This document shows, piece by piece, positions 1 through 64,000 of a stretch of 64,000 nt of DNA. The stretch is from Flavobacteriaceae bacterium. Lineage in GTDB: Bacteria; Bacteroidota; Bacteroidia; Flavobacteriales; Flavobacteriaceae. Position 1 is the stretch's first letter. The number at the start of each line of letters is the position of its first letter. A program made the position numbers and the translations under genes. The notes beneath the pieces were generated by a model. It made no database searches, was not told where the DNA came from, and saw nothing but the letters and a program-made list of their open reading frames with translations. The stretch is taken from assembly GCA_030148025.1 (NCBI GenBank), contig JASBUG010000037.1, forward strand, positions 1 to 64,000, written 5' to 3'.

Positions 1-11
1 ATTATGATTTT

Positions 12-491
12 GTGTTCTACGATAATATTCACTATTTCTTGCAGGAATATGAAGCCTGGGAAAAGGTATATACAAGTGAAGTAGGCGCCTTAAATGAATT
101 TGATAACGAGAACTATTTACAGTTCTTAGCTGGTGGAAATGACTCTACATTTAGAAGCTCTCAAGATGTTGATGTGTTAAATGTAAATACTATTTATTGG
201 GATTATACAGGTGTTTATGGTGTACAAGATATTTCTGGAAATGCATATCTAAAAACTTTAACATTAGATTACGATTTCTTCGACAATGAACATTTTGAAT
301 TGAACGTTATTAATGACGAACTAATAGAGTTGTACCACCCAACATCGGGAACGTATTATGAATTTGAAGGGCAAGGCTATATTGAGTTTATGAGAAATTC
401 TGGTGATAGTGCAGCTAAATCAAAGAAACAAAAGAAGAGAAAGCAAAAAACAGCGAAGAAAGAAAACCCTAGAGTTAGTAAGCGAAGCTAA
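12..491 (+). CDS. Hypothetical protein, probably the C-terminal part of a longer ORF that continues past the window edge. It ends in a lysine-rich basic tail.
   Basis: The frame stays open upstream to position 3 and the listed start is a GTG. No motif recognised. The tail reads KSKKQKKRKQKTAKKENPRVSKRS. A hairpin terminator follows. Confidence 0.35.
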   Translation: MFYDNIHYFLQEYEAWEKVYTSEVGALNEFDNENYLQFLAGGNDSTFRSSQDVDVLNVNTIYWDYTGVYGVQDISGNAYLKTLTLDYDFFDNEHFELNVINDELIELYHPTSGTYYEFEGQGYIEFMRNSGDSAAKSKKQKKRKQKTAKKENPRVSKRS

Positions 492-542
492 TTAGTGCAT
501 ATAGATAAAGCTAGAATTTTTGGTTGGTTATTTTAGTTTTGG

Positions 543-581
543 AACTGCTTAGAGATATATTCTTTAAGCAGTTTCTTTTTT
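543..581 (+). terminator. Rho-independent terminator
   Basis: An 11/12 bp stem (aactgcttagag / ctttaagcagtt) followed by a T run. Confidence 0.5.
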
Positions 582-639
582 GGAGTAATTGTGACTTTTT
601 AAACATATGGTGTCTAAATAATTGTAAATAAAAAGTGTC

Positions 640-1128
640 ATGAGTATATTTTCTTTTATTAAAAATGCAGGAGCTAAAGTTTTAGGAATAGGAAAAACTG
701 AAGAAGAGGAAGCTGCAGAAGCTCTTGCAGCAAAACAAAAAGCTGAAGCAATGGCTGCAAACTATATGGAACAAACAGTAAGAGATCTACAATTAGAAGT
801 AGAGAATTTAAGTGTTTGTATTGTAGAAGATACAGCTACAATAACAGGAATGGCTTATGATCAAGCGACAAAGGAAAAAGTGGTTTTAGTGGTTGGTAAT
901 TCAAAAGGAATTGCTACAGTAGATGATCAAATGACGGTAAGCTATAAAGAACCTGAGGCACAATTTTATATGGTTGTAAGTGGAGATACCTTAGGAAAGA
1001 TTGCCAAAAAGTATTACGGGAATGCTATGAAATACCCAATTATTTTTGAAGCAAATCAACCCATGTTAAAGAGCCCAGATCTAATTTATCCTGGACAAGT
1101 TTTAAGAGTCCCAAATTTGGATGATTGA
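640..1128 (+). CDS. BON + LysM domain protein (YgaU/Kbp-like potassium-binding protein)
   Basis: The N-terminus (MSIFSFIKNAGAKV) and a BON-like middle region are followed by a C-terminal LysM (VSGDTLGKIAKKYYGNAMKYPIIFEANQPMLKSPDLIYPGQVLRVP). This closely parallels my memory of E. coli YgaU. Confidence 0.65.
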   Translation: MSIFSFIKNAGAKVLGIGKTEEEEAAEALAAKQKAEAMAANYMEQTVRDLQLEVENLSVCIVEDTATITGMAYDQATKEKVVLVVGNSKGIATVDDQMTVSYKEPEAQFYMVVSGDTLGKIAKKYYGNAMKYPIIFEANQPMLKSPDLIYPGQVLRVPNLDD

Positions 1129-1149
1129 TAATAGATTGATTGATAATAA

Positions 1150-1176
1150 AACCAGCTCTTAGAGCTGGTTTTTTAT
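1150..1176 (+). terminator. Rho-independent terminator
   Basis: A ccagctc/gagctgg stem followed by TTTTTTA. Confidence 0.55.
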
Positions 1177-1296
1177 TGTCAAAACATAAAAAATAAAAGA
1201 AAAAGACTACACAAAATTACATTTCATCGAAAAAATTACGCGTTTTAAAGATTTTTATTATATGTTTATCGACGAACCTACTTTAACTAAAATATT

Positions 1297-1902
1297 ATGA
1301 AAAAAATCCCCCAAACAATTTTCATACTATGTGCCTTTATTGTTTTTGGCTGTAGTACAGAAAAGTTAGCTGAAGAAACAGCGAGTAAAGATCCAAATTT
1401 TAGAGTAACACAATCTTTCTCTAAAAGAAAAAACAAACCTCTCAATACTTCTAGAGAATCGATAGAAGATCCTTGTATGACAACTAATTTAATTGCAGGC
1501 CAACACCATATAGCAGGTACTGTAACTGTAGATACAGATGAAGAAGATTTAATAATTACTTATAGAACCAATGAAGATTGGACGATTAGAGCTACACATA
1601 TGAGTATTGGAAACTGCGAAGATCAATCTATACCTACTACTGGTTCTGGAAACCCAAAAGTTGGAAAGTTTGAACACCATACAACACATAACGATGGTAT
1701 AAATGAAGTAATTTATAGAATTAGTAAAGATGCTATTGATGAAAACTATTGTTTTGCTGCTCATGCAGAAGTTGTTGGCCCTACAGGAGGTGAAACAGCT
1801 TGGGCAGAAGGAACACCTTTTGATGGTAATAATTGGGCAATGTTTGTAGAAGCTTTATTGTCTGATTGTGATGTAGAAGGAGGTGGTAGCGATCCTCGAT
1901 AG
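1297..1902 (+). CDS. Lipoprotein of an unrecognised family; copy 1 of a tandem paralog pair
   Basis: Lipobox signal (ILCAFIVFGCS). Conserved blocks are shared with the downstream paralog: LIAGQH..AG.V.VD, TGSGNPK.G.FE.H, AAHAEV, ETAW, NWAMF.E. There are four conserved Cys. Confidence 0.5.
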   Translation: MKKIPQTIFILCAFIVFGCSTEKLAEETASKDPNFRVTQSFSKRKNKPLNTSRESIEDPCMTTNLIAGQHHIAGTVTVDTDEEDLIITYRTNEDWTIRATHMSIGNCEDQSIPTTGSGNPKVGKFEHHTTHNDGINEVIYRISKDAIDENYCFAAHAEVVGPTGGETAWAEGTPFDGNNWAMFVEALLSDCDVEGGGSDPR

Positions 1903-1921
1903 AACCTTAAAATATTAAGTT

Positions 1922-1949
1922 AAAAACCGGCTATCTAAGCCGGTTTTTA
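1922..1949 (+). terminator. Rho-independent terminator
   Basis: A ccggc...gccgg stem followed by TTTTT. Confidence 0.55.
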
Positions 1950-2057
1950 ATTAAAAGTAATATAAGAACTACATCCATTGGTAGTTTGTCGAATTATTAT
2001 ACTATTTACTTAGACTTTGTTTTAAATTTACGTGTAACCTATTTATTGTTGTGTATT

Positions 2058-2627
2058 ATGAAAACGCGAATAATTTATTTAATGATGATATTTGCATCTA
2101 TGTTTTTTGGATGTGAAAAGGAAGCAGAAATTTTGGAGAATGAAAATGGCCAATACACAGTTTCTGAAGCCATAATTGATAGTACAAATTCAAGTAATTC
2201 TGATCAAGACTCTTGTTATACAATTGATTTAATAGCAGCCCAACATTTTGTTGCAGGAAATGTAAGTGTTGATAATGATGGTGAAAATCTAGTTATAACC
2301 TTCACAACCAATGACGATTGGACCATAAACGCTACTCATTTATATATTGGAGCTTGTGAAGATATTCCACTTACAGGCTCTGGGAATCCTAAAATTGGAA
2401 ATTTTGAATATCACTCAAACCACTCTGATGGGACTAATCAAGTAGTATATACAATAAGTTTGGAAGATATTCCAGAGGTATATTGTTTAGCAGCGCATGC
2501 CGAAGTTATCTCAAGTTCTGGTGTTGGTGAAACAGCTTGGGGAGCAGGTGATGACTTTTCAGGAAATAGTTGGGCTATGTTTATAGAAGATAGTTTAACT
2601 AATTGTAACTCTATTCAACCAGAATAA
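2058..2627 (+). CDS. Lipoprotein; copy 2 of the tandem paralog pair
   Basis: The start is reassigned to the ATG at 2058 (MKTRIIYLMMIFASMFFGCEKE lipobox). It is roughly 50% identical to 1297-1902 over the mature domain. Confidence 0.5.
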   Translation: MKTRIIYLMMIFASMFFGCEKEAEILENENGQYTVSEAIIDSTNSSNSDQDSCYTIDLIAAQHFVAGNVSVDNDGENLVITFTTNDDWTINATHLYIGACEDIPLTGSGNPKIGNFEYHSNHSDGTNQVVYTISLEDIPEVYCLAAHAEVISSSGVGETAWGAGDDFSGNSWAMFIEDSLTNCNSIQPE

Positions 2628-2639
2628 GTTTAACAGTTA

Positions 2640-3218
2640 TTACTTATAAAAATTCATTTCATCTAGATATTGCCAAACATGTTCTGGTAACATTGGGCGA
2701 ACATTTTTACCTTCTTTAATAGATTTTCTAATAAAGGTAGACGAGAGTTCCATTATTGGTGCTTTTACTCGTTTAATATTAGGTTGATCGTCAAATCTGG
2801 TTTCAACTTTTCCTTCAGAGATACGAGGGTATACATATATACTGTAACGAGCTAATATAATATCGAAGTTTTTCCATTTATGGAAACTTTTCAAATTATC
2901 CTCTCCCATAATTAAGGCAAACTCATACTCTGGATATTTCTCTTCTAAATGTGCTAGTGTATTTACGGTATAATTTGGTTGTGGTAAACCAAACTCAATA
3001 TTACTTTCTTTTAGTTTTTGATAATCTTTAGTAGCGCGATACACCATTTCTAAACGCTGATGGTCATCTAAAAGGGAGTTTTTCTTTTTAAAAGGACTAT
3101 GAGGTGTTACTACAAACCAAACTTGATCTAGATCACTATATTCTGCCATATGATTGGCAATGGTTAAATGGCCAACATGAATTGGATTGAATGTGCCAAA
3201 ATATAGTCCGACCTTCAT
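2640..3218 (-). CDS. nadD: Nicotinate-nucleotide adenylyltransferase
   Basis: The N-terminus GLYFGTFNPIHVGHL carries the (H/T)xGH nucleotidyltransferase motif. Length 192 aa. Confidence 0.8.
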   Translation of the reverse strand: MKVGLYFGTFNPIHVGHLTIANHMAEYSDLDQVWFVVTPHSPFKKKNSLLDDHQRLEMVYRATKDYQKLKESNIEFGLPQPNYTVNTLAHLEEKYPEYEFALIMGEDNLKSFHKWKNFDIILARYSIYVYPRISEGKVETRFDDQPNIKRVKAPIMELSSTFIRKSIKEGKNVRPMLPEHVWQYLDEMNFYK

Positions 3219-3221
3219 GAG

Positions 3222-3794
3222 TTATTTTTTAATAAAATTAGATACTAATGAATATGCATTTTCTAAAGCTTGATCCAGATCTTTATTAATCACAATCTCA
3301 TCAAATAAAGGAGCTGTAGCTAATTCGGCTGGTGCTTTTGCCACTCGCATACTTATTTTTTCTTCAGTTTCTTCACCTCTATCTTTTAATCGTCTTACCA
3401 ATTCATTTAAATCTGGTGGTTTTACAAAAATAGCTAAGGTTTCTTCAGGGAATTTACGTTTTATACGTAAGCCTCCAGACACGTCAATGTCAAAAATAAC
3501 ATGCTTTCCTTTAGACCAAATACGTTCTATTTCGCTTTTTAAAGTGCCATAAAAATTATCGCGATATACTTCTTCCCATTCTAGAAATTCATCATTTTTT
3601 ATTTTGTCTTTAAATTCACGTGCCGATAGGAAATAATAATCTTTACTATCTATTTCCTGACCTCTTTTTTCACGTGACGTTGCAGAGATCGAGAACTCTA
3701 AATTAAGTTCTTCTTGTTTTAATAAATGGCGTACTATAGTTGTTTTACCCGATCCTGAAGGTGCCGAAAATACAATTAGTTTTCCTTTACTCAT
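3222..3794 (-). CDS. gmk: Guanylate kinase
   Basis: A P-loop (SAPSGSGKTT) with the overall Gmk pattern. Length 190 aa. Confidence 0.85.
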   Translation of the reverse strand: MSKGKLIVFSAPSGSGKTTIVRHLLKQEELNLEFSISATSREKRGQEIDSKDYYFLSAREFKDKIKNDEFLEWEEVYRDNFYGTLKSEIERIWSKGKHVIFDIDVSGGLRIKRKFPEETLAIFVKPPDLNELVRRLKDRGEETEEKISMRVAKAPAELATAPLFDEIVINKDLDQALENAYSLVSNFIKK

Positions 3795-3795
3795 A

Positions 3796-4659
3796 TTATA
3801 GTACGTTAAGTAGTTGTTCTTTAATTTTTTCTAACTCATCTTTCATTTGAACCACTAACTTTTGCATTGGTGCATAATTGGCTTTAGAACCGATGGTATT
3901 AATTTCTCTACCTATTTCCTGACCAATAAACCCTAATTTTTTACCATTAGAATCGTTAGAATCTAGTGACTTTTCAAAGTACTCTAAGTGATTGTGTAAG
4001 CGCACTTTTTCTTCAGTGATATCAAATTTTTCTATATAATAAACCAACTCTTGTTCAAACCTATTCTCATCCACTTTTTCTTTAAGTTCGGCAATACCTC
4101 TGTTTAAACGTTCTCTAACATTTTCAATACGTTCAGGATCCATAGCTATTACCTGTTCTAGTAACGCATCAATGTTTTTAATTCTATTTCTAAAATCGTT
4201 TTCAAGAGCATTACCTTCTTCTGTTCTATAGGTGTGAATTTTGTCTAGTGCCGAATTAATTCCGTCTTCAATGGTTTTCCATTCATCTTCATCAATTTCC
4301 TCACGCTCTGTGTTTAAAGCATCTGGCATTCTAACAGCCATTTTTAAAAGCTCAGTTTCATCCCCATTTACAATATCTTTTAGCTGTTCGATATATTGTT
4401 TTACCACAGGTTTATTTACTTGGCTTGATGTTTCTTCGCCAGTAATTTCCATATATAGTGAAAAATCGACTTTACCTCTTACAAGCTTTGAGGCAATTAG
4501 TTTTCGTATTCCAAGTTCTTTTTCTCTGTATATGGAAGGCATTCGCGCATTCAAATCAAGGTTTTTGCTATTAAGAGATTTTATTTCTATTGAAATTTTT
4601 TTAGTTGGGAGCTGTAATACAGATTTCCCATAACCTGTCATTGATTGTATCATTTGCAA
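3796..4659 (-). CDS. yicC: YicC/YloC family endoribonuclease
   Basis: MTGYGKS N-terminus, YicC-like N-terminal region and DUF1732-like C-terminus. Length 287 aa. Confidence 0.75.
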   Translation of the reverse strand: MQMIQSMTGYGKSVLQLPTKKISIEIKSLNSKNLDLNARMPSIYREKELGIRKLIASKLVRGKVDFSLYMEITGEETSSQVNKPVVKQYIEQLKDIVNGDETELLKMAVRMPDALNTEREEIDEDEWKTIEDGINSALDKIHTYRTEEGNALENDFRNRIKNIDALLEQVIAMDPERIENVRERLNRGIAELKEKVDENRFEQELVYYIEKFDITEEKVRLHNHLEYFEKSLDSNDSNGKKLGFIGQEIGREINTIGSKANYAPMQKLVVQMKDELEKIKEQLLNVL

Positions 4660-4697
4660 AATTTAAAAGTTGCACAAAGATAACTAAATCACTTATT

Positions 4698-5243
4698 ATG
4701 CAAGAGATAAAACCTCTAAACATAATTGACCAAAAGAATTACCTTTATTGGCAAAATAAAATAATTATGTATATAAAGGAATTTGATATTCGCTGGAGTG
4801 ATATAGATGCTAATAAACACTTGGGGAATTCATCATATATTGATTATATGAGTCATGTACGTATGTCTTTTTTTGATGAGAATAAAATGGGGCTTAAAGA
4901 GATGACAAATTTAGGATTAGGACCTATAGTATTTTATGAACACATCTATTACTTTAAAGAAATTCTTTTAGAAGACAACATTAAGGTGAGTTTAGAAATA
5001 GCAGGATACAGTGACGATTGTAAATTTGTTATGTTCTCTCATAATTTTTATGATGATAAAGGGAAACATTTAGCGCATTGTGAGATGCTTTTTTCCTGGA
5101 TCGATCTCAATACTAGAAAACTGGCGCAAGTACCAAGTGAACTAGCAGAAAAAATTAAACGTTTTCCGAAAGGAAAAAACTTTAAAACCTTGACAAAAGA
5201 AGATACTAGAAAGCACGGGAAAAGACCTATTGATCTGGTTTGA
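4698..5243 (+). CDS. Acyl-CoA thioesterase (hot-dog fold, 4HBT-like)
   Basis: The start is moved to the ATG at 4698 to avoid overlapping yicC. The FDIRWSDIDANKHLGNSSYIDY motif is typical of YbgC/4HBT_2 thioesterases. Confidence 0.5.
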   Translation: MQEIKPLNIIDQKNYLYWQNKIIMYIKEFDIRWSDIDANKHLGNSSYIDYMSHVRMSFFDENKMGLKEMTNLGLGPIVFYEHIYYFKEILLEDNIKVSLEIAGYSDDCKFVMFSHNFYDDKGKHLAHCEMLFSWIDLNTRKLAQVPSELAEKIKRFPKGKNFKTLTKEDTRKHGKRPIDLV

Positions 5244-5307
5244 AATTACTTATAAAATAAAAATTGTGTAACTTAATACCATATAAACTAACTAAATTTT
5301 TAATATT

Positions 5308-5748
5308 ATGGAAGGAATGGATATTAATTGGATTGCTCTGGTAGTTGCTGCAATCATTCCCTTAGTGACAGGTTTTATTTGGTATAATCCTAAAGTTTTT
5401 GGAACGGCCTGGATGAAAGAAACAGGAATGACTGAAGAGAAAGCAAAAAGTATGAACCCTGGCAAAACTTATGGATTGGCAGTAGTATTTGCTTTTTTAG
5501 TTGCCTTTAAACTTTGGGGAGAAGTAATGTTAGGAGGTGCTCCTAGTGATCCTCATGGTACCGAAGCATTTTTAACTTTTAAGCATGGTGCATTACATGG
5601 TGCAGTAGTTGGGGTACTTATAGTACTACCTGTTTTTGCAACCAATGCATTATTTGAAATGAAGTCGGCTAGATATGTACTTATTAATGTTGGCTATTGG
5701 ATAGTTACTATGGCACTAATGGGAGGTACGATTAATGCGTGGACTTAG
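5308..5748 (+). CDS. DUF1761 family membrane protein
   Basis: INWIALVVAAIIPLVTGFIWYNPKVFGTAWMKETGMTEE matches my recollection of the DUF1761 consensus. Three TM segments. Confidence 0.5.
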   Translation: MEGMDINWIALVVAAIIPLVTGFIWYNPKVFGTAWMKETGMTEEKAKSMNPGKTYGLAVVFAFLVAFKLWGEVMLGGAPSDPHGTEAFLTFKHGALHGAVVGVLIVLPVFATNALFEMKSARYVLINVGYWIVTMALMGGTINAWT

Positions 5749-5769
5749 TAGCGTGTGTTAAAGAATATC

Positions 5770-5797
5770 AAGAGGCTATTTAGCCTCTTTTTTGTTT
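5770..5797 (+). terminator. Rho-independent terminator overlapping the stop codon of the convergent gene
   Basis: An agaggcta/tagcctct stem followed by TTTTTTGTTTTT. Confidence 0.5.
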
Positions 5798-6930
5798 TTA
5801 AAAGGCTTATGTTGTTTAAACTCTTTAATTTGAATACGTTTTATAAAAAACTGTATAATAGCATTAATAAAAGGACGCTTATGTTTAATATAACAGGTTA
5901 GATTAACAGGTATTGCTCCTATGGTAGTTTTTATTTCAGAAGCTGTACGCCCAAAATTAATATGAGACACTTGTTTTTCTATACCAATACGTATATAATC
6001 ATTTAAAATGCGAGGGTAAATAGCATGTGCTTTATTTAAATCGTAATTCAATCCAATAAAGTGTGCGTCTAAATGATTATTATTTGCTAAGGCAGAGAGG
6101 AATCCAACTAATTCACCCTTTAGAAAATAGGCTTTTACTATAAAATTTTCATGATACACCTCTCGTAAATGGATATACGTATCCAGATTTAAAACTTGGG
6201 CGTTAAAACTAGCATTAGCAATAGTATTTTCATACAATTCTTGAAGTTGATCTTTATAGCTTGCAAAGTCCTCTTCATCAAATAGTTTTGCTGTTAATGT
6301 AGTACTGGTACTATCTGCTTTATTAACTTTTACACGATATTTAGATTTAAGAACATTCTTATAATCCTCATAGCTTTTCCAGTTTTCATCCAGTCTCAAG
6401 ATCATATTAGGTTCTACATGCATAGCAGCAAACCCAAACTCTTTAAACGTGTTTGTGGTCAATAAAGAGTCTTGTAAAAAATCTTTTATAAAAATGGCAT
6501 GAAGTGATTTGGTTTTTTTTGCAACCTTATTTATTTCTTTTCCAATGGTTCGAACCGCTTCAGTTTTGTCGATACTATCATTAATAAAAAGACCATGTTC
6601 ACCACTTAAAAATATATTTCCGTGAAACATGATTTTTATAATGTTGTTACAGAAAAAAAAGTTAATAATACGCTTAAGAATATTAGATATTTTAATATTC
6701 TTCAAAATAACATCAATACTTAACTCAATAGTTTGAAGCAATGCTAAGGCAACAGCACCGTCCTTATTTGAAACAACAATATATTTAAAATCTATTTGTG
6801 GATTAGAGACCTCGAAAGCCTTCAAAAAAGGAATGCTAAAATAGACATTGCTACTACAATTTAGAGTTTTCCACTGCTCGTTTGAAATAGCATCAATAGT
6901 GTTATAAGTTGTAGCTTTAAGTTGGTGCAT
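5776..6930 (-). CDS. FemAB-like / GNAT-fold acetyltransferase family protein (putative)
   Basis: 384 aa with no signal peptide. Overall resemblance to the PF13480-type acetyltransferase family found in Bacteroidota. Weak. Confidence 0.3.
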   Translation of the reverse strand: MHQLKATTYNTIDAISNEQWKTLNCSSNVYFSIPFLKAFEVSNPQIDFKYIVVSNKDGAVALALLQTIELSIDVILKNIKISNILKRIINFFFCNNIIKIMFHGNIFLSGEHGLFINDSIDKTEAVRTIGKEINKVAKKTKSLHAIFIKDFLQDSLLTTNTFKEFGFAAMHVEPNMILRLDENWKSYEDYKNVLKSKYRVKVNKADSTSTTLTAKLFDEEDFASYKDQLQELYENTIANASFNAQVLNLDTYIHLREVYHENFIVKAYFLKGELVGFLSALANNNHLDAHFIGLNYDLNKAHAIYPRILNDYIRIGIEKQVSHINFGRTASEIKTTIGAIPVNLTCYIKHKRPFINAIIQFFIKRIQIKEFKQHKPFKNKKEAK

Positions 6931-6968
6931 GTAAGTGTTTAGTCGCAGTTTTTAAAAATCCCTACAGC

Positions 6969-7325
6969 TTAAAGATTTTCTATTTCGGTTTTAGTTTCAG
7001 CTATAGTTTTTTTCGAGTTTCCAATAAAAATAGAATTGTTTACAATTATTACTGGACGTTTTAAAAATGTATAATGTTCTAAAATGTAGCGCTTAAAATC
7101 ACGTTCTTCTAAAGTTTGATCTTTAAGCCCCATCTCTTTATATAGTTTTGCTCTTTTACTAAACAGTGCTTCGTAACTTCCAGACAATGAGTGCATTTCT
7201 TCTAATTGAGCTACGGTTATAGCCTCTTCTTTAATATCTTGAAATAAAAAACCAGATGGAAGATCCAACTCTTTAATAATTCGCATACAAGTATTACAAG
7301 TTTTTAGGTAGTATATTTTTTTCAT
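6969..7325 (-). CDS. ArsC/Spx-family thioredoxin-fold protein
   Basis: MKKIYYLKTCNTCMRI carries the CxxC-like N-terminal motif of the ArsC/Spx/YffB family. The start is taken at MKKIYY. Confidence 0.6.
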   Translation of the reverse strand: MKKIYYLKTCNTCMRIIKELDLPSGFLFQDIKEEAITVAQLEEMHSLSGSYEALFSKRAKLYKEMGLKDQTLEERDFKRYILEHYTFLKRPVIIVNNSIFIGNSKKTIAETKTEIENL

Positions 7326-7393
7326 TTCTAACAAAGATTAACTTTACAAAGAAAATCAAATAGCTGTAATAATACTTTTTTAATTAAAATAAA

Positions 7394-7849
7394 ATGGATT
7401 ACGTTTTAGATATTGCCAAAATGAATAGAGGAATTCTATTAAAAATAGCAGATAATTTTTCATTAGAACAATTAAATAAAATCCCCGAAGGATTTCAAAA
7501 TAATCTTATATGGAATATTGCCCATGTTATAGTAACGCAACAATTGTTGGTTTATAATTTGTCAGGATTGCCAATGATGATAAGTGATGATATGGCTGCA
7601 AAATATAGAAAAGGAACGAAAGTAGAAGGCGATGTAAGTCAAGAAGAAGTAGATGAAATAAAAGAGTTAATGTTGTCAACCATAGAAAGAACAAGAGAAG
7701 ATTATAAAAATGGGCTTTTTAAAACGTATAACACGTATACAACTTCTACAAATGCCACTATTAGTACTGTTGAAGAAGCGATGCAGTTCAATAATTTTCA
7801 CGAAGGCACACATTTAGGCTATATATTAGCGCTTAAAAAATCAATATAA
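7394..7849 (+). CDS. DinB-family (DinB_2) four-helix-bundle protein
   Basis: 151 aa with conserved His residues (IAHVIV; FHEGTHLG) typical of the DinB/YfiT family. Confidence 0.5.
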
Positions 7850-7851
7850 TT

Positions 7852-9096
7852 ATGGATTACTTCTCGGTAGCAGCCATACTTACTGTGCTTTCAGCGGTTT
7901 TTGGATATATTAATGTGCGCTTTTTAAAATTGCCAATTACTATTGGATTAATGCTTATAACTATAGTCTTCACATTGGTTGTAGTAGCTATTGGTCAGTT
8001 TGACGATACCCTTTTAGTACGTGAAAAGGAGCTCATATCCCAGATCGATTTTAAAACGGTATTGCTTGATATTATGTTAAGCTTTTTACTATTTGCAGGA
8101 GCATTACATACAAATTTTGCTCAGTTAAAAGTACAACGTTGGCCAGTATTTATATTTGCTACAGCTGGCGTTTTAATTTCGACGTTTTTAGTTGGAACGA
8201 TCATGTTTTATGTGCTTCAATTAATAGGAATGAATGTTGATTTTATTTATTGCTTATTATTTGGTGCTTTGATCTCGCCAACCGATCCTATTGCTGTTTT
8301 AGGGATTTTGAAAAAAGCAGGTGCTCCTAAAAAGTTGGAAACTAAAATAGTTGGGGAATCGTTGTTTAATGATGGTGTAGGCGTGGTTATATTTTTAACA
8401 ATCTTTAAAATTGCTGAAGGTGGAAGTGGAGTTACCTTTGGATATATAGTAGAAATGTTTGCTGTTGAGGTTCTTGGTGGGATAGCTCTTGGTTTAATAC
8501 TTGGGTGGATTACTTATAGAATGATGCGATCTATAGACGATTACGAAATAGAAGTGATTATAACTATAGCGGCCGTAATGGGAGGCACATTAATTGCACA
8601 AAAGTTGCATATGTCTGCACCACTGGCAATGGTAACTACTGGATTGATTGTTGGGAATGATACAGTTAGGAATACAGCAATGTCTGAAATAACCGAAACC
8701 TATGTCGATAAGTTTTGGGAGCTATTAGATGTATTTTTAAACACCATATTATTTGTTATGATTGGTATGGAAATGCTTGTATTAACGTTTGAGGGCAACT
8801 ATATTTTAGCTGGATTACTAGGCATACCAATTGTGCTTCTATCGAGATTTATTTCACTTTGGGGACCAATAAAATTCTTTGACAGGAAGCTTGAGTTTGT
8901 TCCTAATACAAATTTAATAATGACCTGGGGAGGACTTAGAGGAGGAATTTCAATTGCATTAGCGCTTAGTTTGACACAAGAAATGCACAAAGAATTGTTT
9001 TTGGTAGTTACATATATTATTGTAGCATTTTCAATAATAGGTCAAGGTTTAACTGTAGAACCTATAGTAAAACGATTTGCAAAAAATAACAGCTAG
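7852..9096 (+). CDS. Na+/H+ antiporter, CPA1 family
   Basis: Multi-TM protein with a CPA1 family pattern. Length 414 aa. Confidence 0.6.
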
Positions 9097-9812
9097 TAAA
9101 TTTTAAGAAGATCATCAACTTCCTCAAAAGGAATAGTGAATTCTGTTATTCCAGCTGCATAAGAAGCGATTTCGTATACGTTGTAGAATAGCAGGACACC
9201 GTCGTCGTTATAGCCAATATTAGCCGGTAATTGAAACGCTTCTCCAAAAAAGTACTCGCCATAACTTACCTTATCTTTGTCTTGTGTAGCTACTTCAAAG
9301 TGTTTTTTTGCAATGTCTGTAAAAGCAAGTTTGTCGATAATAAGATCATCAAGATTCAGTAAGGTTCCAGAGGCTGTTTCAAAATTAAAAAGAGTCACAT
9401 TTGTATTTCCGTGTGCACCTCCAGTATTTAAATAACTATTAATAGCTATGGTTATAACGCCTGGGGAATGGTATGTAACTTCTCCGTCAAAAGTAGCCTC
9501 CCATACCAGAGCACTTTCTTCAAAATCACTTTTAAAAGAAGCATATTCTTTGTCAAACTTAGAAACAGCATACGCTAAAGATATAGTATCAGAATCATCT
9601 TCTCCAAAGTTCAACATATTAGCAATATGATTATCAATTTTAGTATTGATTTTTTTAGCTATTTCAGAAGAGCCTTCCGCATTTGGAATATTTAGCTCAA
9701 TAATTGCATTGTCACTGTACTCTTTGTTTATCTCTGCAAAGGTAATATTGACAGCTTCTTCACAGGAAAAGAGCCCTAGAATGACAAGTAATAAAAGAAA
9801 TTTTGTTTTCAA
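9093..9812 (-). CDS. DUF3298/DUF4163 domain lipoprotein (RsiV-like fold)
   Basis: Lipobox (LGLFSCEE) and the NTGGAHGN motif characteristic of DUF3298. Confidence 0.6.
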
Positions 9813-9904
9813 TTGAATAGCGTTTTGGGTTATTTACTTTAAAGGTATGAGATACTTTTTAATAGAACGAATTAAACTTTAAATTTGTTATAAAATAATA
9901 GAAA

Positions 9905-11044
9905 ATGAAGTTTAATACAAAGACAATACATGGAGGCCAAAAACACGATCCTGCTTATGGTGCGGTAATGCCACCAATATATCAAACATCAACGTATGCC
10001 CAAAGTACACCAGGAGGACATAAGGGATTTGAGTATTCTAGAACTCACAACCCAACCAGAAAAGCTTTAGAAAATGCTTTTGCAAGTATTGAAAATGCTA
10101 AATATGGATTGGCTTTCGGTTCTGGTTTAGCAGCGATTGATGCAGTGATAAAATTGTTAAGTCCTGGAGATGAGGTAATATCTACTAACGATCTTTATGG
10201 AGGAACGTATAGGCTATTTACTAAGGTTTTTGAAAAATTTGGCATTAAGTTTCATTTTATTGGTATGGATAATGCTGCAAATATTGAAGCATATATAAAT
10301 GAAAAGACCAAGCTTATTTGGGTTGAAACACCTACAAACCCAATGCTAAATATAATAGACATTAAGGCTGTTGCCAACGTAGCACAAAAACATGATGTAT
10401 TATTGGCTGTAGACAATACGTTTGCAACACCTTATTTACAACAACCTTTAGATCTAGGGGCAGATATTGTAATGCATTCAGCTACTAAATACCTTGGTGG
10501 CCATAGTGATGTGGTTATGGGAGCTTTAATGTTAAACAATGATGATATAGCTAAGAAATTACATTTTATTCAAAATGCTAGTGGTGCTATATGTGGTCCT
10601 CAAGATAGCTTTCTGGTGTTGCGAGGTATAAAAACGTTGCATGTTAGAATGCAACGACATTGCGAAAACGGTAAGGCTGTGGCAGAATTTTTAATGAAGC
10701 ATCCAAAAATTGAAAACGTATATTGGCCTGGGTTTGAAAACCATCCAAACCATGAGGTTGCTAGATCTCAAATGAAAGATTTTGGAGGTATGTTGTCTTT
10801 TACAACAAAAGGAAATGATTATGAAGCGTCTATTAAAATAGTAGAAAAACTAAAAATATTTACCCTAGCTGAGTCGTTAGGAGGTGTTGAGTCACTTTCT
10901 GGACATCCAGCAAGCATGACGCATGCAAGTATTCCTAAAGAAGAACGAGAAAAAATAGGTGTGGTAGATTCCTTAATTAGATTAAGTGTGGGAATTGAAG
11001 ATGAAGACGATTTAATTAATGATCTAAAGCAAGCACTAGGCTAA
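9905..11044 (+). CDS. Cys/Met-metabolism PLP-dependent enzyme (cystathionine gamma-synthase / beta-lyase / methionine gamma-lyase family)
   Basis: TKTIHGGQ N-terminus and the SATKYLGGHSD PLP-lysine region. Length 379 aa. Confidence 0.8.
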   Translation: MKFNTKTIHGGQKHDPAYGAVMPPIYQTSTYAQSTPGGHKGFEYSRTHNPTRKALENAFASIENAKYGLAFGSGLAAIDAVIKLLSPGDEVISTNDLYGGTYRLFTKVFEKFGIKFHFIGMDNAANIEAYINEKTKLIWVETPTNPMLNIIDIKAVANVAQKHDVLLAVDNTFATPYLQQPLDLGADIVMHSATKYLGGHSDVVMGALMLNNDDIAKKLHFIQNASGAICGPQDSFLVLRGIKTLHVRMQRHCENGKAVAEFLMKHPKIENVYWPGFENHPNHEVARSQMKDFGGMLSFTTKGNDYEASIKIVEKLKIFTLAESLGGVESLSGHPASMTHASIPKEEREKIGVVDSLIRLSVGIEDEDDLINDLKQALG

Positions 11045-11049
11045 AAATT

Positions 11050-11080
11050 AAAAAGAGTTCTTAAATATTCAAGAACTTTA
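11050..11080. terminator. Putative bidirectional hairpin between convergent genes
   Basis: An agttctt / aagaact stem flanked by A/T runs. Confidence 0.3.
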
Positions 11081-11866
11081 TTAATCTAAATAATAAATAT
11101 AACCTACGTTAAGCCATAATAACCAATCGTTATATTTATTGGACTCTAATTGATGATTAAGCCCATCTATCCAATCATTGAAGTAATATTGCCACCTAAG
11201 GTCTAACATTAGATCTGAGAGCTTGTTTAGTTTATATCTAACTCCAACACTGGCAACCATTGACCAGTCTCCAGTAGCTTTAGCATCTACCGATCCAGGA
11301 TCCCAGTCTGAGTAAAAGTTATTGGCATTTAATACGTCTCTGTCTCCATATGTTGTTTCTACACTTGGGGTAGAGTAGGTATAATGTACACCTAGACTAA
11401 TAAATGGAGCATATTTATAAGCAAATCCTTGAAAATCACGAATACTTCTAGGGAAGTATTCTATTTGAGTACCAATATCAAAATTTTCGGCATATCCAGA
11501 ATGAGCTCTTAACTTGTCAGCATCAGTTGTTGTGTTACTAGCAGCAACCCATTTACCTAAATGTTCTAATTTAGATTTATTATAAGATATTTCATTTCTA
11601 AGTTTAAAATGATCATTAAAGTAAGTGTCAGTTGTATAACAGTTACAATCTGCGCGATAAGCGAAATTAATATAGTGCACAATACCTATTCCATATCCTG
11701 AATTTCCTAAGTTGGTTTTTTCGCTAAATCTAACTCCGTAATCAGATCTAAATTCTACAGGTCCTGCAATAACACCTACCTCATGAGAGAAGCCTAGTTG
11801 AGGGAATGCTGTTTGCGTAACTGCTAAAAAGCAAAGGATTAAATATAATTGTTTAAGGTTAAGCAT
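11081..11866 (-). CDS. Putative outer-membrane beta-barrel protein
   Basis: Signal peptide (MLNLKQLYLILCFLAVTQTAFPQ). Rich in Y/G/W beta-strand character with an aromatic C-terminus. Confidence 0.4.
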   Translation of the reverse strand: MLNLKQLYLILCFLAVTQTAFPQLGFSHEVGVIAGPVEFRSDYGVRFSEKTNLGNSGYGIGIVHYINFAYRADCNCYTTDTYFNDHFKLRNEISYNKSKLEHLGKWVAASNTTTDADKLRAHSGYAENFDIGTQIEYFPRSIRDFQGFAYKYAPFISLGVHYTYSTPSVETTYGDRDVLNANNFYSDWDPGSVDAKATGDWSMVASVGVRYKLNKLSDLMLDLRWQYYFNDWIDGLNHQLESNKYNDWLLWLNVGYIYYLD

Positions 11867-12052
11867 AATATGGTTTAGTGTTTTTTGGGACACATTAACG
11901 AGGCAAATATATAAAACTTCGACGAAATAACAAAAAAATCCGATAAAATGCATTTTTTGACAGAAAACCCATCGAATACTAATAATAACTTCTATCTATA
12001 AAAAGATATTGCGAAATGATAAAAAAAAGGCAGTAGTTTTTAAAGATAACGT

Positions 12053-12060
12053 ATATTTGT
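12053..12060 (+). promoter_or_regulatory. Bacteroidetes sigma-A -7 element (TATATTTG) upstream of gdhA
   Basis: Matches the TAnnTTTG consensus. Lies 45 nt before the ATG. Confidence 0.3.
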
Positions 12061-12105
12061 CGTCATAAAAATTAGTAAAATTATTACTACTTCAAAATTT
12101 TATAG

Positions 12106-13449
<1,344 letters not shown>

Positions 13450-13471
13450 AAGCCACTATAAATTTAATAGA

Positions 13472-13503
13472 AAGCTCTCAAACTTTGTTTGGGAGCTTTT
13501 TTT
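13472..13503 (+). terminator. Rho-independent terminator
   Basis: An 11/12 bp stem (aagctctcaaac / gtttgggagctt) followed by TTTTTTT. Confidence 0.6.
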
Positions 13504-13545
13504 ATTATAATATATGATTTTAAAGTATTTGTCGTTAGTTATAAA

Positions 13546-13553
13546 TATATTTG
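13546..13553 (+). promoter_or_regulatory. Possible -7 element (TATATTTG), 19 nt before the ORF start
   Basis: TAnnTTTG match. The leader would be short. Confidence 0.2.
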
Positions 13554-13571
13554 AACGTTGAAAGTTACTGA

Positions 13572-15923
13572 ATGAAAAGGAAAATTACACTTATAATAGT
13601 TGCGGTATTATATTTTAACTTAATAACAGCACAAGATTTTTCTGCTCTTTGGGAAGGGCATTTTTCATACTTAAACATAAAGGATGTTGTTGAAGGAGAT
13701 AATAAAATATATGCAGCCTCAGAGAATGTTGTTTTTAGCTATGATACCCTAACAAATGAAATGTCAAAAATTTCAACGGTTGAAGGCTTATCAGGCGATC
13801 CTATTTCTACTATTTATTATAGTGAAGCATTCAAGTTTTTGGTTATTGGTTACGAAAATGGACTAGTTGAAATATTTAATACATTAACAGATGAGGTTAC
13901 CACTATAGTAGATATTCTGGATAAGCAAACAATTCCTCCTGGGAGTAAAAGAATTAATCACTTTAATGAAGCTTCTGAAAAAATTTATATATCTGCTGAT
14001 TTTGGAATATCTGTATACGATTTAACAAGACTTGAATTCGGAGATACATATTATATTGGCACCTTAGGAAATCAAATAAAAGTTAGTCAAACTACAATTT
14101 TTGGAGATTATATTTATGCTGCATGTGAAAATAGTGAAGGCATAAAAAGAGGATCGTTAAGTAGTAATAACCTAATAGATTATCAGGAATGGGAACAAAT
14201 AACAACAGGAAACTTTCTAGGGATTGAAACCTTAGAAAATAAGTTGTACTGTACCTCTACTAATAATAGAATCTTTGAAATTAACGGGACTATTTTAACA
14301 CAACTATTTCACTATTCTAGCCAGCCACTAGACCTAAAAAGCGCAAATAATATGCTGGTGGTATCAACTAGAGATAATGTGTATGTTTACGACTCCAGCT
14401 TTAATTTATTAGCAAACCCTACAGTAACTAGCGAATACAATACAACTTTTACTTCGGCCACTGCTATTGATGAAGATATTTATATTGGATCTAATGGTTA
14501 TGGCGTTTTAAAAACTACCCAAACAGATATAACTTCTTTTGACGAAATTCACCCTGATGGACCGTTAAGAAATAATGTATTTTCAGTAAAGGCAGGTTTT
14601 GGTAATGTGTGGGTGTCATATGGAGATTTCACGTTGAATTATGATCCAAGCCCATTTAGAAGCTATGGCGTAAGTCAATTTTATGATGGAGAATGGAACA
14701 ATATACCATACGATAGTGTTTTTGGATTGCGAAATTTAAATGCAATTTCAATAAACCCAACAAACCCTCAACAGGTTTTTATTAGTTCTTTCCACGATGG
14801 AATGTTAGAAATAAATAATGGAGAACCTACACAAAGGCTAGATGAAACTAATAGTGGGTTAGAGTCTTTATTTTTAGACTTTGCTCCCAACTATAAAAGC
14901 ATACGTGTATCTGGAACGGAGTTTGATAATAATGGACTACTATGGTCTATTACATCATTAATTGAAAAACCTTTGAAGTCTTTCGATCCTAGTTCGAATC
15001 AGTGGAGAAGTTATGATTTCTCAGATTTGATACCACATCCAATATATGATAATATTGGATTTCAAGAGCTTGCAATCTCACCTTCAGGAACAGTTTTTGT
15101 TGCATCTTTTTCTCATGGCGTTATTGGTTTTTCTGAAAATGGAGGAAATCAACTATTAAAAAGTGTAAGAGAAGGTGAAGGAAATCTTCCTGTTAAAACG
15201 GTTAGAGCCATTGCACTGGATAGAAGAAACCAATTGTGGATTGGTACAGATATTGGCTTAAGAGTTCTCTATAATACCAGTGGATTTTTCACAGACGATG
15301 CTGTAACAACAGAATCTATTGTCATTCTTGAAGATGGAATTCCTAAAGAATTGCTAGAAGAGCAATTTATATCAGATATAAAAGTAGATGGATCAAACAA
15401 TAAATGGATTGGCACTATAGGCGCAGGATTGTTCTATTTTTCTTCAGATGGACAACAAACCATTTATCATTTTACAAAAGATAATTCTCCATTACCTTCA
15501 AATAATATAAACGACCTAAGTATTGATGATACTAATGGTATTGTTTACATAGCAACAGATAGAGGGTTATTATCTTTTAGGTCTGGAGGGTCATCACCAA
15601 CAGACGAATTAACAGAGGCTTATATTTATCCAAACCCTGTAAGACCAGGATTTGATGCCGTATCTCAAAAAATTAAAATAAAAGATATTACAGACAATGT
15701 AAACATCAAAATTACCGATATAGAAGGAAATTTAGTGGCCGAGGCACAATCAAGAACCAATTTACGACACAGAGGTTATAATCTTGAAATTGATGGAGGA
15801 ACTGCATACTGGAATGGGAAAAATATGGCTAACAATAAGGTAGCTTCTGGTGTTTACCTTGTAATGCTTTCTGATTTAGACACACTCGAAACCAAAGTTT
15901 TAAAATTAATGATAGTCAGATAA
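13572..15923 (+). CDS. Secreted two-propeller (two-component-regulator propeller type) protein with a T9SS C-terminal sorting domain; PorZ-like
   Basis: Signal peptide, Reg_prop-like repeats (e.g. IATDRGLLSFRSG) and a C-terminal T9SS type-A CTD (GVYLVMLSD...KVLKLMIVR). Length 783 aa, similar to PorZ-class proteins. Confidence 0.4.
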   Translation: MKRKITLIIVAVLYFNLITAQDFSALWEGHFSYLNIKDVVEGDNKIYAASENVVFSYDTLTNEMSKISTVEGLSGDPISTIYYSEAFKFLVIGYENGLVEIFNTLTDEVTTIVDILDKQTIPPGSKRINHFNEASEKIYISADFGISVYDLTRLEFGDTYYIGTLGNQIKVSQTTIFGDYIYAACENSEGIKRGSLSSNNLIDYQEWEQITTGNFLGIETLENKLYCTSTNNRIFEINGTILTQLFHYSSQPLDLKSANNMLVVSTRDNVYVYDSSFNLLANPTVTSEYNTTFTSATAIDEDIYIGSNGYGVLKTTQTDITSFDEIHPDGPLRNNVFSVKAGFGNVWVSYGDFTLNYDPSPFRSYGVSQFYDGEWNNIPYDSVFGLRNLNAISINPTNPQQVFISSFHDGMLEINNGEPTQRLDETNSGLESLFLDFAPNYKSIRVSGTEFDNNGLLWSITSLIEKPLKSFDPSSNQWRSYDFSDLIPHPIYDNIGFQELAISPSGTVFVASFSHGVIGFSENGGNQLLKSVREGEGNLPVKTVRAIALDRRNQLWIGTDIGLRVLYNTSGFFTDDAVTTESIVILEDGIPKELLEEQFISDIKVDGSNNKWIGTIGAGLFYFSSDGQQTIYHFTKDNSPLPSNNINDLSIDDTNGIVYIATDRGLLSFRSGGSSPTDELTEAYIYPNPVRPGFDAVSQKIKIKDITDNVNIKITDIEGNLVAEAQSRTNLRHRGYNLEIDGGTAYWNGKNMANNKVASGVYLVMLSDLDTLETKVLKLMIVR

Positions 15924-16642
15924 TGCTCATTACAACAAAAGCAATTGTTCTATCTAAATTAAAATATAAAGATTACGATCTTATTGTTAAGTGTTTTACT
16001 GAAGAAAAAGGAGTCGTGTCTTATCTTATTAAAAATGCTTTAAAATCGAAAAAAGGAAAATTTAGACCTGCATACTTTCAACCCTTAAGCATTCTTGACC
16101 TTGAAACCGATTACAAAGACAAAAGGTCACTTCAGTATATCAAGGAAGTGAAGTTAAATTTTAATTACACAACATTATATACTAATGTAATTAAGAGTAC
16201 TATTGCTATGTTTTTGTCTGAAGTTCTTACAAATGTTTTAGTTGAAGAAGAACAAAATATACAATTGTATAATTTTCTTGAAACAACAATGATATGGTTT
16301 GACGAAACCGAAGTTAACACAAATTTCCACCTTATATTTCTAATAGAACTAACTAAATATCTAGGGTTTTATCCTGAGCCACCAATAAAGGATGCCAATT
16401 ATTTTAATTTAGAAGATGGAAAGTTTCAATTAAAAGAATCTGGGATTTACTGTATTAAAGGTGAAAATTTAACACTCTTTAAAGAGCTGTTGGGTACAAA
16501 ATTTGATGATCGTAAACAAATAGTAGTTAACACTACCCAAAAACGTGAGTTTTTGAGTATGATTTTACTCTATTTTAAGTTACATTTGGACGGTTTTAAG
16601 CAACCTAAATCTGTAACAGTTTTAAATCAAGTTTTTAGCTAA
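15923..16642 (+). CDS. recO: DNA repair protein RecO
   Basis: 239 aa with a RecO-like N-terminal OB region (ITTKAIVLSKLKYKDYDLIV). Its start overlaps the upstream stop by 1 nt. Confidence 0.7.
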   Translation: MLITTKAIVLSKLKYKDYDLIVKCFTEEKGVVSYLIKNALKSKKGKFRPAYFQPLSILDLETDYKDKRSLQYIKEVKLNFNYTTLYTNVIKSTIAMFLSEVLTNVLVEEEQNIQLYNFLETTMIWFDETEVNTNFHLIFLIELTKYLGFYPEPPIKDANYFNLEDGKFQLKESGIYCIKGENLTLFKELLGTKFDDRKQIVVNTTQKREFLSMILLYFKLHLDGFKQPKSVTVLNQVFS

Positions 16643-16645
16643 TTT

Positions 16646-19045
16646 ATGAAGCACTTTTTGTTGTGTCTTTTTGTATTATCATGCGTCGTTTCTACTGCGC
16701 AAGAAGTTTTGGTTTTGGATGCGTCTTCAAAAGAACCTATTCCAGGTGTTGCCGTATTTAACAGTTCTAAAACAAAAAGTACAGTATCTAGTATTGATGG
16801 AAAGGTTGACTTAAATGGTTTTTCTGAAAATGAGCGTGTTATTTTTCAACATATAACACATATTAGAACTGTTTTAGTGAAATCGCAAATCCCAAAGGTT
16901 TTGTATTTAAGACCAAAAGCTCAAGATTTAAACGAGATTGTGATTTCGGCCTCCAAATTTGAACAGACCAAAAGAGAAGTTCCGCAAAAAATTCTAAGTA
17001 TTAAAGAAGCAGATATCGTGCTTTCCAATCCACAAACAAGTGCCGATCTGCTTAAAAATGGAGGTCAGGTATTTATACAGAAAAGTCAGTTGGGTGGCGG
17101 GAGCCCTTTAATTAGAGGCTTCTCGACAAATAGGCTATTGTTGTCTGTAGATGATGTGAGAATGAATACCGCTATATTTAGAGGCGGAAATGTGCAAAAT
17201 ATTATTTCTATAGATCCTTTTGCTGTACAAAACACAGAAGTCATATTAGGCTCTGGATCTGTTATTTATGGTAGTGATGCCATAGGAGGTGTCATGAATT
17301 TTTACACTAAAAAACCAGTACTATCTAGTTCCGATTCCTTGTCTTTTAATTTAAACTCAATTGTTAGATATGCTAGTGCATCAAATGAAAAGACAGGGCA
17401 TATTGATTTCAATATCGGATTAAAAAAATGGGCATTCTTAACCAGTGTTAGCTATACCGATTTTGAAGATTTAAAAATGGGGAAATATGGCTCTGACGAT
17501 TATTTACGCCCAGAGTATGTACAAACATCAAACGGTGTTGATGTCATTGTAAAAAACAACAACCCAAGAGTTCAAAGATTTACTGGATATAATCAAATTA
17601 ACTTTTTAGAAAAGATACATTATCAAGCAGATGATAAATTAGGGTTCGACTTAGGATTACATTATTCTAAAACATCAGATTATCCTAGATATGATAGATT
17701 GATTAGGTATGATGACGACCAATTACGATCTGCCGAATGGTATTATGGACCGCAAAAATGGTTTATGGGTAACCTAAAGATGACGGTGTTAAGTAGTAAC
17801 TCTAATATTTATGATAAAATAAAGGTCACTGCTGCATATCAAAACTTTCAAGAAAGCAGAATTGATAGGAATTTAAGTTCAGTTGATAGACGTATTAGAG
17901 AAGAAAATGTAGATGTTATTACAGCAAACATTGATTTTGAAAGGGCACTATCTGATAAAACAAAAGTGTTTTACGGTGCAGAATATATTTATAACTCAGT
18001 TGGATCTGATGGTAAGCAGGTTGATATAAATACCAATGCTACTGAAGCTATTGCATCTCGATATCCTGATGGCGCAACATGGCAATCTACAGCGGCATAT
18101 TTAAGTTATAAATACAGACCTAATAAGAAGTTCACTTTTCAATCTGGTATTCGATTTAACCATATTTCTATAAAGGCAAACTTAGAAGAGAATAATGAGT
18201 TTTTAAACCTACCTTTCAATAAGGCTAATATAAATACAGGAGCTTTTACAGGAACGGCAGGAATTAATTGGTCTCCTAATGAAACCTTACTTTGGAAGTT
18301 TAATGCTTCTACGGCATTTAGAGCCCCAAATATTGATGATATAGGAAAGGTTTTTGATTCAGAGCCGGGTTCGGTGGTTGTACCTAATACCGATTTGAAA
18401 CCAGAATATGCCTATGGTGCTGAACTAGGGTTGGTGTTAAACTTCAATAATGATGTTGTATTCGATTTGTCAACATATTATACCTACTTAAACAATGCTT
18501 TAGTGCGCAGAGATTTTAGTATTAATGGCCAAACAGAAATGATATATGATGGTGAGTTAAGCAATATTCAAGCCATACAAAATGCCTCTAAAGCATGGAT
18601 ATATGGATTTGAAGCAGGTGTGAAAGTTAATTTTAACGAACACTTAAAACTAACATCTCAATATAGTGTTGTAGGAGGTACTGAAGAAGACCAAAATGGT
18701 ATTGAGGTACCTGTTAGGCATGTAGCTCCAAGTTTTGGTAATACACATTTAATTTGGACAAATAATAAGCTAAAGTTTGATGCTTTTGTGGAGTACAATG
18801 GAACCTTGTCAAATAATCAATTAGCCGCATCATTAGCCGAGTATATTTTTGCAAAAGACAAGAATGGAAATCCATATTCACCATCGTGGTATACGTTAAA
18901 TCTTAGGTCTCAATATCAGCTTAACGATACTACATCAGTTACACTCGGCATTGAAAATATTACAGATCAAAGATATCGACCATATGCTTCTGGAATAGCT
19001 GCTCCAGGCTTAAATGTAATAACATCTTTAAAATATACTTTATAA
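16646..19045 (+). CDS. TonB-dependent outer-membrane receptor (possibly haem-type; a FRAP motif is present)
   Basis: Signal peptide, CarboxypepD_reg-like N-terminus, plug and barrel. The FRAPNIDD motif is suggestive only. Confidence 0.6.
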   Translation: MKHFLLCLFVLSCVVSTAQEVLVLDASSKEPIPGVAVFNSSKTKSTVSSIDGKVDLNGFSENERVIFQHITHIRTVLVKSQIPKVLYLRPKAQDLNEIVISASKFEQTKREVPQKILSIKEADIVLSNPQTSADLLKNGGQVFIQKSQLGGGSPLIRGFSTNRLLLSVDDVRMNTAIFRGGNVQNIISIDPFAVQNTEVILGSGSVIYGSDAIGGVMNFYTKKPVLSSSDSLSFNLNSIVRYASASNEKTGHIDFNIGLKKWAFLTSVSYTDFEDLKMGKYGSDDYLRPEYVQTSNGVDVIVKNNNPRVQRFTGYNQINFLEKIHYQADDKLGFDLGLHYSKTSDYPRYDRLIRYDDDQLRSAEWYYGPQKWFMGNLKMTVLSSNSNIYDKIKVTAAYQNFQESRIDRNLSSVDRRIREENVDVITANIDFERALSDKTKVFYGAEYIYNSVGSDGKQVDINTNATEAIASRYPDGATWQSTAAYLSYKYRPNKKFTFQSGIRFNHISIKANLEENNEFLNLPFNKANINTGAFTGTAGINWSPNETLLWKFNASTAFRAPNIDDIGKVFDSEPGSVVVPNTDLKPEYAYGAELGLVLNFNNDVVFDLSTYYTYLNNALVRRDFSINGQTEMIYDGELSNIQAIQNASKAWIYGFEAGVKVNFNEHLKLTSQYSVVGGTEEDQNGIEVPVRHVAPSFGNTHLIWTNNKLKFDAFVEYNGTLSNNQLAASLAEYIFAKDKNGNPYSPSWYTLNLRSQYQLNDTTSVTLGIENITDQRYRPYASGIAAPGLNVITSLKYTL

Positions 19046-19063
19046 CAATTTAATTATATAAAT

Positions 19064-19100
19064 AAAAAAAGGGAGGTATAATAATTACCTCCCTTTTTTA
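19064..19100. terminator. Bidirectional rho-independent terminator
   Basis: A gggaggta / tacctccc stem flanked by an A run and a T run. It sits between convergent genes. Confidence 0.7.
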
Positions 19101-19117
19101 CTGTTGTCTTCTATATA

Positions 19118-22100
19118 TTAATATCGTTTAATGGCCTTTTTAGTTATAGTATGGCCACTACTTAAAGTAACTTGAGCTATATAAGGAGCTTGATTTAAGT
19201 TATCTAAACGATAAGACTCCTTATTTTTTGATGCATTTAAATTATAGACCAAACGTCCTTGAATATCTATAATTTTAATAGAAGCCATAGTGTCATTACC
19301 AGAGAAATTAAATTCTACTAATCCATTAGAGTACTCTATTATTGATAAGTCTTTTTCGTTGATTACAGTTTCATTTAATGATAAAGCTTCATCACTAAAC
19401 CCTATTTCAAATCGTTCGTTAAATTCTCCAATTTCTGAAGTAAAGTTATAATCACTCTCTTTTAAATTATGGAGTTTATTTAAAAGATTATCTTTTAAAT
19501 AAATAGGGTTATCTGCTAAAAACGTTCCTTCAAATTGTTGAGCAGAAATAGTGAAAATTGTTGGTTCATCAATTTTTGTAGAATACCCAATTTTAATAAT
19601 TTCATCTTTATTAATGCTATTTATTTCCTTTCCTTGAATTGCAAATTTGTGAGGAACATCATCAATTATTGAATAAAAAACTGCAGAAGCATCTACCGAT
19701 AAATTTTTTCTGGTGTCATAGGCCATACCATCATCAGCATTTGTTGCGCCTTTTGCGTAGGCAACTAGAATTTGATTAAATACTCCATTGTCAGATGTTA
19801 AGTTTAACCACAACTTATTTTCATTTCCTTTAGAGGTAGTCGCGCTATTACCAGATGTTCTAAAAAAAGTATCATTATTTCCTGTAACTCTCATAGAGTT
19901 ATTAAATATCACTTGTCCTTGGCTTATATCACCAACAGTTGAATCTGGAGTTGCTGCATCAGAATAAACAACAAAGAAACCTTGACCAGATGGAATAAAA
20001 CGAGAAGGAGTAGTACCATCGCCTCCAGCTGTTTGACCAATTGCATTTATAACAGCATAATCAGTACCTGCAAAGTTTAGATTTTCGTTACCATTTGCTG
20101 TAGACGACGGAGCAGTATTTTGAGACCATAAAAATATAGCACCATCTAAGGCGGCATTGTGAGCAACATCTGTAGCAATAATACTATTTGCAGCTAAAAA
20201 AGCATCAGCATCTATAGCAGAGGGATATGGATTACCAATAAAATTCCAGTTATTATCGTTTAACTCAGAATCATTTCTATAAACAGGAACAGTATAAATT
20301 CCATTATTAAATGGACCTTCAAAAATATATTGATATCTTGCTGGGAAAAAGAAAAAAGCTTGTGAGTGCGTTGCTGCATAACCAACACCAGGAGCCATAA
20401 CTGTTCCGTCACCAACAAAAGTCCAATCATCACCATTATCGTCAATATCGTCTACGCCACCTCCAGCAATTTGGGTACCGTCATTATTATTCTCATAAAA
20501 AGCATCTAAGAAATTAGCACCATTAAATAAAAAGCGTCTATCTCCTTGAGATTCAAATAGTCCACCACCTATGGTTTCACCGCTAACAGGAGAACTCCAA
20601 TATGTGTACTCATACCATTGATTTAAAAATCCAGTTTCTTTTACTACTTGAATTAAGCCATTTTCAGTAACTGTAGCATTATTGTTGTTTTGTACAACGG
20701 CACCTTCAGGATTAACAATTATAGTACCATCAACGGTAATATCGTTTTCTACTTCAACAAAATCATTATTTCCTATTGTTAATGTGTTCCCTGCATTTAC
20801 AGTAAGACTACAAGCATTGAAACTTCCTCCGTTAATTCCAGTATTATAAGGCGCATCAATTATAACTGCTGTAGTTGAATCAGGAGCACCACTCCAAGCA
20901 CCATTCCACGTTACTGTAGAGGTACATGTCATAGAGGTTGAAATACAGATATTGTCAAAAACACCTGTGGCATTTGCATTTGTACCATGATTATATACAG
21001 CTGCAATATAATCTAAAGAAGTTCCAGTAAAAGCTGCATCAACTACTGTACCTTGCGAATCACCAGCTCCTAAAGAAACGGGACTGCTAAATGAACCACC
21101 ATCATCTCTAACAAATAGCTCCCAAGTGTCTGTTGCAGGATCATAAGTAACACGTATACTTAAATATTCGTTTCCATAATCTGTTGCTCCTGTAATTATA
21201 GGGTTTAAATTACCATTAAGGTCTAGCCCGTTAGTATAACTTACTAATCGAACTCTGTCATCTGTACCTCCTTGTCCAAGAGTCACGGCATAACCATTAC
21301 CTTCTGTTAAGTCAGAATTAGAAGCCCCTAAAACAAAAGCAATTCCGTAACCACTGCTATTAAATCCAGAAGGATTTCCTCTATTTTGACGCATGTTAAA
21401 TTCCCAAGAAATAACGTTAGATAGAGTATTTAAATACGAATTATAAGTTCCAGTAATGTCTTGATATAAATAATCGAAACCGACGGAAGAGTTCGTTACA
21501 AAAGTTAATCGCTCATCAACATGAGAAGAATTGCCACCAACATCAGTCCATTCAGCTCCTATAGTTGCACTGCTAAAATTGTCAGAGATATTACATCCAA
21601 TACCAGTTGTTGAAGAGATACTACCATGAATCACGATATTATCACCAGGTCCTTCAATTCGACCAGTCCCTCCAACGGTTTCAGCATATCCATAAAGCCT
21701 ATATGTAACAGCAACAGCACTTGACGCCTGAGAAACATTAAATGAAATTACTTGTGTGCCACCAATATCTGCAATAGCCTTTTCACCATCTATGTTTGTT
21801 GCGTAGCCATCTATAGAACTTCTTAAGGCTATTCCAGCAAAACCAGCACCACTTCTTTGAATATCAAAAATAATGGTTGAAATTTCAAATTCATAACCAG
21901 CATTTGGAGTTATCGTAAATTCCATATAGTCATTACCTGCAACAGCATTTGCAATACTTGTAACAGCCCAATTATTAGCACTAAAACTATTAAGATTAGT
22001 ATTAGCGACCAATCCAGCTCCTCTAGTAATTGTAGAAACACCTAATGCTGCGTCGTTAAAATTAGAATTAGCAGACACTTCGTCTCCTAAAGCACCTTGA

Positions 22101-22174
22101 AAATCATAGGTTATAATTTGCCCATAACTCAAGCTAAGCGTTAAAAAGAGAATTAAAAAAGTAATTTTTTTCAT
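19118..22174 (-). CDS. Large secreted T9SS cargo protein (Gly/Asn/Thr-rich, adhesin-like)
   Basis: Signal peptide (MKKITFLILFLTLSLSYGQ), 1018 aa, C-terminal T9SS type-A sorting domain (KIIDIQGRLVYN...YIAQVTLSSGHTITKKAIKRY). Confidence 0.6.
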   Translation of the reverse strand: MKKITFLILFLTLSLSYGQIITYDFQGALGDEVSANSNFNDAALGVSTITRGAGLVANTNLNSFSANNWAVTSIANAVAGNDYMEFTITPNAGYEFEISTIIFDIQRSGAGFAGIALRSSIDGYATNIDGEKAIADIGGTQVISFNVSQASSAVAVTYRLYGYAETVGGTGRIEGPGDNIVIHGSISSTTGIGCNISDNFSSATIGAEWTDVGGNSSHVDERLTFVTNSSVGFDYLYQDITGTYNSYLNTLSNVISWEFNMRQNRGNPSGFNSSGYGIAFVLGASNSDLTEGNGYAVTLGQGGTDDRVRLVSYTNGLDLNGNLNPIITGATDYGNEYLSIRVTYDPATDTWELFVRDDGGSFSSPVSLGAGDSQGTVVDAAFTGTSLDYIAAVYNHGTNANATGVFDNICISTSMTCTSTVTWNGAWSGAPDSTTAVIIDAPYNTGINGGSFNACSLTVNAGNTLTIGNNDFVEVENDITVDGTIIVNPEGAVVQNNNNATVTENGLIQVVKETGFLNQWYEYTYWSSPVSGETIGGGLFESQGDRRFLFNGANFLDAFYENNNDGTQIAGGGVDDIDDNGDDWTFVGDGTVMAPGVGYAATHSQAFFFFPARYQYIFEGPFNNGIYTVPVYRNDSELNDNNWNFIGNPYPSAIDADAFLAANSIIATDVAHNAALDGAIFLWSQNTAPSSTANGNENLNFAGTDYAVINAIGQTAGGDGTTPSRFIPSGQGFFVVYSDAATPDSTVGDISQGQVIFNNSMRVTGNNDTFFRTSGNSATTSKGNENKLWLNLTSDNGVFNQILVAYAKGATNADDGMAYDTRKNLSVDASAVFYSIIDDVPHKFAIQGKEINSINKDEIIKIGYSTKIDEPTIFTISAQQFEGTFLADNPIYLKDNLLNKLHNLKESDYNFTSEIGEFNERFEIGFSDEALSLNETVINEKDLSIIEYSNGLVEFNFSGNDTMASIKIIDIQGRLVYNLNASKNKESYRLDNLNQAPYIAQVTLSSGHTITKKAIKRY

Positions 22175-22251
22175 ATGCGTTAAGTTTTAATTCAGACTTG
22201 GTATTCTATTTTAAAATCTTGTTTTTATATTTCAATTAGTATTTTTGGTAT

Positions 22252-22725
22252 ATGTACCAAAAACAGACCTACACAGTAGATGAAGCCAAAAAAAAGCTTG
22301 AGTATTACTGCGCATATCAAGAACGCTGTCATAAAGAAGTTATCCAGAAACTTAAAAGTATGCACATGATACCACAAGCAATTGACGTAATTGTGGTGCA
22401 TTTGCTAAAGCATAACTTTCTCAACGAAGAACGTTTCGCCAAAACATTTGTAAGCGGTAAGCTAAAAATTAAGAAGTGGGGCAAACGTCGATTAACTTTA
22501 GAATTAAAGAAAAAAGACATCACCAAAATTAATATAAATCAAGCACTTACAGAAATAGATAATGAGGAGTATATCGAGATTTTTAATGATTTAGCCGAAA
22601 AATACCACAAAACACTTAAGGAGAATCATAAACTAAAGAAAAAGAAGAAGTTAGCCGATTATTTATTGTATCGAGGGTGGGAATCTCATTTGGTATACGA
22701 TAAGGTGAATGAATTAATAAAATAA
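22252..22725 (+). CDS. recX: Recombination regulator RecX
   Basis: 157 aa with the RecX three-helix-repeat pattern (YYCAYQERCHKEV... FAKTFV). Confidence 0.65.
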   Translation: MYQKQTYTVDEAKKKLEYYCAYQERCHKEVIQKLKSMHMIPQAIDVIVVHLLKHNFLNEERFAKTFVSGKLKIKKWGKRRLTLELKKKDITKININQALTEIDNEEYIEIFNDLAEKYHKTLKENHKLKKKKKLADYLLYRGWESHLVYDKVNELIK

Positions 22726-22753
22726 CACGATACTAATTAACATATTTATATAA

Positions 22754-23317
22754 ATGAAAAACTACATTATTCTTATTTTACTATTAAGCGTTTCTGTAAG
22801 TTTTGCTCAAAACAAAAGTGAAGCGTTACAATTTTGGGAATCCCTTCAAAACATTTGTGGAAAATCATTTGAAGGCACACTAGTATTACCTGAAAACGAT
22901 GAGCAATTTGGAGGAAAGAAATTAGTTATGCATGTACGTTCTTGTAATGAAAACGTTATTAAAATTCCCTTTTTTGTGGGTAAAGATAGATCCAGAACTT
23001 GGGTGTTAACCTATGAAAATGATCGTATTTTATTAAAGCATGATCATAGACATGAAGATGGTACTGAAGATAACATCACAATGTATGGAGGTAAAACTAC
23101 TAATGCTGGGCAAGCTACAATTCAAATTTTCCCTGCAGATGAAGAAACTAAACAGCTAATTCCAGCTGCATCTACAAATGTTTGGTGGATGACTTTAAAA
23201 GATCATGTGTTCAGTTATAATTTGAGACGTCTGGGAACACCAAGAGTATTTAGAGTTACCTTTGATCTTACAAAAGAAATAGAAACACCATTAGCCCCTT
23301 GGGGATGGAAAGATTAA
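22754..23317 (+). CDS. Secreted hypothetical protein
   Basis: Signal peptide (LLLSVSVSFAQ). No recognisable motif. Confidence 0.4.
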   Translation: MKNYIILILLLSVSVSFAQNKSEALQFWESLQNICGKSFEGTLVLPENDEQFGGKKLVMHVRSCNENVIKIPFFVGKDRSRTWVLTYENDRILLKHDHRHEDGTEDNITMYGGKTTNAGQATIQIFPADEETKQLIPAASTNVWWMTLKDHVFSYNLRRLGTPRVFRVTFDLTKEIETPLAPWGWKD

Positions 23318-24183
23318 TTTTTTTGAAGTTCTTTATTTGTTCTAATAATGGCTTGTTGATTTTTCCAATCAATCCATTTTTGCCCTTTCATACGCCGCAT
23401 TAGATTATCAAAATGACGCATTACAAATATATTATAAATGGCTTTTCCTAAGTTCTTTGGTTTTCTTGCTATGGCGCGTAAACTCATAGAGAACCCTGGA
23501 GTGATGTAGCGCATATAGTGCCACCAGCCTTCGGGCATATATAAAATATTTCCGTGTTCTAGATTTGCAACATAGCCTTTAGCATTTTTAAGTGCAGGCC
23601 ATTTTTCAAAATCGGGATTAGCAAAGTCTATATCTTCTCTAGTAATTAGAGAATGTGGAATCTTGTAAAGATGTTTGTTTTGTTTCTGGTCGAACAAAAT
23701 ACATTGCTTCTTTCCTTCAAAGTGGAAATGAAATATGTTGGCCAAATCTATGTCGTAATGCATGAAAGTATATGAGTTTGTACCTCCAAAGAATAGCATT
23801 GGTAAACCTTTCATTAATCTTAATCCAAAATCGGGAAATTTAAAATCTTTTTGTAATTGAGGGACTTCTTTTAGAATATTCCACAGAAAAATTCGAAATT
23901 TAGTAGGTTCTTTTTTCAAGAGATCAACATACTCACTCATTTTCATAGTGGCATGAGGTTCATTAAACCCATCTTTGTAATCTACAGGTCTGTCATCGTA
24001 TAAAGGAACTGTTTTATCGCCTGCAACATCTTTCATATAGTCCAAATTCCACTTAGAGTAAGCTGGCCAATCTTCAATAAAACGCTCAATAACTACTGGT
24101 TTTTGAGGTTTAAAGTAATTTTTAATAAACTCCTCTTTTGTAATGGTTTTAACTCTAGGAACTTCTTGAAGATTTAATTTCAT
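23314..24183 (-). CDS. Cupin-like / JmjC-domain protein
   Basis: FFGGTNSYTFMHYDIDLANIFHFHFEGKKQCILF matches the JmjC/cupin_8 metal-binding pattern (H.D...H). Confidence 0.55.
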   Translation of the reverse strand: MKLNLQEVPRVKTITKEEFIKNYFKPQKPVVIERFIEDWPAYSKWNLDYMKDVAGDKTVPLYDDRPVDYKDGFNEPHATMKMSEYVDLLKKEPTKFRIFLWNILKEVPQLQKDFKFPDFGLRLMKGLPMLFFGGTNSYTFMHYDIDLANIFHFHFEGKKQCILFDQKQNKHLYKIPHSLITREDIDFANPDFEKWPALKNAKGYVANLEHGNILYMPEGWWHYMRYITPGFSMSLRAIARKPKNLGKAIYNIFVMRHFDNLMRRMKGQKWIDWKNQQAIIRTNKELQKN

Positions 24184-24291
24184 CTAATATTTCTCTTTTT
24201 AAAAAGCGAATTGAAAATGCTATTAATTGTAATAAGGTTTCAAAGTTAAGAAAACGTTACCAAAGGTAAAATTATTGCGGGAGGTTTGAAT

Positions 24292-24326
24292 GAAAAAAGG
24301 CATTTCAATGGAGTTTGAAATGCCTT
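24292..24326 (-). terminator. Rho-independent terminator of bioB
   Basis: A perfect 11 bp stem (aggcatttcaa / ttgaaatgcct) with a U run on the minus strand. Confidence 0.7.
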
Positions 24327-24352
24327 TGTATAGTATTGTAAAAGCTATCTGT

Positions 24353-25447
24353 TTACTTAAGTGCTTTAGCCTTAGTTTTAGCAGCTTCGTTACGTTCTAT
24401 TTTATGTTCAGGTCTGGACCATTTTGGTTTTTCGCCAAGCGCTTCAAATTTAGAGTCTTTAGCCTCAACTGTTGGAGGGTGTACATTTTTTAAGAAAGGT
24501 TTTTGCGGTTGTAACCCTAATGCCTTAAACATATCCATATCCTCATTTACATCAGGATTTGGAGTTGTAAGTAGCTTGTCTCCGGCAAAAATTGAGTTTG
24601 CACCAGCAAAGAAACACATAGCTTGACCTTCGCGAGTCATTTGTGTACGACCAGCACTTAAACGTACTTGTGTTTCAGGCATTACAATTCGTGTTGTAGC
24701 CACCATACGTACCATATCCCAAATTTCAACAGGCTCTTCATCTTCCATTGGAGTACCATCTACAGCTACTAAAGCGTTGATTGGTACAGATTCTGGTTGT
24801 GGGTTTAATGTAGACAAAGCTACGAGCATTCCAGCACGATCTTCTTCTTTTTCACCCATACCAATAATACCACCACTACAAACGGTTACATTGGTTTTTC
24901 TAACATTGTCTATGGTTTGTAAGCGATCTTCAAATCCACGAGTAGAGATTACTTCTTTATAATATTCTTCAGAAGTATCCAAGTTATGGTTATAAGCATA
25001 TAGTCCAGCTTCTGCTAAACGTTGCGCTTGATTTTCGGTAAGCATACCAAGGGTACAACAAACTTCCATATCTAGCTTGTTTATGGTGCGTACCATTTCT
25101 AATACCTGATCAAATTCAGGACCGTCTTTTACATTTCGCCAAGCGGCTCCCATACAAACTCTGGAGCTTCCAGAAGCTTTCGCACGTAAAGCTTGTGCTT
25201 TTACTTGCTGTACGCTCATAAGGTCGTTCCCTTCAATGTCGGTATGATATCTTGCAGCTTGTGGACAGTATCCACAATCTTCAGGGCAACCACCAGTTTT
25301 GATAGACAGTAATGTGCTTACTTGTACCACATTAGGATCGTGATGCTTACGATGTATGGTTGCTGCTTCATAAAGCAACTCCATTAGTGGCTTATTATAT
25401 ATTTCTAGAATTTCTTCTTTGGTCCAATTGTGTTTCATTTCACTCAT
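24353..25447 (-). CDS. bioB: Biotin synthase (radical SAM), with a ~45 aa basic C-terminal extension
   Basis: CPEDCGYCPQ radical-SAM cluster motif. Overall BioB pattern. Confidence 0.9.
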   Translation of the reverse strand: MSEMKHNWTKEEILEIYNKPLMELLYEAATIHRKHHDPNVVQVSTLLSIKTGGCPEDCGYCPQAARYHTDIEGNDLMSVQQVKAQALRAKASGSSRVCMGAAWRNVKDGPEFDQVLEMVRTINKLDMEVCCTLGMLTENQAQRLAEAGLYAYNHNLDTSEEYYKEVISTRGFEDRLQTIDNVRKTNVTVCSGGIIGMGEKEEDRAGMLVALSTLNPQPESVPINALVAVDGTPMEDEEPVEIWDMVRMVATTRIVMPETQVRLSAGRTQMTREGQAMCFFAGANSIFAGDKLLTTPNPDVNEDMDMFKALGLQPQKPFLKNVHPPTVEAKDSKFEALGEKPKWSRPEHKIERNEAAKTKAKALK

Positions 25448-25502
25448 GCTGCAAAAATAAGAAAACAGAAGTTTAGGAGCTCTTTTTTTGGGGAGTATAA
25501 AT

Positions 25503-25530
25503 AAAAAAACTCGCTTTTAAAGCGAGTTTT
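25503..25530 (-). terminator. Rho-independent terminator of the flotillin gene
   Basis: A ctcgctt / aagcgag stem with a U run on the minus strand. Confidence 0.55.
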
Positions 25531-25534
25531 GGTA

Positions 25535-26959
25535 TTAATCGGATTCTGAGCTTTGATTCTCAGTTTCTTCTTCCTCTTTGTTTTTTTGTTGTTTCCCTTT
25601 AAGGTATTCAGGGAGTTCCATGCCAGCCATATTAAACATTTCTTGTAATGGTGGAACCGATTGGTACAAGCCAGAAAGGAAATTTGCTGTCGAGGTTTTT
25701 CCATCTTTTGAATTGCCGCCTTCCCAAACAGTAACCTTATCAATTTTAATGTTCTTGATAGCTTCAGCTTGAGTTTTTACTAGTTCAGGTAACTTGTCTG
25801 CAATCAATAACAATGCAGCATCTTGAGAATTGTTGCCAGCTGCCTTTACAATTTGATCTAAACCAGCTGCTTGCTTTGTTAATACTTCATAAAGTCCTTG
25901 TGCTTCTGCTTGTGCTTTAAAAAGGATCGCATCAGCTTCACCTTTTGCACGGCGACGGATTCTTTCAGCTTCAGCTTCAGCATCAATTTCAACCTTGCGT
26001 TTATCAATTTCAGCAGGAACAATGATATCAGCTAATTGAGAAGAACGTTCACGATCTGCTCTAGCAACTTCGGCATCTTGTTCAGCTGCATAAGATTCTT
26101 CAAGTGCTTTTGCCGTTTGTACTTTCTCTGAAGCAATTGCTAAACGCTCTGCTTCTGCTTCTCGTTGTCTACGTTGAGCATTGGAATTGGCCATTTCAAT
26201 TTTTGCCGTATTTTCTCCATCTACTGCTTTTGCATTGGCAGCTGCTACTTGAGTTCTTTCATCTTGAAGTGCATTTGCTTCACCAATAGAACCATCTCTG
26301 GTTTTTTCGGCTACAGATTTACGAGCCGCGTTTATTGCATGAGCAGCAGCTTCTTTACCAAGTGCCTCTATATATCCAGATTCGTCAACAATATCGGTAA
26401 TGTTTACGTTGATGAGTTTTAAACCAACCTTTTTAAGCTCAGATTCCACACTCTCAGAGATATTACTCAAAAATTTATCTCTATCTGAGTTAATTTCTTC
26501 AATATCCATAGATGCAACTACTAAACGTAATTGTCCAAAAATGATTTCTTGAGCTAGTTCTTGGATTTCATTTTGACCTAAACCAAGTAAACGTTCAGCA
26601 GCATTTTGCATAATTCCTGGCTCTGTTGAAATACCAATGGTAAATCGTGAAGGTACATTAACTCTAATGTTTTGCTTACTTAATGCATTTACTAAATTTA
26701 CTTCTATTGAAATAGGAGTTAAATCTAAAAATTCATAGTCTTGAATGACTGGAAGAATAAAAGCAGCTCCACCATGTATACATTTAGCAGATTTACCACC
26801 ACCTACTTTTCCATAAACCACAAGGATTCTGTCAGAAGGACAGCGTTTATATCTACGGATTAATACTATTATTAAAATGAAAATAAATAGAATTGCAAAC
26901 CCAATAGTTATAAGTGAGCCAAAGCCTTCGAGTCCTTGCATTAAAAATATGTTACGCAT
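25535..26959 (-). CDS. Flotillin-like SPFH/band-7 protein (YqiK-like)
   Basis: N-terminal TM segment, SPFH domain, long Ala/Glu-rich coiled coil and an acidic C-terminus. The start is taken at MRNIF to remove the overlap with NfeD. Confidence 0.75.
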   Translation of the reverse strand: MRNIFLMQGLEGFGSLITIGFAILFIFILIIVLIRRYKRCPSDRILVVYGKVGGGKSAKCIHGGAAFILPVIQDYEFLDLTPISIEVNLVNALSKQNIRVNVPSRFTIGISTEPGIMQNAAERLLGLGQNEIQELAQEIIFGQLRLVVASMDIEEINSDRDKFLSNISESVESELKKVGLKLINVNITDIVDESGYIEALGKEAAAHAINAARKSVAEKTRDGSIGEANALQDERTQVAAANAKAVDGENTAKIEMANSNAQRRQREAEAERLAIASEKVQTAKALEESYAAEQDAEVARADRERSSQLADIIVPAEIDKRKVEIDAEAEAERIRRRAKGEADAILFKAQAEAQGLYEVLTKQAAGLDQIVKAAGNNSQDAALLLIADKLPELVKTQAEAIKNIKIDKVTVWEGGNSKDGKTSTANFLSGLYQSVPPLQEMFNMAGMELPEYLKGKQQKNKEEEETENQSSESD

Positions 26960-26963
26960 ATAA

Positions 26964-27542
26964 TTATTTTTTAAGTTGTTCAACAATTAATATCCCGTTT
27001 GAAGTAATATCAGTTACTTCGATAACGGTTCCAGTTTTTAAATCGATGTCATGGTTTGTTAGTGCTTCCAGTTCCCTTAAAGCTCCTTGAACCTTAACCA
27101 TCACTTTTCCAATTTTTGATTGGTTTGCTCCTATAGGTAAGTAAACCTCTCCAATAGCACCTTTAGCATTCTTTAGCTGAAGAGTACCACTACTTTTCAA
27201 TTTGCTTATTTGTAACACTAAAAATGCCATAATGAACATCATTACTAAACCACAAATTGTAGAAATAATAATAGTTAACGGTTTAGAAATATCAGCATCA
27301 ATGCATGAAATACCAGACCATCCAAAAATTGTAAAAAATGCTACGAGATTTTTAAATGAAAAAAACTGAAAGCCAATTCCGGTATCGCCATCAATGTCAG
27401 CATCGACATCACCATCTATATCGTCTCCATCTGCACCCATGATAGTTGAAATTAAAACGAAAATAAAAAGGAGTGACCCAATACCAGCTATAATCCAATA
27501 TGCTTTCTCAAATACAGAAAGCGCAGAAAACCATTGTTCCAT
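26964..27542 (-). CDS. NfeD-like membrane protein (YqiJ-like), partner of the flotillin
   Basis: TM segments plus a C-terminal OB-fold-like region. Sits immediately upstream of the flotillin, the classic yqiJ-yqiK arrangement. Carries an acidic repeat (GADGDDIDGDVDADIDGDTG). Confidence 0.6.
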   Translation of the reverse strand: MEQWFSALSVFEKAYWIIAGIGSLLFIFVLISTIMGADGDDIDGDVDADIDGDTGIGFQFFSFKNLVAFFTIFGWSGISCIDADISKPLTIIISTICGLVMMFIMAFLVLQISKLKSSGTLQLKNAKGAIGEVYLPIGANQSKIGKVMVKVQGALRELEALTNHDIDLKTGTVIEVTDITSNGILIVEQLKK

Positions 27543-27639
27543 AATACCAAATTTTAAGTGTTAGAAATATAGAAACTTTGCTCAAGTAAAGCAAAATTTA
27601 TCCACAACATTTTTAAGAAAAAACTTTCTCGAAATGAGG

Positions 27640-28842
27640 TTATTTAGAAAGTAAGACGGACACAGCATTTCCTCCAAACCCAACCGCATTAACTAGTATG
27701 TTGTTGATGTTTTTTGGAGTTTGACTATTATTTAAAGGTGTTGCAACGAATTGTTGTTTTTGAAGCATAAGAATCGCGAGTTCTATACTTAACATCCCTG
27801 AAGGCCCTAGAGTATGTCCTACTTTCCACTTATTAGTAGTTAATGCAGGAATTTTGTTACAAAAAATTGTTTTAATTGCGTTTATTTCAGCAAGATCACC
27901 TTTTACAGTACCAGGTGTGTGGGTTACAATTATATCAATGTCTTCAGGTGGAACCTCTCCTAAAGCCATACGCATAGAGTCTTGGAAACATTGTGCATTT
28001 GTAGATAGAGAAGCATTGTGTTCTAATACCTCTGTAGCATAGCCAATTCCCTTAATTATGGCTAAGGCATTAACTTTTTTACCTTGCTCTAAACAAGCAA
28101 CCGAAGCACCTTCACCTAAAATCATGGTGTTTTTTTTCTTTTCGGTATCTAGTGCTTTACATGGATAATTTTTATATCCTTTGGAATAGATTTTTAGTGC
28201 CTGCATTTGAGCCACAGTAAACGACGTTAATGGCGCTTCACTACCACCAACTAAAAATTTATCGGTCATCCCCGAATTGATCCAAGCCACACCATTTAAC
28301 AAGGCGTGAAGTGCAGTAGAACAAGTAATAGAATGACTAATTTCTGGCCCTTTGGTTTGGAGATCATGTGCTACCCAAGTAGAAATATTACCGAGTGTAG
28401 TTGTTGGTGATGACAAAGTGTTGGTTTTATTTGTCCCCAAAAATTCCTTGTAATAGTCTTCAAATAATTTTGTGGCACCTCGTGAAGAACCAATGTTAAT
28501 ACCAAAGTTGTCACTACCATTCCAACCGGCCATTTTTATAGCATTTCTGGACGCAAAAATTGCAAAAAGTACAGAGTTATCTAAGGATCTATATTTGTTG
28601 TCAGACTTCTTGAGTGCTTCTATTTCTTCTTTCAGGATATTTGGTAAAAATGCAGCAAGTGCTTTTCCGTGTGAGAATGTATTCTCAGTAAAACAGTGTA
28701 AGTTGTTTAGATAGTTTTCCCAAACAGTATCAAGGTCACTTCCTAAAGGAGAAACCGAACTAATTGCTGTTATTGAAATAGGTTTGTGCACTTGTTTTTT
28801 CTTTCGGCAAAAATACAGGTATTTAAAAAAGGAGCATAGCAA
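27640..28842 (-). CDS. Beta-ketoacyl-ACP synthase I/II-like condensing enzyme
   Basis: Cys-His-His triad motifs are present: CSTALHAL, HTPGT, GHTLGPSG and GFGGN. The real start may be the GTG at 28791 (VHKPISITAI). Confidence 0.65.
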   Translation of the reverse strand: MLCSFFKYLYFCRKKKQVHKPISITAISSVSPLGSDLDTVWENYLNNLHCFTENTFSHGKALAAFLPNILKEEIEALKKSDNKYRSLDNSVLFAIFASRNAIKMAGWNGSDNFGINIGSSRGATKLFEDYYKEFLGTNKTNTLSSPTTTLGNISTWVAHDLQTKGPEISHSITCSTALHALLNGVAWINSGMTDKFLVGGSEAPLTSFTVAQMQALKIYSKGYKNYPCKALDTEKKKNTMILGEGASVACLEQGKKVNALAIIKGIGYATEVLEHNASLSTNAQCFQDSMRMALGEVPPEDIDIIVTHTPGTVKGDLAEINAIKTIFCNKIPALTTNKWKVGHTLGPSGMLSIELAILMLQKQQFVATPLNNSQTPKNINNILVNAVGFGGNAVSVLLSK

Positions 28843-28896
28843 AAATGTAACAATTAGATAGTATAAATGACTTACCTTTATAGAAAGCTATTATTT

Positions 28897-29328
28897 ATGG
28901 AACAAGTCAAGAAGAAAAGTTGGATTGGAAGAAATTGGCCATGGGTATTACCTGTTGGTGGTTGTTTAACAGTTATTTTTCTCCTTATTTTTGGGATTGG
29001 AGCTATATTTTTTGGAGTTACTAAAGCTATAAAGAATTCTACACCTTACGAATATGCAGTTGAGCTTGCGCAAAACGATCCTGATGTTATTAATGCTTTA
29101 GGTGAACGAATAGAAACAGACGGGATGCTTAGTGGTAATATTTCTATTAATAATGATGGAGGTGATGTTAATTTTGTAATTCCATTAAAAGGATCCAGAG
29201 GCAAAGGTTCGTTGACTGTAATTGGAGAGAGAATTGATGGCGAATGGGTTTATGAGGAACTCTATGTATTAGTAAAGGAGACCAACGAAAAAATTAACCT
29301 ATTAGAAAAAATATTAGAGGGAATCTAA
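28897..29328 (+). CDS. Coa1-like (cytochrome oxidase assembly factor 1 family) small membrane protein; paralog 1
   Basis: KSWIGRNWPWVLPVGGCL TM anchor followed by a small domain. It is a paralog of 41943-42377. The start is taken at MEQVKKKSW. Confidence 0.45.
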   Translation: MEQVKKKSWIGRNWPWVLPVGGCLTVIFLLIFGIGAIFFGVTKAIKNSTPYEYAVELAQNDPDVINALGERIETDGMLSGNISINNDGGDVNFVIPLKGSRGKGSLTVIGERIDGEWVYEELYVLVKETNEKINLLEKILEGI

Positions 29329-30579
29329 CGCTTTTTCAATGGTGTTATAAACCTTATCTAATTGCTTTTTTGTAATTACAAAAGGCGCTAAAATATAAAT
29401 GGTATTTCCTAACGGACGTAAGCAAACCCCATTATCCATAAAGAATTTGAACAGCTTATTTCTCAAATTTCCATAGCGTTCCATTTCAATATCTAGATCA
29501 AGTGCGTATATGACACCTAGTTGACGAGTTCGAGCTACTTTAGGATGTTTTTTGATATGCACATCAAAAGTTTTATGAGCTTCAATAATTGTTTGAATGT
29601 TAGCTTGAATGTCTTCAGATCGCAATAATTCGATTCCCGCCAGAGCAGCAGTACATGCTATTGGATTAGCCGAATAGGTGTGCCCATGAAAAAACCCTTT
29701 TGCAATATCATCACTTAAAAAAGCATTGTATATTTTTTCAGAACAAGATGTAATTGCCATTGGCACCAAGCCTCCTGTTAAAGATTTAGCTAAACATATA
29801 ATATCTGGTTGATTGGTTAAATGTTCTGAAGCAAAGTGTTTCCCTGTTTTCCCAAACCCAGTCATGACTTCATCTGCAATAGCTAAGGCACCATATTCTT
29901 TGACAATATCAAGCAATTCATCTAAGAGATCTGCATCATACATTTTCATTGCTGCAGCTCCTTGCACTAAAGGTTCATAGATAAAGGCTGCTACTTTTTC
30001 GGTTTTAAGTATTTCAACGAGTTGTTGTTTAACTGACTCAAAATTATCTTTAGTTGGTACTGGAATTCTAGCAACGTCAATAAAAAACTCTTCAAAAGGA
30101 CCATTGTAAACCGATAATCCAGAAACACTCATAGCTCCAAAGGTATCACCATGAAACCCATCTTCTAAGGCAATAATTTTTCCACGTTTTTCACCATTAT
30201 TAAAATGGTATTGTAATGCCATTTTAATAGCCACATCTACAGAGGTAGATCCGTTATCACTAAAAAATACTTTTTCCTGATTCTTTGGAAGAATATCTAT
30301 TAGAGCTTCCGATAATTTTATAGCAGGTTCATGTGTAAATCCAGCAAATACCACATGATCTAGTTGCTGCATTTGTTCAGCAACTTTAGAGGTTATATAA
30401 TCATTACAATGTCCATACATGCAAGTATACCAGGACGCAATTCCATCAATATATTCATTGCCTTGTTCGTCAAACAATAAAGCTTCTTTTGCTTTAGTTA
30501 TCGCTAAATGATCTGGATGTAATTTATGCTGTGTTAATGGGTGCCACAGATGTTTTTTATCGCGTTCTTGTAATGACAT
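29314..30579 (-). CDS. bioA: Adenosylmethionine-8-amino-7-oxononanoate aminotransferase
   Basis: HLWHP...DGIASWY...FSDNGSTSVDVAIKMALQY...GFHGDTFGAMSV matches BioA closely. Confidence 0.9.
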   Translation of the reverse strand: MSLQERDKKHLWHPLTQHKLHPDHLAITKAKEALLFDEQGNEYIDGIASWYTCMYGHCNDYITSKVAEQMQQLDHVVFAGFTHEPAIKLSEALIDILPKNQEKVFFSDNGSTSVDVAIKMALQYHFNNGEKRGKIIALEDGFHGDTFGAMSVSGLSVYNGPFEEFFIDVARIPVPTKDNFESVKQQLVEILKTEKVAAFIYEPLVQGAAAMKMYDADLLDELLDIVKEYGALAIADEVMTGFGKTGKHFASEHLTNQPDIICLAKSLTGGLVPMAITSCSEKIYNAFLSDDIAKGFFHGHTYSANPIACTAALAGIELLRSEDIQANIQTIIEAHKTFDVHIKKHPKVARTRQLGVIYALDLDIEMERYGNLRNKLFKFFMDNGVCLRPLGNTIYILAPFVITKKQLDKVYNTIEKALDSL

Positions 30580-30622
30580 TTATTTCCTCTTAAAAGATGG
30601 GTCAAATGTACAATAGTCATAA

Positions 30623-32806
30623 TTAAAAATCCAATCTATAATTCATTTTAAAAGCAATTCCCCAGTTTTGACGGGCTATATGTTTATTGTAATTGTCCGA
30701 GATCACTAAATAGACGTACGATAGAGGTTTGTATTCCCATTGCAAACGACTGTTGATATTGAAATTATCAAACTGTGTATTGTATTGAATATAAGTCGTC
30801 CAGTTTAAACGATTGGAAAAGAAAACTTCTCCTGTAAAACGTGCCAAATGAAAGGTTTCATTACCTAGTTCTTTCAGGTCAATTCCATTTCGTTCGTAGC
30901 GCAACTGCAGTCGAGCTAAAGGCATCAGTCGATATTGAGTGTTTAGACTTATCTGGTTCTTATGTCCGCTGTAATAACTTCCATAGCTTATGTTTCCGCC
31001 GTATTGCAACTTTCTGTTCTTTGCAGAAGAATAGCCTAAACCAGCATCAAAGTAATTGTAGGTATTAGGTACAATAGCATTGCCATTTTTTAATGGATCG
31101 AAAGCATATTTCAAATTGACGTATTCATATCGAAAACCTCCAAAGAGAACAGATTGATCTTTAAATACCAAGTCGTTGTTCAATACTACAGTAGATTGAC
31201 TTAAATTACCTTCATCGTCCCAATAGGTATTGTTCCACAAATTCAAATAGCGATGGTTGTCAATCACCTTAGAGTTTTTGTAGAATTTAGTCAAACTGAT
31301 ACGCCCTCTGGACTGTGTGTACCCTTCTCTTATAACAGTGCCAGAAATAGCGTCGAAATTGTACAAACGCGGTACAAAACCTACGTCGGTAATATAGTTC
31401 TTTTCTACTTTTTTAATTCCCAGATAACCCGAAGCATTGATGTTATTATACCATACTCCTACGTTATAAAAATTGTTATCTTTTGAAACACCATTAGTGG
31501 CACTGGTTGCCAAATTTGCATGCCCAGTCCATTTCTTATTTTTTGATTGGTAGTTTAAGTTCACTCCACCCACTCTGTTGTAATCATCCAAAAAAGATAA
31601 GCCATCTGTTTCTTGCCTATTGATCACAAATCCGGTAGCCGTAAAAGACTTAGAGAGTTGCTGTTGTACTACCAAAGCTCCGTAATTCTGAGCGGCAGTA
31701 TCACCATTAGATTTTGTGGCTACATTCAATACACCCAACCGTGTTTTCTCGGTAATATTTCCTGAGAGCTTTAGACCAAAAGATATTTCATTATTAGCTC
31801 CAATCCTTCTTGAATAAAATGGATTGACTCCCCCTACACCTAAATTGTTAAACAGGTCGCTGTTTTCTAAAAAGAAGTTTCGACGTTCTGGAAAGAATAC
31901 TGAAAAGCGACTTAAGTTAGTGACTTGTCTGTCGACATCTATCTGTGAAAAATCAGGGTTGATGGTAGCATCTAGTTTTAATGAAGAAGTCACATTAACT
32001 TGAACATCTAAACTAGGTTTTACCATATCGTCTTTGGTATTATTCGACACATCTTCAGCGTGATTCATAGTTACGGAAGGTGTGACAGCAAATCGAGAAG
32101 ATTTGTTCTCTGAAAGATTTTCTACCTGAAATGGTTTGGTAAATCGCAAATCAAACAAACTATAATTACGATCAATAGGTGTATTAGTAGTCCACTCATT
32201 CAATTTGATGTTTCGCGTATTAAACAGTACTCCCCATTCTGATGATTCTGCTTTATATCCTAATGCTTTCAAAGGAATTTCTATTTCGTATATTTTTAGG
32301 TTTCCTTGCACAGAAGTTCTGGCATTCCATACCGTATTCCAACTCGTACTTACTCTAAAACCATCTCCTCGTCTGGCAAGCAATGCATCTACTAAAGCAC
32401 CTCCCATATTTACAATAAAGAAAAAACCTGACTGTTGCTGATTATAGGTATCTATCATGATAGCAAACGAATCGCTTTCCCCTCCAGTAACACGGATATG
32501 ATCCCGTTTTAAAGATCCGATTTGTACACGTGGAATACTATCGTGATACACTGCACCTATATATAAATTTTTCCCATTGTGAAACATCTTCACCTCTGTA
32601 GTATTGGACGCAGTTACTCCATTGTTGGGGACATAATTAAAGAAACCTCCTTCAGGGATTAACTCATTCCAAATAGGTTCATTTAATTGACCGTCTAACT
32701 CAATTTTCGTATCGTTAAAAATAATACGTCCTTTTTCTAATTCAGATTGTCCCTGAATTTGTAATGTTATTAAAATTAACCCTAATAGTATTATGATTCT
32801 TTTCAT
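30623..32806 (-). CDS. Outer-membrane protein with a CBM9-like N-terminal domain and a DUF5916 beta-barrel
   Basis: Signal peptide, the IELDGQLNEPIWNEL motif typical of CBM9-like/DUF5916 proteins, and a C-terminal aromatic residue (RLDF). Confidence 0.5.
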   Translation of the reverse strand: MKRIIILLGLILITLQIQGQSELEKGRIIFNDTKIELDGQLNEPIWNELIPEGGFFNYVPNNGVTASNTTEVKMFHNGKNLYIGAVYHDSIPRVQIGSLKRDHIRVTGGESDSFAIMIDTYNQQQSGFFFIVNMGGALVDALLARRGDGFRVSTSWNTVWNARTSVQGNLKIYEIEIPLKALGYKAESSEWGVLFNTRNIKLNEWTTNTPIDRNYSLFDLRFTKPFQVENLSENKSSRFAVTPSVTMNHAEDVSNNTKDDMVKPSLDVQVNVTSSLKLDATINPDFSQIDVDRQVTNLSRFSVFFPERRNFFLENSDLFNNLGVGGVNPFYSRRIGANNEISFGLKLSGNITEKTRLGVLNVATKSNGDTAAQNYGALVVQQQLSKSFTATGFVINRQETDGLSFLDDYNRVGGVNLNYQSKNKKWTGHANLATSATNGVSKDNNFYNVGVWYNNINASGYLGIKKVEKNYITDVGFVPRLYNFDAISGTVIREGYTQSRGRISLTKFYKNSKVIDNHRYLNLWNNTYWDDEGNLSQSTVVLNNDLVFKDQSVLFGGFRYEYVNLKYAFDPLKNGNAIVPNTYNYFDAGLGYSSAKNRKLQYGGNISYGSYYSGHKNQISLNTQYRLMPLARLQLRYERNGIDLKELGNETFHLARFTGEVFFSNRLNWTTYIQYNTQFDNFNINSRLQWEYKPLSYVYLVISDNYNKHIARQNWGIAFKMNYRLDF

Positions 32807-33041
32807 GTAAATAGATTAAAAATTCCAATGTTATGGCTTATGCAAAACACCGACGGGCAAATCTATATGAAGTATCTATTGCTGTTTTAAAAAGTAGACA
32901 GAGGAAGCTTTTTTGCATTTAGAAAACTACATTTGGGAGAAATCAAGTTTTGTCTTCTATATTACTGTTTTTAGCTACAAAAAATTAGGTTTTAGCTATT
33001 TATCATGTACAGCTTTATTAAAATTGTATTTTAGTGGACGT

Positions 33042-34109
33042 ATGAACAGGTCAAAAAACACATCCTCTTTTTTTAGTAATCCAACTGTTAATCACATCCT
33101 GTTTTGGATGGCTGTGTTTGTGTATTTTATAATTACCATCGAGATCCAGTATTTCGGCAGCTATACTGAAGCTATTGAGTCCAGAGCTATTTTGGTAAGT
33201 ATGCAAATTATTATAGCTTACTGCTGCCTTTATGTTTTAATTCCTAGATATTTAACCCCTAAAAAAAACGTACAATTTGTACTAGGGTTGTTTTTGTTAT
33301 TGGCTCTTACCTATACACTTTTCGTATGTATTATGGAGTTTTATTATAATCCAAAGTATTTTAAAAGCGAAGATCCTTCTGCTGTTTTTGATTCTCTTAA
33401 AGGGTTTAGGGATCACATTTTTAAAATAAGGTCCTTTGCTGGTAAATCGGTAAAATTTTTAACACCAACAATCTTACTGGTGATTGCTAAGTTTTATAAA
33501 GAAAAACAAGCCTATTTGCAGCTTAACGAGCAAAAAACATCGGCAGAGTTATCAGCTTTAAAACATCAATTAAATCCGCATTTTTTATTTAATACCCTTA
33601 ATAACTTATATGCCTTATCCATAAATAAATCGGACGAAGCTCCAGAGGTTATTGCAAAGCTTTCTGAAATGCTAGACTATATGTTGTATGGGTGTAATGA
33701 CAAATATGTGCCTTTGTCTAAGGAAATTGAACTTATAGACAATTATCTTGCTTTGGAAAAGATAAGATATGACGAAAGGGTAGCTATTCATTTTAAAAAA
33801 GACATTGAAATGAATGTAAATATTGCTCCATTAATTCTATTAACTTTTATAGAAAATGCTTTTAAACATGGCGTTTCTCAAGAGCTCAAAAAAGCTGATA
33901 TACATATTAACATAGCAGTTAAGAACAACTATATTCTATTTGATATTCATAACTCTATAGCTCAAAATAAACTATCTTTAAATAAGAATCCAATTGGATT
34001 AACCAATGTTAAAAAACAGTTGGATTTATTATATCAAGACGAATATTCTTTAAACATCAATGAAGAGAACAATCGCTTTAATGTATATTTAAAATTGCCA
34101 GTAAAATGA
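33042..34109 (+). CDS. Sensor histidine kinase, LytS/YehU family
   Basis: Multi-TM N-terminus and the His_kinase internal motif LKHQLNPHFLFNTLNNLYAL. The start is taken at the ATG at 33042. Confidence 0.75.
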   Translation: MNRSKNTSSFFSNPTVNHILFWMAVFVYFIITIEIQYFGSYTEAIESRAILVSMQIIIAYCCLYVLIPRYLTPKKNVQFVLGLFLLLALTYTLFVCIMEFYYNPKYFKSEDPSAVFDSLKGFRDHIFKIRSFAGKSVKFLTPTILLVIAKFYKEKQAYLQLNEQKTSAELSALKHQLNPHFLFNTLNNLYALSINKSDEAPEVIAKLSEMLDYMLYGCNDKYVPLSKEIELIDNYLALEKIRYDERVAIHFKKDIEMNVNIAPLILLTFIENAFKHGVSQELKKADIHINIAVKNNYILFDIHNSIAQNKLSLNKNPIGLTNVKKQLDLLYQDEYSLNINEENNRFNVYLKLPVK

Positions 34110-34804
34110 CCTATAAATGTTTAATTATAGACGATGAGAAACTGGCAAGAGGGCTGATTCAAACACATTTATCACAATTAGATGATTTTGAATTGATAGC
34201 CTCATGTGCCAGTGCAATTGAGGCAAGTAAAATATTGCAAGAAGAAACTATTGATTTATTGTTTTTAGACATTGAAATGCCTGTTTTAAAAGGTACAGAC
34301 TTCTTTAAAAATCTAGTGCATAAACCCAAAGTGATTTTTACAACAGCTTATAGAGATTATGCCGTAGAAGGGTTTGAACTAAATGCTGTTGACTATATTT
34401 TAAAACCTATTACTTTTCAGCGTTTCTTTAATGCCATAGAAAAGTTTAGAGCTTTACAAAAAGGAACTAATTCGGAACCAACTACCGTTACAACTTCAGA
34501 AAATAAAGATGCTTTTATTTATATAAGAAAAGACAGAAAACAGGTTAAGGTGCATTTAAATTCCATTTTATATATAGAAAGCTTAAAGGACTATATTAAA
34601 ATACATTTAGAAGAAGAAACACACGTAACAAAGTCTAGTATATCAGCTTTTGAAGAAAAGTTAGACGCTAGGTTTATTAGAGTGCATCGTTCTTACATTA
34701 TTAATAAAGATAAGATTACAGCCTATACCAAGAATGATGTTGAAATTGGGAAAATTGAAATCCCAATAGGCGACAACTTTAGGGGGAATTTCTCTGCTTT
34801 TTAA
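34106..34804 (+). CDS. LytTR-family response regulator
   Basis: REC domain (LIIDDE...D55 region) plus a C-terminal LytTR domain (IRVHRSYIIN). Confidence 0.8.
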   Translation: MTYKCLIIDDEKLARGLIQTHLSQLDDFELIASCASAIEASKILQEETIDLLFLDIEMPVLKGTDFFKNLVHKPKVIFTTAYRDYAVEGFELNAVDYILKPITFQRFFNAIEKFRALQKGTNSEPTTVTTSENKDAFIYIRKDRKQVKVHLNSILYIESLKDYIKIHLEEETHVTKSSISAFEEKLDARFIRVHRSYIINKDKITAYTKNDVEIGKIEIPIGDNFRGNFSAF

Positions 34805-35945
34805 AAAGATAGCTCAGATGAACAATACTCATACTTAAAAACACGCCTAAATATCCAATAAATAGTAACCACATTGTGGAGGTGTTGAATAATTTGTAGC
34901 TTAGGTTTGGGAACACTAAAACTGCTTCAGAAAAAAGAAAACTAATTATATAGAATACCCAAGTAATTGTATTGACTTTATGTTTTAATTCAACCCAAAT
35001 AAAAGGCACAAAAAGACCTAAGAATAATAGATGTAACCACGCAATTAATAAAAACCTACTCTCAACAACTTGATCAGCCAGATATGGATGACTTCCAATA
35101 ATGTTGCAAGATACAATTAGTAAAAGTGTACCATATAAAAACCGATATGATTTTTGTGTATGGATAAATGCTTTTCTAAATTTTAGAAGTATTACAAATA
35201 ATGCTATCGAACTTATAAATCCAATAAATTGAATGCTCCAGTGATCAAAACTATAATCTAAGGAATGTGCGTAAAGTCCAATAAGAGAAAAGGTAATGAT
35301 ATACACATGTTCCTTTTTAAAGATAACGGCAGATCGCTGAATAAGTATTGCTAATAGCCAAATAAAAAGAGAGCCAAAATATTGAAAATGTAAATAGAAA
35401 AATATGGCTTGTTGGTACCATGGTGATTCTTGCATTTCCATAGCCATTAAAGGACCTAAGCAGTAAGGACCTATAGATGAAATGAAGTGAAAAACAATTC
35501 CTATTTTAACTAACTGGGTTAATGGATTGTTTTTATTGATTCTTTTCCAAAGGCGTATTAAAAAGATATAGCTTACCCATAAATGTAGCGTAGAAAATAC
35601 AATGGAAAACAAAGCATATCCTTGAATAATAAAAGTGATTAACATTCCAAATACACAAACCTGTAGAGCTAGATAATATTTATAGGAACGCTTGTCAATG
35701 CCATCAGTAAAATTTGTCCATAGCAACACTACCAAAGCATTGAACAAAAACCCTAAAAGCATTACGTGTGAATGTGAATGCAATACATTTTTTAAAGGAA
35801 ACCCTGGAAGCTCGCCTGTAAAAGCATAGCGTAAAATAAGACCAATTGCTGCTCCTAAAAACCCCAAAAGTATGGGATAGAACCAGAGTTGTTTTTGTGT
35901 TATATTAGATTTCATTTCTTCGTCATGCTGAACTTGTTTCAGCAT
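34779..35945 (-). CDS. Polytopic membrane protein, possibly NnrS family
   Basis: About 12 TM segments. LHSHSHVMLLGFLFNAL resembles the NnrS WHxHEMxFG motif. The real start may be MKSN, 30 nt downstream. Confidence 0.35.
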   Translation of the reverse strand: MLKQVQHDEEMKSNITQKQLWFYPILLGFLGAAIGLILRYAFTGELPGFPLKNVLHSHSHVMLLGFLFNALVVLLWTNFTDGIDKRSYKYYLALQVCVFGMLITFIIQGYALFSIVFSTLHLWVSYIFLIRLWKRINKNNPLTQLVKIGIVFHFISSIGPYCLGPLMAMEMQESPWYQQAIFFYLHFQYFGSLFIWLLAILIQRSAVIFKKEHVYIITFSLIGLYAHSLDYSFDHWSIQFIGFISSIALFVILLKFRKAFIHTQKSYRFLYGTLLLIVSCNIIGSHPYLADQVVESRFLLIAWLHLLFLGLFVPFIWVELKHKVNTITWVFYIISFLFSEAVLVFPNLSYKLFNTSTMWLLFIGYLGVFLSMSIVHLSYLFKKQRNSP

Positions 35946-35954
35946 CTCACATAT

Positions 35955-36233
35955 TTAATAGTTCAAAGTTTCTAGATTTGGATTTAATTTTCTAATTAAA
36001 TTTAGTTTCCATTCTTTATGCCAATTCTTTAATTGTTTTTCTCTTTTTATTGCTTGTTCAATATCTGTAAACTCCTCAAAATAAATAAGGTCTTTAATTT
36101 GATACTTTTTTGTGAATTTTGATGCGACCTCATCGTAATGTTCATATAATCTTTTGGATAAGTTTGTAGTAACTCCAATATAGAAAGTCGTTCTATACTT
36201 ATTGGTTAATATGTAAATAAAGCTATTTTGCAT
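35955..36233 (-). CDS. Small GIY-YIG nuclease-domain protein
   Basis: IYILTNKYRTTFYIGVTTNLSKRLYEH carries the GIY-YIG motifs. Length 92 aa. It is flanked by palindromic hairpins. Confidence 0.7.
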   Translation of the reverse strand: MQNSFIYILTNKYRTTFYIGVTTNLSKRLYEHYDEVASKFTKKYQIKDLIYFEEFTDIEQAIKREKQLKNWHKEWKLNLIRKLNPNLETLNY

Positions 36234-36266
36234 AGATGCGACCCTGAAACGAGTTCAGGGTGACGA

Positions 36267-36884
36267 TTATAACTGCTTTAATATCTCTTGAAATTTATTA
36301 GCATATTCTTTAATCACGTTCTTATCAAAGTAAGGTTCTTCATCTATTCGTCCAATAACAGTCACATCAGTCATTTTTTTGATGATAGCTTCGGTTGTTG
36401 GATGTTCGTTTCCACTAAAAATAATCGAGATATTAAACCCTTTTTCTTTTAAAGCATTAACGGTTAAAAGTGTATGATTAATACTGCCAAGATAATGCCT
36501 TGAAACTACAATCACTTGATAATTAGGTTTTATAATATCTTGAATAGTGTCTTTATCATTTAAAGGAACTAGTAGTCCACCAGCGCCTTCAATTACCAAG
36601 TGGTTCTTGGTTTTAGGCTCCTTAATTTGCTTTAACTCTATACTCACATTATCAATGTTGGCAGCTGCATGCGGACTCATAGGTGTATGCAAAGCATAAG
36701 AATTAGGGTGAAATATTGACTTAGAATTGGAAATAAAATTCTCAACTTTTCGGGTGTCACAATTATCTAATTCGCCTGCTTGAACAGGTTTCCAATAATC
36801 TGCTTCAAGTGCTTCTGTAACTATAGCTGATGCAACTGTTTTTCCTACCTCGGTCGAAATACCTGTTATAAAAATACGCTTCAT
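36267..36884 (-). CDS. bioD: Dethiobiotin synthetase
   Basis: IFITGISTEVGKTV P-loop with the BioD pattern. Length 205 aa. Confidence 0.85.
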   Translation of the reverse strand: MKRIFITGISTEVGKTVASAIVTEALEADYWKPVQAGELDNCDTRKVENFISNSKSIFHPNSYALHTPMSPHAAANIDNVSIELKQIKEPKTKNHLVIEGAGGLLVPLNDKDTIQDIIKPNYQVIVVSRHYLGSINHTLLTVNALKEKGFNISIIFSGNEHPTTEAIIKKMTDVTVIGRIDEEPYFDKNVIKEYANKFQEILKQL

Positions 36885-37261
36885 TAAAATATGGTTTTAC
36901 AGTCGTTGCAGATATATTTTGTCTTTTCAAAAAAAGGGAACAGCATAAAAAATATATTCTTACGCTCTAGAGGTGCAATCAATGCTCGCGTAGAATTGCA
37001 ATTTGTACAATGTAAAGCATTACCATTTTTGTCTTTTTGATACTCTCTAATGTTGTTGTAGATATCTACAGCTTTTTCAAAGTCATCATTAAAAACAAGT
37101 AATTTCACACCTCCTATGGCTTGACTTATAAGAGGATCGGAATCAATGGTTTTTTCATCCATAAGCATTGTTCTAATGCCTTCCGATTCCAGTTTAGAAG
37201 TGGTTACTTGTGCTTCTGTTGAGTATTCAAAAACAGCCAGTACTTTATAGTTGTCTTGCAT
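36884..37261 (-). CDS. DUF2007-like domain fused to a C-terminal Cys4 zinc ribbon, embedded in the bioF-bioD operon
   Basis: KVLAVFEYSTEAQVTTSKLESEGI...VFNDDFEKAVDIYN has the DUF2007 pattern. It is followed by CTNCNS...CNDC. The stop and start overlap its neighbours. Confidence 0.45.
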   Translation of the reverse strand: MQDNYKVLAVFEYSTEAQVTTSKLESEGIRTMLMDEKTIDSDPLISQAIGGVKLLVFNDDFEKAVDIYNNIREYQKDKNGNALHCTNCNSTRALIAPLERKNIFFMLFPFFEKTKYICNDCKTIF

Positions 37262-37263
37262 AG

Positions 37264-38412
37264 TTAATTTATTTCTTTTACAAAAGTAGCTAAGAGCGCC
37301 AACACTTTTGTTATTTCTTTTTCGGTATTATAGCTGTGAATACAAAATCGTAAACGTTCTTCACCTTCAGGAACAGTAGGAGACATAATCGGCTTTACAT
37401 CAAAGCCGTTTTCTTGCAAATGATTGGCAATGGTTTTTACGTTGTTATTTCCTGAAATAATACACGATTGAATTGTCGATACACTTTCAATAAAATGCTT
37501 TTCAATATTCAAAGCTCTTAATTCGGACTTGAAAAATGAGATGTTTTTATGAACTTTTGAAATTGCTTCAGAACCTATTAATAGGTTGTAAGCAGTATGA
37601 ATTGTAGCTAGAGAATGAGGCGGTAAACCTGTGGTATAAATAAAGCTTCTACAGAAATTTACTAAATACTGTTTTAGCAAAGTACTGCCTAATACTGCAG
37701 CACCATGGCAACCTAGCCCTTTTCCAAAGGTGACAATGCGAGCAAAGATATCATGCTCTAATTCTAACGATTGAACTAAACCACAACCATTCTTTCCGAA
37801 AACACCAAGAGCGTGAGCTTCATCAACAATTAGGTAGGCGTTGTAATCTTTACACAGGGAAGCCAATGCAACTAGGTTTGGAGTATCACCATCCATTGAA
37901 AATATTGATTCGGTAACCACATAAATATCATGATTCCCATTAGAAACACGATCGATCATTTTATCAAGATCGACCAAATCGTTGTGTTTAAATTTATAGG
38001 ATTTGGCTTGACTCATGGTAATACCATCCCGAATAGAAGCATGAATTAGCTCATCATACAGAATAACATCACCACGTTGTGGAATGGCTCCAAAAAGACC
38101 TAGGTTAGCATCATAACCTGAATTAAAAATTAGTGCCGATTCACTATCGTGAAACTCACATAATAACGCTTCACAGGTATCATATAACTTATGATTTCCA
38201 GTTAATAATCGTGATCCAGTCGCTCCATTTTCAAATCCATGATCAAGTAAATATTGATGCGCTTCTTTAAAAATGATTTCAGATTTTGAGAACCCTAAAT
38301 AATCATTAGTTGAAAAGTCAATCAATTCATTTTGAACTCCCAATTCACGTAAGGAATTGGTTGCTTTTCGCTGATCTAGCTTTCTCTGAAGTCTTTCTGG
38401 AAAATGTGTCAT
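37264..38412 (-). CDS. bioF: 8-amino-7-oxononanoate synthase
   Basis: STNDYLGFS and the PLP-lysine region (FGKGLG). Class-II aminotransferase. Length 382 aa. Confidence 0.85.
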   Translation of the reverse strand: MTHFPERLQRKLDQRKATNSLRELGVQNELIDFSTNDYLGFSKSEIIFKEAHQYLLDHGFENGATGSRLLTGNHKLYDTCEALLCEFHDSESALIFNSGYDANLGLFGAIPQRGDVILYDELIHASIRDGITMSQAKSYKFKHNDLVDLDKMIDRVSNGNHDIYVVTESIFSMDGDTPNLVALASLCKDYNAYLIVDEAHALGVFGKNGCGLVQSLELEHDIFARIVTFGKGLGCHGAAVLGSTLLKQYLVNFCRSFIYTTGLPPHSLATIHTAYNLLIGSEAISKVHKNISFFKSELRALNIEKHFIESVSTIQSCIISGNNNVKTIANHLQENGFDVKPIMSPTVPEGEERLRFCIHSYNTEKEITKVLALLATFVKEIN

Positions 38413-38423
38413 TGAGGCAAAGA

Positions 38424-38455
38424 TAATTAATGATTTTCAACCTTTTCATTAATTA
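38424..38455. promoter_or_regulatory. 10 bp inverted repeat (TAATTAATGA-N12-TCATTAATTA), 11-43 nt upstream of the bioF start; candidate operator
   Basis: Perfect palindrome read directly. The region is AT-rich, so chance is not excluded. Confidence 0.25.
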
Positions 38456-38514
38456 GCTTACAAGTCATTATTATCTTTTTTAGATAAAAAATTATTGTAA
38501 AACGATAATTTTAT

Positions 38515-38522
38515 TATATTTG
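38515..38522 (+). promoter_or_regulatory. -7 element (TATATTTG) for the Zn-ribbon/DUF2975/XRE operon
   Basis: TAnnTTTG, 40 nt before the ATG at 38562. Confidence 0.3.
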
Positions 38523-38561
38523 CATTGTCATCAATCGTAAAATCAATCAAAAAAACGTGTT

Positions 38562-38768
38562 ATGTCAAGGAACCAAGAAACAAATCAAGTTAGGGTAAAA
38601 GGAAAAAAATTAGAGTGTCATCATTGCAATAATGATACATTTTGGAAGAGAGAAACTTTAATGAACACACCAGGAATGACTTTTTTTAAACTGGACTGGG
38701 CCAACAAACGAGCACAGAATTATATATGCGATAATTGTGGTTACGTGCATTGGTTTATGAATAAATAA
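38562..38768 (+). CDS. Small Cys4 zinc-ribbon protein (DUF2082-like nucleic-acid-binding type)
   Basis: CHHCNNDTF...CDNCGYVHWF is a CxxC...CxxCGY pattern. Length 68 aa. Confidence 0.45.
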   Translation: MSRNQETNQVRVKGKKLECHHCNNDTFWKRETLMNTPGMTFFKLDWANKRAQNYICDNCGYVHWFMNK

Positions 38769-38777
38769 TATCTGGTT

Positions 38778-39293
38778 ATGAAAACAAAACGTATACTTAA
38801 AATAATGCATGTACTTGCTTGGGTGGCTTTTATTGGGTTATCCATAAAAGCAGGAGCTATTATTGTGTCTTATTTTTTAAGCTTTGGTAATGAAAATGCT
38901 GGTAAAGATTTATATGAAGGAATAAATTATTTTGCCTACAAACAAAACAATACAACTCATTACTCCATACTTGTAATGTATAGAGTTTTACAATTTAGTG
39001 TACAAGCATATGTTGCTTTTTTAGTTATAAAACTATTGAGTAATCTTAATATTCAAAAACCTTTTAATAATAATGCTTTAAAATGGATGCAAAGAATCAC
39101 TTATTGTCTTATAACCCTTTGGGCAATAGTGGTGATACATAACATTCATGTAGGTGTTTTAGAGGCAAGTACAGGAGTAAAGGCAACTTTATTATCTAGT
39201 GAATTTGTTTATATAGCAGGTATTGTATATGTGTTTTCTTTACTATTTAAAAGAGGATTGGAATTACAATCTGAAAATGATTTAACTATATAA
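38778..39293 (+). CDS. DUF2975 family membrane protein; paralog A
   Basis: Four TM segments with a C-terminal ...SENDLTI. Adjacent to an XRE regulator, the typical DUF2975 context. Confidence 0.55.
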   Translation: MKTKRILKIMHVLAWVAFIGLSIKAGAIIVSYFLSFGNENAGKDLYEGINYFAYKQNNTTHYSILVMYRVLQFSVQAYVAFLVIKLLSNLNIQKPFNNNALKWMQRITYCLITLWAIVVIHNIHVGVLEASTGVKATLLSSEFVYIAGIVYVFSLLFKRGLELQSENDLTI

Positions 39294-39297
39294 TTAT

Positions 39298-39846
39298 ATG
39301 AAGACTATAAATATTTTAAAAACACTAATAAACATCTTATTTGTTTTATTAATTGGAACTCTAGTTTTAGGAGGGGTTTTTATAATTGCTGTACTATTTT
39401 TTGACAAAGAGCTTCCTTTCTTTTTGCAAGGTTATACATTGTTGTTCAAGATGTTTGATTGGAAGTTGTTTTTAATTCCATTTACAACTGTTCTAAATTT
39501 TATAGTGTTTGTTGTAGCAGTTTTTTATTTGCGAAAATGTATTCAGCCATTTAAAAATTCTGACTTTTATAGTCCAGATATTATTGTAAACCTCAAACGG
39601 TCTGGTTTTTTGTTTGTCTTTATTGGTATAAGTACTGTAGTTTTTAGAATTGTTGGAATTTTGCTTATGCAAGGGCAAATGCCAGTTGTTGGAGGAGTTT
39701 CTAGCGTAAAAATAGCAGGAATAGTAACGTCAACTTTAGATTTGTCAGTGACTTTTTTGATAATCATTGGATTATTCTTTTTGCTATTTAGCAAAGCATT
39801 TGAAAACGCTAAAGATTTGAAACAAGAAAACGACTTAACCATTTAA
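39298..39846 (+). CDS. DUF2975 family membrane protein; paralog B
   Basis: Four TM segments with a C-terminal ...QENDLTI. Tandem with the gene above. Confidence 0.55.
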   Translation: MKTINILKTLINILFVLLIGTLVLGGVFIIAVLFFDKELPFFLQGYTLLFKMFDWKLFLIPFTTVLNFIVFVVAVFYLRKCIQPFKNSDFYSPDIIVNLKRSGFLFVFIGISTVVFRIVGILLMQGQMPVVGGVSSVKIAGIVTSTLDLSVTFLIIIGLFFLLFSKAFENAKDLKQENDLTI

Positions 39847-39849
39847 TTT

Positions 39850-40056
39850 ATGCCAATAATTGTAAATCTTGATGTCATGCTGGCAAAGCGCAAAATGAAA
39901 AGTAAAGACTTGGCAGAAATCATTGGTATTACTACAGCAAATTTGTCTATTCTAAAATCGGGGAAGGCAAAGGCTATAAGGTTTTCTACTTTAGAAGCTA
40001 TTTGTAAAGCACTCGATTGCCAACCGAGTGATATTTTAGAGTATGTAAAGGATTAG
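39850..40056 (+). CDS. XRE-family (HTH_26, YozG-like) transcriptional regulator
   Basis: MPIIVNLDVMLAKRKMKSKDLAEIIGITTANLSILKSGKAKAIRFSTLEAICKALDCQPSDIL is the canonical Cro/C1 HTH. Confidence 0.8.
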   Translation: MPIIVNLDVMLAKRKMKSKDLAEIIGITTANLSILKSGKAKAIRFSTLEAICKALDCQPSDILEYVKD

Positions 40057-40132
40057 TTTTACCCAACTAGTCTGCTTATGTAATTAGGATTAAACAAAAA
40101 CACTATATTAGTCGTTTAAACACTATCAATCA

Positions 40133-41941
40133 ATGAGAAAACTACTAGTACTTTTATGTGTTGTGGCTTTTGTTAGCTGTAAAAAATCAGAAGAAAAAAG
40201 TAACACATCAACAAGCACAGATACTCAAGTATCAACGACCTATCAAATTTCATTTGAAAACGCAGTACATCATGAAGCTGAAATTTCAGCAACATTTACC
40301 AATCTAAAAAATGATGAAGTGGAGTTTCGTATGAGCCGTACTTCGCCAGGGCGCTATGCTTTACACGAGTTTATGAAAAACGCTTACAATGTAAAGGCAA
40401 CAGATGGCGCTGGAAATGTTCTAGAAACTACACGACCTGATCCATATTCTTGGAAAGTAAAAGGACATGACGGAACCGTAAAAGTGAGTTATACCTTATT
40501 CGCAAATAGAGGTGGCGGAACCTATGCTCAAGTTGATGAAACTCATGCACATCTTAATATTCCAGCGACGTTTATGTATGCGCCAGAGTTATCAAATGAT
40601 GCCATGGAAGTAACCTTTAATGTACGTGAAGATTTGGGCTGGAAAGTGGCCACACAGTTAAAGCATGTAGAAGGAAACACCTATTATGCAAGAGACTTAC
40701 AATATTTTATGGATAGTCCAACAGAGATAAGTAACCATAGTGTACGTTGGTTTGAAGTTGATGGACAAAACATTCATTTTGTATTACATCACAATGGAAC
40801 CGAAGCTGAATTTGACACTTATTTTGAAAGCGTAAAAAAAGTAGTATTACAACAAAAAGCAATTTTTGGAGAATTGCCAAAGTTCGACTACGGCGATTAT
40901 TATTTCTTAGGATGTTATATTCCAAATGCATCTGGAGATGGAATGGAACATAGAAATTCTACCATTTTAACAACAACTAGAAGTTTAGCAAATAATGGTA
41001 TAAAACGTAATATTGGAACAGTATCACACGAATTTTTCCATGCTTGGAATGTTGAACGTATTCGCCCAGAATCCTTAGAGCCATTCGATTTTGAAGAAGC
41101 AAATATGAGTGGTGAATTATGGTTTGCTGAAGGCTTCACAAGCTATTTTGATGACTTAACTTTATGTAGAGCAGGAATAATGAGTCGCGAAGATTATGTA
41201 AGTGGTCTTGCAGGTAATTTTAACTATGTATGGAATTCTCCAGGGCGTAAATTCTTTAATCCAATCGAGATGAGTTACCAAGCACCATTTGTTGATGCTG
41301 CACGCTCTGTAGATCCTGTAAACAGAAGTAACACATTTATTTCTTACTACTCTTATGGAAGTGTTTTAGGGCTTGCTTTAGATTTATCACTTCGTGAAAA
41401 AGATTTGAATCTAGATGATTATATGAAATTGGTTTGGAACAAATATGGAAAAAACGAAAAACCATATACTGTTGCCGATCTTCAAAATACGTTAAATGAG
41501 TTTGCTGGAGACAAATTTGGAGATGAGTTCTTTAATAAATATATCCATAAAAGTGAGATGCCAGATATGAAGCGTTTATTTGAAAGTGTTGGCGTATCAT
41601 TAACTCAAGACCCGAATGTTGTATTATTTGGTGCTGGGTTAAATAGAAATAACATGATATCTGGAAATACAAAAATAGGATCAAGCTCATATAATGCCGG
41701 ATTAGAAAGAGGCGATAAGATCATTCAAATAGGAGATTATGTTCTAAATGATAATTTCAGTGACATTTTAAAGAATTTCAAACCTGGAGATGAAACAAAA
41801 GTTGTTTACGAACGTCTTGGTAATAAACAAGAAACTAATCTCACGTTTGTAAATAATCCATCGTATACTATCGAAATAAATAAGGACGCATCAGATACTC
41901 AAAAAGCTAAACGTGACGATTGGTTAAGTAGTAAAGAGTAA
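40133..41941 (+). CDS. M61-family metallopeptidase (glycyl aminopeptidase-like) lipoprotein with a C-terminal PDZ domain
   Basis: Lipobox (LCVVAFVSCKK), HEFFHAW zinc motif, and a PDZ-like region (GLERGDKIIQIGDYVL). Confidence 0.7.
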   Translation: MRKLLVLLCVVAFVSCKKSEEKSNTSTSTDTQVSTTYQISFENAVHHEAEISATFTNLKNDEVEFRMSRTSPGRYALHEFMKNAYNVKATDGAGNVLETTRPDPYSWKVKGHDGTVKVSYTLFANRGGGTYAQVDETHAHLNIPATFMYAPELSNDAMEVTFNVREDLGWKVATQLKHVEGNTYYARDLQYFMDSPTEISNHSVRWFEVDGQNIHFVLHHNGTEAEFDTYFESVKKVVLQQKAIFGELPKFDYGDYYFLGCYIPNASGDGMEHRNSTILTTTRSLANNGIKRNIGTVSHEFFHAWNVERIRPESLEPFDFEEANMSGELWFAEGFTSYFDDLTLCRAGIMSREDYVSGLAGNFNYVWNSPGRKFFNPIEMSYQAPFVDAARSVDPVNRSNTFISYYSYGSVLGLALDLSLREKDLNLDDYMKLVWNKYGKNEKPYTVADLQNTLNEFAGDKFGDEFFNKYIHKSEMPDMKRLFESVGVSLTQDPNVVLFGAGLNRNNMISGNTKIGSSSYNAGLERGDKIIQIGDYVLNDNFSDILKNFKPGDETKVVYERLGNKQETNLTFVNNPSYTIEINKDASDTQKAKRDDWLSSKE

Positions 41942-41942
41942 A

Positions 41943-42377
41943 ATGAATAATGAAATTTCTAGAAAAAGTTGGTTTTCAAGAAATAAATCTTGGGCACTTC
42001 CAACAGGAGGTTGTTTATTAGTTGTTTTGGTTGTGGTTTGTATAGCGCTCATGTTTTTTGTGGGCCTAAAGGAAACTGTTTTTGAATCTGGACCTTATAA
42101 ATATGCTGTAGAAGAAGCTTCAAACAATTTGAAAGTAAAAGAAGTTTTAGGAGATGATATTATTACAGAATCAATATTCAGCGGTAGAATAACTATAGAT
42201 AATGATCAACATGCAGATTTTAAAATCCCATTAAAAGGTAATAAGAGCAAAGGATTTGTTTTTGTAATTGCCGAAAGAGAAAATAAAACTCAGGATTGGC
42301 AGTATAAAAAACTGTATGTCATTGCTGAAAAATCAACAGATACGATCCACTTACTCAACTCTAGAAATACCGAATAA
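41943..42377 (+). CDS. Coa1-like small membrane protein; paralog 2
   Basis: KSWFSRNKSWALPTGGCLL TM anchor. A paralog of the gene at 28897. Confidence 0.45.
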   Translation: MNNEISRKSWFSRNKSWALPTGGCLLVVLVVVCIALMFFVGLKETVFESGPYKYAVEEASNNLKVKEVLGDDIITESIFSGRITIDNDQHADFKIPLKGNKSKGFVFVIAERENKTQDWQYKKLYVIAEKSTDTIHLLNSRNTE

Positions 42378-42417
42378 TTTTACAGAAAATACTAAAGCAA
42401 ATATGTAACTTTATAAC

Positions 42418-43677
42418 ATGTTTGCTTTAGTTGATTGTAATAATTTTTATGCTTCGTGCGAGCGCGTATTTAATCCTAATTTACGCCAGAAACCTATTGC
42501 AATTTTATCTAATAATGATGGTTGTGTGATTTCCAGAAGCGATGAAGCTAAAGCATTAGGTTTGCCAATGGGCGCACCTATTTTTAAATGGGAAGGCTTC
42601 TGTAAAGCAAATAACATTAAGGTATTTTCATCAAACTATCCTTTGTACGGAGATATGAGTACGCGTGTGATGAAAATATTAGAGCAATTTACACCAGATG
42701 TTGAGGTTTATAGTATAGATGAATCCTTTTTAGAGTTTAAAGGATTTGATTATGTTGATTTTGATGCATATGGACTCGAAATCCGAAAACGTGTATTAAA
42801 ATGGACAGGAATTCCAACTTGTGTTGGAATAGCTCCAACTAAAGCATTATCGAAAGTAGCCAATAAAATTGCGCGAAAATTTCCTAAAGAAACTAAAGGG
42901 GCTTATGTTATTGATTCAGAAGAAAAGCGTGTAAAAGCACTTAAATGGATACAGCTTAAAGATGTTTGGGGAATTGGTCGAAGGTTGCATAAACGCTTAT
43001 CAGCAAAGGGTTGTAAAACAGCGTATGACTTTGTGCAATTACCAGATGATTGGGTACGTCAGCAGTTTTCTATTACTGAATGGAAGCTTAAAAAAGACCT
43101 TGAAGGTGTTCCTAAGCTTACCTTGGATATGAGAGAAACTAAACGAGCAATCGCTACAACTAGAAGTTTTGATTTTACTTATGATGATATTAATTACATT
43201 AAAGAACGTGTTTCTACATTTGCAGTAACTTGTGCTGAGAAATTGAGGCAGCAACACTCTAGTTGTTATATGATTATTGTAACATTAAGTAGCGATAGTC
43301 ATAAGCGGAATTTAAAACAACATCGAGGGAGTCAAGTTGTAAAATTATCCTACCCAACTGATTCTACATTAACCATAAGTAAGGCTGCTGTAGAAGCTGT
43401 AGAAACTATTTTTAAACAAGGAGTTAAATATAAAAGAGCAGGTGTTATTGTTACAGGTTTAGTGCCTACAGAAAATCATCAGTTGCATTTATTTGACGCT
43501 GAAAATCCTAAGCACAAACCTTTAATGGGAGTTATGGATAAGCTCAATTATAAGTATGGTGATTATAAATTAAAATTAGGTAATCAAGATTTAGAGCGTA
43601 CGTGGAAAATGCGTCAAGAACGATTAACACCTCGATATACAACAAATATTAAAGATATTATAAAAGTAAAATGCTAA
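42418..43677 (+). CDS. umuC: Y-family translesion DNA polymerase (UmuC-like)
   Basis: ALVDCNNFYASCERVF...ILSNNDGCVISRS matches the UmuC/DinB N-terminal catalytic motifs. Length 419 aa. Confidence 0.85.
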   Translation: MFALVDCNNFYASCERVFNPNLRQKPIAILSNNDGCVISRSDEAKALGLPMGAPIFKWEGFCKANNIKVFSSNYPLYGDMSTRVMKILEQFTPDVEVYSIDESFLEFKGFDYVDFDAYGLEIRKRVLKWTGIPTCVGIAPTKALSKVANKIARKFPKETKGAYVIDSEEKRVKALKWIQLKDVWGIGRRLHKRLSAKGCKTAYDFVQLPDDWVRQQFSITEWKLKKDLEGVPKLTLDMRETKRAIATTRSFDFTYDDINYIKERVSTFAVTCAEKLRQQHSSCYMIIVTLSSDSHKRNLKQHRGSQVVKLSYPTDSTLTISKAAVEAVETIFKQGVKYKRAGVIVTGLVPTENHQLHLFDAENPKHKPLMGVMDKLNYKYGDYKLKLGNQDLERTWKMRQERLTPRYTTNIKDIIKVKC

Positions 43678-43688
43678 TAACTGTCAGA

Positions 43689-44047
43689 CTGAGCGCAGTC
43701 GAAGTCCAATGAAATATGAATTTTTATTATGTTTATATATTAAGATGTAATGATGACTCCTTTTATATAGGAATTACAAATAATATAAGTAAACGTTTCA
43801 ATGAACATCAATAAGGACTGGATAAAAATAGTTATACTTATAGCAGAAGACCTCTAATTTTGGAATTTAGCCAAGAGTTTAATGATGTTCTTCAAGCAAT
43901 TTATTTTGAAAAGAAGATTAAAGGATGGACTAGAGCAAAAAAACAAGCACTAATTAATGATGAATGGGATATGCTTAAGATTTTAGCAGAATGTAGAAAT
44001 GCGACACATTGTAAATATAAAGATTCAAGCGCTTCGACTGCGCTCAG
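43689..44047. mobile_element. Roughly 360 bp cassette bounded by perfect 16 bp terminal inverted repeats (CTGAGCGCAGTCGAAG ... CTTCGACTGCGCTCAG), carrying a GIY-YIG ORF; MITE-like
   Basis: The inverted repeats were read directly at 43689-43704 and 44032-44047. The cassette fills the umuC-umuD intergenic space. Confidence 0.55.
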
Positions 44048-44072
44048 CGGGACAAACCGAACAAAAACCTAA
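43716..44072 (+). pseudogene. GIY-YIG nuclease-domain ORF interrupted by an in-frame TAA at 43812-43814
   Basis: MNFYYVYILRCNDDSFYIGITNNISKRFNEHQ*GLDKNSYTYSRRP... The frame is continuous across the stop. It is a paralog of 35955-36233. Confidence 0.55.
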
Positions 44073-44074
44073 AT

Positions 44075-44515
44075 ATGTTAATAAAAGAAACTAAAAACCT
44101 CACGTTCTATACACCAGAAACAGTTAAGGATTCTGGAGCACTATTTTTTGATGCTGGAATTTCAGCAGGATTTCCATCGCCAGCAGAAGATTTTAAAGAG
44201 CATCGTTTATCACTAGATGAAGAACTGATAACTAATAAAGAAGCAACTTTTTTTGCACGTGTTAGCGGTCAATCAATGATCAATGCTGGATTAGATGATA
44301 ACGATTTATTAGTGATAGATAGAAGTCTGGAACCTACTCATAACAAAATTGCTGTTTGTTTTTTAGATGGAGAGTTTACCGTAAAACGGTTAAAAGTTGA
44401 AAATGATGGTGTTTGGCTACAACCTGAAAATGAAAATTACCAACCTATAAAAGTCACAGAAGAAAACAATTTTGTTATTTGGGGAATTGTTACAAATGTG
44501 ATAAAAAAAGTATAA
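44075..44515 (+). CDS. umuD: UmuD/LexA-like S24 peptidase
   Basis: An Ala-Gly cleavage site (ISAGFP), Ser nucleophile (SGQSM) and Lys (TVKRLK). Confidence 0.8.
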   Translation: MLIKETKNLTFYTPETVKDSGALFFDAGISAGFPSPAEDFKEHRLSLDEELITNKEATFFARVSGQSMINAGLDDNDLLVIDRSLEPTHNKIAVCFLDGEFTVKRLKVENDGVWLQPENENYQPIKVTEENNFVIWGIVTNVIKKV

Positions 44516-44520
44516 AGCTG

Positions 44521-45066
44521 TTGAGTAATATTGTTTATAAAAGAGCTCAAACAAAAGAAGAACTACAACAAATTCTAGCACTTCAGCGCGCTAATATTCC
44601 ATCAGCAATTTCTAAAAATGAAAAAGAAGCAGAAGGCTTTGTAACAGTGCATCATACATTTGAAATATTGAATGCAATGAATGCAAAGTGCCCTCATGTT
44701 ATTGCTACTTATAAAGAAAAGGTAATAGGTTATGCCTTATGTATGCATCCAGAATTCAAGAATGATATTGAAGTTTTAAAGCCAATGTTCGAACAAATCG
44801 ATGCTTGTCTAAAAGGAGATAAATCCTATTTGGTAATGGGACAGATTTGTATTGACAAAGCTTTTCGTAAACGAGGTGTTTTCAGGGGGTTATATAATTT
44901 TATGAGAGAAGAATTGCAGTCGAGGTTTGATATGATTGTTACAGAAGTTGATGAAGCTAATGTAAGATCTATGAATGCTCATTTTGCAATTGGATTTAAA
45001 GTCTTATATTCATATCATTCTAATCAGCAAGATTGGAAAATCATTTATATAAATACGACTAACTAA
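44521..45066 (+). CDS. GNAT-family N-acetyltransferase (putative)
   Basis: Acetyl-CoA-binding-like FRKRGVFRGLY motif. The likely TTG start at 44521 avoids overlap with umuD. Confidence 0.4.
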   Translation: MSNIVYKRAQTKEELQQILALQRANIPSAISKNEKEAEGFVTVHHTFEILNAMNAKCPHVIATYKEKVIGYALCMHPEFKNDIEVLKPMFEQIDACLKGDKSYLVMGQICIDKAFRKRGVFRGLYNFMREELQSRFDMIVTEVDEANVRSMNAHFAIGFKVLYSYHSNQQDWKIIYINTTN

Positions 45067-45078
45067 ACGCAAACACAT

Positions 45079-46890
45079 ATGGTAGAGTTGTCTACGTTTG
45101 ATATTGCATTAATTATCACCTTTTTTGCAATAACATTATTCATTGGAATTTATGTATCTAAACAATCAGGTAAAAGTGCTTCTGAGTATTTTTTATCAGG
45201 ACGAAGTATGCCTTGGTGGCTTCTAGGAGTCTCAATGGTAGCTACTACGTTTTCTACAGATACACCTAATTTGGTAACAGATATTGTTCGTAATAATGGA
45301 GTGTCAGGAAATTGGGTTTGGTGGGCTTTTTTAATAACAGGACTACTAACTGTTTTTGTGTATGCTAAGCTTTGGCGAAAATCACAAGTGAATACAGATA
45401 TAGAGTTTTATGAATTGCGATATGGTGGCGCACCTGCTCGTTTTTTAAGAGGGTTTAGAGCTGTTTACTTAGGAATTATCTTTAATGTGCTAGCTATGGC
45501 AGGAGTAACCTTAGCAGCTATTAAAATAGGAAGTATTATGTTGGGGCTGCAACCATGGGAAACGGTGGTGTATGCTGGAGTTATAACGGTTATTTTTAGT
45601 GCACTTGGAGGGTTTAAAGGTGTAGTGTATACAGATTTTATTCTATTCTTTACAGCAATGGCAGGAGCCATAGGCGCTGCATATTATTTGGTAGGACTGC
45701 CTGAAGTTGGAGGTTTGGAGAATTTATTACAAAACGAAAATGTTGTAGATAAGTTGTCTATTTTGCCAGATTTTAGTGATAAAGAAGCTTTAATAACATT
45801 ATTGATTATTCCTTTAGCAGTACAATGGTGGAGTTCGTGGTATCCAGGAGCAGAACCTGGAGGTGGAGGTTATATTGCACAACGAATGTTAGCTGCAAAA
45901 AATGAGAATCATGCCATAGGAGCAACTTTCTTTTTTAATATTATGCATTATGCTTTGCGTCCTTGGCCATGGATTATTGTGGCTTTGGCATCTTTGGTTG
46001 TGTTTCCAGATTTGGCAAGTATCCAAGAAGCATTTCCAAATGTGGGCGAAGATAAATTAGGTCATGATTTAGCATATTCAGCGATGCTAACAAAATTGCC
46101 TAGTGGTTTATTAGGTTTAGTTTTAGCGTCTTTAGTTGCGGCTTACATGAGTACTATTTCTACACATTTAAATTGGGGAAGCTCGTATATTGTAAATGAT
46201 TTTTATAAGCAGCAGATCAATAAAAATGCTTCTGAAAAAGAATTAGTTCGTATTGGGCGTTTATCAACAGTACTATTAATGGTATTTAGTGCACTATTAG
46301 CTTTAGCGCTTACTAACGCACTTCAATTGTTTAAGTATATATTAATGTTTGGAGCAGGAACTGGCCTTATTTTTATTTTGCGTTGGTTCTGGTGGCGAAT
46401 TAATGCTTGGAGTGAAATTTCGGCAATGTTTTCATCAGGAATAATTTCGTTATTAATTGCATTGACACCTCTTGGTGCAAAATTATTTGGAGAAGATGCA
46501 TTAATGCCTTCTTGGGCTGAATTTCCTTTTGTGGTATTTGTGACAACTGTAATTTGGATTGCAGTAACGTATGTAACACAACCTGAAACTAAAGAAATTT
46601 TGCAACAATTTTATAAAAGAACACAACCAGGTGGTCCTGGATGGAATAAGGTAGTAAAAGAAGCTAAAGATAATGGAGTTGAAATTGTTGATTCCAATAA
46701 AGGTTGGAGTGTTCCTTCGGGAATATTAGCAATGCTTGTTGGCTGTGTGCTTATTTATAGTGTGATGTTTACCACAGGAAATCTTATTTATGGAAATTAT
46801 TCTGATGCATTAATTCTATTAATAGTTTCTGTGGTTTCAGGTGTTATATTAGTTAAACTTTGGAAGAAAATAAAAGCAAATATTCTATAG
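45079..46890 (+). CDS. Sodium:solute symporter (SSS) family transporter
   Basis: 603 aa with about 14 TM segments and an SSS-like N-terminus (YFLSGRSMPWWLLGVSMVATTFS). Confidence 0.7.
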   Translation: MVELSTFDIALIITFFAITLFIGIYVSKQSGKSASEYFLSGRSMPWWLLGVSMVATTFSTDTPNLVTDIVRNNGVSGNWVWWAFLITGLLTVFVYAKLWRKSQVNTDIEFYELRYGGAPARFLRGFRAVYLGIIFNVLAMAGVTLAAIKIGSIMLGLQPWETVVYAGVITVIFSALGGFKGVVYTDFILFFTAMAGAIGAAYYLVGLPEVGGLENLLQNENVVDKLSILPDFSDKEALITLLIIPLAVQWWSSWYPGAEPGGGGYIAQRMLAAKNENHAIGATFFFNIMHYALRPWPWIIVALASLVVFPDLASIQEAFPNVGEDKLGHDLAYSAMLTKLPSGLLGLVLASLVAAYMSTISTHLNWGSSYIVNDFYKQQINKNASEKELVRIGRLSTVLLMVFSALLALALTNALQLFKYILMFGAGTGLIFILRWFWWRINAWSEISAMFSSGIISLLIALTPLGAKLFGEDALMPSWAEFPFVVFVTTVIWIAVTYVTQPETKEILQQFYKRTQPGGPGWNKVVKEAKDNGVEIVDSNKGWSVPSGILAMLVGCVLIYSVMFTTGNLIYGNYSDALILLIVSVVSGVILVKLWKKIKANIL

Positions 46891-46891
46891 A

Positions 46892-47980
46892 ATGTCTATG
46901 TCTAATAGAATAGTTTCTGTAGATATTTTACGTGGGTTTACCATTGTTGCTATGATTTTGGTAAACAACCCTGGAAGTTGGAGCCATGTATATGCGCCTC
47001 TTTTGCATGCTGAATGGCATGGAATGACACCAACAGACCTTATTTTCCCTTTCTTTTTATTTATTGTTGGAATCTCTATTTATTTCGCTTACAAGAATAA
47101 ACCAAACAGTAAATCAACCTATAAAAAGATTATAATTAGAAGCTTAAAATTGTTTGGATTAGGATTCTTTTTAAGTTGGTTCTTACCATACTATCCCTTT
47201 TTTAGAGACCTTGAAGTAGTAAGAATTCCAGGAGTGTTACAACGTATTGGAGTTGTATTTTTAGTAACAGCAATTTTATATAAAAACTGTAATTGGAAAA
47301 CCTTACTATGGATAGGTGTTATTATTTTAATAGGGTACTGGATCTTACTTGGTTTTGTACCATTGCCAGATGGAACAATGCCAACCTTTGATAGAGCTGC
47401 AAACAATTGGGCGATGTATATCGATTTGAATATTCTAGGAGAACACATGTGGAAAGATGACTATGATCCAGAAGGATTAGCAAGCACGTTTCCAGCAATA
47501 GTTACTTGTATTTCTGGAGTTTTAATTGGAAAGATGCTGGATGGATTAAAGAAACTCAAAAAATTAGTATTAATAGGAATTATATTGCTTGTTTGTGGTT
47601 ATATGTTTAGTGTTTGGGTTCCATTAAATAAAGCAATATGGAGCAGTAGTTTTGTTTTGGTCACCAGTGGATGGGCAACACTTATATTGTCATTGATCTA
47701 CTATTTTACAGATATTAAGAAGATCAAAACAGGAAGTGTTTTTAAATACGCAGGTATGAATGCCATTACCATTTTCTTTTTGTCTGGGTTTATTGCAAAA
47801 ACTTTTTACCTATTAAAAATTAAAGAGAAGAGTATTCATTATTGGCTTTATTCAACTTTATATAATCATGATTTTTTGAGTGATAAACTTTCATCTTTAC
47901 TATATGCCTTAACAGTTATAGCCTTTTATATAATACTCTCGTTTTTCATGTTTAAGAAGAAGATATTTATTAAAGTATAG
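46892..47980 (+). CDS. DUF5009/DUF1624 membrane protein (heparan-alpha-glucosaminide N-acetyltransferase-like)
   Basis: DILRGFTIVAMILVNNPGSWSHVYAPLLHAEWHGMTPTDLIFPFF is the HGSNAT-like N-terminal signature. Confidence 0.55.
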   Translation: MSMSNRIVSVDILRGFTIVAMILVNNPGSWSHVYAPLLHAEWHGMTPTDLIFPFFLFIVGISIYFAYKNKPNSKSTYKKIIIRSLKLFGLGFFLSWFLPYYPFFRDLEVVRIPGVLQRIGVVFLVTAILYKNCNWKTLLWIGVIILIGYWILLGFVPLPDGTMPTFDRAANNWAMYIDLNILGEHMWKDDYDPEGLASTFPAIVTCISGVLIGKMLDGLKKLKKLVLIGIILLVCGYMFSVWVPLNKAIWSSSFVLVTSGWATLILSLIYYFTDIKKIKTGSVFKYAGMNAITIFFLSGFIAKTFYLLKIKEKSIHYWLYSTLYNHDFLSDKLSSLLYALTVIAFYIILSFFMFKKKIFIKV

Positions 47981-47984
47981 ATAA

Positions 47985-48019
47985 TAAAAAACGCGAAGCA
48001 ATTGCTTCGCGTTTTTTTA
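47985..48019. terminator. Bidirectional rho-independent terminator
   Basis: An acgcgaagc / gcttcgcgt stem flanked by an A run and a T run. Confidence 0.7.
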
Positions 48020-48037
48020 TATTATAAGTAACAAAAC

Positions 48038-48313
48038 TTAGTCAGCTAAAACTATAATTTTATTATCGTTCATTTCAATGGTACCAGAATTAATTGCCAA
48101 TGAAACACCTTTATCAATTTTAGTAAACTTATCTTCAACCTCTTCTTCTAGTTGAATATTACCATAAACTTTTACTTGTCCTTCTTTTAATAAAGACACA
48201 ATTGGTGCGTGATCTTTAAGCATTTCGAATTCACCGTTCACTCCAGGAACAGCAACCGAATCTACTTCTCCACTATATAAAGTGGCTTCTGGTGTTACAA
48301 TTTCTAAATGCAT
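48038..48313 (-). CDS. atpC: F0F1 ATP synthase epsilon subunit
   Basis: MHLEIVTPEATLYSGEVDSVAVPGVNGEFEMLKDHAP matches the epsilon N-terminal beta-sandwich. Confidence 0.8.
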   Translation of the reverse strand: MHLEIVTPEATLYSGEVDSVAVPGVNGEFEMLKDHAPIVSLLKEGQVKVYGNIQLEEEVEDKFTKIDKGVSLAINSGTIEMNDNKIIVLAD

Positions 48314-48386
48314 AGTATAATTTTTGCAGTCTGCAGTTTACAGTTAGCAGTCACTGAGGACTGAATACTGAATACTGCTAACTAAT

Positions 48387-49898
<1,512 letters not shown>

Positions 49899-50056
49899 TT
49901 ATATATTTATTGTTTTGCTAATATATTATTCGAAAACATAGCCTGTTTTTCGCGCTGCAAAGATATATTTTTTAATTAAAAAACACACATATTTGGAATC
50001 AAAAATGAAAGGTTTTTTGCAAGCTTATTTTTTAGTTAGTGAGAAAGCATATAAAA

Positions 50057-50087
50057 CTAAAAAACCCAGAACAAAATTCTGGGTTTT
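50057..50087 (-). terminator. Rho-independent terminator of the SGNH lipoprotein gene
   Basis: An aacccagaa / ttctgggtt stem with a U run on the minus strand. Confidence 0.6.
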
Positions 50088-50112
50088 AAATATTTAAATA
50101 ATGTAAATTTTA

Positions 50113-51636
50113 TTATAGTGAAGGCGAATAATTAGTAGGATAATCGTTCGCTTTTGCAACAGCTCCTACCTCAGTAAAGTTAGAGCCATAAGCAGCATCA
50201 ATAGCTTCTAAAAACTTATTGGCCATTAAAGCATAACCACGAGCTGTTAAGTGAATTCCATCTAAGCTTACAAGTCCTCCAAACACCAAACTTGTATTCA
50301 TCGTGAAATCATCAAACATAATTCCAGTTGTCGAAGCTTCTTGTAAAATAGCATTCAAATCTACTATAGCCAAACTATTTGCCGAAGCAACAGCTTGTAT
50401 TGTATTGTTGTATGCTGTAGTCGCTGTTTGTATTGCAGTTTGCTCTTCAGGAGTAAGTACCCAGTTGTCTGCTAAAGGTACACTCACACCGTTTATTAAT
50501 AATGGGTTTCCTCCAACTGTAGTACCAATAAATGTAGAACTAGGAAGTACTAATAAATCTTCGGCCGTGGCTTGTCTATATTTTGGTAATGCAGCAAAAG
50601 CAGGGTTAATAGCTCCTAAATCGGTTAGATCTTCATCAATAATTACAACAGCATTTTGACCAGCACTAAAGTTAATCATACGTCTTGCAGCTTCTTCTGC
50701 AGTGAATAGTCCAGTTCCGCTTAAGGCAGTAAGAGCAGCTTGAATACCACCATTATAAGCAGCGTACCCACCATTAACAGCAGCTGCAGTTGCTTCGTCT
50801 AAAGGCACAGGATTGTGAGGAACAGTTGTAAAGTGTGGCAAGTTTGTAATATTTGGTACAGTTGCTACAACACCATTTGCTCCAGAACCTGTTAACGCTG
50901 CAACAGTATTGCTAAATACTTGAGCGAAAACATTAGGATCGGTAATATCATTTCCAGCATATGTTGAAGGATCGAGGTTACCTGTTTGGTCTACTCCAGA
51001 ACCTCCTGAGGTTGCATATCCTAAAACATCGTTTCCACCAATTTCAGAAATTGTGAAGAAACTTGGAGATTGAGCCAGAGCATCTTCTAACATACTTGCA
51101 TTTGAATTAGACGCCATTCTTGCAAAATAAGGGTTTGCTAGTCCTAAAGGAACACCTGCGACGTTTCCATAACCATTAGCAACCATATGATAACTTTTCG
51201 CTCCAGGCACCCCAACATTGTTAAATGGACCTGATAAAATATTAGAAACTTCGGTAGTAGGAGTTCCTGGGTGAACCGCAGGTCCAGCACCATTAAAAAA
51301 TAATCTTGGAGCAGCTATCTGTGTTCCTCCTAAAAGTAATCCTCCTACATTATCATTCATTAAAGGTTGATTGAAGTCACCTCCACCAGCTAAAGCAAAT
51401 TGCTTAGATAGAATGTTTGGGAATGAATTTTCTTGAGCGGCGATAAATAGACCTCCATCGGTAAACCCAGCTGTAAAAGAAGCACCAAGAGCTACATAGT
51501 TAGAAAAGTCTGCTGACCCCGGATCTGGTGTAACTACAGGAGCTACAGGGCTGTCTGAATCGTCATTATTCTCGCATGAAGCAAATGTAAAAGCTATAAG
51601 TAAAAGCCCGATATATTTTAATTTCATAGTATTCAA
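50113..51636 (-). CDS. SGNH/GDSL-hydrolase-family lipoprotein
   Basis: Lipobox (FTFASCEN), block I-like GASFTAG, block III GGNDV, block V DGIHLT. Length 507 aa. Confidence 0.45.
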   Translation of the reverse strand: MNTMKLKYIGLLLIAFTFASCENNDDSDSPVAPVVTPDPGSADFSNYVALGASFTAGFTDGGLFIAAQENSFPNILSKQFALAGGGDFNQPLMNDNVGGLLLGGTQIAAPRLFFNGAGPAVHPGTPTTEVSNILSGPFNNVGVPGAKSYHMVANGYGNVAGVPLGLANPYFARMASNSNASMLEDALAQSPSFFTISEIGGNDVLGYATSGGSGVDQTGNLDPSTYAGNDITDPNVFAQVFSNTVAALTGSGANGVVATVPNITNLPHFTTVPHNPVPLDEATAAAVNGGYAAYNGGIQAALTALSGTGLFTAEEAARRMINFSAGQNAVVIIDEDLTDLGAINPAFAALPKYRQATAEDLLVLPSSTFIGTTVGGNPLLINGVSVPLADNWVLTPEEQTAIQTATTAYNNTIQAVASANSLAIVDLNAILQEASTTGIMFDDFTMNTSLVFGGLVSLDGIHLTARGYALMANKFLEAIDAAYGSNFTEVGAVAKANDYPTNYSPSL

Positions 51637-51645
51637 TTTTAGAGA

Positions 51646-54426
51646 TTATAGGTTGTTGATTGTCCAAGAAACATAATATTGAGAACCAATAAATCCTGTA
51701 CCAAAGGCAGTAAAATATTCATCTCCTAAAACATTTGTTGCACCAGCTTTAAATGTTGATTTTAAGCTTGGAACTCTCAAATTTATCTGCGCATCTAGAG
51801 TGTGGAATGATGGAACATTTCCATCTCCAAATGTTGCTTGCCAGAAATAATTGTCACTCCATCTCCATGCCACATTAAATCCAAAATCTTTAAATAGATT
51901 AGTGTTTCCAAAGCTAGCTTTAACCTTATGTTCTGGAGTATTAAAATTAGTTCTGAAATCTGGAGCACTTGACTGATCAAAATCTTGATGTGTATATGTA
52001 TAGTTTCCGCTTAAATCAAAGTCACCAAATATTTTCGTAGAGACTTGAATAGAACCACCATAAGAATTTACATCTGCATCAGAGTTTGTATATGTAGAGT
52101 ATACTTGGTAATCTCCATTGGCAATTGCTAAAACAGAAAGAGCATTATCACCAACAGTCCCATAATAAGGAGCAATTACATTTTCACCAGAGATGAAGTC
52201 CTTATACTTGTTATAATAAGCACTCATATCTAAAATCACTTTATTGAATTTTGCTCTATATCCTAATTCAAACGATGTTACTTTTTCTGGTTTTACCAAT
52301 TCAGGATTTCCAACTTGTAATTGGGTTGGGTCTCCAGTTGCTGCAAAAGCTCCAACAGAAGCAGCAGAATAAGAATTGTTGTATGCTGCAGCGCCAGTTT
52401 GTACTATAGACGCTGGAACACCTAAGCCTTGTCCAGCAGTACTAACACCAAATGTTCTAGAGTAACGATCTAAATTGTTAGGAGCAGATCCAACTAATAT
52501 TGCTCTACCTGCATCTAATCCAATATATAAATCTTGGGTTGTTGGATTTCTAAATCCTGTTTGAACAGAGAAGCGGATATTTCTGTTGCCTTCTTCTCCT
52601 AATGTATATCCTACAGATAATCTAGGTGAAAAGAACCCATCAAATAGTTCTGATTTATCATAACGAAGAGATCCTGTAAGTTTTAAACGTCCATCTTCTA
52701 AGAGTTTCTTTTGAATTTGAGTGTATAAACCAACTTCTGAATAATCAATTGGACCATCACTATCAGTATAAATTGTACCAAATGAGTTTAACTCGTATCT
52801 TCTATATGATCCTCCAACTTGTATTTCTGCGACATCTGTTAAATGGCTAAAATTGTAGTTAGCGTCGGCATGATATACTTTAGAGTTATCTTGGAACTTA
52901 GAACCTGTAGCAAGATCTGGATCGTTAATTACTTGATTGAATGCACTTTTAAATTCTGGCGTTCCAGGAACAAAACGCCCAGCATCTGCAGTTTGTCTTC
53001 CTAAAGCATGAGCTTGAGCTGGAAGTAAACCACTTAAAGTACCTTGAACATATGCTCCAACATATTCACCAAACCATGTTTGATCTGGTTTCCATATTCT
53101 GTTTACGTTAATACCTGTAAATACCATATCGTAAGAATCACCAGCTTTATCTTCAGTAATGTATCCTCTAACAAAGAAATTATCATTCTTAATCTCTAAC
53201 TTATGTTGAGACATAGAAAAGTTATCGATAGCATATCTGTTTGTTCCTTGGTAAATGGTAGATCCACCACCAATTTTTCCAACATATTGGATTTCGAAAT
53301 CATTACCCCAAGGTCTGTAGTATAATCCCCAGTCTGCTTTTACAGTTTCTGCTTTATAATCGGTTAAATCTTTTTCAGCATACCCCGTTCTACTAACATT
53401 TACAGAAGGGACTAAGGCATCGGCACCAGCAGGTAAAATACCTAAACCAACTAATGCTTGAGCTACACCATTAATATTTGTGCTTACCTCATCTCCATAA
53501 ACGTTTATACCATCATAATCGATATCAGCACGAGTAGCACCAGTTCCAACTTTTCCTGTTCTGTTATCAGCAAACCAGTCAGTTCCTTTTAAATATCCAA
53601 AGTTAATTTTGGCGGCGAACTTATCGCTAAATTTATACGCAGCTCTAATTCCAAAATCTGTATATGTATTATCACCAGCAGCTTCTTGAGAAGTCATACC
53701 TTGTTTGTAATAACCACTAATTCCTGCATGGTCAAAAGGGTTTTTACTTGTCATAAATAAAATACCGTTAAAGGCATTCGCACCGTAAAGAGCTGATGCA
53801 GCACCTGGAAGTAGTTCAACACTTTGAACATCGGTTTCTGTCATACCTAGTAAATTTCCAAGAGGGAAATTCAAAGCAGGAGCAGAATTATCCATTCCAT
53901 CTACCAATTGCATAAAACGTGTATTTGCAAATGTTGCAAAACCTCTAGTATTAATAGCTTTAAATGTTAAACTATTTGTGTTGATATCAACACCTTTTAG
54001 GTTTTCTAAACCATCGTAAAAATCTGCGGAGGCAGTATTTTTAATTTCTTTTAGACCAAAGCGTTCTACCGTAACAGGTGATTCAAAAATACGCTCAGGT
54101 GTTCTAGAAGCAGAAATTACAATTTCATCTAATTCAGTTCCTTCTTTTAAAACAAAATCAATTGTTTGGTTATTTGAAGTCACTTCTTTAATAAGAGATT
54201 CAAAACCAACACTACTTGCTTGAATTGAAAATGGAGGTGTTTGATCTACAGTTAATGTGTAGTTTCCGTCAAAGTCGGTGATTGCTCCAGTTGAAGCTCC
54301 TATAACAATGACATTAGCACCTGGAAGAGGTTGTCCACTATCATCTGAAACGTTTCCTTTTACTGTAGTTTGTGCAAATGAATAAGCACTAAAAAACAAT
54401 AGAAAAATCTTAAGAATAGTTCTCAT
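51646..54426 (-). CDS. TonB-dependent outer-membrane receptor (CarboxypepD_reg + plug + barrel)
   Basis: Signal peptide, NVSDDSGQPLPGANVIV N-terminal domain, 926 aa. Confidence 0.7.
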   Translation of the reverse strand: MRTILKIFLLFFSAYSFAQTTVKGNVSDDSGQPLPGANVIVIGASTGAITDFDGNYTLTVDQTPPFSIQASSVGFESLIKEVTSNNQTIDFVLKEGTELDEIVISASRTPERIFESPVTVERFGLKEIKNTASADFYDGLENLKGVDINTNSLTFKAINTRGFATFANTRFMQLVDGMDNSAPALNFPLGNLLGMTETDVQSVELLPGAASALYGANAFNGILFMTSKNPFDHAGISGYYKQGMTSQEAAGDNTYTDFGIRAAYKFSDKFAAKINFGYLKGTDWFADNRTGKVGTGATRADIDYDGINVYGDEVSTNINGVAQALVGLGILPAGADALVPSVNVSRTGYAEKDLTDYKAETVKADWGLYYRPWGNDFEIQYVGKIGGGSTIYQGTNRYAIDNFSMSQHKLEIKNDNFFVRGYITEDKAGDSYDMVFTGINVNRIWKPDQTWFGEYVGAYVQGTLSGLLPAQAHALGRQTADAGRFVPGTPEFKSAFNQVINDPDLATGSKFQDNSKVYHADANYNFSHLTDVAEIQVGGSYRRYELNSFGTIYTDSDGPIDYSEVGLYTQIQKKLLEDGRLKLTGSLRYDKSELFDGFFSPRLSVGYTLGEEGNRNIRFSVQTGFRNPTTQDLYIGLDAGRAILVGSAPNNLDRYSRTFGVSTAGQGLGVPASIVQTGAAAYNNSYSAASVGAFAATGDPTQLQVGNPELVKPEKVTSFELGYRAKFNKVILDMSAYYNKYKDFISGENVIAPYYGTVGDNALSVLAIANGDYQVYSTYTNSDADVNSYGGSIQVSTKIFGDFDLSGNYTYTHQDFDQSSAPDFRTNFNTPEHKVKASFGNTNLFKDFGFNVAWRWSDNYFWQATFGDGNVPSFHTLDAQINLRVPSLKSTFKAGATNVLGDEYFTAFGTGFIGSQYYVSWTINNL

Positions 54427-54606
54427 ATTGGGTATTAATTTAAAAAATTTGAGTTAGTCAATATCTTACAATGCGTTATCACAATATAATAATAAAAAAA
54501 ATTATGCACGCATAGCATTTAGACTTACAATATAAGACTTTTTAAAATGAGATTTTCTTAAAATGTAAATTTGGACTTATTTTAAATAAGAAAAATACTA
54601 TTTAAT

Positions 54607-56454
54607 CTATTCTACTGTAACAGACTTTGCTAAATTTCTAGGCTGATCTACATTTTTTCCTAACATTACCGCTATATGATAAGACAGTAATTGTAAAGGG
54701 ATAGTTGTAAGTAGCGGAGATAAAGACTCTAGCGTTTCAGGTACTTCTATAACGTGATCTGCCAATTCTTTAACTGTTGAATCTCCTTCAGTAACGATTC
54801 CAATTATTTTACCTTTTCTAGATTTAATTTCTTGGATGTTACTAACTACTTTTTCATAATGCCCTTTCTTAGTAGCGATAACTATAATAGGCATATTTTC
54901 ATCAATTAAAGCAATTGGTCCATGCTTCATTTCTGCAGCAGGATAACCTTCAGCATGAATATATGAGATCTCTTTTAGCTTCAAAGCTCCTTCAAGAGCA
55001 ACAGGGAAATTATAACCTCTTCCTAAGTACAAACAGTTTGTCGCATGCTTATAGGTGTCAGCAATCATTTTGATATGATCATCTGAGGCCAAGGCTTTTT
55101 CAACTTTATCAGGGATCATTTCAAGTTCTAGCATATGCATTCTAAAGTCAGAGCTTGAAATTGTTCCTTTGGCACGTGCTAGTCTGAGAGCAATTAATGT
55201 TAATACGGTTATTTGAGTTGTAAATGCCTTAGTCGAAGCAACTCCTATTTCTGGACCAGCATGTGTATAGGCACCTGCGTGAGTTTCTCTTGCAATTGAG
55301 GAGCCTACAACATTACATACACCAAACACAAAAGCGCCTTTAGATTTTGCTAATTTAATAGCAGCTAAAGTATCTGCAGTTTCACCAGATTGCGAAATTG
55401 CAATTACAACATCATTTTCATTAATTACAGGGTTTCTATATCTAAATTCTGAAGCATATTCAACTTCCACAGGAATTCTAGCTAGATCTTCAAAAATATA
55501 CTCTGCAACTAGTCCTGCATGCCAAGAGGTTCCACATGCAACAATTATGATTCTGTCAGCATTTAAGAACTTTTTCATATGATCTTCAACACCTGCCATT
55601 TTTATAATAGCATTTTCTAAAGATAAACGTCCTCGATAGGTATCTTTAATAGCGTGAGGCTGCTCGTAAATTTCTTTGAGCATAAAATGCTCATAACCAC
55701 CTTTTTCTATTTGCTCAAGATTTAGTTGTAGCTCTTGCACATAAGGATTGACTAAAGAATCGTCTTTTATCTTTCTTATTTTAACATCTTTCCCTCTTCT
55801 AACAATTGCCATTTCTTCATCTTCAAGGTAAATAGCATTATTAGTATATTCAATAAAAGGTGAAGCATCACTCGCAATAAAGAATTCATCTTCACCAACA
55901 CCTATTGCTAAAGGGCTTCCAAGTCTTGCTACAACAATTTCGTTGGGCTTATTTTTGTCAAATACAGCAATAGCGTAAGCACCAACTACTTGATTTAATG
56001 CAATATGTACTGCCTTTCCAAGCTTAACATTTTCACTTTTTTTAATGTCTTCAATAAGGTTGATGAGTACTTCAGTATCTGTATCTGAATTAAAAGTATA
56101 ACCTCTATTTGTTAATTCTTTTTTTAGGGATTCATAGTTTTCAATAATTCCATTATGGATAATCACAAGATCTCCAGAATTTGAATAGTGCGGATGAGAA
56201 TTAACATCATTAGGAACTCCGTGAGTAGCCCATCTAGTGTGTCCAATTCCTAATGAACCATTAGTTGAAATCTCGTTTTCAACTCTTCTCTCCAAGTCAT
56301 CAACCTTCCCCTTGGTTTTAGATAGCTTAATATCTTGACCATCGTATAAAGCAATACCTGCGCTATCATATCCTCTATATTCAAGTCTTTTTAACCCCTT
56401 TAAAATTATGGGATAAGCTTCTCTATGTCCAATATATCCAACTATGCCACACAT
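54607..56454 (-). CDS. glmS: Glutamine--fructose-6-phosphate aminotransferase
   Basis: MCGIVGYIG Ntn amidotransferase start, two SIS domains, C-terminal ...VTVE. Confidence 0.95.
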   Translation of the reverse strand: MCGIVGYIGHREAYPIILKGLKRLEYRGYDSAGIALYDGQDIKLSKTKGKVDDLERRVENEISTNGSLGIGHTRWATHGVPNDVNSHPHYSNSGDLVIIHNGIIENYESLKKELTNRGYTFNSDTDTEVLINLIEDIKKSENVKLGKAVHIALNQVVGAYAIAVFDKNKPNEIVVARLGSPLAIGVGEDEFFIASDASPFIEYTNNAIYLEDEEMAIVRRGKDVKIRKIKDDSLVNPYVQELQLNLEQIEKGGYEHFMLKEIYEQPHAIKDTYRGRLSLENAIIKMAGVEDHMKKFLNADRIIIVACGTSWHAGLVAEYIFEDLARIPVEVEYASEFRYRNPVINENDVVIAISQSGETADTLAAIKLAKSKGAFVFGVCNVVGSSIARETHAGAYTHAGPEIGVASTKAFTTQITVLTLIALRLARAKGTISSSDFRMHMLELEMIPDKVEKALASDDHIKMIADTYKHATNCLYLGRGYNFPVALEGALKLKEISYIHAEGYPAAEMKHGPIALIDENMPIIVIATKKGHYEKVVSNIQEIKSRKGKIIGIVTEGDSTVKELADHVIEVPETLESLSPLLTTIPLQLLSYHIAVMLGKNVDQPRNLAKSVTVE

Positions 56455-56459
56455 ATGTA

Positions 56460-58094
56460 TTAATTTTCTGGTTCAGTATAAAAAATAGTAAGTTTAACTT
56501 TTTTATCGTTTTCTGTAGTATTATTTCCATAAAGAACAGTGCCATATGGAGATAAAATGGTTCCAGAAGGAATAGATTCAACAATATCGTCTTGATCTTG
56601 CAACCTATAAAAACTAGCCTCTCCTACATTAGATGTAACTACAAGGCCTAATTTTACATTGGTTGAGTCTCTTAGAATAATGTTGTTTATATGTTCAGTA
56701 ATTCTCACTTTGTATTTGATTCCTTTACCATCGGCTTCATCATCTACTCTTTTTAATGGTGGAAGGTGTAAAACCTTAGCGTTAATGGTTAAGTCACTTA
56801 CAGATTGATCGAGTGTGTAGTCAATAAGCGGCCTGTTATTTTTTAAATCATACAAAAAGATACGATCTGGCTCGGTTCCTTGCACAGTACTCTGGTCAAC
56901 ATAAAACTCTATAAAGGCTTCATTTATTAATCTTTTAGAATCTTTATCTTCATCTAAGAAATCATTTTTAAAATTAGTAAACTCTATAGATTCACCATTT
57001 TCGTCACCATTAAATAAATTTATAATTGCCATTGAACCTTGTCCACCTTTTAAATATAGTTTTTCGTCACCATCTACTGAATTTCCTCCTGGGATAGCTG
57101 CAAAATTATTATCATAGATGCTAACAAGGTTTCCTGAAAAATTAAGAGTATAAGTTCCCGATTCTTGGGTAACTTCCGTGTCTGTTTCTCCTTGCTCTTC
57201 TTTATCGCTTGTATAATAAAGTGTTATGTTGGCATTGGAAGCTGAAAAATTCAACAACATCATTGTGCCATCAGTTCCAGTTGTTTCTGCTTTAAAATAC
57301 AAACCTCTGAAGTAGTCAGAAAAATTACTTTGATTACTTAATTCTGGCTCGCCTTCTTTGTCGAAAATTAATTCTTGCCAAAAAAGATCTGTTGGATCTT
57401 CACTATCAAATAAGTGAACCCTAATGGCTGGAGCTAATTTTGCAGATTCCACTTTCTCATCTTCATCGTTGAGAGTTGTTAAACGAATTTGTTCTGCACT
57501 AGGCAAAAAGTTTTCGTCACTATAAAGTAATTGACCTTCTAGCTCTACAGGGTTTATAGAGTTTGTTTCTGAAAGAGATCCATTTGAAAAATATTGTTGA
57601 GAATCATTAAAATCTAGATTTGGGTTAAAGGTTCTTAGAAAATAATTGTTTTTATAAACAGATAATTTTATAGGATCTTCACCATAAATTGAATCTAACC
57701 TATAAGTAATATCCCCATTTTCAGCAGTTTCTATTCCAGCACTAAAATAAGGAATAGTTAATACGACTGAATCTAATACCACATTATCTCCAAAGTTTGG
57801 AGCGTACTCACTTGGAACCATTTGAGAAACAAAATTAGCAGTAGCACTACCAAAAACAGGGTCGTTATAATGCCCTAAAAGATTAACTGGAAGTCCGTTG
57901 GTTTGAAAAGGTGATACTTCTTTGTTATAAGCAGTTACTTCATATTCAAATTTGTCTCCTGTAAAATTTGTAGAATTTTGAGAATTCACAACATCCGATT
58001 CGATGCTTGCAAAATCCTTTTCACAGGCAACAAAAACAGTAATGATTATTCCCAACAAAGTTAGGTTCTGTAAAATAGTTTTATTCTTTTTCAT
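56460..58094 (-). CDS. Lipoprotein, possibly DUF4270 family
   Basis: Lipobox (VFVACEKD). Lies between glycogen synthase and glmS, a context I recall for DUF4270 proteins. Confidence 0.35.
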   Translation of the reverse strand: MKKNKTILQNLTLLGIIITVFVACEKDFASIESDVVNSQNSTNFTGDKFEYEVTAYNKEVSPFQTNGLPVNLLGHYNDPVFGSATANFVSQMVPSEYAPNFGDNVVLDSVVLTIPYFSAGIETAENGDITYRLDSIYGEDPIKLSVYKNNYFLRTFNPNLDFNDSQQYFSNGSLSETNSINPVELEGQLLYSDENFLPSAEQIRLTTLNDEDEKVESAKLAPAIRVHLFDSEDPTDLFWQELIFDKEGEPELSNQSNFSDYFRGLYFKAETTGTDGTMMLLNFSASNANITLYYTSDKEEQGETDTEVTQESGTYTLNFSGNLVSIYDNNFAAIPGGNSVDGDEKLYLKGGQGSMAIINLFNGDENGESIEFTNFKNDFLDEDKDSKRLINEAFIEFYVDQSTVQGTEPDRIFLYDLKNNRPLIDYTLDQSVSDLTINAKVLHLPPLKRVDDEADGKGIKYKVRITEHINNIILRDSTNVKLGLVVTSNVGEASFYRLQDQDDIVESIPSGTILSPYGTVLYGNNTTENDKKVKLTIFYTEPEN

Positions 58095-58104
58095 GTGTGT
58101 TATT

Positions 58105-58914
58105 CTAACTTAAAACTTGGGTGTTATAGAATTCGGTATAAGCCTCAGCAAACTCATCAGGTGTTTGATATTCTAGAACTGGTTTTTCGCAATTTTTTAA
58201 ATAATCTTGTAAATCTGACGGAATTTCATCTGAACCAACAATTAAAGCATCAGAATGATCTACCGCTACTTTCATAATATTATTGTATGAAGGCTTTTCA
58301 AGCACTTTAATGGTCTCTTCATCAATGTTATCAAATTTGATTTTATCAATCATTTCTTTATTCAACGTGTCATCAAAGCTTTGATTGTATATTGAAGTGA
58401 CTATTTTACTGTCAGCAAATAAAGGTTCATCCTTGTAATACTCTTTAAGATATAAAGGTAATAACGAAGCCAACCATCCATGAACATGAATAATATCTGG
58501 AGCCCAGTTTAGTTTTTTAACCGTTTCGATAACCCCTTTTGCAAAGAAAATTGAACGCTCATCATTATCGGCAAACAAATTACCGTCTTCGTCTGTTAAA
58601 GTTGCTTTACGTTTAAAATATTCTTCATTATCAATAAAGTAAACCTGAATACGTTCTTTTGGAATGGATGCTACTTTAATAATTAATGGCATGTCCAGGT
58701 CGTTGATAACTAGGTTAATTCCAGATAAACGTATAACCTCATGAAGTTGATGTCTTCTTTCATTAATATTACCATATCTAGGCATGAATATTCGTATTTG
58801 CCCTCCTTGCTTGTTCACCATACGAGGCGCTTCAAATGACATGGATGAAATCTCAGTCTCTGGTAAATATGGTACTACTTCAGAAGATACGTACAATATT
58901 CTTTTATCTTTCAT
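58105..58914 (-). CDS. Short glycogen/starch synthase family protein (GT5 N-terminal domain type)
   Basis: KILYVSSEVVPY...KQGGQ resembles the GlgA N-terminal KxGG motif. The start is taken at MKDKRILY. Confidence 0.5.
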   Translation of the reverse strand: MKDKRILYVSSEVVPYLPETEISSMSFEAPRMVNKQGGQIRIFMPRYGNINERRHQLHEVIRLSGINLVINDLDMPLIIKVASIPKERIQVYFIDNEEYFKRKATLTDEDGNLFADNDERSIFFAKGVIETVKKLNWAPDIIHVHGWLASLLPLYLKEYYKDEPLFADSKIVTSIYNQSFDDTLNKEMIDKIKFDNIDEETIKVLEKPSYNNIMKVAVDHSDALIVGSDEIPSDLQDYLKNCEKPVLEYQTPDEFAEAYTEFYNTQVLS

Positions 58915-58989
58915 AAGCTTGAATGCTTTAAATTTTAGAATAAAAAACACGCAAAATTACAAAAATTATGCAGATTAACAGTAATATAT

Positions 58990-58997
58990 TAAGTTTG
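58990..58997 (+). promoter_or_regulatory. -7 element (TAAGTTTG) upstream of panC
   Basis: TAnnTTTG, 24 nt before the GTG start. Confidence 0.25.
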
Positions 58998-59020
58998 CAC
59001 GCTGTTAATTTTTTTATAAA

Positions 59021-59872
59021 GTGGTAGTAGCAAATACAAAGGAACAAATAGCTGAAATAATTTTAAGCTTAAGACAAAATGATAATTCAATTGGGTTTGT
59101 TCCAACTATGGGAGCCTTACATAAAGGACATTTGTCTTTAATCACTAAGGCATTGAGTGAAAATGATGTAGTATTTGTTAGTATTTTTGTAAATCCAACC
59201 CAGTTTAATAATCAAGAAGATTTAGAGCAATATCCTAGAACATTAGAACGCGATGTTAGATTATTATCGACCGTTTCGAAAACTAAGATTTTTACTTACG
59301 CACCATCAGTTAAAGATATATATGCTGAAAATGTATCATCAAACAAGTTTGATTTTGATGGACTTGAGTATGAAATGGAAGGTGAGTTTAGAGACGGACA
59401 TTTTGACGGTGTAGGGACTATAGTAAAAAGACTGTTTGAAATTGTTACTCCAGATAGAGCTTATTTTGGTGAAAAAGATTTCCAACAATTGCAAATAATC
59501 AAGAAACTGGTTGAAAAATATGACCTTGGAGTAGATATCATAGGTTGTGAAATTCACAGAGAGCCATCTGGTTTAGCCATGAGCTCTCGAAATGAAAGGT
59601 TGACACCAGAGCAAAAAGAGGAGGCATCATTTATTTATAAAACATTACAGACTGCCAAACGTAAATTTGGCACAAAAAGTGCTACTAAGGTTACAGAATG
59701 GGTAAACAAAACATTTGCAAATAATAAAATATTGAAGCTTGAATATTTTGTTATAGCCGATGTTGAAACTCTAAAACCAATAAAAAGAAAATCAAATAAA
59801 AAACAATATCGTGCGTTTGTTGCTGCGTATGCTGGAGACATAAGATTGATAGACAACATCGCATTAAATTAA
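59021..59872 (+). CDS. panC: Pantoate--beta-alanine ligase
   Basis: [16 protein letters not shown] carries the HxGH motif. Confidence 0.9.
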
Positions 59873-59885
59873 TTACCTTTGCCCT

Positions 59886-60236
59886 ATGCAAATTCAAGTA
59901 GTAAAATCGAAGATTCACCGTGTAAAATGTACGGGAGCAGATTTAAATTATATAGGTAGTATTACTATTGATGAAGATCTAATGGAGGCGGCAAATATTA
60001 TACAAGGAGAGAAAGTTCAAATTGTAAATAATAATAATGGCGCAAGATTAGACACGTATGCTATTCCTGGACCAAGAAACAGCGGAGAAATCACTTTAAA
60101 TGGAGCTGCAGCAAGATTAGTAGCGCCTGGAGATGTGTTGATCCTTATTACTTATGCATTCATGGACATTGAAGAAGCAAAGAACTTTAAGCCATCTTTG
60201 GTGTTTCCAGATGAAGCAACCAATCTTTTAAAATAA
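59886..60236 (+). CDS. panD: Aspartate 1-decarboxylase
   Basis: [29 protein letters not shown] with a Gly-Ser self-processing site. Length 116 aa. Confidence 0.9.
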
Positions 60237-60240
60237 TACA

Positions 60241-61218
60241 TTGAATAAAAAACTAAAGACCATTTTAAAAATAACAGTACCATTGCTGTTAGGAGTGGTT
60301 TTGGTGTGGTATTCCTTATCTCAAATTTCTTTAGAGAAGTTAGCTGACTATTTTGAAAAAGCCAATTATACTTGGGTTGGCTTAGGAGTTGTTTTGGGAG
60401 TGTTGAGTCATTTGTCAAGAGCTTACCGTTGGAAATTCATGATAGAACCAATGGGATATAATTTAAAATTACCAAATAGTATTATGGCTGTTATGGCTGC
60501 CTATTTAGTAAATTACACTATTCCCAGAGCAGGAGAAGTAACCAGAGCAACTATTATAACTAATTATGAGGGAGTACCTTTTGAAAAGGGATTTGGAACC
60601 ATAGTAGCAGAGCGTGTCGCAGATCTTGTTATGATGATGGTCATTATTGCAATTACCTTCTTTTTTCAATTCGATTTTATATACAATTTTTTTATTGAAA
60701 AGTTTGATCCTGTCAAAATTGTAGTTGGTTTAGTCGGACTTTTATTAGTATGTGTTATTGGAATCTTGTTTATAAAAAAATCACAGTTAAAAATTGCCAT
60801 AAAAATTAGAGGTTTTGTTTTTGGATTGATAGAAGGAATTATGACCATTTTTAAAATGAAGCAAAAATGGGCATTTATAGGACATACTGTGTTTATTTGG
60901 GTGATGTATGTGCTCATGTTTTATATAACTTCTTTTGCAGTTTCAGATTTGGGGGAAGTTCCATTTGCTGCAATTTTAATTGGGTTTATTGTAGCGAGCT
61001 TTAGTATTGCTGCAACAAATGGTGGAGTCGGATCCTATCCTGAAGCAGTAGTGGTAGCATTTTTACTGTTCAATTTACCAGAAGACCCAAGTCGCGCTTT
61101 TGGCTGGATCATGTGGTCTTCGCAAACCTTAATGATTATCGTTTTTGGAGGTTTATCACTTATCTATCTTCCAATTTATAATAGAAATCTTAAGAAGAAA
61201 GAGTTGAAAGACACTTAA
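60241..61218 (+). CDS. Flippase-like (lysylphosphatidylglycerol-synthase TM-region / UPF0104) membrane protein
   Basis: Eight TM segments and the RAYRWKF motif typical of TIGR00374-type proteins. Confidence 0.45.
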   Translation: MNKKLKTILKITVPLLLGVVLVWYSLSQISLEKLADYFEKANYTWVGLGVVLGVLSHLSRAYRWKFMIEPMGYNLKLPNSIMAVMAAYLVNYTIPRAGEVTRATIITNYEGVPFEKGFGTIVAERVADLVMMMVIIAITFFFQFDFIYNFFIEKFDPVKIVVGLVGLLLVCVIGILFIKKSQLKIAIKIRGFVFGLIEGIMTIFKMKQKWAFIGHTVFIWVMYVLMFYITSFAVSDLGEVPFAAILIGFIVASFSIAATNGGVGSYPEAVVVAFLLFNLPEDPSRAFGWIMWSSQTLMIIVFGGLSLIYLPIYNRNLKKKELKDT

Positions 61219-61281
61219 ACAACTTCATTTTTAGAGTGTAATTGTTTACCTTGGCATTGTAAATCTCAAATCGTTTTAAAA

Positions 61282-62430
61282 ATGAAAAAGAATATCATTT
61301 TAATTTTTGCGATGCTATGCATAGGCAACGTGTTTTCTCAAACAATTTATGAAGATTTCCCATCTTCCAAGCTCGGGGAAACAAGACAACTTAAAATTCA
61401 GTTACCTAGAAATTATGAAGCAAATACAGAGAAATCGTATCCTTTATTTGTAGTTCTAGATGGTGATTATTTATTTGAAGTTGTTGCTGGAAATGTAGAC
61501 TATTATTCGTATTGGGAAGATATGCCCGAAGCAATCATAGTAGGGATTAATCAGGTAGAAACAAGAAATTCAGACTGCTATTACTCTGAACAAAACTATT
61601 TGCCAGCTGAAACAGGTGCAAAGTTCTTTGAATTTATAGGGATGGAACTCATTCCTCATTTAAATAATAAATATAGAACGGCTAATTTTAAAGTGGCAGT
61701 TGGTCATGGTGAAACAGCCAATTTTATAAACTATTACTTGTTTAAAAAAGACCCTTTATTTCAGGCATATATAACACTTAGTCCTGATCTAGCACCAGGA
61801 ATGATTGAAAATCTGCCGGAACGATTAAAACAAATTCCAAACAAAACGTTTTATTATTTAGCAACTGCAACTAATGATATTAAACCATTAAGAGAAGATG
61901 CAAATGTCTTAAACAAATCGTTGTCAGCGATAGAGAATAAACAAGTGTTATTTAATTTTGATGAGTTTGAAGGACCAACCCATTATTCTACCCCAGCTCA
62001 TGCAATTCCTAAGGCTCTTGAAAATATATTCTTCGTATTTCAACCTATCAGCAAAAAGGAATATAAAGAACATATTTTAACCTTAGAAACTTCGCCTGTA
62101 GATTATTTGAATGAGAAATACCAAATGATAAATGAGTTATTCAATTTAAAGAAACAAGTACTAGTTAACGATTTTAAAGCAATTGCAGCGGCAATTGAAA
62201 AGAATAAACTGTTTAAAGAGTATGAAGCTTTAGGTAAGCTTGCAAGAAAAGAGTATCCAGACACGGTTCTGGGGCATTATTATTTGGGACGATTCTACGA
62301 AGAAGAAGGACAGCCAAAAAAAGCAATGCGCACTTATAGATCTGCGTATGTTTTAGAAGAGATTGGAGGTTATACTAAAGATGAAATGATGGACAGAGCA
62401 GATGCAATAAAAAGAGACTTTGGATATTAA
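61282..62430 (+). CDS. Secreted esterase-family alpha/beta hydrolase with a C-terminal helical (TPR-like) region
   Basis: Signal peptide. YPLFVVLDGDYLFE resembles the putative-esterase PF00756 N-terminal block. Confidence 0.45.
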   Translation: MKKNIILIFAMLCIGNVFSQTIYEDFPSSKLGETRQLKIQLPRNYEANTEKSYPLFVVLDGDYLFEVVAGNVDYYSYWEDMPEAIIVGINQVETRNSDCYYSEQNYLPAETGAKFFEFIGMELIPHLNNKYRTANFKVAVGHGETANFINYYLFKKDPLFQAYITLSPDLAPGMIENLPERLKQIPNKTFYYLATATNDIKPLREDANVLNKSLSAIENKQVLFNFDEFEGPTHYSTPAHAIPKALENIFFVFQPISKKEYKEHILTLETSPVDYLNEKYQMINELFNLKKQVLVNDFKAIAAAIEKNKLFKEYEALGKLARKEYPDTVLGHYYLGRFYEEEGQPKKAMRTYRSAYVLEEIGGYTKDEMMDRADAIKRDFGY

Positions 62431-62564
62431 TTCAATAAAGAATGTCATACTGAGCATTACTGAAAACAAAATTATGTTGTTTGAAAGTAGCTAGTAAAAC
62501 TAGTCGAAGTATCTCATTAAAAAATAATCTAAATTGAGATTTCCGCTTTCACGGAAAATAAATA

Positions 62565-63925
62565 TGGCAAAAGTAAAAACCACCTTTTTCTGCCAGAGTT
62601 GTGGCAGTCAATTTTCAAAATGGCAAGGGCAATGTTCTGCTTGTAAACAATGGAATACTATTGTTGAAGAAGTGGTTCAAAAAGTTGAGAAAAATGACTG
62701 GAAGTCATCTTCTCAAAATACGTCAAAACGTATTTCAAAACCTTTGAAGATCAATGAGATCGATTCAGCCAAAGAAGCTAGAATGTTGACTCATGACACC
62801 GAACTTAACCGAGTTTTAGGCGGTGGAATTGTTCCGGGATCGCTAACATTATTAGGTGGCGAACCAGGGATAGGGAAGAGTACATTATTGCTTCAGATTT
62901 CGCTAAAATTGCAATATAAAACCTTATATGTTTCGGGTGAAGAAAGCCAAAAACAAATAAAAATGCGTGCCGAACGCATTAACCCAGATAACAATAATTG
63001 CTACATTCTTACTGAAACTAAAACGCAGAATATTTTTAAACAGATTGAGGCTTTAGAACCTGAGATTGTAATTATCGATTCTATTCAAACTTTGCATAGT
63101 GATTATATAGAATCTTCTGCAGGCAGTATTTCGCAAATAAAAGAGTGTACAAGTGAACTCATCAAATTTGCAAAGGAAACGTCGACTCCAGTATTGTTAA
63201 TTGGTCATATTACCAAAGATGGTCATATTGCTGGTCCTAAGATTTTGGAACATATGGTTGATACTGTGTTACAGTTTGAAGGCGATAGAAATCATGTGTT
63301 TAGAATTTTACGTGCACACAAAAATCGTTTTGGGTCTACTAATGAATTGGGAATTTACGAAATGCAAGGTTCTGGGTTAAGGGAAGTAACCAACCCAAGC
63401 GAAATTCTAATTTCTAAAAAAGACGAAGAACTTTCAGGTAATGCCATAGCTGTTACTTTGGAAGGCATGAGGCCATTGCTAATTGAAGTGCAAGCTTTGG
63501 TAAGTACAGCCGTTTATGGTACTCCACAACGTTCGGCAACAGGTTTTAACGCAAAACGCTTAAACATGTTGTTGGCAGTTTTAGAAAAACGTGCTGGTTT
63601 TAGATTAGGTGCAAAAGATGTATTCTTGAATATCACAGGAGGTATTTCTATAGACGATCCAGCGACTGATTTGGCGGTTGTTGCAGCGATTTTATCGTCT
63701 AATGAAGATGAAGCACTTCCAAAAGATGTGTGTTTTGCAGGTGAAGTAGGTTTGTCTGGAGAAATCCGCCCTGTACAACGTGTAGAACAACGTATTCTGG
63801 AAGCTGAAAAACTTGGATTTTCAACCATTTTTGTGTCTAAATACAATAAAATTTCTTTAAAAAATACAGCTATTAAAATTCAATTAGTATCTAAGATTGA
63901 AGATTTAGTTGGCTACTTGGTTTAG
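62565..63925 (+). CDS. radA: DNA repair protein RadA/Sms
   Basis: N-terminal C4 zinc finger (CQSCGSQFSKWQGQCSACKQW), Walker A (GGEPGIGKST) and a Lon-like C-terminus. The start is taken at the ATG at 62565. Confidence 0.9.
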
Positions 63926-63926
63926 A

Positions 63927-64000
63927 ATGAAAGTTGTAAAAATAAACTCTGAAGACATTAATAGTTGGGGAGATTTTCATGACATTTTTGAAAAACTATT
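63927..64000 (+). CDS. Start of an ORF truncated by the window end
   Basis: ATG at 63927 (MKVVKINSEDINSWGDFHDIFEKL...). Too short to assign. Confidence 0.2.
   Translation, partial: MKVVKINSEDINSWGDFHDIFEKL

Follow-up and report, generated by a model that had tools for sequence, protein, structure and literature searches.

A FabF-type condensing enzyme in the bio gene cluster of Flavobacteriaceae as a candidate for the pimelate-precursor step of biotin synthesis

How does a bacterium whose late biotin genes lie beside no recognizable gene of a known pimelate pathway obtain the precursor that these genes require? The question is raised by a 64-kb stretch of Flavobacteriaceae DNA (hereafter the window), in which NCBIfam matches place bioB, bioA, bioD and bioF on the minus strand, exactly where an earlier note on this DNA had located them (Table 1). 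Our neighbourhood counts draw on 82 loci from different Flavobacteriaceae species, and in 78 of these the bioF position is held by the counterpart of the window's bioF. Downstream of bioA and on the same strand, as the earlier note also described, lies a gene for a KAS I/II-like condensing enzyme (the KAS). We propose, with a probability of about 0.65, that the KAS is a dedicated condensing enzyme of biotin synthesis, which would form 3-oxopimeloyl-ACP from a dicarboxylic primer without recourse to methyl esters. The gene lies within the bio cluster of this marine flavobacterium and of hundreds of its relatives, which would, if this is true, make the pimelate precursor of biotin through this enzyme.

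Table 1. Features of the bio locus, with positions counted from the first nucleotide of the window.
Feature	Position	Strand	Evidence or remark
Terminator-like hairpin	24296-24327		after bioB
bioB (biotin synthase)	24353-25447	-	TIGR00433, 407 bits (cut-off 225); Radical_SAM and BATS
Terminator-like hairpin	25506-25530	-	after flotillin gene; 11-bp stem and T-run
KAS I/II-like condensing enzyme of the bio cluster	27640-28791	-	PF00109, 84 bits; PF02801, 57 bits
bioA (adenosylmethionine-8-amino-7-oxononanoate transaminase)	29314-30579	-	TIGR00508, 540 bits (cut-off 405)
bioD (dethiobiotin synthase)	36267-36884	-	TIGR00347, 121 bits (cut-off 83); PF13500
DUF2007-like protein, 125 aa, C-terminal CxxC...CxxC ribbon	36884-37261	-	weak PF09413 and NF040569 matches
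bioF (8-amino-7-oxononanoate synthase)	37264-38412	-	best NCBIfam match TIGR00858, 347 bits (below cut-off 426)
Candidate operator, imperfect 7-5-7 palindrome ATTATTG-N5-CGATAAT	38491-38509	.	about 80-95 bp upstream of bioF start

The absence of recognizable pimelate genes from the window, which the earlier note had read from the sequence, is borne out by every search that we applied. A Pfam scan of all ORFs of at least 120 aa in the 64-kb window returned no BioC, BioH/G, BioW, BioI, BioZ or BioE family, and no SAM-methyltransferase, BioH/BioG-type hydrolase, P450, KAS III or ferritin-like diiron protein. A regular expression for the BioE diiron motif likewise found no match in the window, and a tblastn search with E. 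coli BioC was empty both there and in all 108 related loci. In the 82 loci, no BioE-type ORF adjoins the bio genes; the regular expression has seven matches there, which are of the wrong size or overlap recX or cupin genes. These searches revealed no known pimelate-pathway family in the window or beside the related clusters. Inside the bio clusters of related loci, E. coli AcpP and FabG were also without a tblastn match, and the only matches obtained were the acpP of L091, which is a housekeeping gene, and a single short-chain dehydrogenase (SDR) that L073 encodes upstream of bioF. The compact bio operons are too tightly packed to hold further genes.

The fragmentation to which the earlier note had drawn attention is real, but it is a derived state: relatives carry the same genes in a compact operon. 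By itself it is uninformative. The ancestral order is bioF-(DUF2007-like)-bioD-bioA-KAS-bioB, and the scattered arrangement in the window results from lineage-specific insertions into this operon. Among the neighbours named in the earlier note, Pfam supports the flotillin (Band_7), an outer-membrane protein (DUF5916), the LytS-type kinase, the LytTR regulator and a GIY-YIG ORF; the labels "NfeD" (26964-27542) and "NnrS-like" (34779-35945) find support in neither Pfam nor NCBIfam. The hairpin after the flotillin gene appears to close a KAS-NfeD-like-flotillin transcription unit, in which the KAS of the window would be co-transcribed rather than with the bio genes.

Two further elements mark the bioF end of the locus. 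The DUF2007-like ORF is translationally coupled between bioF and bioD and recurs in 57 of the 82 loci, mostly with gaps of 30 bp or less on either side (bioF to ORF and ORF to bioD); its GGVKL motif and Cys pairs are conserved. This protein is an accessory member of the Flavobacteriaceae-type bio cluster and is absent from operons of the bioBFDA-KAS type. The candidate operator is the only match with at most one mismatch in the window, and at least 17 loci have this palindrome upstream of bioF. It was not found upstream of bioA, the KAS or bioB, and the bioF and KAS promoters have no operator in common. A TAnnTTTG box (TACATTTG) lies just upstream of bioA, and bioB has a TATTTTTG box of its own.

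The KAS itself has the features of a KAS I/II enzyme. The ORF of the earlier note (27640-28842) is present with its Cys-His-His motifs and both ketoacyl-synthase domains. This maximal ORF reaches a TTG at 28842; the true start is probably the GTG at 28791, which yields a protein of 383 aa that begins, like its orthologs, with MHKPISIT. Numbered with His2 as residue 1, the catalytic set comprises Cys156, His290, Lys320 and His325, together with a GFGG loop that carries the gating Phe; C156, H290, K320, H325 and F371 align with C163, H303, K335, H340 and F400 of E. coli FabF. The Cys, both His, the Lys and GFGG are invariant in all 137 family representatives (37-64% identity). The AF2 model (pLDDT 89.5) has the FabF fold, its best Foldseek matches being FabF structures and mitochondrial KAS (TM 0.87-0.90).

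Identity to E. coli FabF is only 24%, and the KAS scores 139 bits against a cut-off of 493.75 with the fabF equivalog model TIGR03150; no NCBIfam KAS model, FabB included, passes its cut-off with the window protein. This sub-cut-off score and the loss of the hydrophobic back gate formed by Ile108 and Phe202 rule out that the KAS is the housekeeping FabF proper. In L091, a family member lies 3 kb from a genuine acpP-fabF pair, whose fabF is 50% identical to that of E. coli. Judged by sequence, the family is a FabF paralog distinct from housekeeping FabF. It evolves at the pace of the bio enzymes, with a mean identity of 67% against 68% for bioA and 60% for bioF.

One substitution concerns the acyl pocket. 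In FabF, Ile108 and Phe202 form a gate where C7-C8 of a bound acyl chain lie (PMC9006962). The KAS family has an Arg, Arg103, in place of Ile108; it lies in the signature motif GSSRGAT and is invariant in 137 of 137 representatives. In the same alignment the counterpart of Phe202 is Gln194-Met195, and VPSTIVNM of FabF is replaced by SPxTTLGN. Read together with published FabF structures, this alignment would place Arg103 at the back gate of the pocket, where it fits a carboxylate-bearing primer. We propose that Cys156 is acylated by a short primer with two carboxyl groups, glutaryl-ACP or glutaryl-CoA being the likeliest, and that the free ω-carboxylate of this primer is held by Arg103 together with nearby Ser, Thr and Gln residues, which take the place of the Ile108/Phe202 gate. 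His290, His325 and Lys320 would then decarboxylate malonyl-ACP, and Claisen condensation would give 3-oxopimeloyl-ACP, which housekeeping FabG, FabZ and FabI are expected to reduce to pimeloyl-ACP, the substrate of BioF. With such a mechanism, the methyl-ester disguise introduced by BioC and the esterase BioH/BioG would be unnecessary. While operon membership, the catalytic set, the Arg substitution and FabF paralogy are observed, we infer the reaction chemistry, namely the identity of the primer, the dependence on ACP and the use of housekeeping reductases.

It is also possible, although unlikely, that the enzyme serves the same role iteratively, as has been proposed for a FabF-like cluster in Desulfovibrio. 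The KAS would then take malonyl-ACP as its primer without decarboxylating it and would carry out both condensations (C3 to C5 to C7), rather than starting from lysine-derived glutaryl-CoA. KAS I/II enzymes are normally iterative and use acyl-ACP primers, none of the clusters examined has a linked gene for a CoA-transferase or for glutarate activation, and the genetics of the Desulfovibrio cluster speak for methyl-ester-free elongation of malonyl-ACP (PMC10102598). On the other hand, an Arg at the C7-C8 contact position would be a better match for a C5 than for a C3 primer. Moreover, a dedicated ACP, FabG or FabZ is missing from the clusters, so that housekeeping enzymes would have to reduce 3-oxoglutaryl-ACP. 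To our knowledge, such a reduction is without precedent.

We consider it improbable that the KAS is instead auxiliary to a conventional BioC pathway, with bioC and an esterase encoded elsewhere. The KAS would then only elongate the methyl esters of malonyl- and glutaryl-ACP, which would be poor substrates for the housekeeping KAS enzymes of Bacteroidota, adapted as these are to branched chains. Glutaryl-ACP methyl ester has about the length of a C7 acid and reaches the FabF back gate (PMC9006962), and BioC searches that covered the window and 108 loci leave room for a distal bioC or bioG. Nevertheless, an invariant guanidinium with Ser, Thr and Gln in place of a hydrophobic gate would favour a charged rather than an esterified ω-end. 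Those same searches were empty, bioC and bioG of Bacteroides sit within the bio cluster (PMC3494674), and self-contained bioBFDA-KAS operons exist that have neither gene.

The neighbourhood of the KAS, whose profiling the earlier note had proposed as a check, favours a link to biotin. In 79 of the 82 Flavobacteriaceae loci the gene directly follows bioA on the same strand, with a gap of at most 30 bp in 31 loci and at most 150 bp in 51; bioB begins within 150 bp after it in 17. A setting in polyketide, aryl-polyene or flexirubin clusters, which the earlier note had named as evidence against its reading, is not seen, and the ortholog lies in the bio cluster instead. Much of the synteny within Flavobacteriaceae could be inherited: recX, which is unrelated, is also syntenic in 63 of the 82 loci. 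Cupin_8 and flotillin genes are likewise syntenic and have no obvious role in biotin synthesis.

Distant members of the family (40-50% identity, 37-62% GC) occur in other layouts. Five-gene bioB-bioF-bioD-bioA-KAS operons with unrelated flanks are found in L085, L088, L105 and L109 (GC 37-61%), L106 has bioFDA-KAS, and in L086 (62% GC) bioA overlaps the KAS start by 4 bp. L107 is arranged as bioB-x-bioFDA-x-x-KAS, and its KAS protein carries the NCBI label 'Candidatus Acidoferr...'. Across all these layout types the KAS is the sole constant companion of the four late bio genes; the DUF2007-like ORF, Cupin_8 and flotillin are not kept throughout. This bears on whether the KAS is unrelated to biotin, acting for example in the synthesis of a minor lipid or a secondary metabolite, and holding its position by inherited synteny, which we regard as very improbable. 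Such a reading could call on the synteny of recX, Cupin_8 and flotillin, on three distant homologs that stand without adjoining bio genes (L087, L091 and L095), and on the transcription unit that the window KAS shares with the NfeD-like and flotillin genes. However, the bioA-KAS pair is kept over at least four layouts and 32-62% GC, the 4-bp overlap included, while all other neighbours change, and the KAS has no linked gene for an ACP, an acyltransferase, a reductase or any other lipid or PKS function.

Bio-cluster membership, invariant catalytic residues and Arg103 together support the suggestion of the earlier note that the KAS supplies the pimeloyl-thioester precursor, and the family is the best candidate for this step in these bacteria. 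The further claim of an undescribed pathway needs qualification. Our full-text search of the literature found no paper describing this KAS family, but Desulfovibrio offers a precedent for a bio cluster with a FabF-like KAS (PMC10102598). The extended cluster of Desulfovibrio vulgaris, DVU2558-2565, includes the FabF-like DVU2563 (Rodionov 2004; RB-TnSeq in PMC10102598); it belongs to genomes without bioC or bioH, and it is proposed to reach pimeloyl-ACP without methyl esters, through a KAS whose active site is predicted to be less hydrophobic (PMC10102598). Compared by gene content and published description, both systems encode a KAS I/II-type enzyme among the late bio genes. The Desulfovibrio cluster adds a dedicated ACP, a FabG-like reductase and FabZ-like dehydratases, and needs a nitroreductase-like gene, whereas the present clusters have the KAS alone. 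Furthermore, the Desulfovibrio type is reported only from anaerobes of few phyla, and the present clusters are mostly from aerobic Bacteroidota.

With FabF and mitochondrial KAS (OXSM), the enzyme shares the fold, two Pfam domains, the Cys-His-His-Lys set and the GFGG gating loop, but it is only 20-27% identical to them and about 30 residues shorter, and in L091 it occurs alongside a true FabF. The BioC-BioH/BioG pathway of E. coli and Bacteroides also ends at pimeloyl-ACP with the aid of fatty-acid synthesis. This pathway has no dedicated KAS but depends on a SAM methyltransferase and an esterase, and Pfam found no pimeloyl-ACP methyl ester esterase in the 64-kb window. The ORFs of the window likewise include no member of the P450 and BioW families, to which the cytochrome P450 BioI and the pimeloyl-CoA synthetase BioW of other routes belong. 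In Weeksellaceae, long acyl chains are cleaved by BioE, a ferritin-like diiron oxygenase with two E...ExxH motifs, while the repressor BioL is of the MocR type (PMC12704756, PMC12915131). This pathway meets the same problem of a missing pimelate route, in the same order (Flavobacteriales), by an extra gene within the bio cluster, but neither gene occurs in the window or adjoining the 82 clusters.

The closest precedent besides the Desulfovibrio cluster is BioZ, a KAS III-type 3-ketoacyl-ACP synthase encoded by the fifth gene of the α-proteobacterial bioBFDAZ operon, which makes a pimeloyl thioester (PMC7645780, PMC8024396). BioZ condenses glutaryl-CoA with malonyl-ACP and rescues bioC/bioH mutants of E. 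coli. Both are condensing-enzyme paralogs of fatty-acid synthesis encoded as a fifth bio gene after bioA, a position that the KAS holds in L085, L088, L105 and L109 and, relative to bioA, in 79 of the 82 Flavobacteriaceae loci. BioZ bypasses BioC and BioH and leaves the reduction of its product to the housekeeping enzymes FabG, FabZ and FabI, as we propose for the KAS. At the bottom of the BioZ tunnel, S84, R147 and S287 neutralise the glutaryl carboxylate (PMC8024396), and Arg103 recalls this Arg/Ser set for an ω-carboxylate. That the KAS is itself BioZ is ruled out by its Cys-His-His triad, its FabF fold matches and an E value of only 0.006 with the FabH model NF006829: BioZ has the FabH fold, a Cys-His-Asn triad and an acyl-CoA primer, whereas the KAS has the FabF fold and Cys-His-His plus Lys. 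Because the two share no homology beyond the thiolase superfamily, their resemblance would be convergent.

Formation of the pimeloyl thioester is the variable, still incompletely mapped part of biotin synthesis, and four routes to it have been characterized (BioC/BioH, BioI/BioW, BioZ and BioE). The source of the window is a low-GC (~33%) marine bacterium of the family Flavobacteriaceae, and NCBIfam matches bear out the minus-strand positions at which bioB, bioA, bioD and bioF had been read, with the bioF match falling below its cut-off (Table). The earlier note had recognized no pimelate-pathway genes here, and this holds: a Pfam scan of all ORFs of ≥120 aa across the 64-kb window found no class-I methyltransferase, BioH/BioG-type hydrolase, BioW, P450, KAS III or ferritin-like protein, E. 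coli BioC used as a tblastn query had no match in the window, and a regular expression for the BioE diiron motif found nothing there. In related loci this regular expression gave only off-size, chance matches. The long bioF-bioD gaps of Flavobacterium loci, considered as hiding places for a bioC, carry TraB/GumN-like, sigma-factor and membrane genes.

The condensing enzyme (KAS) encoded beside bioA contains the CSTALHA, HTPGT and GHTLGPSG motifs first reported for it. Because its orthologs open with M-x-K-P-I-S-I-T, translation probably begins with the GTG codon at 28791, which would give a protein of 383 aa (numbered here from His2 as 1). Its closest named homolog is from Pontimicrobium sp. 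SW4 (79% identity), and NCBI names these proteins only as 'beta-ketoacyl synthase N-terminal-like domain-containing protein'; no NCBIfam model covers the family, and the cut-offs of the curated KAS models are all missed. KAS is 24% identical to E. coli FabF. An AF2 model built from 40 close homologs was unusable (pLDDT 62), but one from a 99-sequence alignment (43–75% identity) reached a pLDDT of 89.5, and its fold matches are to FabF and mitochondrial KAS (TM 0.87–0.90). KAS is a paralog of the housekeeping FabF and coexists with it, since a metagenomic Bacteroidota contig (L091) carries a family member 3 kb from adjoining, genuine acpP and fabF genes, the product of the latter being 50% identical to E. 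coli FabF.

Features of the biotin region and its surroundings in the window
Feature	Position	Strand	Match or context
Cupin_8 (JmjC-like) protein	23314-24183	-	directly downstream of bioB
Terminator-like hairpin, strong	24296-24327		after bioB
bioB	24353-25447	-	equivalog-level NCBIfam match
Terminator-like hairpin	25506-25530		after flotillin gene
NfeD-like and flotillin pair	25535-27542	-	inserted between KAS and bioB
KAS	27640-28842 (ORF)	-	both ketoacyl-synthase Pfam domains
Coa1-like small membrane protein	28867-29328	+	antisense insertion between bioA and KAS; overlaps bioA 3' end by 15 bp
bioA	29314-30579	-	equivalog-level NCBIfam match
388-aa polytopic membrane protein	34779-35945	-	no Pfam or NCBIfam match
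GIY-YIG protein, 92 aa, stand-alone	35955-36233	-	bioD-bioA interval
bioD	36267-36884	-	equivalog-level NCBIfam match
DUF2007-like ORF, 125 aa	36884-37261	-	translationally coupled between bioF and bioD; weak DUF2007 match
bioF	37264-38412	-	best NCBIfam match TIGR00858, under its cut-off
Imperfect palindrome ATTATTG-N5-CGATAAT	38491-38509		upstream of bioF promoter
Coa1-like paralog	41943-42377	+	
Y-family polymerase (IMS domains) near Peptidase_S24 (UmuD/LexA-like) gene	42418-44515	+	likely SOS mutagenesis module, few kb from bio region

Two peptide patterns specific to the family, run against one genome per species, picked out 553 stretches encoding a KAS relative. The best 80 of these, together with two from an exact look-up, form a set of 82 loci spanning many genera (Zobellia, Maribacter, Cellulophaga, Flavobacterium, Winogradskyella, Psychroserpens, Flagellimonas, Kordia and others). 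When the window proteins were compared with this set by tblastn, KAS was matched in all 82 loci, with bioA immediately upstream on the same strand in 79; bioF and bioD were each matched in 78, bioB in 72, the DUF2007-like ORF in 57, the Cupin_8 gene directly downstream of bioB in 52, the NfeD-like and flotillin genes between KAS and bioB in 36, and a Coa1-like gene between bioA and KAS in 18. Based on these counts and on short gaps (bioA-KAS spacing is ≤30 bp in 31 of the 82 and ≤150 bp in 51, and bioB follows KAS within 150 bp in 17), the ancestral arrangement is a compact operon, bioF-(DUF2007-like)-bioD-bioA-KAS-bioB, which insertions have split in the window. Synteny at the family level is by itself weak evidence, since recX, an unrelated gene, keeps its place in 63 of the 82 as well; distant family members were therefore examined.

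When representatives of 50%-identity clusters were searched exhaustively, 381 clusters passed E ≤ 1e-30; among these, the top 150 show 37–64% identity and ≥230 bits, where true FabF reaches only ~100 bits. A profile from 111 distant representatives still matched mostly Flavobacteriaceae. Metagenomes were scanned with a 6-sequence alignment, a 29-sequence alignment being too divergent. The distant contexts are those of members 40–50% identical to the window KAS. Four of these loci (L085, L088, L105 and L109) are self-contained bioB-bioF-bioD-bioA-KAS operons with unrelated flanks and a GC content of 37–61%; a fifth (L106) reads bioF-bioD-bioA-KAS, and in a sixth (L086, GC 62%) the 3' end of bioA overlaps the start of KAS by 4 bp. 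The layout of L107, whose KAS protein NCBI labels 'Candidatus Acidoferr...', is bioB-x-bioF-bioD-bioA-x-x-KAS; its extra ORFs (x) were rejected as pathway candidates, being surface- or outer-membrane-like. Through all these layouts KAS is the sole companion of the four late bio genes. Profiling of ortholog neighbourhoods, a check suggested in the earlier note, thus places KAS as a bio-cluster member in varied arrangements, and no distant context recovered is a polyketide, aryl-polyene or flexirubin cluster. Not all family members are bio-linked, as the member in L091 (3625-9026 of that contig) stands alone, adjoining GDSL-lipase and MBOAT genes; the distant homologs in L087 and L095 likewise occur alone beside unrelated genes.

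The genes now lying between the bio genes of the window include those for a DUF5916 outer-membrane protein, a LytS-type kinase and a LytTR regulator. The 92-aa GIY-YIG protein occupies the same bioD-bioA spot in loci of several genera (L005, L006, L008, L010, L018, L028 and L093-L099) and is missing from others, a pattern resembling that of a small mobile or selfish element with this intergenic site as its target. The 388-aa membrane protein had been labelled NnrS-like, a name that finds no backing in Pfam or NCBIfam; both Pontimicrobium (L001) and L003 have a homolog in the bioD-bioA interval. As for the pair first read as flotillin and NfeD, the flotillin stands (Band_7), but its small upstream partner has no Pfam match.

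Regulatory elements suggest that the window's bio region would comprise four transcription units. Each of bioF, bioA and bioB is preceded by a TAnnTTTG box, and KAS appears to share a transcript with the NfeD-like and flotillin genes because a terminator occurs only past flotillin. The palindrome upstream of bioF is a candidate operator of a biotin regulator. This 7-5-7 element is kept upstream of bioF in at least 17 loci, often with a second half-site-rich repeat; it is not repeated upstream of bioA, KAS or bioB, and no operator is common to the four units.

Two further ORFs accompany the cluster. DUF2007 proteins are putatively signal-transducing and PII-like, and the DUF2007-like ORF carries a CPxC...CxxC ribbon at its C terminus, and its GGVKL motif is conserved; it could be a pathway regulator or an accessory metal-binding factor, and it is missing from the bioBFDA-KAS type operons. 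The Cupin_8 protein, a JmjC-like oxygenase, has a mean identity across loci of 79%, higher than that of BioA, BioD or BioF. It is unlikely to be a member of the pathway, as in the window a terminator separates it from bioB and it is missing from bioBFDA-KAS operons; it is probably an unrelated conserved neighbour.

The catalytic set of KAS is intact: Cys156, His290, Lys320, His325 and the GFGG loop do not vary among 137/137 representatives. In FabF, the bound acyl chain meets a 'back gate' of Ile108 and Phe202 at ~C7-C8, and the I108F substitution limits the enzyme to short chains (PMC9006962). Arg103 of KAS aligns with Ile108 and is likewise invariant in 137/137 representatives, Gln194-Met195 aligns with Gly-Phe202, and KAS has GSSRGAT at the GSGIGG position and SPxTTLGN at the VPSTIVNM position of FabF. 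Judging from this alignment, Arg103 would shut the pocket and place a positive charge a few carbons from the thioester, which would suit a C5 dicarboxylate.

Comparative genomics and residue analysis thus support the original proposal that KAS supplies the pimeloyl-thioester precursor, and we put the probability that it serves the pimelate arm of biotin synthesis at roughly 0.65. We propose that the acyl group loaded onto KAS may come from glutaryl-ACP or glutaryl-CoA or, in an iterative mode, from malonyl-ACP followed by glutaryl-ACP; the enzyme would join this primer to malonyl-ACP to give 3-oxopimeloyl-ACP, which housekeeping FabG, FabZ and FabI would carry through to pimeloyl-ACP for BioF. 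The odds lean slightly towards the fuller reading, in which most Flavobacteriaceae and several other lineages use a single-gene, methyl-ester-free pimelate route: a FabF-derived KAS, its back gate turned into an Arg/Ser/Thr/Gln carboxylate clamp, would condense a glutaryl or malonyl thioester with malonyl-ACP, and housekeeping FAS II would complete pimeloyl-ACP.

In the sea, Flavobacteriaceae play a major part in breaking down polysaccharides. Most marine Flavobacteriia have bioFADB and are taken to be biotin prototrophs, a status routinely assigned to Flavobacteriaceae on bioFADB alone (PMC9561691). If true, our proposal would add a further, widely distributed pimelate pathway bearing on marine Flavobacteriia. 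Should KAS be the missing step, the pimelate gap would be closed for hundreds of species, a compact one-gene module would be available for engineering biotin or pimelate production, and a fatty-acid ketosynthase pocket would have been naturally re-tuned to a charged substrate.

Full-text literature searches found no paper describing the KAS family in bio operons. The KAS route would fall with condensing-enzyme-based, methyl-ester-free pimeloyl-ACP synthesis, already known as a kind. In the sister family Weeksellaceae, BioE/BioL fills the same gap (PMC12704756, PMC12915131). The nearest functional analog, by comparison, would be BioZ: the five-gene order bioBFDA-KAS resembles bioBFDAZ of alpha-proteobacteria (PMC7645780), and S84, R147 and S287 at the bottom of the BioZ tunnel neutralize the glutaryl carboxylate (PMC8024396). 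BioZ has a FabH fold, whereas the KAS family is FabF-like, so the likeness would be convergent. For a KAS I/II-type enzyme encoded among bio genes, the Desulfovibrio cluster DVU2558-2565 is the closest precedent; RB-TnSeq showed its FabF-like gene, ACP and FabG/FabZ-like genes to be required for biotin synthesis, and a methyl-ester-free route was proposed for it (PMC10102598). Whereas that cluster has its own ACP and FabG/FabZ-like genes, the KAS bio clusters are not linked to any dedicated ACP, FabG or FabZ gene, and the KAS route would be simpler than the Desulfovibrio system as well as convergent with BioZ.

Follow-up and report, generated by a model that had tools for sequence, protein, structure and literature searches.

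An Ssn-family GIY-YIG nuclease gene between outward-tagged hairpins in a flavobacterial biotin operon

Background

The closest described relative of the locus presented here is the Ssn system, in which single-domain, ssDNA-specific GIY-YIG nucleases are associated with flanking hairpin repeats termed NTS or SRM (Chenal et al., Nat Commun 2025, PMC11893778). The system has been characterised only in Neisseria and Wolbachia, and the family is catalogued in the CDD as cd10448 (GIY-YIG_unchar_3) (PMC11893778). SsnA acts on ssDNA and not on RNA, its mutated catalytic residues are Y6, Y17 and E64, and its effect on transformation in N. meningitidis is fivefold and NTS-dependent (PMC11893778). Within the NTS, cleavage requires the GTC directly 5' of the palindrome, and binding requires the C that follows it (PMC11893778). 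The NTS/SRM repeats are the CGTC-tagged REPs of Di Nocera 2013 (PMC11893778; PMC3733652), which were described from Bacteroidetes and Chlorobi as hairpins with a stem of 8-9 bp that starts with an A:T pair and a loop of 5 nt, heterodimers being among them (Di Nocera, De Gregorio, Rocco 2013, PMC3733652).

A tagged module in the biotin operon

The window, i.e. the whole 64-kb stretch of flavobacterial DNA that was analysed, holds a region between bioD and a membrane-protein gene that very probably constitutes one SRM-ssn-SRM module, an Ssn-family GIY-YIG nuclease gene together with its cognate SRM hairpins. The features are as follows.

35921-36265, minus strand: the complete SRM-ssn-SRM module, 345 bp including both CGTC tags, delimited by its outward-tagged inverted repeat and by the ends of a duplicate in a related locus (L035)
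36240-36265, minus strand: upstream SRM hairpin, 'ACCC type', with CGTC (36265-36262), palindrome ACCCTGAACTCGTTTCAGGGT (36261-36241) and C (36240)
35955-36233, minus strand: ssn, an intact gene for a 92-aa single-domain GIY-YIG nuclease, assigned by Pfam PF01541 and SsnA homology
35921-35946, plus strand: downstream SRM hairpin, 'ATGC type', with CGTC (35921-35924), palindrome ATGCTGAACTTGTTTCAGCAT (35925-35945) and C (35946)
36267-36884, minus strand: bioD, dethiobiotin synthase (Pfam AAA_26, E=1.9e-54), the upstream host gene, co-oriented with ssn
34779-35915, minus strand: downstream host gene for a multi-pass membrane protein, probable start 35915, with an ortholog in locus L005
43682-44054, plus strand: a second, decayed module assigned to a sister subfamily, with a left SRM-like end TGTCAGACTGAGCGCAGTCGAAGTCC (43682-43707) and a right end at 44029-44054 on the minus strand

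Both hairpins of the biotin-operon module have a perfect 8-bp stem and a 5-nt loop, and their folding z-scores range from -3.2 to -3.8. An earlier, sequence-only reading of this DNA had described an intact 92-aa GIY-YIG ORF between two perfect palindromes with a common CTGAA/TTCAG core, all of which is borne out; the first palindrome lies at 35925-35945 as it had proposed, while the second, ACCCTGAAACGAGTTCAGGGT, lies at 36241-36261, one base away from the 36240-36260 given there. Each palindrome forms the centre of a 26-nt terminal inverted repeat, built of the CGTC tag, an A:T-first palindrome and a C, which reads TCGTCATGCTGAACTTGTTTCAGCATC at the left end on the plus strand and TCGTCACCCTGAACTCGTTTCAGGGTC at the right end in reverse complement. 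The four differences between the ends amount to two compensatory stem pairs, and the CGTC tags face outward on opposite strands. CTGAA-N5-TTCAG occurs in the 64 kb at the two sites flanking ssn and nowhere else, against an expectation of 0.08 (two or more sites in 0 of 100 shuffles), and the same two hairpins are the only GTC-tagged perfect hairpins of the window. A site at 50064 was rejected as a third copy; it is an A-tract/T-tract terminator-like stem that carries no tag.

The module is tightly packed. The upstream SRM lies 1 nt past the bioD stop codon and 7 nt ahead of the ssn ATG, and from the left-hand tag it is 5 nt further to the start of the membrane-protein gene. The true start of that gene is probably the ATG at 35915, the listed start at 35945 (MLKQVQHDEE...) being a spurious extension through the hairpin. 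The position of the unit next to bioD had been recognised correctly in the sequence-only reading, but its 'NnrS-like' label for the downstream gene found no Pfam match at E<=0.01. As a side observation, these hairpins account for spurious tails and heads of peptides that recur in the annotation of Bacteroidota genomes, for example MLKQVQHD and DPETSSG.

The nuclease

The 92-aa product matches the Pfam GIY-YIG family (PF01541, E=1.6e-15) over residues 4-78 and has no additional DNA-binding domain. It is 42% identical over 79 aa (BLASTP, E=7e-24) to the NTS-flanked, 94-aa SsnA ortholog of N. gonorrhoeae (L081:601-885), and its residues Y7, Y18, R28, H32 and E65 align with gonococcal Y6, Y17, R27, H31 and E64. 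Several features expected of an Ssn member are found together, namely a single domain of about 90-100 aa, the aligned catalytic Tyr, Tyr and Glu, and tagged hairpins on the 5' and 3' sides. A PDB sequence search returned only distant UPF0213 proteins (E=0.003), the window protein being far closer to SsnA. NCBIfam gave no family-specific model, only sub-threshold matches to a group-I-intron endonuclease (27.7 bits against a cut-off of 56) and to UvrC; Rfam gave nothing at gathering thresholds over the whole window, and a permissive scan of 35800-36400 gave only chance-level matches. The 1475 homologs are nearly all 92-93 aa long, and the ORF is under purifying selection, the median dN/dS of ssn being 0.125 (about 0.13).

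Hairpins across homologous loci

The hairpins were compared across 80 homologous loci from Flavobacteriaceae and other Bacteroidota. About 70 of the 80, from many genera, have the same layout, with CGTC, palindrome and C at both ends and the tags outward; counted by hairpin, the outward orientation is seen in 54 of 59 upstream and 56 of 64 downstream copies. The consensus of the homologs is CGTCACCCTGAACTTGTTTCAGGGTCRCA for the upstream and GAGATGCTGAAACAAGTTCAGCATGACG for the downstream hairpin, and the combination of an ACCC-type upstream with an ATGC-type downstream hairpin is a conserved rule, reversed in the trpB|trpA lineage. In view of this rule, the idea that the two window hairpins differ by random compensatory change was dropped. 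The hairpins in these loci were oriented by their GTC tag, which is on one side only in 270 of 300; conservation of the C that follows the palindrome is about 90%, and loop and stem sequence are conserved across genera beyond pairing alone.

Tagged hairpins number 294 in 448 kb of related loci, with ACCC and ATGC stem types alternating. All five free stem positions are Watson-Crick in 239 of these 294 pattern hits, which were picked without regard to pairing, as opposed to 69 when the partner arms were shuffled. Three and four pair types occur at stem positions 2 and 3, respectively, and two at position 5; the hairpin stems covary across loci.

About half of the hairpins in the loci lie more than 100 nt from a GIY-YIG ORF, as solo copies, doublets and arrays, and hairpins are present in many contigs of a viral collection, almost always without an ssn gene. 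The hairpin is therefore a REP-like dispersed repeat, and the association with the ORF that the sequence-only reading had proposed stands for the flanks of the homologs but is not exclusive. The hallmarks of CGTC-tagged REPs, a CGTC or TGTC tag, an 8-9 bp stem with A:T first, a 4-5 nt loop, dispersal and heterodimers, are all seen in the related loci. The window itself has two copies in 64 kb, and its genome may be without the dispersed SRM population seen elsewhere.

The copy at 43.7 kb had been taken as a member of the same family. It is likewise flanked by hairpins, but can be assigned to a second subfamily, in which a different hairpin type is conserved: of 80 metagenomic loci with homologs, nearly all have TGTCAGGCTGAGCGCAGTCGAAGCCC on one side and TGTCACACTGAGCGCAGTCGAAGTGC, in reverse complement, on the other. 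Its ORF starts at 43716 and runs into an in-frame TAA at 43812-43814.

Operon setting, insertion and duplication

The module is found within biotin or tryptophan operons, in the same orientation as the operon genes, and the gene junction that it occupies differs between genera. The order bioF, a 125-aa ORF, bioD and ssn is syntenic across genera, the L005 ortholog of the downstream membrane-protein gene lies between bioD and bioA, and modules are also found inside the operon junctions bioD|bioA and trpB|trpA. Empty junctions have 0-8 nt between the genes and read TAAtcATG, ATGA or TAAATG; occupied junctions read TAA|CGTC...GACG...ATG. In one Tenacibaculum operon (L035) two copies of the module share about 95% identity over a stretch that begins exactly at CGTC and stops exactly at GACG, and these limits of similarity define the ends of the unit; no target-site duplication is visible at the ends of the two copies. 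Three different bio-operon junctions are occupied within the genus Tenacibaculum, where the copies cluster by host and not by junction in an NJ tree, which is built from 92 residues only and carries no support values. ORF-less hairpin doublets occur at L009 and after the second L035 copy, some genomes carry several ssn copies, and at least 5 of the 80 copies are pseudogenes.

As read from these junctions, the module is a discrete insertion unit that was inserted in the past; it is present at varied junctions of the same operon depending on the genus, can be duplicated and leaves ORF-less doublets behind. The earlier proposal of a family of small GIY-YIG elements with hairpin ends is thereby upheld as regards a large family, its layout and past insertion, though not as regards hairpins private to the ORF, and the presence/absence comparison that it called for, carried out across genera and junctions, revealed units present or absent at tight gene junctions and duplicated as a CGTC-to-GACG block. 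At the same time, an ssn lineage remains in the biotin operon across many genera with a conservation equal to that of BioD. The gene is inherited largely vertically, much like RAYT/REP systems, and since it stays in the same operon across genera, with BioD-level conservation and a dN/dS of about 0.13, the biotin-operon ssn resembles a RAYT-like gene of long residence rather than an element that is actively homing.

Comparison with described systems

The module is a flavobacterial case of the already published Ssn/SRM system, and hence real but not new as a kind. As in Ssn/NTS (PMC11893778), the GIY-YIG protein has a single domain, measures about 92-94 aa and aligns at the catalytic Tyr, Tyr and Glu, and the hairpins on both sides of the gene consist of an HGTC tag, a palindrome whose first pair is A:T and a following C. 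Further copies of the repeats are scattered singly or in clusters, and protein and repeat come in paired subfamilies, two of them in the window. This hairpin grammar matches the experimentally important features of the NTS, the GTC 5' of the palindrome and the C right after it. The differences concern the stem-loop, CTGAA-CTTGT-TTCAG in the window and TTCCCGCG-MAV-CGCGGGAA in Neisseria; the tags, which point outward in the window and in Novosphingobium but inward for the nearest NTS pair at the Neisseria ssnA (L081); and the setting, a marine flavobacterium with the module within biosynthetic operons and few repeats in the window, where the system is known from sequence. The published SRM pattern, HGTCWYN(0-2)YYVSBRHN(0-5)WNVSBRGN(0-2)RNCYNB, a search aid derived from 29 genomes and not a definition of the family, has no match in the window and one chance-like match in the 80 loci, against seven in a 1.4-kb Neisseria locus; the flavobacterial stem is AT-richer. 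The pattern misses the window hairpins, and their equivalence to SRMs therefore rests on the shared grammar.

If the window Ssn behaves like the Neisseria and Wolbachia enzymes, it would bind its hairpin only in single-stranded DNA, reading stem sequence as well as structure, cut that strand by hydrolysis a few nt to the 5' side of the tag and leave dsDNA and RNA uncut, a specificity that would be extrapolated at 42% identity. Its cognate hairpins would be the inverted pair around ssn, each with a directional CGTC tag facing outward, an 8-bp stem with A:T first, a 5-nt loop and a C directly after the palindrome. The module is presumably co-transcribed with the biotin operon, because it is wedged between the bioD stop and the next start with no space for a promoter of its own. 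Its cellular role might be, for example, to cut incoming ssDNA or to spread the repeats.

Other systems resemble the module in part. The CGTC-REPs (PMC3733652) share its tag, stem length, loop, A:T first pair, pairs of two stem types and occurrence in Bacteroidetes, but no dedicated enzyme was found for them, whereas here, as in Chenal 2025, a GIY-YIG gene lies between the pair; head-to-head pairs were reported to predominate there, while tail-to-tail is the geometry of the ssn unit and of the commonest doublets here. RAYT/REP-REPIN systems (Nunvar 2010; Bertels and Rainey 2011) likewise have one or a few vertically inherited nuclease genes flanked by recognised hairpins, dispersed doublets, ssDNA hairpin recognition (predicted for the window Ssn) and long-term residence; they differ in using an HUH/Y1 transposase with a covalent intermediate in place of a hydrolytic GIY-YIG enzyme, and a GTAG in place of a CGTC tag. 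Elements of the IS200/IS605 type are also small units with subterminal hairpins recognised as ssDNA (again predicted here) and no target-site duplication, but their catalytic family is unrelated, their left and right ends are asymmetric in contrast to the true inverted-repeat ends of the module, and transposition of the module is hypothetical. Free-standing GIY-YIG homing endonucleases (I-TevI, Seg proteins) share the GIY-YIG domain and the tie to insertion polymorphism; unlike the window protein, a catalytic domain only within hairpin-repeat ends, they have a separate DNA-binding domain and cut dsDNA at the gene-less allele.

Alternative explanations

It is conceivable, though on balance doubtful, that ssn serves a domesticated host function, in which the nuclease would restrict or trim incoming SRM-bearing ssDNA (transformation, conjugation, ssDNA phage) or process hairpins at replication forks, the flanking hairpins being merely the nearest members of a genomic target set. 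This agrees with the NTS-dependent transformation effect in Neisseria (PMC11893778). The strong purifying selection on the ORF and its vertical inheritance, as well as the SRMs on many viral-collection contigs, point the same way. However, natural competence is not known to be established in these Flavobacteriaceae, self targets are few, with two flanking SRMs in 64 kb, and a pure defence role leaves the strict outward tags and the exact-unit duplication unexplained.

Somewhat less probable is an autonomous mobile element, where the GIY-YIG protein itself would bring the hairpin-ended unit into intergenic sites, by homing or by transposition. It might, for example, cut ssDNA at sites that carry an SRM or are empty, after which recombination would copy the unit; ORF-less doublets would be REPIN-like non-autonomous derivatives. 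The anatomy of the unit is IS-like, with terminal inverted repeats bounding it at different sites, and the analogy was raised by Chenal et al. themselves (PMC11893778). The duplicate boundaries exactly at the tags in L035, the three junctions in Tenacibaculum with copies grouping by host, the tight empty junctions, the deletion-derivative doublets at L009 and after the second L035 copy, the multi-copy genomes and pseudogenes, and the SRMs dispersed without the gene, viral contigs included, are all consistent with mobility. But GIY-YIG enzymes hydrolyse DNA and are not known for strand transfer, and of the marks of a transposon (a known transposase class, target-site duplication or demonstrated transposition) the module displays none, its sole ORF being a GIY-YIG hydrolase and the L035 ends lacking a duplication. 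Residence in the same operon across many genera, at BioD-level conservation and low dN/dS, also speaks against it; junction switching could be due to SRMs recombining with one another in the host or to a rearranged operon, and the grouping by host depends on the unsupported 92-residue tree. A more specific version, to be held just as tentatively, makes the module a self-propagating element with a novel mechanism, a 'REPtron', with the CGTC-REPs as its REPIN-like offspring. The ssDNA-hairpin-specific GIY-YIG nuclease would nick just outside each outward tag, and host recombination or replication would copy the unit or ORF-less doublets into new sites, preferably the few nt that separate the stop codon of one co-transcribed biosynthetic gene from the start codon of the next, where operon transcription would carry the unit along. 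If true, this would provide CGTC-REPs with the dedicated enzyme that Di Nocera et al. had failed to identify.

It is improbable that the hairpins act mainly on RNA, as terminators, attenuators or 3' structures that stabilise the mRNA of the biotin operon, with the GIY-YIG gene next to them by coincidence. Both are stable as RNA (-9 to -13 kcal/mol) and located at gene ends, and 3'-UTR effects are documented for E. coli REPs. Yet neither has a U tract, a T run on either strand or a call in the terminator scan, and the intrinsic terminator reading was rejected; the possibility that they are ordinary terminators, which the sequence-only reading had made part of its refuting condition, is not borne out. 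In addition, hairpins occur inside operons (bioD|bioA, trpB|trpA), where termination would harm; the CGTC tags are on opposite strands, so that a transcript would carry one sense and one antisense motif; loop and stem sequence are conserved across genera beyond pairing; and the same grammar is read by SsnA as ssDNA, not RNA (PMC11893778). Chance palindromes of AT-rich intergenic DNA, for which nothing but their short length speaks, are already refuted by two sites where 0.08 were expected and by the same sequences flanking homologs in about 70 of 80 loci.

Significance

Details that are new in this case of the Ssn/SRM system are a hairpin missed by the published pattern, the siting in bio and trp operons, exact duplicate ends, ORF-less doublets and purifying selection. 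The search pattern misses the repeats of both Bacteroidota subfamilies, and the reported share of Ssn genes 'without SRM' therefore probably reflects an underestimate. The exact CGTC-to-GACG boundaries of the duplicates, the filled and empty stop/start junctions of bio and trp operons and the ORF-less doublets make it clearer than any earlier sequence-level evidence that the module inserts as a discrete unit, a behaviour which the original authors had only hypothesised. Overall, the Ssn/SRM system is present in marine Flavobacteriaceae and other Bacteroidota in at least two protein/hairpin subfamilies, each of which may offer a new sequence specificity for tools that cut ssDNA.

The nuclease module of the biotin operon

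The module in the biotin operon is best read as an Ssn nuclease gene combined with its cognate ssDNA hairpin sites, a discrete unit that underwent insertion and duplication in the past and for which vertical inheritance now predominates. The sequence-only reading had described a 92-aa GIY-YIG ORF between two perfect hairpins with 8-bp stems and a CTGAA/TTCAG core, and this description holds; its coordinates were correct for hairpin 1 and one base off for hairpin 2.

Features of the window
35921-36265: whole module
35925-35945: hairpin 1, ATGCTGAACTTGTTTCAGCAT
35955-36233, minus strand: ssn ORF, 92 aa, Pfam GIY-YIG match at residues 4-78 (E=1.6e-15)
36241-36261: hairpin 2, ACCCTGAAACGAGTTCAGGGT
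36884-37261, minus strand: 125-aa ORF between bioF and bioD, with two CxxC pairs (HCTNCNS, ICNDCKT)
43682-44054: second GIY-YIG module, between umuC-like (42418-43677) and umuD-like (44075-44515) genes

Both hairpins have 5-nt loops, fold far more stably than shuffled controls (z ~ -3.2 to -3.8) and provide the only two occurrences of CTGAA-N5-TTCAG in 64 kb (expected 0.08); a scan of the window for GTC-tagged perfect hairpins of any sequence found none beyond these two. The module ends form a 27-nt inverted repeat, the left end TCGTCA[TG]CTGAACT[T]GTTTCAG[CA]TC aligning with the reverse complement of the right end, TCGTCA[CC]CTGAACT[C]GTTTCAG[GG]TC. The CGTC tags are unpaired and face outward, each palindrome is followed by a C, and the stem differences between the two ends are compensatory. 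The unit is tightly packed: 1 nt separates it from the bioD stop, 7 nt lie between the upstream hairpin and the ssn ATG, and 5 nt between the module end and the probable ATG of the next gene (35915). Because the spare sequence around the upstream hairpin amounts to 1 + 7 nt only, ssn would be transcribed by read-through from bioD.

The downstream membrane-protein ORF has been called from 35945 with an N-terminal MLKQVQHD(EE), which is the left hairpin translated (window 35913-35945); this MLKQVQHDEE extension is spurious. Hairpins at many ORF ends in related loci translate as DPETSSG, DAETSSA or MLKQVQHD, and such peptides are a likely source of annotation artefacts. The 125-aa ORF is kept at the bioF/bioD position in many flavobacterial bio operons (37-73% identity); its exact copy on contig L083 has no recorded Pfam entry. 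A lookalike of the hairpin core at 50064-50084, ACCCAGAACAAAATTCTGGGT, lacks the CGTC tag and was set aside as an ordinary terminator-like stem because it lies between an A tract and a T tract.

Relationship to Ssn nucleases and CGTC-tagged repeats

CGTC-tagged REPs, known from Proteobacteria, Chlorobi, Bacteroidetes and other phyla, have stems of 8-9 bp that begin with an A:T pair and loops of 4-5 nt, and often form heterodimers; they were concluded to be without a dedicated transposase (Di Nocera et al. 2013, PMC3733652). In Neisseria, the dRS3/NTS repeat (CGTCATTCCCGCGMAVGCGGGAATCYRG) lies on both flanks of ssnA, a 94-aa single-domain GIY-YIG gene, in an arrangement reminiscent of an IS or a RAYT/REP system. 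SsnA binding is confined to the single-stranded hairpin, and cleavage falls a few nucleotides to the hairpin's 5' side; the enzyme is inactive on dsDNA and RNA. The trinucleotide 5' of the palindrome is important for cutting and the C on its 3' side for binding, and cleavage is lost in each of the mutants Y6A, Y17A and E64A. Transformation of N. meningitidis with NTS-bearing DNA is about five times less efficient when SsnA is present. Ssn homologues (CDD cd10448) number in the thousands, most of them with 'Ssn-related motifs' (SRM) on their flanks (Chenal et al. 2025, PMC11893778).

A tblastn search of a plasmid collection matched a 94-aa ORF in an N. gonorrhoeae chromosome, identified as the ssnA orthologue because Y6, Y17 and E64 are present and canonical NTS repeats surround it. 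The source record, NZ_CP119140.1 (L081), is a complete 2.17-Mb chromosome filed as a plasmid and hardly annotated. The window protein is 42% identical to gonococcal SsnA over 79 residues (E=7e-24), with Y7/Y6, Y18/Y17, R28/R27, H32/H31 and E65/E64 aligned; solved UPF0213 GIY-YIG proteins reach E=0.003 only. The flavobacterial hairpins follow the grammar of Neisseria SRMs, with a tag, a palindrome that begins with A:T and a C after it, and a Novosphingobium plasmid homologue is flanked by CGTCGCCCCGTGCTTGACACGGGGC, its tags facing outward like those of the window module. The published degenerate SRM string, a search aid derived from 29 genomes with GC-richer stems, gives no match in the window versus 7 in a 1.4-kb Neisseria locus. 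From the SsnA alignment and the common grammar, the module is therefore assigned to the recently described Ssn/SRM kind, itself corresponding to the CGTC-REPs, as a variant whose repeats the published string misses; this membership is judged from sequence.

A conserved hairpin grammar

Protein searches returned 1475 ssn homologues, nearly all of 92-93 aa and from Flavobacteriaceae, and 80 genomic loci were fetched. In the flanks of these loci, CGTCACCCTGAACTTGTTTCAGGGTCRCA stands 10-20 nt 5' of the ATG and GAGATGCTGAAACAAGTTCAGCATGACG directly 3' of the ssn stop almost everywhere. The layout recurs in many genera and extends, at 54-60% protein identity, to Cyclobacteriaceae, Saprospiraceae, Bacteroidales and Chloroherpetonaceae. 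The tag faces outward on the coding strand in 54 of 59 upstream hairpins (within 60 nt) and outward on the other strand in 56 of 64 downstream ones. Nor are the two stem types distributed at random around ssn: the ACCC-type is upstream and the ATGC-type downstream as a rule, swapped in the trp-operon lineage.

Covariation was assessed with the pattern GTC-N5-GAA-N5-TTC-N5-C, in which pairing is not required and circularity is thus avoided. All five free stem positions were Watson-Crick in 239 of the 294 matches (448 kb), compared with 69 when partner arms were shuffled, and stem positions 2, 3 and 5 showed three, four and two Watson-Crick pair types, respectively. The stem is therefore selected as a structure, and conservation of the loop, the tag and the C after the palindrome indicates selection on sequence too.

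That the hairpins are ordinary terminators or attenuators is a weak alternative. They do stand beside unrelated genes, as the sequence-only reading had foreseen for this case, but the lack of association with GIY-YIG ORFs that went with it was not found, association and orientation rule being very strong; moreover, the hairpins lack a T tract, lie within operons and carry the tag on opposite strands at the module's two ends.

A decayed sister module

Aligning the proteins of the two GIY-YIG units of the window gave 40% identity between the 43.7-kb ORF and the 92-aa protein (E=8e-13). The second module is likewise co-oriented within an operon, between its umuC-like and umuD-like neighbours. Its ORF starts at 43716, is interrupted by an in-frame TAA (43812-43814) and has lost the usual stop, so that it reads into the right-hand repeat (tail SSASTALSGTNRTKT); it is 33% identical to SsnA (E=2e-9). 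A metagenome scan yielded 80 loci with homologues of this type, nearly all with TGTCAGGCTGAGCGCAGTCGAAGCCC on the 5' side and TGTCACACTGAGCGCAGTCGAAGTGC, reverse-complemented, on the 3' side. This conserved repeat type, TGTCA-stem-GAGCGCAGTCGA-stem-C, surrounds almost every homologue of the set, and its outer stems covary (GGCT/AGCC, CACT/AGTG, CCTC/GAGG, GGTC/GACC). The copy is therefore a degenerate representative of a sister subfamily that has a repeat type of its own.

Insertion at operon junctions

The window's BioF, 125-aa ORF, BioD, BioA and membrane protein were mapped onto the loci. The window ssn lineage lies inside the biotin operon, always co-oriented, at varying junctions.

Junctions occupied by ssn modules (L numbers are loci of ssn homologues)
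bioD/bioA: ~24 loci
bioF/bioD: L004, L005, L006, L012, L021
bioF/125-aa ORF: L018, L032
125-aa ORF/bioD: L046
after bioA: L007, L009, L010
two copies in one operon: L010, L026, L035, L042
trpB/trpA, second lineage: 14 loci

At empty junctions the genes are packed extremely closely (TAAtcATG, an ATGA overlap or TAAATG), and where a module is present the junction reads TAA followed by CGTCACCC...ssn...GCATGAC(G)...ATG. In the Tenacibaculum locus L035 the two copies are ~95% identical, similarity is bounded exactly by CGTC and GACG, and no target-site duplication is visible at their ends. In a neighbour-joining tree, built from 92 residues only and without support values, copies cluster by host genus, not by junction. 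The gene is nonetheless well preserved. Identity of ssn to the window copy (75-83%) is similar to that of BioD (72-80%), that of BioF being lower (57-65%); the median dN/dS of ssn is 0.125 (196 pairs with dS <1.5), and at least 5 of the 80 copies contain premature stops. The proposed mobile GIY-YIG family is partly supported: discrete modules have inserted and duplicated over evolution, and inheritance is now mostly vertical.

TAnnTTTG is the Bacteroidota -7 promoter element, and similar motifs (e.g. cttactacttttgtttta) occur just 5' of the downstream host gene in L035 (2150-2230), L046 (3300-3360) and the L018 flanks. Such promoter-like motifs could restore expression of that gene after insertion.

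The hairpins as a dispersed repeat

The hairpins are also a dispersed repeat. Of 300 such hairpins in the 80 loci, ~114 lie within 50 nt of ssn ORF ends and more than 130 over 100 nt away, many of the distant ones in alternating arrays (L034, L054, L061, L064, L069). The flavobacterial SRM pattern matched at least 120 stretches of IMG/VR contigs, which were taken as filed and may be true phages or host fragments; the matches listed comprise 243 tagged hairpins, most commonly as forward-reverse doublets 30-60 nt apart, with ssn ORFs in two stretches only.

ORF-less doublets with both SRM ends kept and ssn reduced to a stub of its start lie at bioD/bioA of L009 (1535-1670) and just after copy 2 in L035 (3380-3420). 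They resemble products of internal deletion within the module and would be counterparts of REPINs or MITEs. The bioD/bioA junction of a Lutibacter MAG (L021, 3940-4020) holds another ORF-less doublet, the Neisseria-NTS-like repeat TGTCATTCCTGCGAAAGGAGGAATCC with its inverted partner; because this is a different repeat, the junction attracts several SRM types. SRM-like sequences also occur in frame within bioF, where several genera have them at one and the same surface position: as a ~25-aa insertion (LDCAQGD...MLNQVQH) in L006 (~2180-2280), as MLKRVQHD in place of MIDRVSNG at unchanged length in L021 (~2268), and as LLHFVRND in L004. They recall the Rickettsia palindromic elements inside genes.

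Implications for mobility

The enzyme would bind the extruded hairpin in ssDNA and cleave just outside the tag, and it may serve to cut incoming ssDNA or to spread the repeats. With tags facing outward, the cut on each strand is predicted to lie just beyond the edge of the unit, which would suit its excision or copying. To our knowledge, a hydrolytic GIY-YIG enzyme is unable to rejoin DNA alone, so any mobility of the module would need host recombination or replication. The main discovery has been reported before. Useful evidence for the hypothesis that such modules are, or once were, mobile comes in addition from the repeat variants of flavobacteria, the preference for operon junctions and the sharply defined ends of the unit.

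Follow-up and report, generated by a model that had tools for sequence, protein, structure and literature searches.

Why should a small, sensor-like protein be encoded between bioF and bioD, in the middle of a biotin operon? The question is raised by a 125-aa CDS, here called X, found in a window (the whole stretch of DNA that was analysed) of 64,000 nucleotides. BioU, BioZ, BioE/BioL and BsaP, all recent and unexpected components of the biotin pathway, were each first noticed as a puzzling gene within or beside a bio cluster, and X is a comparable lead, as it holds one bio-operon slot in a major marine bacterial group through deep sequence divergence. The existing labels on its orthologues are only "DUF2007 domain-containing" or "putative signal transducing" proteins.

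X lies on the minus strand (36884..37261, stop included) and begins with an ATG at 37261..37259. The TAA stop of bioF (37266..37264) is followed by 2 nt (ct) and then by this ATG, whereas at the other end the TAA stop of X (36886..36884) has one base in common with the ATG of bioD (36884..36882), giving TAATG at 36886..36882. Since these stops and starts on the minus strand agree with what the first-pass annotation had claimed, its coordinates and both junctions (the 2 nt gap and the 1 nt overlap), read here from the sequence, are correct. The CDS rests on the ORF list, on homologues, on dN/dS and on an AlphaFold2 model (see below); a chance ORF or mis-annotation was ruled out by its 702 homologues and a pairwise dN/dS of ~0.10. 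Of the flanking genes, bioD (dethiobiotin synthase; 36267..36884, minus strand), whose start overlaps the stop of X, passes its family cutoff (TIGR00347, 120.8 bits, cutoff 83.3). The gene upstream of X, which is the first of the unit (37264..38412, minus strand), encodes a BioF/Kbl-family PLP enzyme for which the closest model is bioF (8-amino-7-oxononanoate synthase-like; best family TIGR00858 at 347 bits, under the 426 cutoff; PF00155, E 6e-40). The bio cluster of the window is dispersed, with bioA at 29314..30579 (TIGR00508, 540 bits), a FabF-like ketoacyl synthase gene between bioA and bioB at 27640..28842 (PF00109 and PF02801) and bioB (biotin synthase) at 24353..25447 (TIGR00433, 407 bits), all on the minus strand. 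In most related loci bioA stands directly behind bioD, and the ketoacyl synthase is conserved in those bio loci whose sequence reaches far enough.

The embedding of X between the two biotin genes proved to be real and widespread. In a genome survey with one genome per species, 65 loci encoding a close relative of X were collected, and 44 of them have the order bioF-X-bioD, with bioA, a small Coa1-like gene on the opposite strand, the ketoacyl synthase and bioB as the usual continuation. Among 80 metagenome loci, sampled from close orthologues of X only, 54 have the complete bioF-X-bioD arrangement and ~9 more show it truncated at a contig end or in partial decay, for a total of ~63 of 80. The stop of X and the start of bioD overlap by 1 or 4 nt in nearly all loci. 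Divergent relatives with 35-52% identity (P0121, P0123, P0124, P0128, P0135 from Mesonia sp. K7, and P0138) keep the same order, and 4-nt overlaps at every junction are common among them. The slot with its stop-start overlap is thus kept from ~80% down to ~35% identity, i.e., the position within bio clusters is conserved across divergent taxa, and X therefore belongs to a sub-family that has long been resident in the bio operon of the Flavobacteriaceae. More distant members of the family, P0160 and P0203 (Rufibacter), are found in unrelated contexts (loci L081 and L082). The first-pass annotation had named a gene confined to this strain or found at random locations as what would speak against its reading, and the survey found the opposite across the Flavobacteriaceae; its view that such a gene lies outside the described biotin pathways also agrees with the biotin literature searched, in which no description was found. 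Full-text searches returned no paper on such an intervening gene in Flavobacteriaceae, and none is named between bioF and bioD in the bio units bioEFD, bioBA and bioL of the Weeksellaceae (PMC12704756). The combination of DUF2007 and Cys4 as a fixed member of a bio operon appears to be undescribed, though both domains are known.

How X is expressed relative to its neighbours was less straightforward than its junctions had suggested. The Bacteroidetes -7 consensus TAnnTTTG directly precedes the bioF start codon in most loci, and in the window this box, TATCTTTG (38418..38425, minus strand), part of a TAnnTTTG block conserved in 80 aligned upstream regions, ends 5 nt before the bioF ATG, so that the bioF mRNA would be nearly leaderless. 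A candidate internal -7 box of the same TAnnTTTG form, TACTTTTG (37281..37288, minus strand), is located in the 3′ end of bioF, with its 5′ T 27 nt upstream of the X ATG. Of 108 bio-context loci, 86 carry such a box at a distance of 15-31 nt before the start of X, where chance would give 0.06 per locus. It overlaps a [T/I]-F-V motif of BioF in the last bioF codons, where Phe is encoded by TTT in 80 of 81 loci (83% in the gene body) and the codon before it ends in T in 79 of 81 (39% expected), these 81 loci being related by descent and not independent samples. Synonymous sites elsewhere in these genes are near saturation; their fixation within the box implies that the constraint acts on the DNA itself. 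Judging from this conserved box, X probably heads its own X-bioD(-bioA) transcript, with a predicted start site ~12 nt before its ATG, beside any read-through from bioF. The earlier statement that X is clearly co-translated with the biotin enzymes consequently stands only for X and bioD, given their 1 or 4 nt overlap in nearly all loci, and not for bioF and X, between whose starts the conserved -7 box lies. Where X is found in other surroundings (see below), the box precedes it in 0 of 25 loci in umuC context and in 2 of 20 in MocR context; with the box absent there, a biotin-linked regulation of X is not obviously kept.

The protein itself consists of two modules, a DUF2007 (GlnB/ACT-like) alpha/beta domain followed by a pair of CxxC motifs that clamp a proline-containing hydrophobic loop. 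A whole-library profile search collected a family of 2993 cluster representatives at E<=1e-3 (331 at E<=1e-10), most of which are 125-145 aa long and cover both halves of X, and an alignment of 92 of its sequences with 31% mean identity was the basis for the invariant columns and for the AlphaFold2 model described here. The N-terminal module is a beta-alpha-beta-beta-alpha-beta domain of the DUF2007 type (residues 1-72; 37046..37261, minus strand), and its best-conserved stretch is the near-invariant DExTIDxDPLxSxAIGGVKL. X differs from DUF2007 proper in that it scores below the cutoffs of both Pfam (PF09413, 19.6 bits, gathering score 25.7) and NCBIfam (DUF2007_rel, 20.7 bits, cutoff 55), and in its additional C-terminal Cys4/hydrophobic module. 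Several of its relatives exceed the PF09413 cutoff (P0143 with 40.9, P0171 with 28.5 and P0123 with 27.4 bits), and all 92 aligned members match PF09413 at E<=0.01. The model built from the 92-sequence alignment is confident (pLDDT 88), whereas a first one, from a shallow alignment of 29 close orthologues, was poor (pLDDT 60). Its fold is like that of 2HFV (RPA1041), the founding structure of DUF2007 ("putative prokaryotic signal transducing protein"); neither Foldseek nor a profile search of PDB sequences gave a significant match for X in the PDB. Full-text literature searches found no function, experiment or ligand for any DUF2007 protein, and membership in DUF2007 therefore supplies no mechanism for X.

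The C-terminal module carries the knuckles C85-T-N-C88 (36998..37009, minus strand) and C118-N-D-C121 (36899..36910, minus strand), with the codons read from the sequence. Both knuckles are invariant in the 92 diverse sequences, and their four cysteines are the sole invariant columns of the alignment. The two domain calls of the first-pass annotation, a DUF2007-like N-terminal half and a C-terminal Cys4 ribbon, are borne out. Between the knuckles lies the hydrophobic proline-containing loop I103-FFMLFPF-F111 (36929..36955, minus strand), within which MLFPFFE is invariant among orthologues. In the relatives, the knuckles are usually 33-39 residues apart, the uncharged stretch between them is mostly 14-19 residues long with a proline in 79 of 92, and the 19-residue Kyte-Doolittle mean reaches at least 1.6 in 30 of 92. 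This region is 10 residues shorter in X and its close orthologues, through a deletion that leaves an invariant IFFMLFPFF, i.e., 9 uncharged residues with a 19-residue Kyte-Doolittle mean of 1.12 in X. As both knuckles would have to meet at one metal, the hydrophobic stretch between them has to turn back and is unable to cross a membrane. Some members of the family are without knuckles and have an ordinary C-terminal transmembrane helix in place of the ribbon, which suggests that the C-terminal half is a membrane tether.

This organization recalls the LITAF/SIMPLE-like zinc ribbon (PF10601), in which a CxxC knuckle, a hydrophobic insert and a second CxxC knuckle follow one another as in X. LITAF has been shown by experiment to be a zinc-binding monotopic membrane protein, whose zinc finger stabilises the insertion and whose ends are both cytoplasmic (PMC5095921). 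X has the two cysteine knuckles that flank the insert; the membrane-inserting segment, however, comprises 22 hydrophobic residues in LITAF (~22 in PF10601) and 9 in X, and LITAF is a eukaryotic endosomal protein with no vitamin link, whereas X is bacterial and sits in a bio locus. No PF10601 match reaches the 23.8-bit gathering score: X has no match, and the best relative, P0123, a long-form bio-operon member, aligns with positions 4-63 of 70 of the zf-LITAF-like model at 21.8 bits, with P0135 (positions 4-68 of 70), P0171 and P0188 weaker. The nearly full-length alignments of such long-form members speak for the membrane tether. The shortened loop of X is too short for an insertion of the LITAF type and could be an interfacial or protein-docking patch. 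A LITAF-like reading of the C-terminal half of X appears to be undescribed.

A number of loci show X without its biotin neighbours. Of the 65 genomes, 21, most of them from Polaribacter, have no bioF or bioD next to X, which is found there as umuC-X-umuD or MocR-X-umuD. At these 21 loci bioF, bioD, bioA and the ketoacyl synthase gene are absent within 6-10 kb of X, an absence judged at the X locus, as bio genes could exist elsewhere in those genomes. In 20-kb views of Polaribacter Hel1_85 and SA4-12, bioB, the ketoacyl synthase and bioA are missing from their syntenic slots while X is intact. Intermediates of the decay were also found, each with an intact 125-aa X. In locus L091, bioF is spread over three frames, bioD is gone, the synthase is reduced to its last 77 codons and a TonB-dependent receptor gene is inserted directly after X; in L135, residues 59-144 of bioD are deleted; and in L158, bioD is reduced to its last 62 codons. 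The X copies of L091 (90% identity) and L135 (99%) are closest to bio-context copies, from which it follows that these were independent loss events, and X has thus outlived the bio genes in at least three independent lineages, namely L091, L135 and the main Polaribacter clade. Its pairwise dN/dS is 0.12 in the group without bio genes versus 0.10 in the group with them, and only one locus, L065, holds an X pseudogene. X is therefore not lost together with the genes of the biotin pathway; it persists undamaged at loci where deletion or decay has affected bioF, bioD and bioA. This loss pattern sets X apart from both flanking enzymes, and the survival of X after pathway loss appears to be undescribed.

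The umuC-X-umuD arrangement might be taken to mean that X is a mobile cassette that inserts between the genes of operons. The order umuC-umuD-bioF-X-bioD is found in L033, L035 and L062, and in biotin-making Polaribacter the order is bioF-X-bioD-umuD with umuC just upstream (L044, L053, L107, L110 and L155). Because umuCD is thus an ancestral neighbour of the bio operon, and because decay intermediates exist, the mobile cassette was ruled out, and umuC-X-umuD is the scar of operon decay and not of transposition. X is without repeats or a nuclease, and the actual mobile elements nearby are GIY-YIG genes.

The same loci bear on a reading in the line of the first-pass annotation, namely that X acts on the two enzymes between which it is encoded, whether as a chaperone, scaffold or regulator of BioF and/or BioD or as the carrier of an intermediate from one to the other. 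The position of X directly between both genes, with its stop overlapping the bioD start, in an arrangement conserved in more than 100 loci, is what such a helper would lead one to expect. Yet in at least three independent lineages X is unbroken, and as strongly constrained by purifying selection as elsewhere, although at the X locus bioF has been deleted or carries frameshifts and bioD has been deleted or truncated; a protein with no task other than serving BioF or BioD would hardly be kept in this way. Further points against such a role are that KAPA and DAPA are free diffusible intermediates in the described pathway, in which BioA, not BioD, follows BioF (PMC12915131), and that the bioEFD unit of the Weeksellaceae names no gene between bioF and bioD (PMC12704756). 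A role of this kind for X is accordingly regarded as very improbable.

The survival of X raises the question of what company it keeps once the bio genes are gone. Two new neighbours recur: a 607-aa TonB-dependent receptor that is BtuB-like (its best models are vitamin B12 receptors, far under their cutoffs), and a divergent 499-aa MocR-type regulator (best model PdxR, 271 bits, below the 320 cutoff). One or both stand beside X in 37 no-bio loci, the receptor in 35 and the regulator in 34; among 119 loci that keep bio genes, only one has a receptor or regulator, and this is the decayed L091. The association of X with this receptor and regulator is only suggestive, because most no-bio loci come from one Polaribacter clade and partly share their ancestry. 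In two of them, L163 (Polaribacter CP079195.1, a complete genome) and L013, a lone intact bioB follows directly after the receptor on the same strand, an arrangement that looks like a switch from biotin synthesis to salvage. Marine bacteria whose genomes contain only bioB and that are able to grow on dethiobiotin have been documented (PMC9561691), and in the Weeksellaceae the bio genes are controlled by BioL, a MocR-type repressor that senses KAPA (PMC12704756, PMC12915131).

The lone bioB, together with the four invariant cysteines of X, draws attention to a different possibility, that X is an auxiliary factor of BioB, its Cys4 site binding iron (rubredoxin-like) or an Fe-S cluster and supplying electrons or rebuilding the sacrificial cluster. 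There is a precedent in mycobacterial BsaP, a small cysteine-bearing accessory protein required by BioB, which, like X, belongs to a biotin gene cluster and had no known function before (PMC11099021); X is retained with the lone bioB in L013 and L163, and a few of its relatives have weak rubredoxin-type matches. BsaP, by its description, is set apart from X in being actinobacterial, with three conserved cysteines and without a DUF2007 domain or hydrophobic insert, and it is encoded downstream of bioB. A protein of the BsaP type would be expected next to bioB, with conserved cysteines for an Fe-S cluster. X, by contrast, has its place between bioF and bioD; in no intact cluster does it adjoin bioB, which is the farthest gene there, and it persists at loci without a local bioB. 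Polaribacter Hel1_85 and SA4-12 have an intact X but no bioB in its syntenic slot within 10 kb, and bioB was seen in only 2 of 45 no-bio loci. Among the best 120 of more than 8000 matches each, searches with BioD and BioB for bio genes elsewhere in the no-bio strains led again to the complete Polaribacter genome CP079195.1, which has its lone bioB next to the receptor. By their scores, the knuckles of most members are ordinary zinc ribbons, and rubredoxins have no counterpart of the hydrophobic insert. A BioB helper functionally analogous to BsaP is thus judged to be quite unlikely.

If X serves none of these enzymes, it could be a general housekeeping protein, small and membrane-proximal, that has no specific link to biotin, is in the bio operon by descent and is kept because some other process needs it. 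Its dN/dS is unchanged after the decay of the bio genes, in Polaribacter it follows umuC at a distance of 9-12 nt and lacks a separate -7 box, and the wider family (2993 representatives, E<=1e-3) includes members in unrelated neighbourhoods. On the other hand, a single slot with overlapping stop and start is held across genera down to ~35% identity, and such conservation of order usually means co-function; a dedicated promoter box is kept at synonymous sites within bioF; and the neighbours that replace the bio genes are again of a vitamin type (the BtuB-like receptor, bioB and the MocR regulator). Considering both sides, a housekeeping role is possible, though somewhat doubtful. If X should turn out to be unrelated to biotin, its case would show that tight embedding in an operon is no proof of shared function.

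The explanation favoured here, tentatively and short of being probable, is that X is a small non-catalytic protein, probably membrane-proximal, that serves biotin homeostasis in an accessory or regulatory role and is not a partner of BioF or BioD. PII-type regulators of the GlnB superfamily are known to dock on membrane transporters, as with GlnK and AmtB. In X, the C-terminal module would act like a LITAF-type zinc ribbon, the metal site joining the two knuckles while the loop enters the inner membrane from its cytoplasmic side; alternatively, the 9-residue loop may attach only peripherally, to the membrane or to a partner. Through its invariant AIGGVKL loop, the DUF2007 domain would bind a small ligand or a partner protein. 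The target would be something needed by biotin producers and scavengers alike, with the uptake or handling of biotin or dethiobiotin at the inner membrane, or the biotin-using machinery, as candidates.

A more specific and bolder version, considered unlikely, would make X the cytoplasmic-membrane part of an unrecognised module of biotin/dethiobiotin homeostasis common to producers and scavengers. As a zinc-clamped, membrane-docked DUF2007 sensor or adaptor, X would bind biotin or one of its precursors and control uptake or use. Its partners in the scavenging Polaribacter would be a BioL-like MocR regulator and the TonB-dependent outer-membrane receptor encoded directly upstream of the lone bioB, which would then be the first such receptor for biotin or dethiobiotin. 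If X does act in the handling of biotin or dethiobiotin, this would be the first function for DUF2007, and the LITAF-type membrane anchor would, if the reading is true, be extended to a bacterial metabolic context. The receptor-bioB-MocR locus with X could then help to explain how biotin-auxotrophic Flavobacteriia at sea acquire the vitamin or its precursors.

Two further features of the window were followed. The possibility that a second copy or relic of X lies between umuC and umuD of the window was ruled out, as the gap between them contains a decayed GIY-YIG element. The palindrome ATTATYG-N5-CRATAAT, the sole conserved one upstream of bioF, was considered as a biotin operator shared with the MocR/TonB region, and was rejected as a bio operator because it tracks the zn68/DUF2975/HTH_26 operon wherever this operon goes.

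Upstream of bioF on the reverse strand lies a Bacteroidetes-type -7 promoter box (TAnnTTTG, 38418..38425) whose 3′ edge is 5 nt before the bioF ATG, and the bioF mRNA would therefore be nearly leaderless. An internal box of the same type (37281..37288, reverse strand) is located within the 3′ end of bioF, upstream of the gene for X, the 125-aa protein encoded between bioF and bioD, and in about 80% of the related loci it is kept at synonymous sites. Farther upstream of bioF there is a palindrome, ATTATCG-N5-CAATAAT (38491..38509), which is kept across dozens of loci in the family form ATTATYG-N5-CRATAAT. It accompanies the zn68/DUF2975/HTH_26 operon and not bioF, and therefore probably serves the small Xre-type regulator encoded at 39850..40056 as operator. 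Divergently oriented to bioF is the gene of a 68-aa CxxC...CxxC protein (38562..38768, forward strand), to which the C-terminal half of X is weakly similar: E is 4.6e-5 in a profile search of 418 ORFs of the window, and 0.017 in a pairwise BLAST between this protein and X. The 68-aa protein may represent a stand-alone form of the ribbon of X.

Directly after bioD follows an intact small GIY-YIG gene (35955..36233, reverse strand). A second copy, decayed by an internal stop (43716..44072, forward strand) and flanked by 23-nt inverted repeats (43682-43704 and 44032-44054), lies between umuC (42418..43677) and umuD (44075..44515), the Y-family polymerase genes of the forward strand. Copies are found at differing places within the bio cluster among related loci, and these genes appear to be mobile fillers. 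The umuC-umuD genes stand in the reverse order of the E. coli umuDC; for the bio operon of these genera they are an ancestral neighbour.

The bio unit also includes a 388-aa polytopic membrane protein without a family match (34779..35945, reverse strand), placed between bioD and bioA in Tenacibaculum-type loci; it is possibly a transporter or a partner of X. Between bioA and bioB lies a FabF-like ketoacyl synthase (27640..28842, reverse strand), an order conserved in the related bio clusters that reach far enough. No bioC, bioH, bioG or bioE was seen near it. The pimeloyl moiety may come from this KAS I/II-type synthase, along a route that differs from that of BioZ, a KAS III enzyme. A 153-aa Coa1-family (PF08695) gene of the forward strand (28867..29328), opposite in orientation to its neighbours bioA and the synthase, lies between them, the same spot that it occupies in most related loci.

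At Polaribacter loci that encode relatives of X and have no bioF, bioA or bioD (L163, CP079195.1, 8206..11143; L013, 1142..4285; L002, 1254..4644; each in its own coordinates), a lone bioB directly follows a BtuB-like TonB-dependent receptor, and a MocR-type regulator faces the receptor. This arrangement is a candidate dethiobiotin/biotin salvage locus, in which the protein beside bioB is possibly an outer-membrane receptor for vitamin B7.

Follow-up and report, generated by a model that had tools for sequence, protein, structure and literature searches.

The Ssn nucleases are, to our knowledge, the only known site-specific endonucleases of single-stranded DNA (ssDNA), and each nuclease/repeat pair represents a potential tool. 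A related type of organization is found in REPtrons and REPINs, which depend on RAYT tyrosine (HUH/Y1) transposases with GTAG-tagged REPs. For the UPF0213 proteins, which are also considered here, we know of no flanking hairpin repeats. The Ssn enzymes are single-domain GIY-YIG proteins (CDD cd10448) of about 94 aa, which bind a hairpin repeat (NTS, generalised as the SRM) only as ssDNA and cut just upstream of it, and cleavage of ssDNA beside its flanking repeat has been shown experimentally for SsnA (Chenal et al. 2025, PMC11893778). The ssn genes typically lie between inverted repeats (NTS-ssnA-NTS), a layout that the authors remarked to be IS-like and RAYT/REP-like. Mobility, or descent from a domesticated mobile element, is raised there as a hypothesis only, in the Discussion, and the accessible text of that paper contains no comparison of filled and empty sites (PMC11893778). 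A superfamily of CGTC-tagged REPs has also been described, consisting of short tagged palindromes that occur mostly as head-to-head dimers without a dedicated transposase (Di Nocera et al. 2013, PMC3733652).

The locus described here lies in a stretch of 64,000 nucleotides from a Flavobacteriaceae bacterium (GCA_030148025.1, JASBUG010000037.1:1-64000), hereafter the window. The 397-bp gap between its umuC-like and umuD-like genes holds one cassette, which is composed of a hairpin unit on the plus strand, a GIY-YIG gene and a second unit on the minus strand, with the tags of both units pointing outward. This is likely to be an inserted and decaying Ssn-like cassette, in which a GIY-YIG nuclease gene stands between two inverted hairpin units presumed to be its cognate sites. 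Judged by sequence, it is a copy in decay, belonging to a large family in Flavobacteriaceae that is probably sister to the Ssn nuclease/hairpin systems and has a unit of a different class, and the locus points to a very different, strongly conserved cognate site that is missed by the published motif. The features of the locus are the following.

42418-43677, plus strand: umuC-like Y-family polymerase gene, left flank (Pfam IMS, IMS_C and DUF4113), 88-90% identical to relatives with a umuC/umuD overlap.
43671-43680, no strand: left copy of the target duplication, ATGCTAATAA, which includes the umuC stop; single in the empty sites L128, L211 and L212, and on both sides of the insert in the window and in L001.
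43682-43706, plus strand: left hairpin unit with the tag TGTCA (43682-43686), closing GA (43687-43688) with TC (43705-43706), and the core CTGAGCGCAGTCGAAG (43689-43704).
43716-44027, plus strand: GIY-YIG nuclease pseudogene, ancestral 103 codons and former stop (PF01541, E 2e-18), with 88% protein identity to the intact protein P0001 from the same site.
43812-43814, plus strand: premature TAA at codon 33, which is AGA (Arg) in the sister copy; the same TAA is present in assembly L130.
44025-44027, plus strand: former natural stop, now TCA; TAA in the sister copy, placed by alignment with L001, L003 and L004 and by the C-termini of homologues.
44030-44054, minus strand: right hairpin unit, inverted, with the minus-strand tag TGTCC, closing CG with CG, and the same 16-nt core as the left unit.
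44055-44074, no strand: 20-nt tail AAACCGAACAAAAACCTAAAT that separates the right unit from the duplicated target, common to the window and L001 and missing from other cassettes.
44075-44084, no strand: right copy of the target duplication, ATGTTAATAA, which includes the umuD start; in L001 both copies are the exact 11-mer AAATGCTAATA.
44075-44515, plus strand: umuD-like S24 peptidase gene, right flank (Pfam Peptidase_S24, E 4e-29).

A sequence-only reading of the window had reported a 16-mer at 43689-43704 with its exact reverse complement at 44032-44047, bracketing a GIY-YIG ORF (43716-44072) between umuC and umuD. Both copies were confirmed in place, as were the GIY-YIG domain of this frame and the domains of the flanking genes; the ancestral 103-aa ORF contains no further Pfam domain. 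The arms can be extended to 23 nt (43682-43704 and 44032-44054), over which they are 87% complementary. Even with up to three mismatches allowed, the core 16-mer has just two matches in the 64 kb (0.09 expected), and none of 100 shuffled windows contained two or more. The low copy number within the window is the only point in favour of an explanation by which an ordinary small gene is flanked by a chance inverted repeat or by an artefact of assembly. This explanation is scarcely credible given the shuffled windows, the recurrence of the same arms in sister contigs and dozens of homologous loci, and the agreement with a separate assembly, Logan contig L130 (run SRR23576962), which is 100% identical to window positions 41416-45138 (3,723 nt), both lesions included.

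The nuclease gene is dead in the window genome, having acquired a premature TAA and lost its natural stop, and the hairpin units are intact. The in-frame TAA and the apparent decay noted previously are both real, the TAA being found also in the separately assembled L130. The earlier statement that the right arm encodes the 3' end of the ORF needs qualification, for the frame does run into this arm and on to 44072, but only because the natural stop has been lost (TAA to TCA). The reading frames of intact homologues stop 2-25 nt short of the right unit. Codon 33 is a variable position in the family. The window copy keeps all family-invariant residues, and it differs from the sister copy mostly at third codon positions, so that its inactivation is recent.

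Searches with the cassette protein returned over 600 homologues and at least 574 metagenome loci, with several copies of the gene in some genomes. Among the best 120 of the more than 600 homologues, those with an organism name are all from Flavobacteriales, nearly all from Flavobacteriaceae, and the proteins are typically 103 aa long, with ..KYKD at the C-terminus and an identity of 70-88% to the window copy. The closest homologue among the matches listed is P0001 (88% identity), an intact protein encoded in the order umuC-GIY-umuD on metagenome contigs L001-L004. An AF2 model predicts a single compact domain (pLDDT 89.8). By both HMM and Foldseek comparison the best sequence and structure matches of the cassette family are UPF0213/YhbQ and Slx1. 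In the HMM search of solved structures, the UPF0213 proteins 1zg2 (E 5e-13) and 1ywl (E 2e-10) came first, followed by Slx1, and the Foldseek search of the PDB matched only UPF0213 (1zg2, 1ywl) and Slx1, with no SsnA structure among the matches. Unlike UPF0213, the flavobacterial family carries an additional helix and a tail at the C-terminus. The 103-aa family has two Cys and two His residues at invariant or almost invariant positions (C11, H31, C93 and H98 in the window copy), including those of the C-terminal ECRNATH motif, and these may form a metal site. Slx1 carries a C-terminal zinc domain.

The umuC-umuD site is polymorphic. In L128 (Pontimicrobium sp. IMCC45349), L211 and L212, the three relatives that came closest in the UmuC comparison (88-90% identity), umuC and umuD overlap in ATGCTAA (7 nt) with nothing in between. 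At the filled sites of the window and L001, about 10-11 bp of the target are duplicated with one copy on each side, and through this duplication umuC regains its stop and umuD its start. The left unit starts 1 nt past the duplicated segment and 4 nt past the umuC stop codon. The locus gives a clean comparison of filled and empty sites, in which the cassette acts as an insert accompanied by a defined duplication of its target. The sequence-only reading had also proposed an insertion, and had named as the opposite outcome a conserved gene with no empty sites and a repeat with no other copies. We found a polymorphic site, and both the repeat and the cassette are widespread outside the window, with two unit copies within its 64 kb. 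The order umuC then umuD, which had been called unusual, is the same in all relatives examined. In the accessible text of PMC11893778 mobility is only hypothesised, whereas a filled/empty polymorphism with a target duplication is seen directly here.

For the host, the insertion has the consequence that the ancestral translational overlap of umuC and umuD is broken. This speaks against a host-serving nuclease of the SOS operon that is co-transcribed with umuC and umuD and whose hairpins act as RNA or DNA signals (processing, stability) with no part in mobility. Such a role would agree with the position of the gene inside the umuC-umuD transcription unit and on the same strand, with the annotation of its E. 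coli relative YhbQ as a DNA damage response exodeoxyribonuclease, and with the retention of an intact copy at this site by the sister lineage. However, the closest relatives have no cassette, the window copy is dead, the same type of cassette occurs in unrelated operons, and the promoter and terminator scan gave no signal above background, which together make the explanation unlikely.

In a tree of UmuC and UmuD, the window clusters with the genomes that have the empty site, and the filled L001 is the outgroup (500/500 bootstraps). Between the window and L001 the cassette shows 87% nucleotide identity and the flanking genes 77% and 81%, with differences at 27/103 third codon positions in the cassette and 244/567 in the flanks (Fisher p=0.0015). 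The cassette is younger (less diverged) than its flanks. The simplest history suggested by these data is one insertion, followed either by precise losses via the direct repeats or by lateral transfer via flanking homology. A single common origin of the two filled sites is indicated by the 20-nt tail that they alone share, and this tail suggests a single insertion and not repeated transposition. Independent transposition into the same site was considered, and is less likely than one insertion with loss or transfer in view of the shared tail. At 12 other canonical cassettes, for which there are no empty sites for comparison, only 6-8 nt chance-level matches were found as candidates for a target duplication, and the single 10-nt match is part of a repeat unit itself. 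Mobility of the cassette is supported by these comparisons, and its mechanism is one that we infer.

A younger cassette at the same insertion point and in the same orientation in two lineages, with empty sites between them, might also be left by a homing endonuclease gene of the free-standing GIY-YIG type, whose product would recognise the umuC/umuD junction in its intact state and cut it, with repair then copying the gene in; the inverted repeat would be incidental. The cassette protein shares its nuclease fold with such enzymes, but it consists of one 103-aa domain and lacks a DNA-binding module. No intron accompanies it, since an Rfam scan of the whole window at the gathering threshold returned no family, and in NCBIfam only the group I intron endonuclease model TIGR01453 was detected, below threshold (19-21 bits against a cut-off of 56). 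The family also occupies many unrelated sites, such as the p450/queG interval in Flavivirga, and the flanking units are conserved family-wide. Homing of this kind is therefore decidedly improbable. The umuC-umuD junction is insertion-prone in this clade, and L129 carries a gene for a 387-aa WG-repeat protein there (4258-5666). In L213/L214 (2758-2840), an 83-nt umuC-umuD spacer contains an NTS-like hairpin, CGTCATTCCGAACGAAATGAAGGAATC, and a degenerate second tagged unit.

The arms of the cassette had been read as TIRs. They are indeed inverted, 23 nt long and accompanied by a target duplication, but each arm, as far as its pattern of covariation tells, is an autonomous oriented hairpin unit of the REP/SRM type and not a plain transposon TIR. 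The unit (TGTCAGACTGAGCGCAGTCGAAGTC) consists of the TGTCA tag, two covarying closing pairs and the 16-nt core. Of 127 unique independent instances of the exact 16-mer, 113 have a Watson-Crick pair at positions -1/+1 (50 expected) and 99 have one at positions -2/+2, with 13 T:G pairs in addition (49 expected), and positions -6 to -3 are GTCA. Beside homologous genes the variants TCGAGCGCAGTCGAGA, CCGAGCGCAGTCGAGG, CTGAGGCACTCGAAG and CTGAGCTTGTCGAAG were found, in which GAG...CGA is invariant and the outer core pairs change in a compensatory manner from CT/AG to TC/GA or CC/GG. Comparison with the second cassette of the window, described below (CTGAA..TTCAG against CTGAG..CGAAG), suggests that the core is probably a hairpin in which two Watson-Crick pairs have been replaced by tandem G.A/A.G. 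In nearest-neighbour DNA folding, single units gave weak and inconsistent minimum-free-energy structures (-4.8 and -5.3 kcal/mol, z -1.7 and -0.55), and the case for a hairpin thus stands on covariation and not on energy.

A scan for the exact 16-mer in 185,579 genomes (596 Gb) produced at least 120 loci, and the flanks of the matches are non-random despite the approximately 280 matches expected by chance. Among the matches listed, the loci come from Flavobacteriia, Hymenobacter, Dyadobacter, cyanobacteria, Acidobacteria, candidate-phyla bacteria, Chloroflexi, Planctomycetes, Sphingomonas and others. The loci L006-L125 have the GTCA tag and covarying closing pairs, mostly with no gene of the family within 8 kb, and in Hymenobacter the unit forms long perfect palindromic doublets.

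The tie between unit and gene was analyzed in 80 metagenome loci picked by protein similarity alone. Their canonical layout has a plus-strand unit 26-60 nt before the ATG and a minus-strand unit 7-25 nt after the stop, with the tags outward. A motif-blind test detected flanking inverted repeats scoring 14 or more in 34 of 71 loci and in 0 of 71 shuffles. At least one unit lies within 150 nt of 60 family ORFs, and there are 5.9 units per 10 kb around family genes compared to 0.12 per 10 kb across 1.05 Mb of control loci (about 50-fold). Proteins that belong to one unit class have an identity of 0.63 and those of different classes 0.57, a difference reached in none of 2000 permutations. This match between protein and unit class fits co-evolution, with a contribution from host phylogeny. 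In relatives the units are also present solo, as doublets and as tandem arrays. L152 has at least ten head-to-tail copies of a 22-nt unit (GTCAGGCTGAGCGGAGTCGAAG) beside a family gene (about 600-820), and L193 a tandem array of 17-nt unit copies (about 330-400). In Methylobacterium bullatum (L126, 1400-1910), a 46%-identical homologue lies between inverted expanded units, TCATCCTGAGG...GGAGCGTAGCGGAGGCCTCGAAGGAGG, which contain an extra inner hairpin and show that the CTGAG...TCGAAG theme reaches the alphaproteobacteria.

These distributions bear on a further explanation, in which the cassette is a MITE or IS remnant whose TIRs serve as binding sites for a DDE-type transposase from another locus and whose GIY-YIG gene is a passenger. 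Like bacterial MITEs, the cassette is small and has inverted ends, an empty site in relatives and a direct target duplication of 10-11 bp. Unlike the element-specific TIRs of MITEs, its ends are common to many phyla and consist of structured, oriented units that covary internally and have a loop conserved across phyla. The occurrence of units singly, as doublets and in arrays, and their link by position and density to one gene family in many unrelated contexts, also speak against it. No transposase was found in or near the element, and no duplication was seen at the 12 other cassettes. We regard the MITE or IS explanation as very unlikely, and none of the alternatives explains the family-wide, oriented and covarying units as well as the Ssn-like model.

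The cassette resembles the Ssn systems in its single-domain GIY-YIG protein of about 95-105 aa, which is detectably homologous, and in its two inverted, oriented hairpin repeats with a 5' YGTCA tag, placed just before the start and just after the stop with the tags outward. Its units, like those of Ssn, are also dispersed, as doublets and in clusters; this applies to relatives, the window having the two cassette copies only. As Ssn-type proxies we used five GIY-YIG proteins from contigs with exact NTS copies, of which one (L269) has the NTS on both sides, three on one side and one none within 500 nt. In L269, which was recovered from viral contigs, the GIY-YIG ORF is enclosed by an NTS(+) and an NTS(-) copy, both exact and arranged as the units are in the window. 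By hhalign, the 103-aa family matched the five proxy proteins with a probability of 98.7% (E 4.6e-16). It matched UPF0213 with E 3.2e-20 and the NTS-flanked proteins matched UPF0213 with E 2e-11, in both cases using three UPF0213 sequences, YhbQ among them. Compared with the Ssn proteins, the cassette proteins appear to form a distinct family with a conserved C-terminal ..ECRNATH.KY tail, which scores at least as close to UPF0213. The units also differ, since the cassette unit combines a short stem with an invariant asymmetric core, whereas the Ssn repeat is a GC-rich hairpin that is paired throughout.

The published SRM search sequence, HGTCWYN(0-2)YYVSBRHN(0-5)WNVSBRGN(0-2)RNCYNB, finds both NTS copies of L269 and has 0 matches in the whole window, L001 and L214. 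It also misses the hairpins of the canonical Ssn-type cassette at 35.9-36.3 kb of the window, and is therefore a poor criterion in this low-GC genome. Literature searches with the unit sequence and its variants returned only irrelevant primer matches, and those on GIY-YIG proteins and REPs nothing beyond the Ssn paper, PMC11893778. The earlier description of the locus as an uncatalogued miniature element is accordingly true in part. Its mobility is supported, but a single-domain GIY-YIG gene between inverted hairpins is a layout already known for Ssn, as described in the accessible text of PMC11893778.

REPtrons, too, have a nuclease gene between inverted copies of a short palindromic repeat that is presumed to be its substrate, and REPtrons/REPINs share with the cassette family the gene-less inverted doublets found elsewhere and a logic of ssDNA hairpin recognition. 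Only the overall layout is common, however, because the cassette enzyme is a GIY-YIG hydrolase and not an HUH/Y1 enzyme, no covalent intermediate or strand transfer would be expected, and the tag is YGTC(A) (TGTCA in the window) and not GTAG. Copies of the cassette unit in Hymenobacter start with CGTCATG, similar to the CGTC-tagged REPs, and the unit belongs to the broad tagged-palindrome type as this is presented in the available text of PMC3733652. Unlike here, the repeats are not linked to GIY-YIG genes in that text, in which the term 'Flavobacter' occurs 0 times and 'Bacteroidetes' once (PMC3733652).

In the Ssn-like model, and by analogy with SsnA, the nuclease would bind the unit in its folded ssDNA form and cut immediately 5' of the tag. 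Both outer edges of the cassette would then receive a cut, in opposite strands, and the units and the gene could be spread by cutting, repair and recombination at such units. At this locus, the cassette would have entered the 7-nt umuC/umuD overlap, duplicated about 10-11 bp and later lost its nuclease function. A GIY-YIG hydrolase by itself cannot carry out strand transfer, and how such a hydrolytic enzyme yields integration with a 10-11 bp duplication is unexplained by the model. Other observations that count against it are the slightly closer profile match to UPF0213, the failure of the SRM consensus in the window, the weak folding of single units, the presence of just two copies of this unit in the window and the absence of a target duplication at the 12 other cassettes, which were examined without empty sites for comparison. 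A more far-reaching reading, which we consider possible although doubtful, is that these cassettes are autonomous nuclease-only mobile units, a GIY-YIG counterpart of REPtrons consisting of a gene and two hairpins and producing a target duplication of about one helical turn. The GAG...CGA core, present letter for letter in more than 10 phyla, would then mark an ancient, horizontally spreading nuclease/ssDNA-hairpin pair, which is distinct from NTS/Ssn and missed by the SRM consensus.

The window contains a second GIY-YIG cassette at 35.9-36.3 kb, with the following features.

35955-36233, minus strand: intact GIY-YIG ORF of 92 aa between two inverted CGTCA-tagged perfect hairpins, tags outward.
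36240-36265, minus strand: hairpin of the second cassette, CGTCACCCTGAACTCGTTTCAGGGTC, with a CGTCA tag.
35921-35946, plus strand: hairpin of the second cassette, CGTCATGCTGAACTTGTTTCAGCATC, with a CGTCA tag.

The protein of this cassette is much closer to the Ssn-type proteins of the NTS-selected contigs, with E 1.1e-23, than to the 103-aa family, with E 2.8e-11 (hhalign), and the element (35921-36265) can be classified from these matches as an intact canonical Ssn-type cassette. Two routes of decay are visible in the window and its relatives, a nonsense mutation at umuC-umuD and an internal deletion to a gene-less doublet at the site of the second cassette. In Pontimicrobium sp. SW4 (L335, 2628-2738), the same bioD-proximal site has both hairpins around a 77-nt gene remnant left by internal deletion, which shows how a cassette turns into an inverted doublet without a gene. 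In L336 only a degenerate right unit is left at this site. The listed ATG of the neighbouring ORF 34779-35945 (minus strand) falls within the hairpin unit at 35921-35945, so that MLKQVQHDE is translated unit sequence, and the true start is probably an ATG approximately 30 nt downstream, as in the SW4 orthologue.
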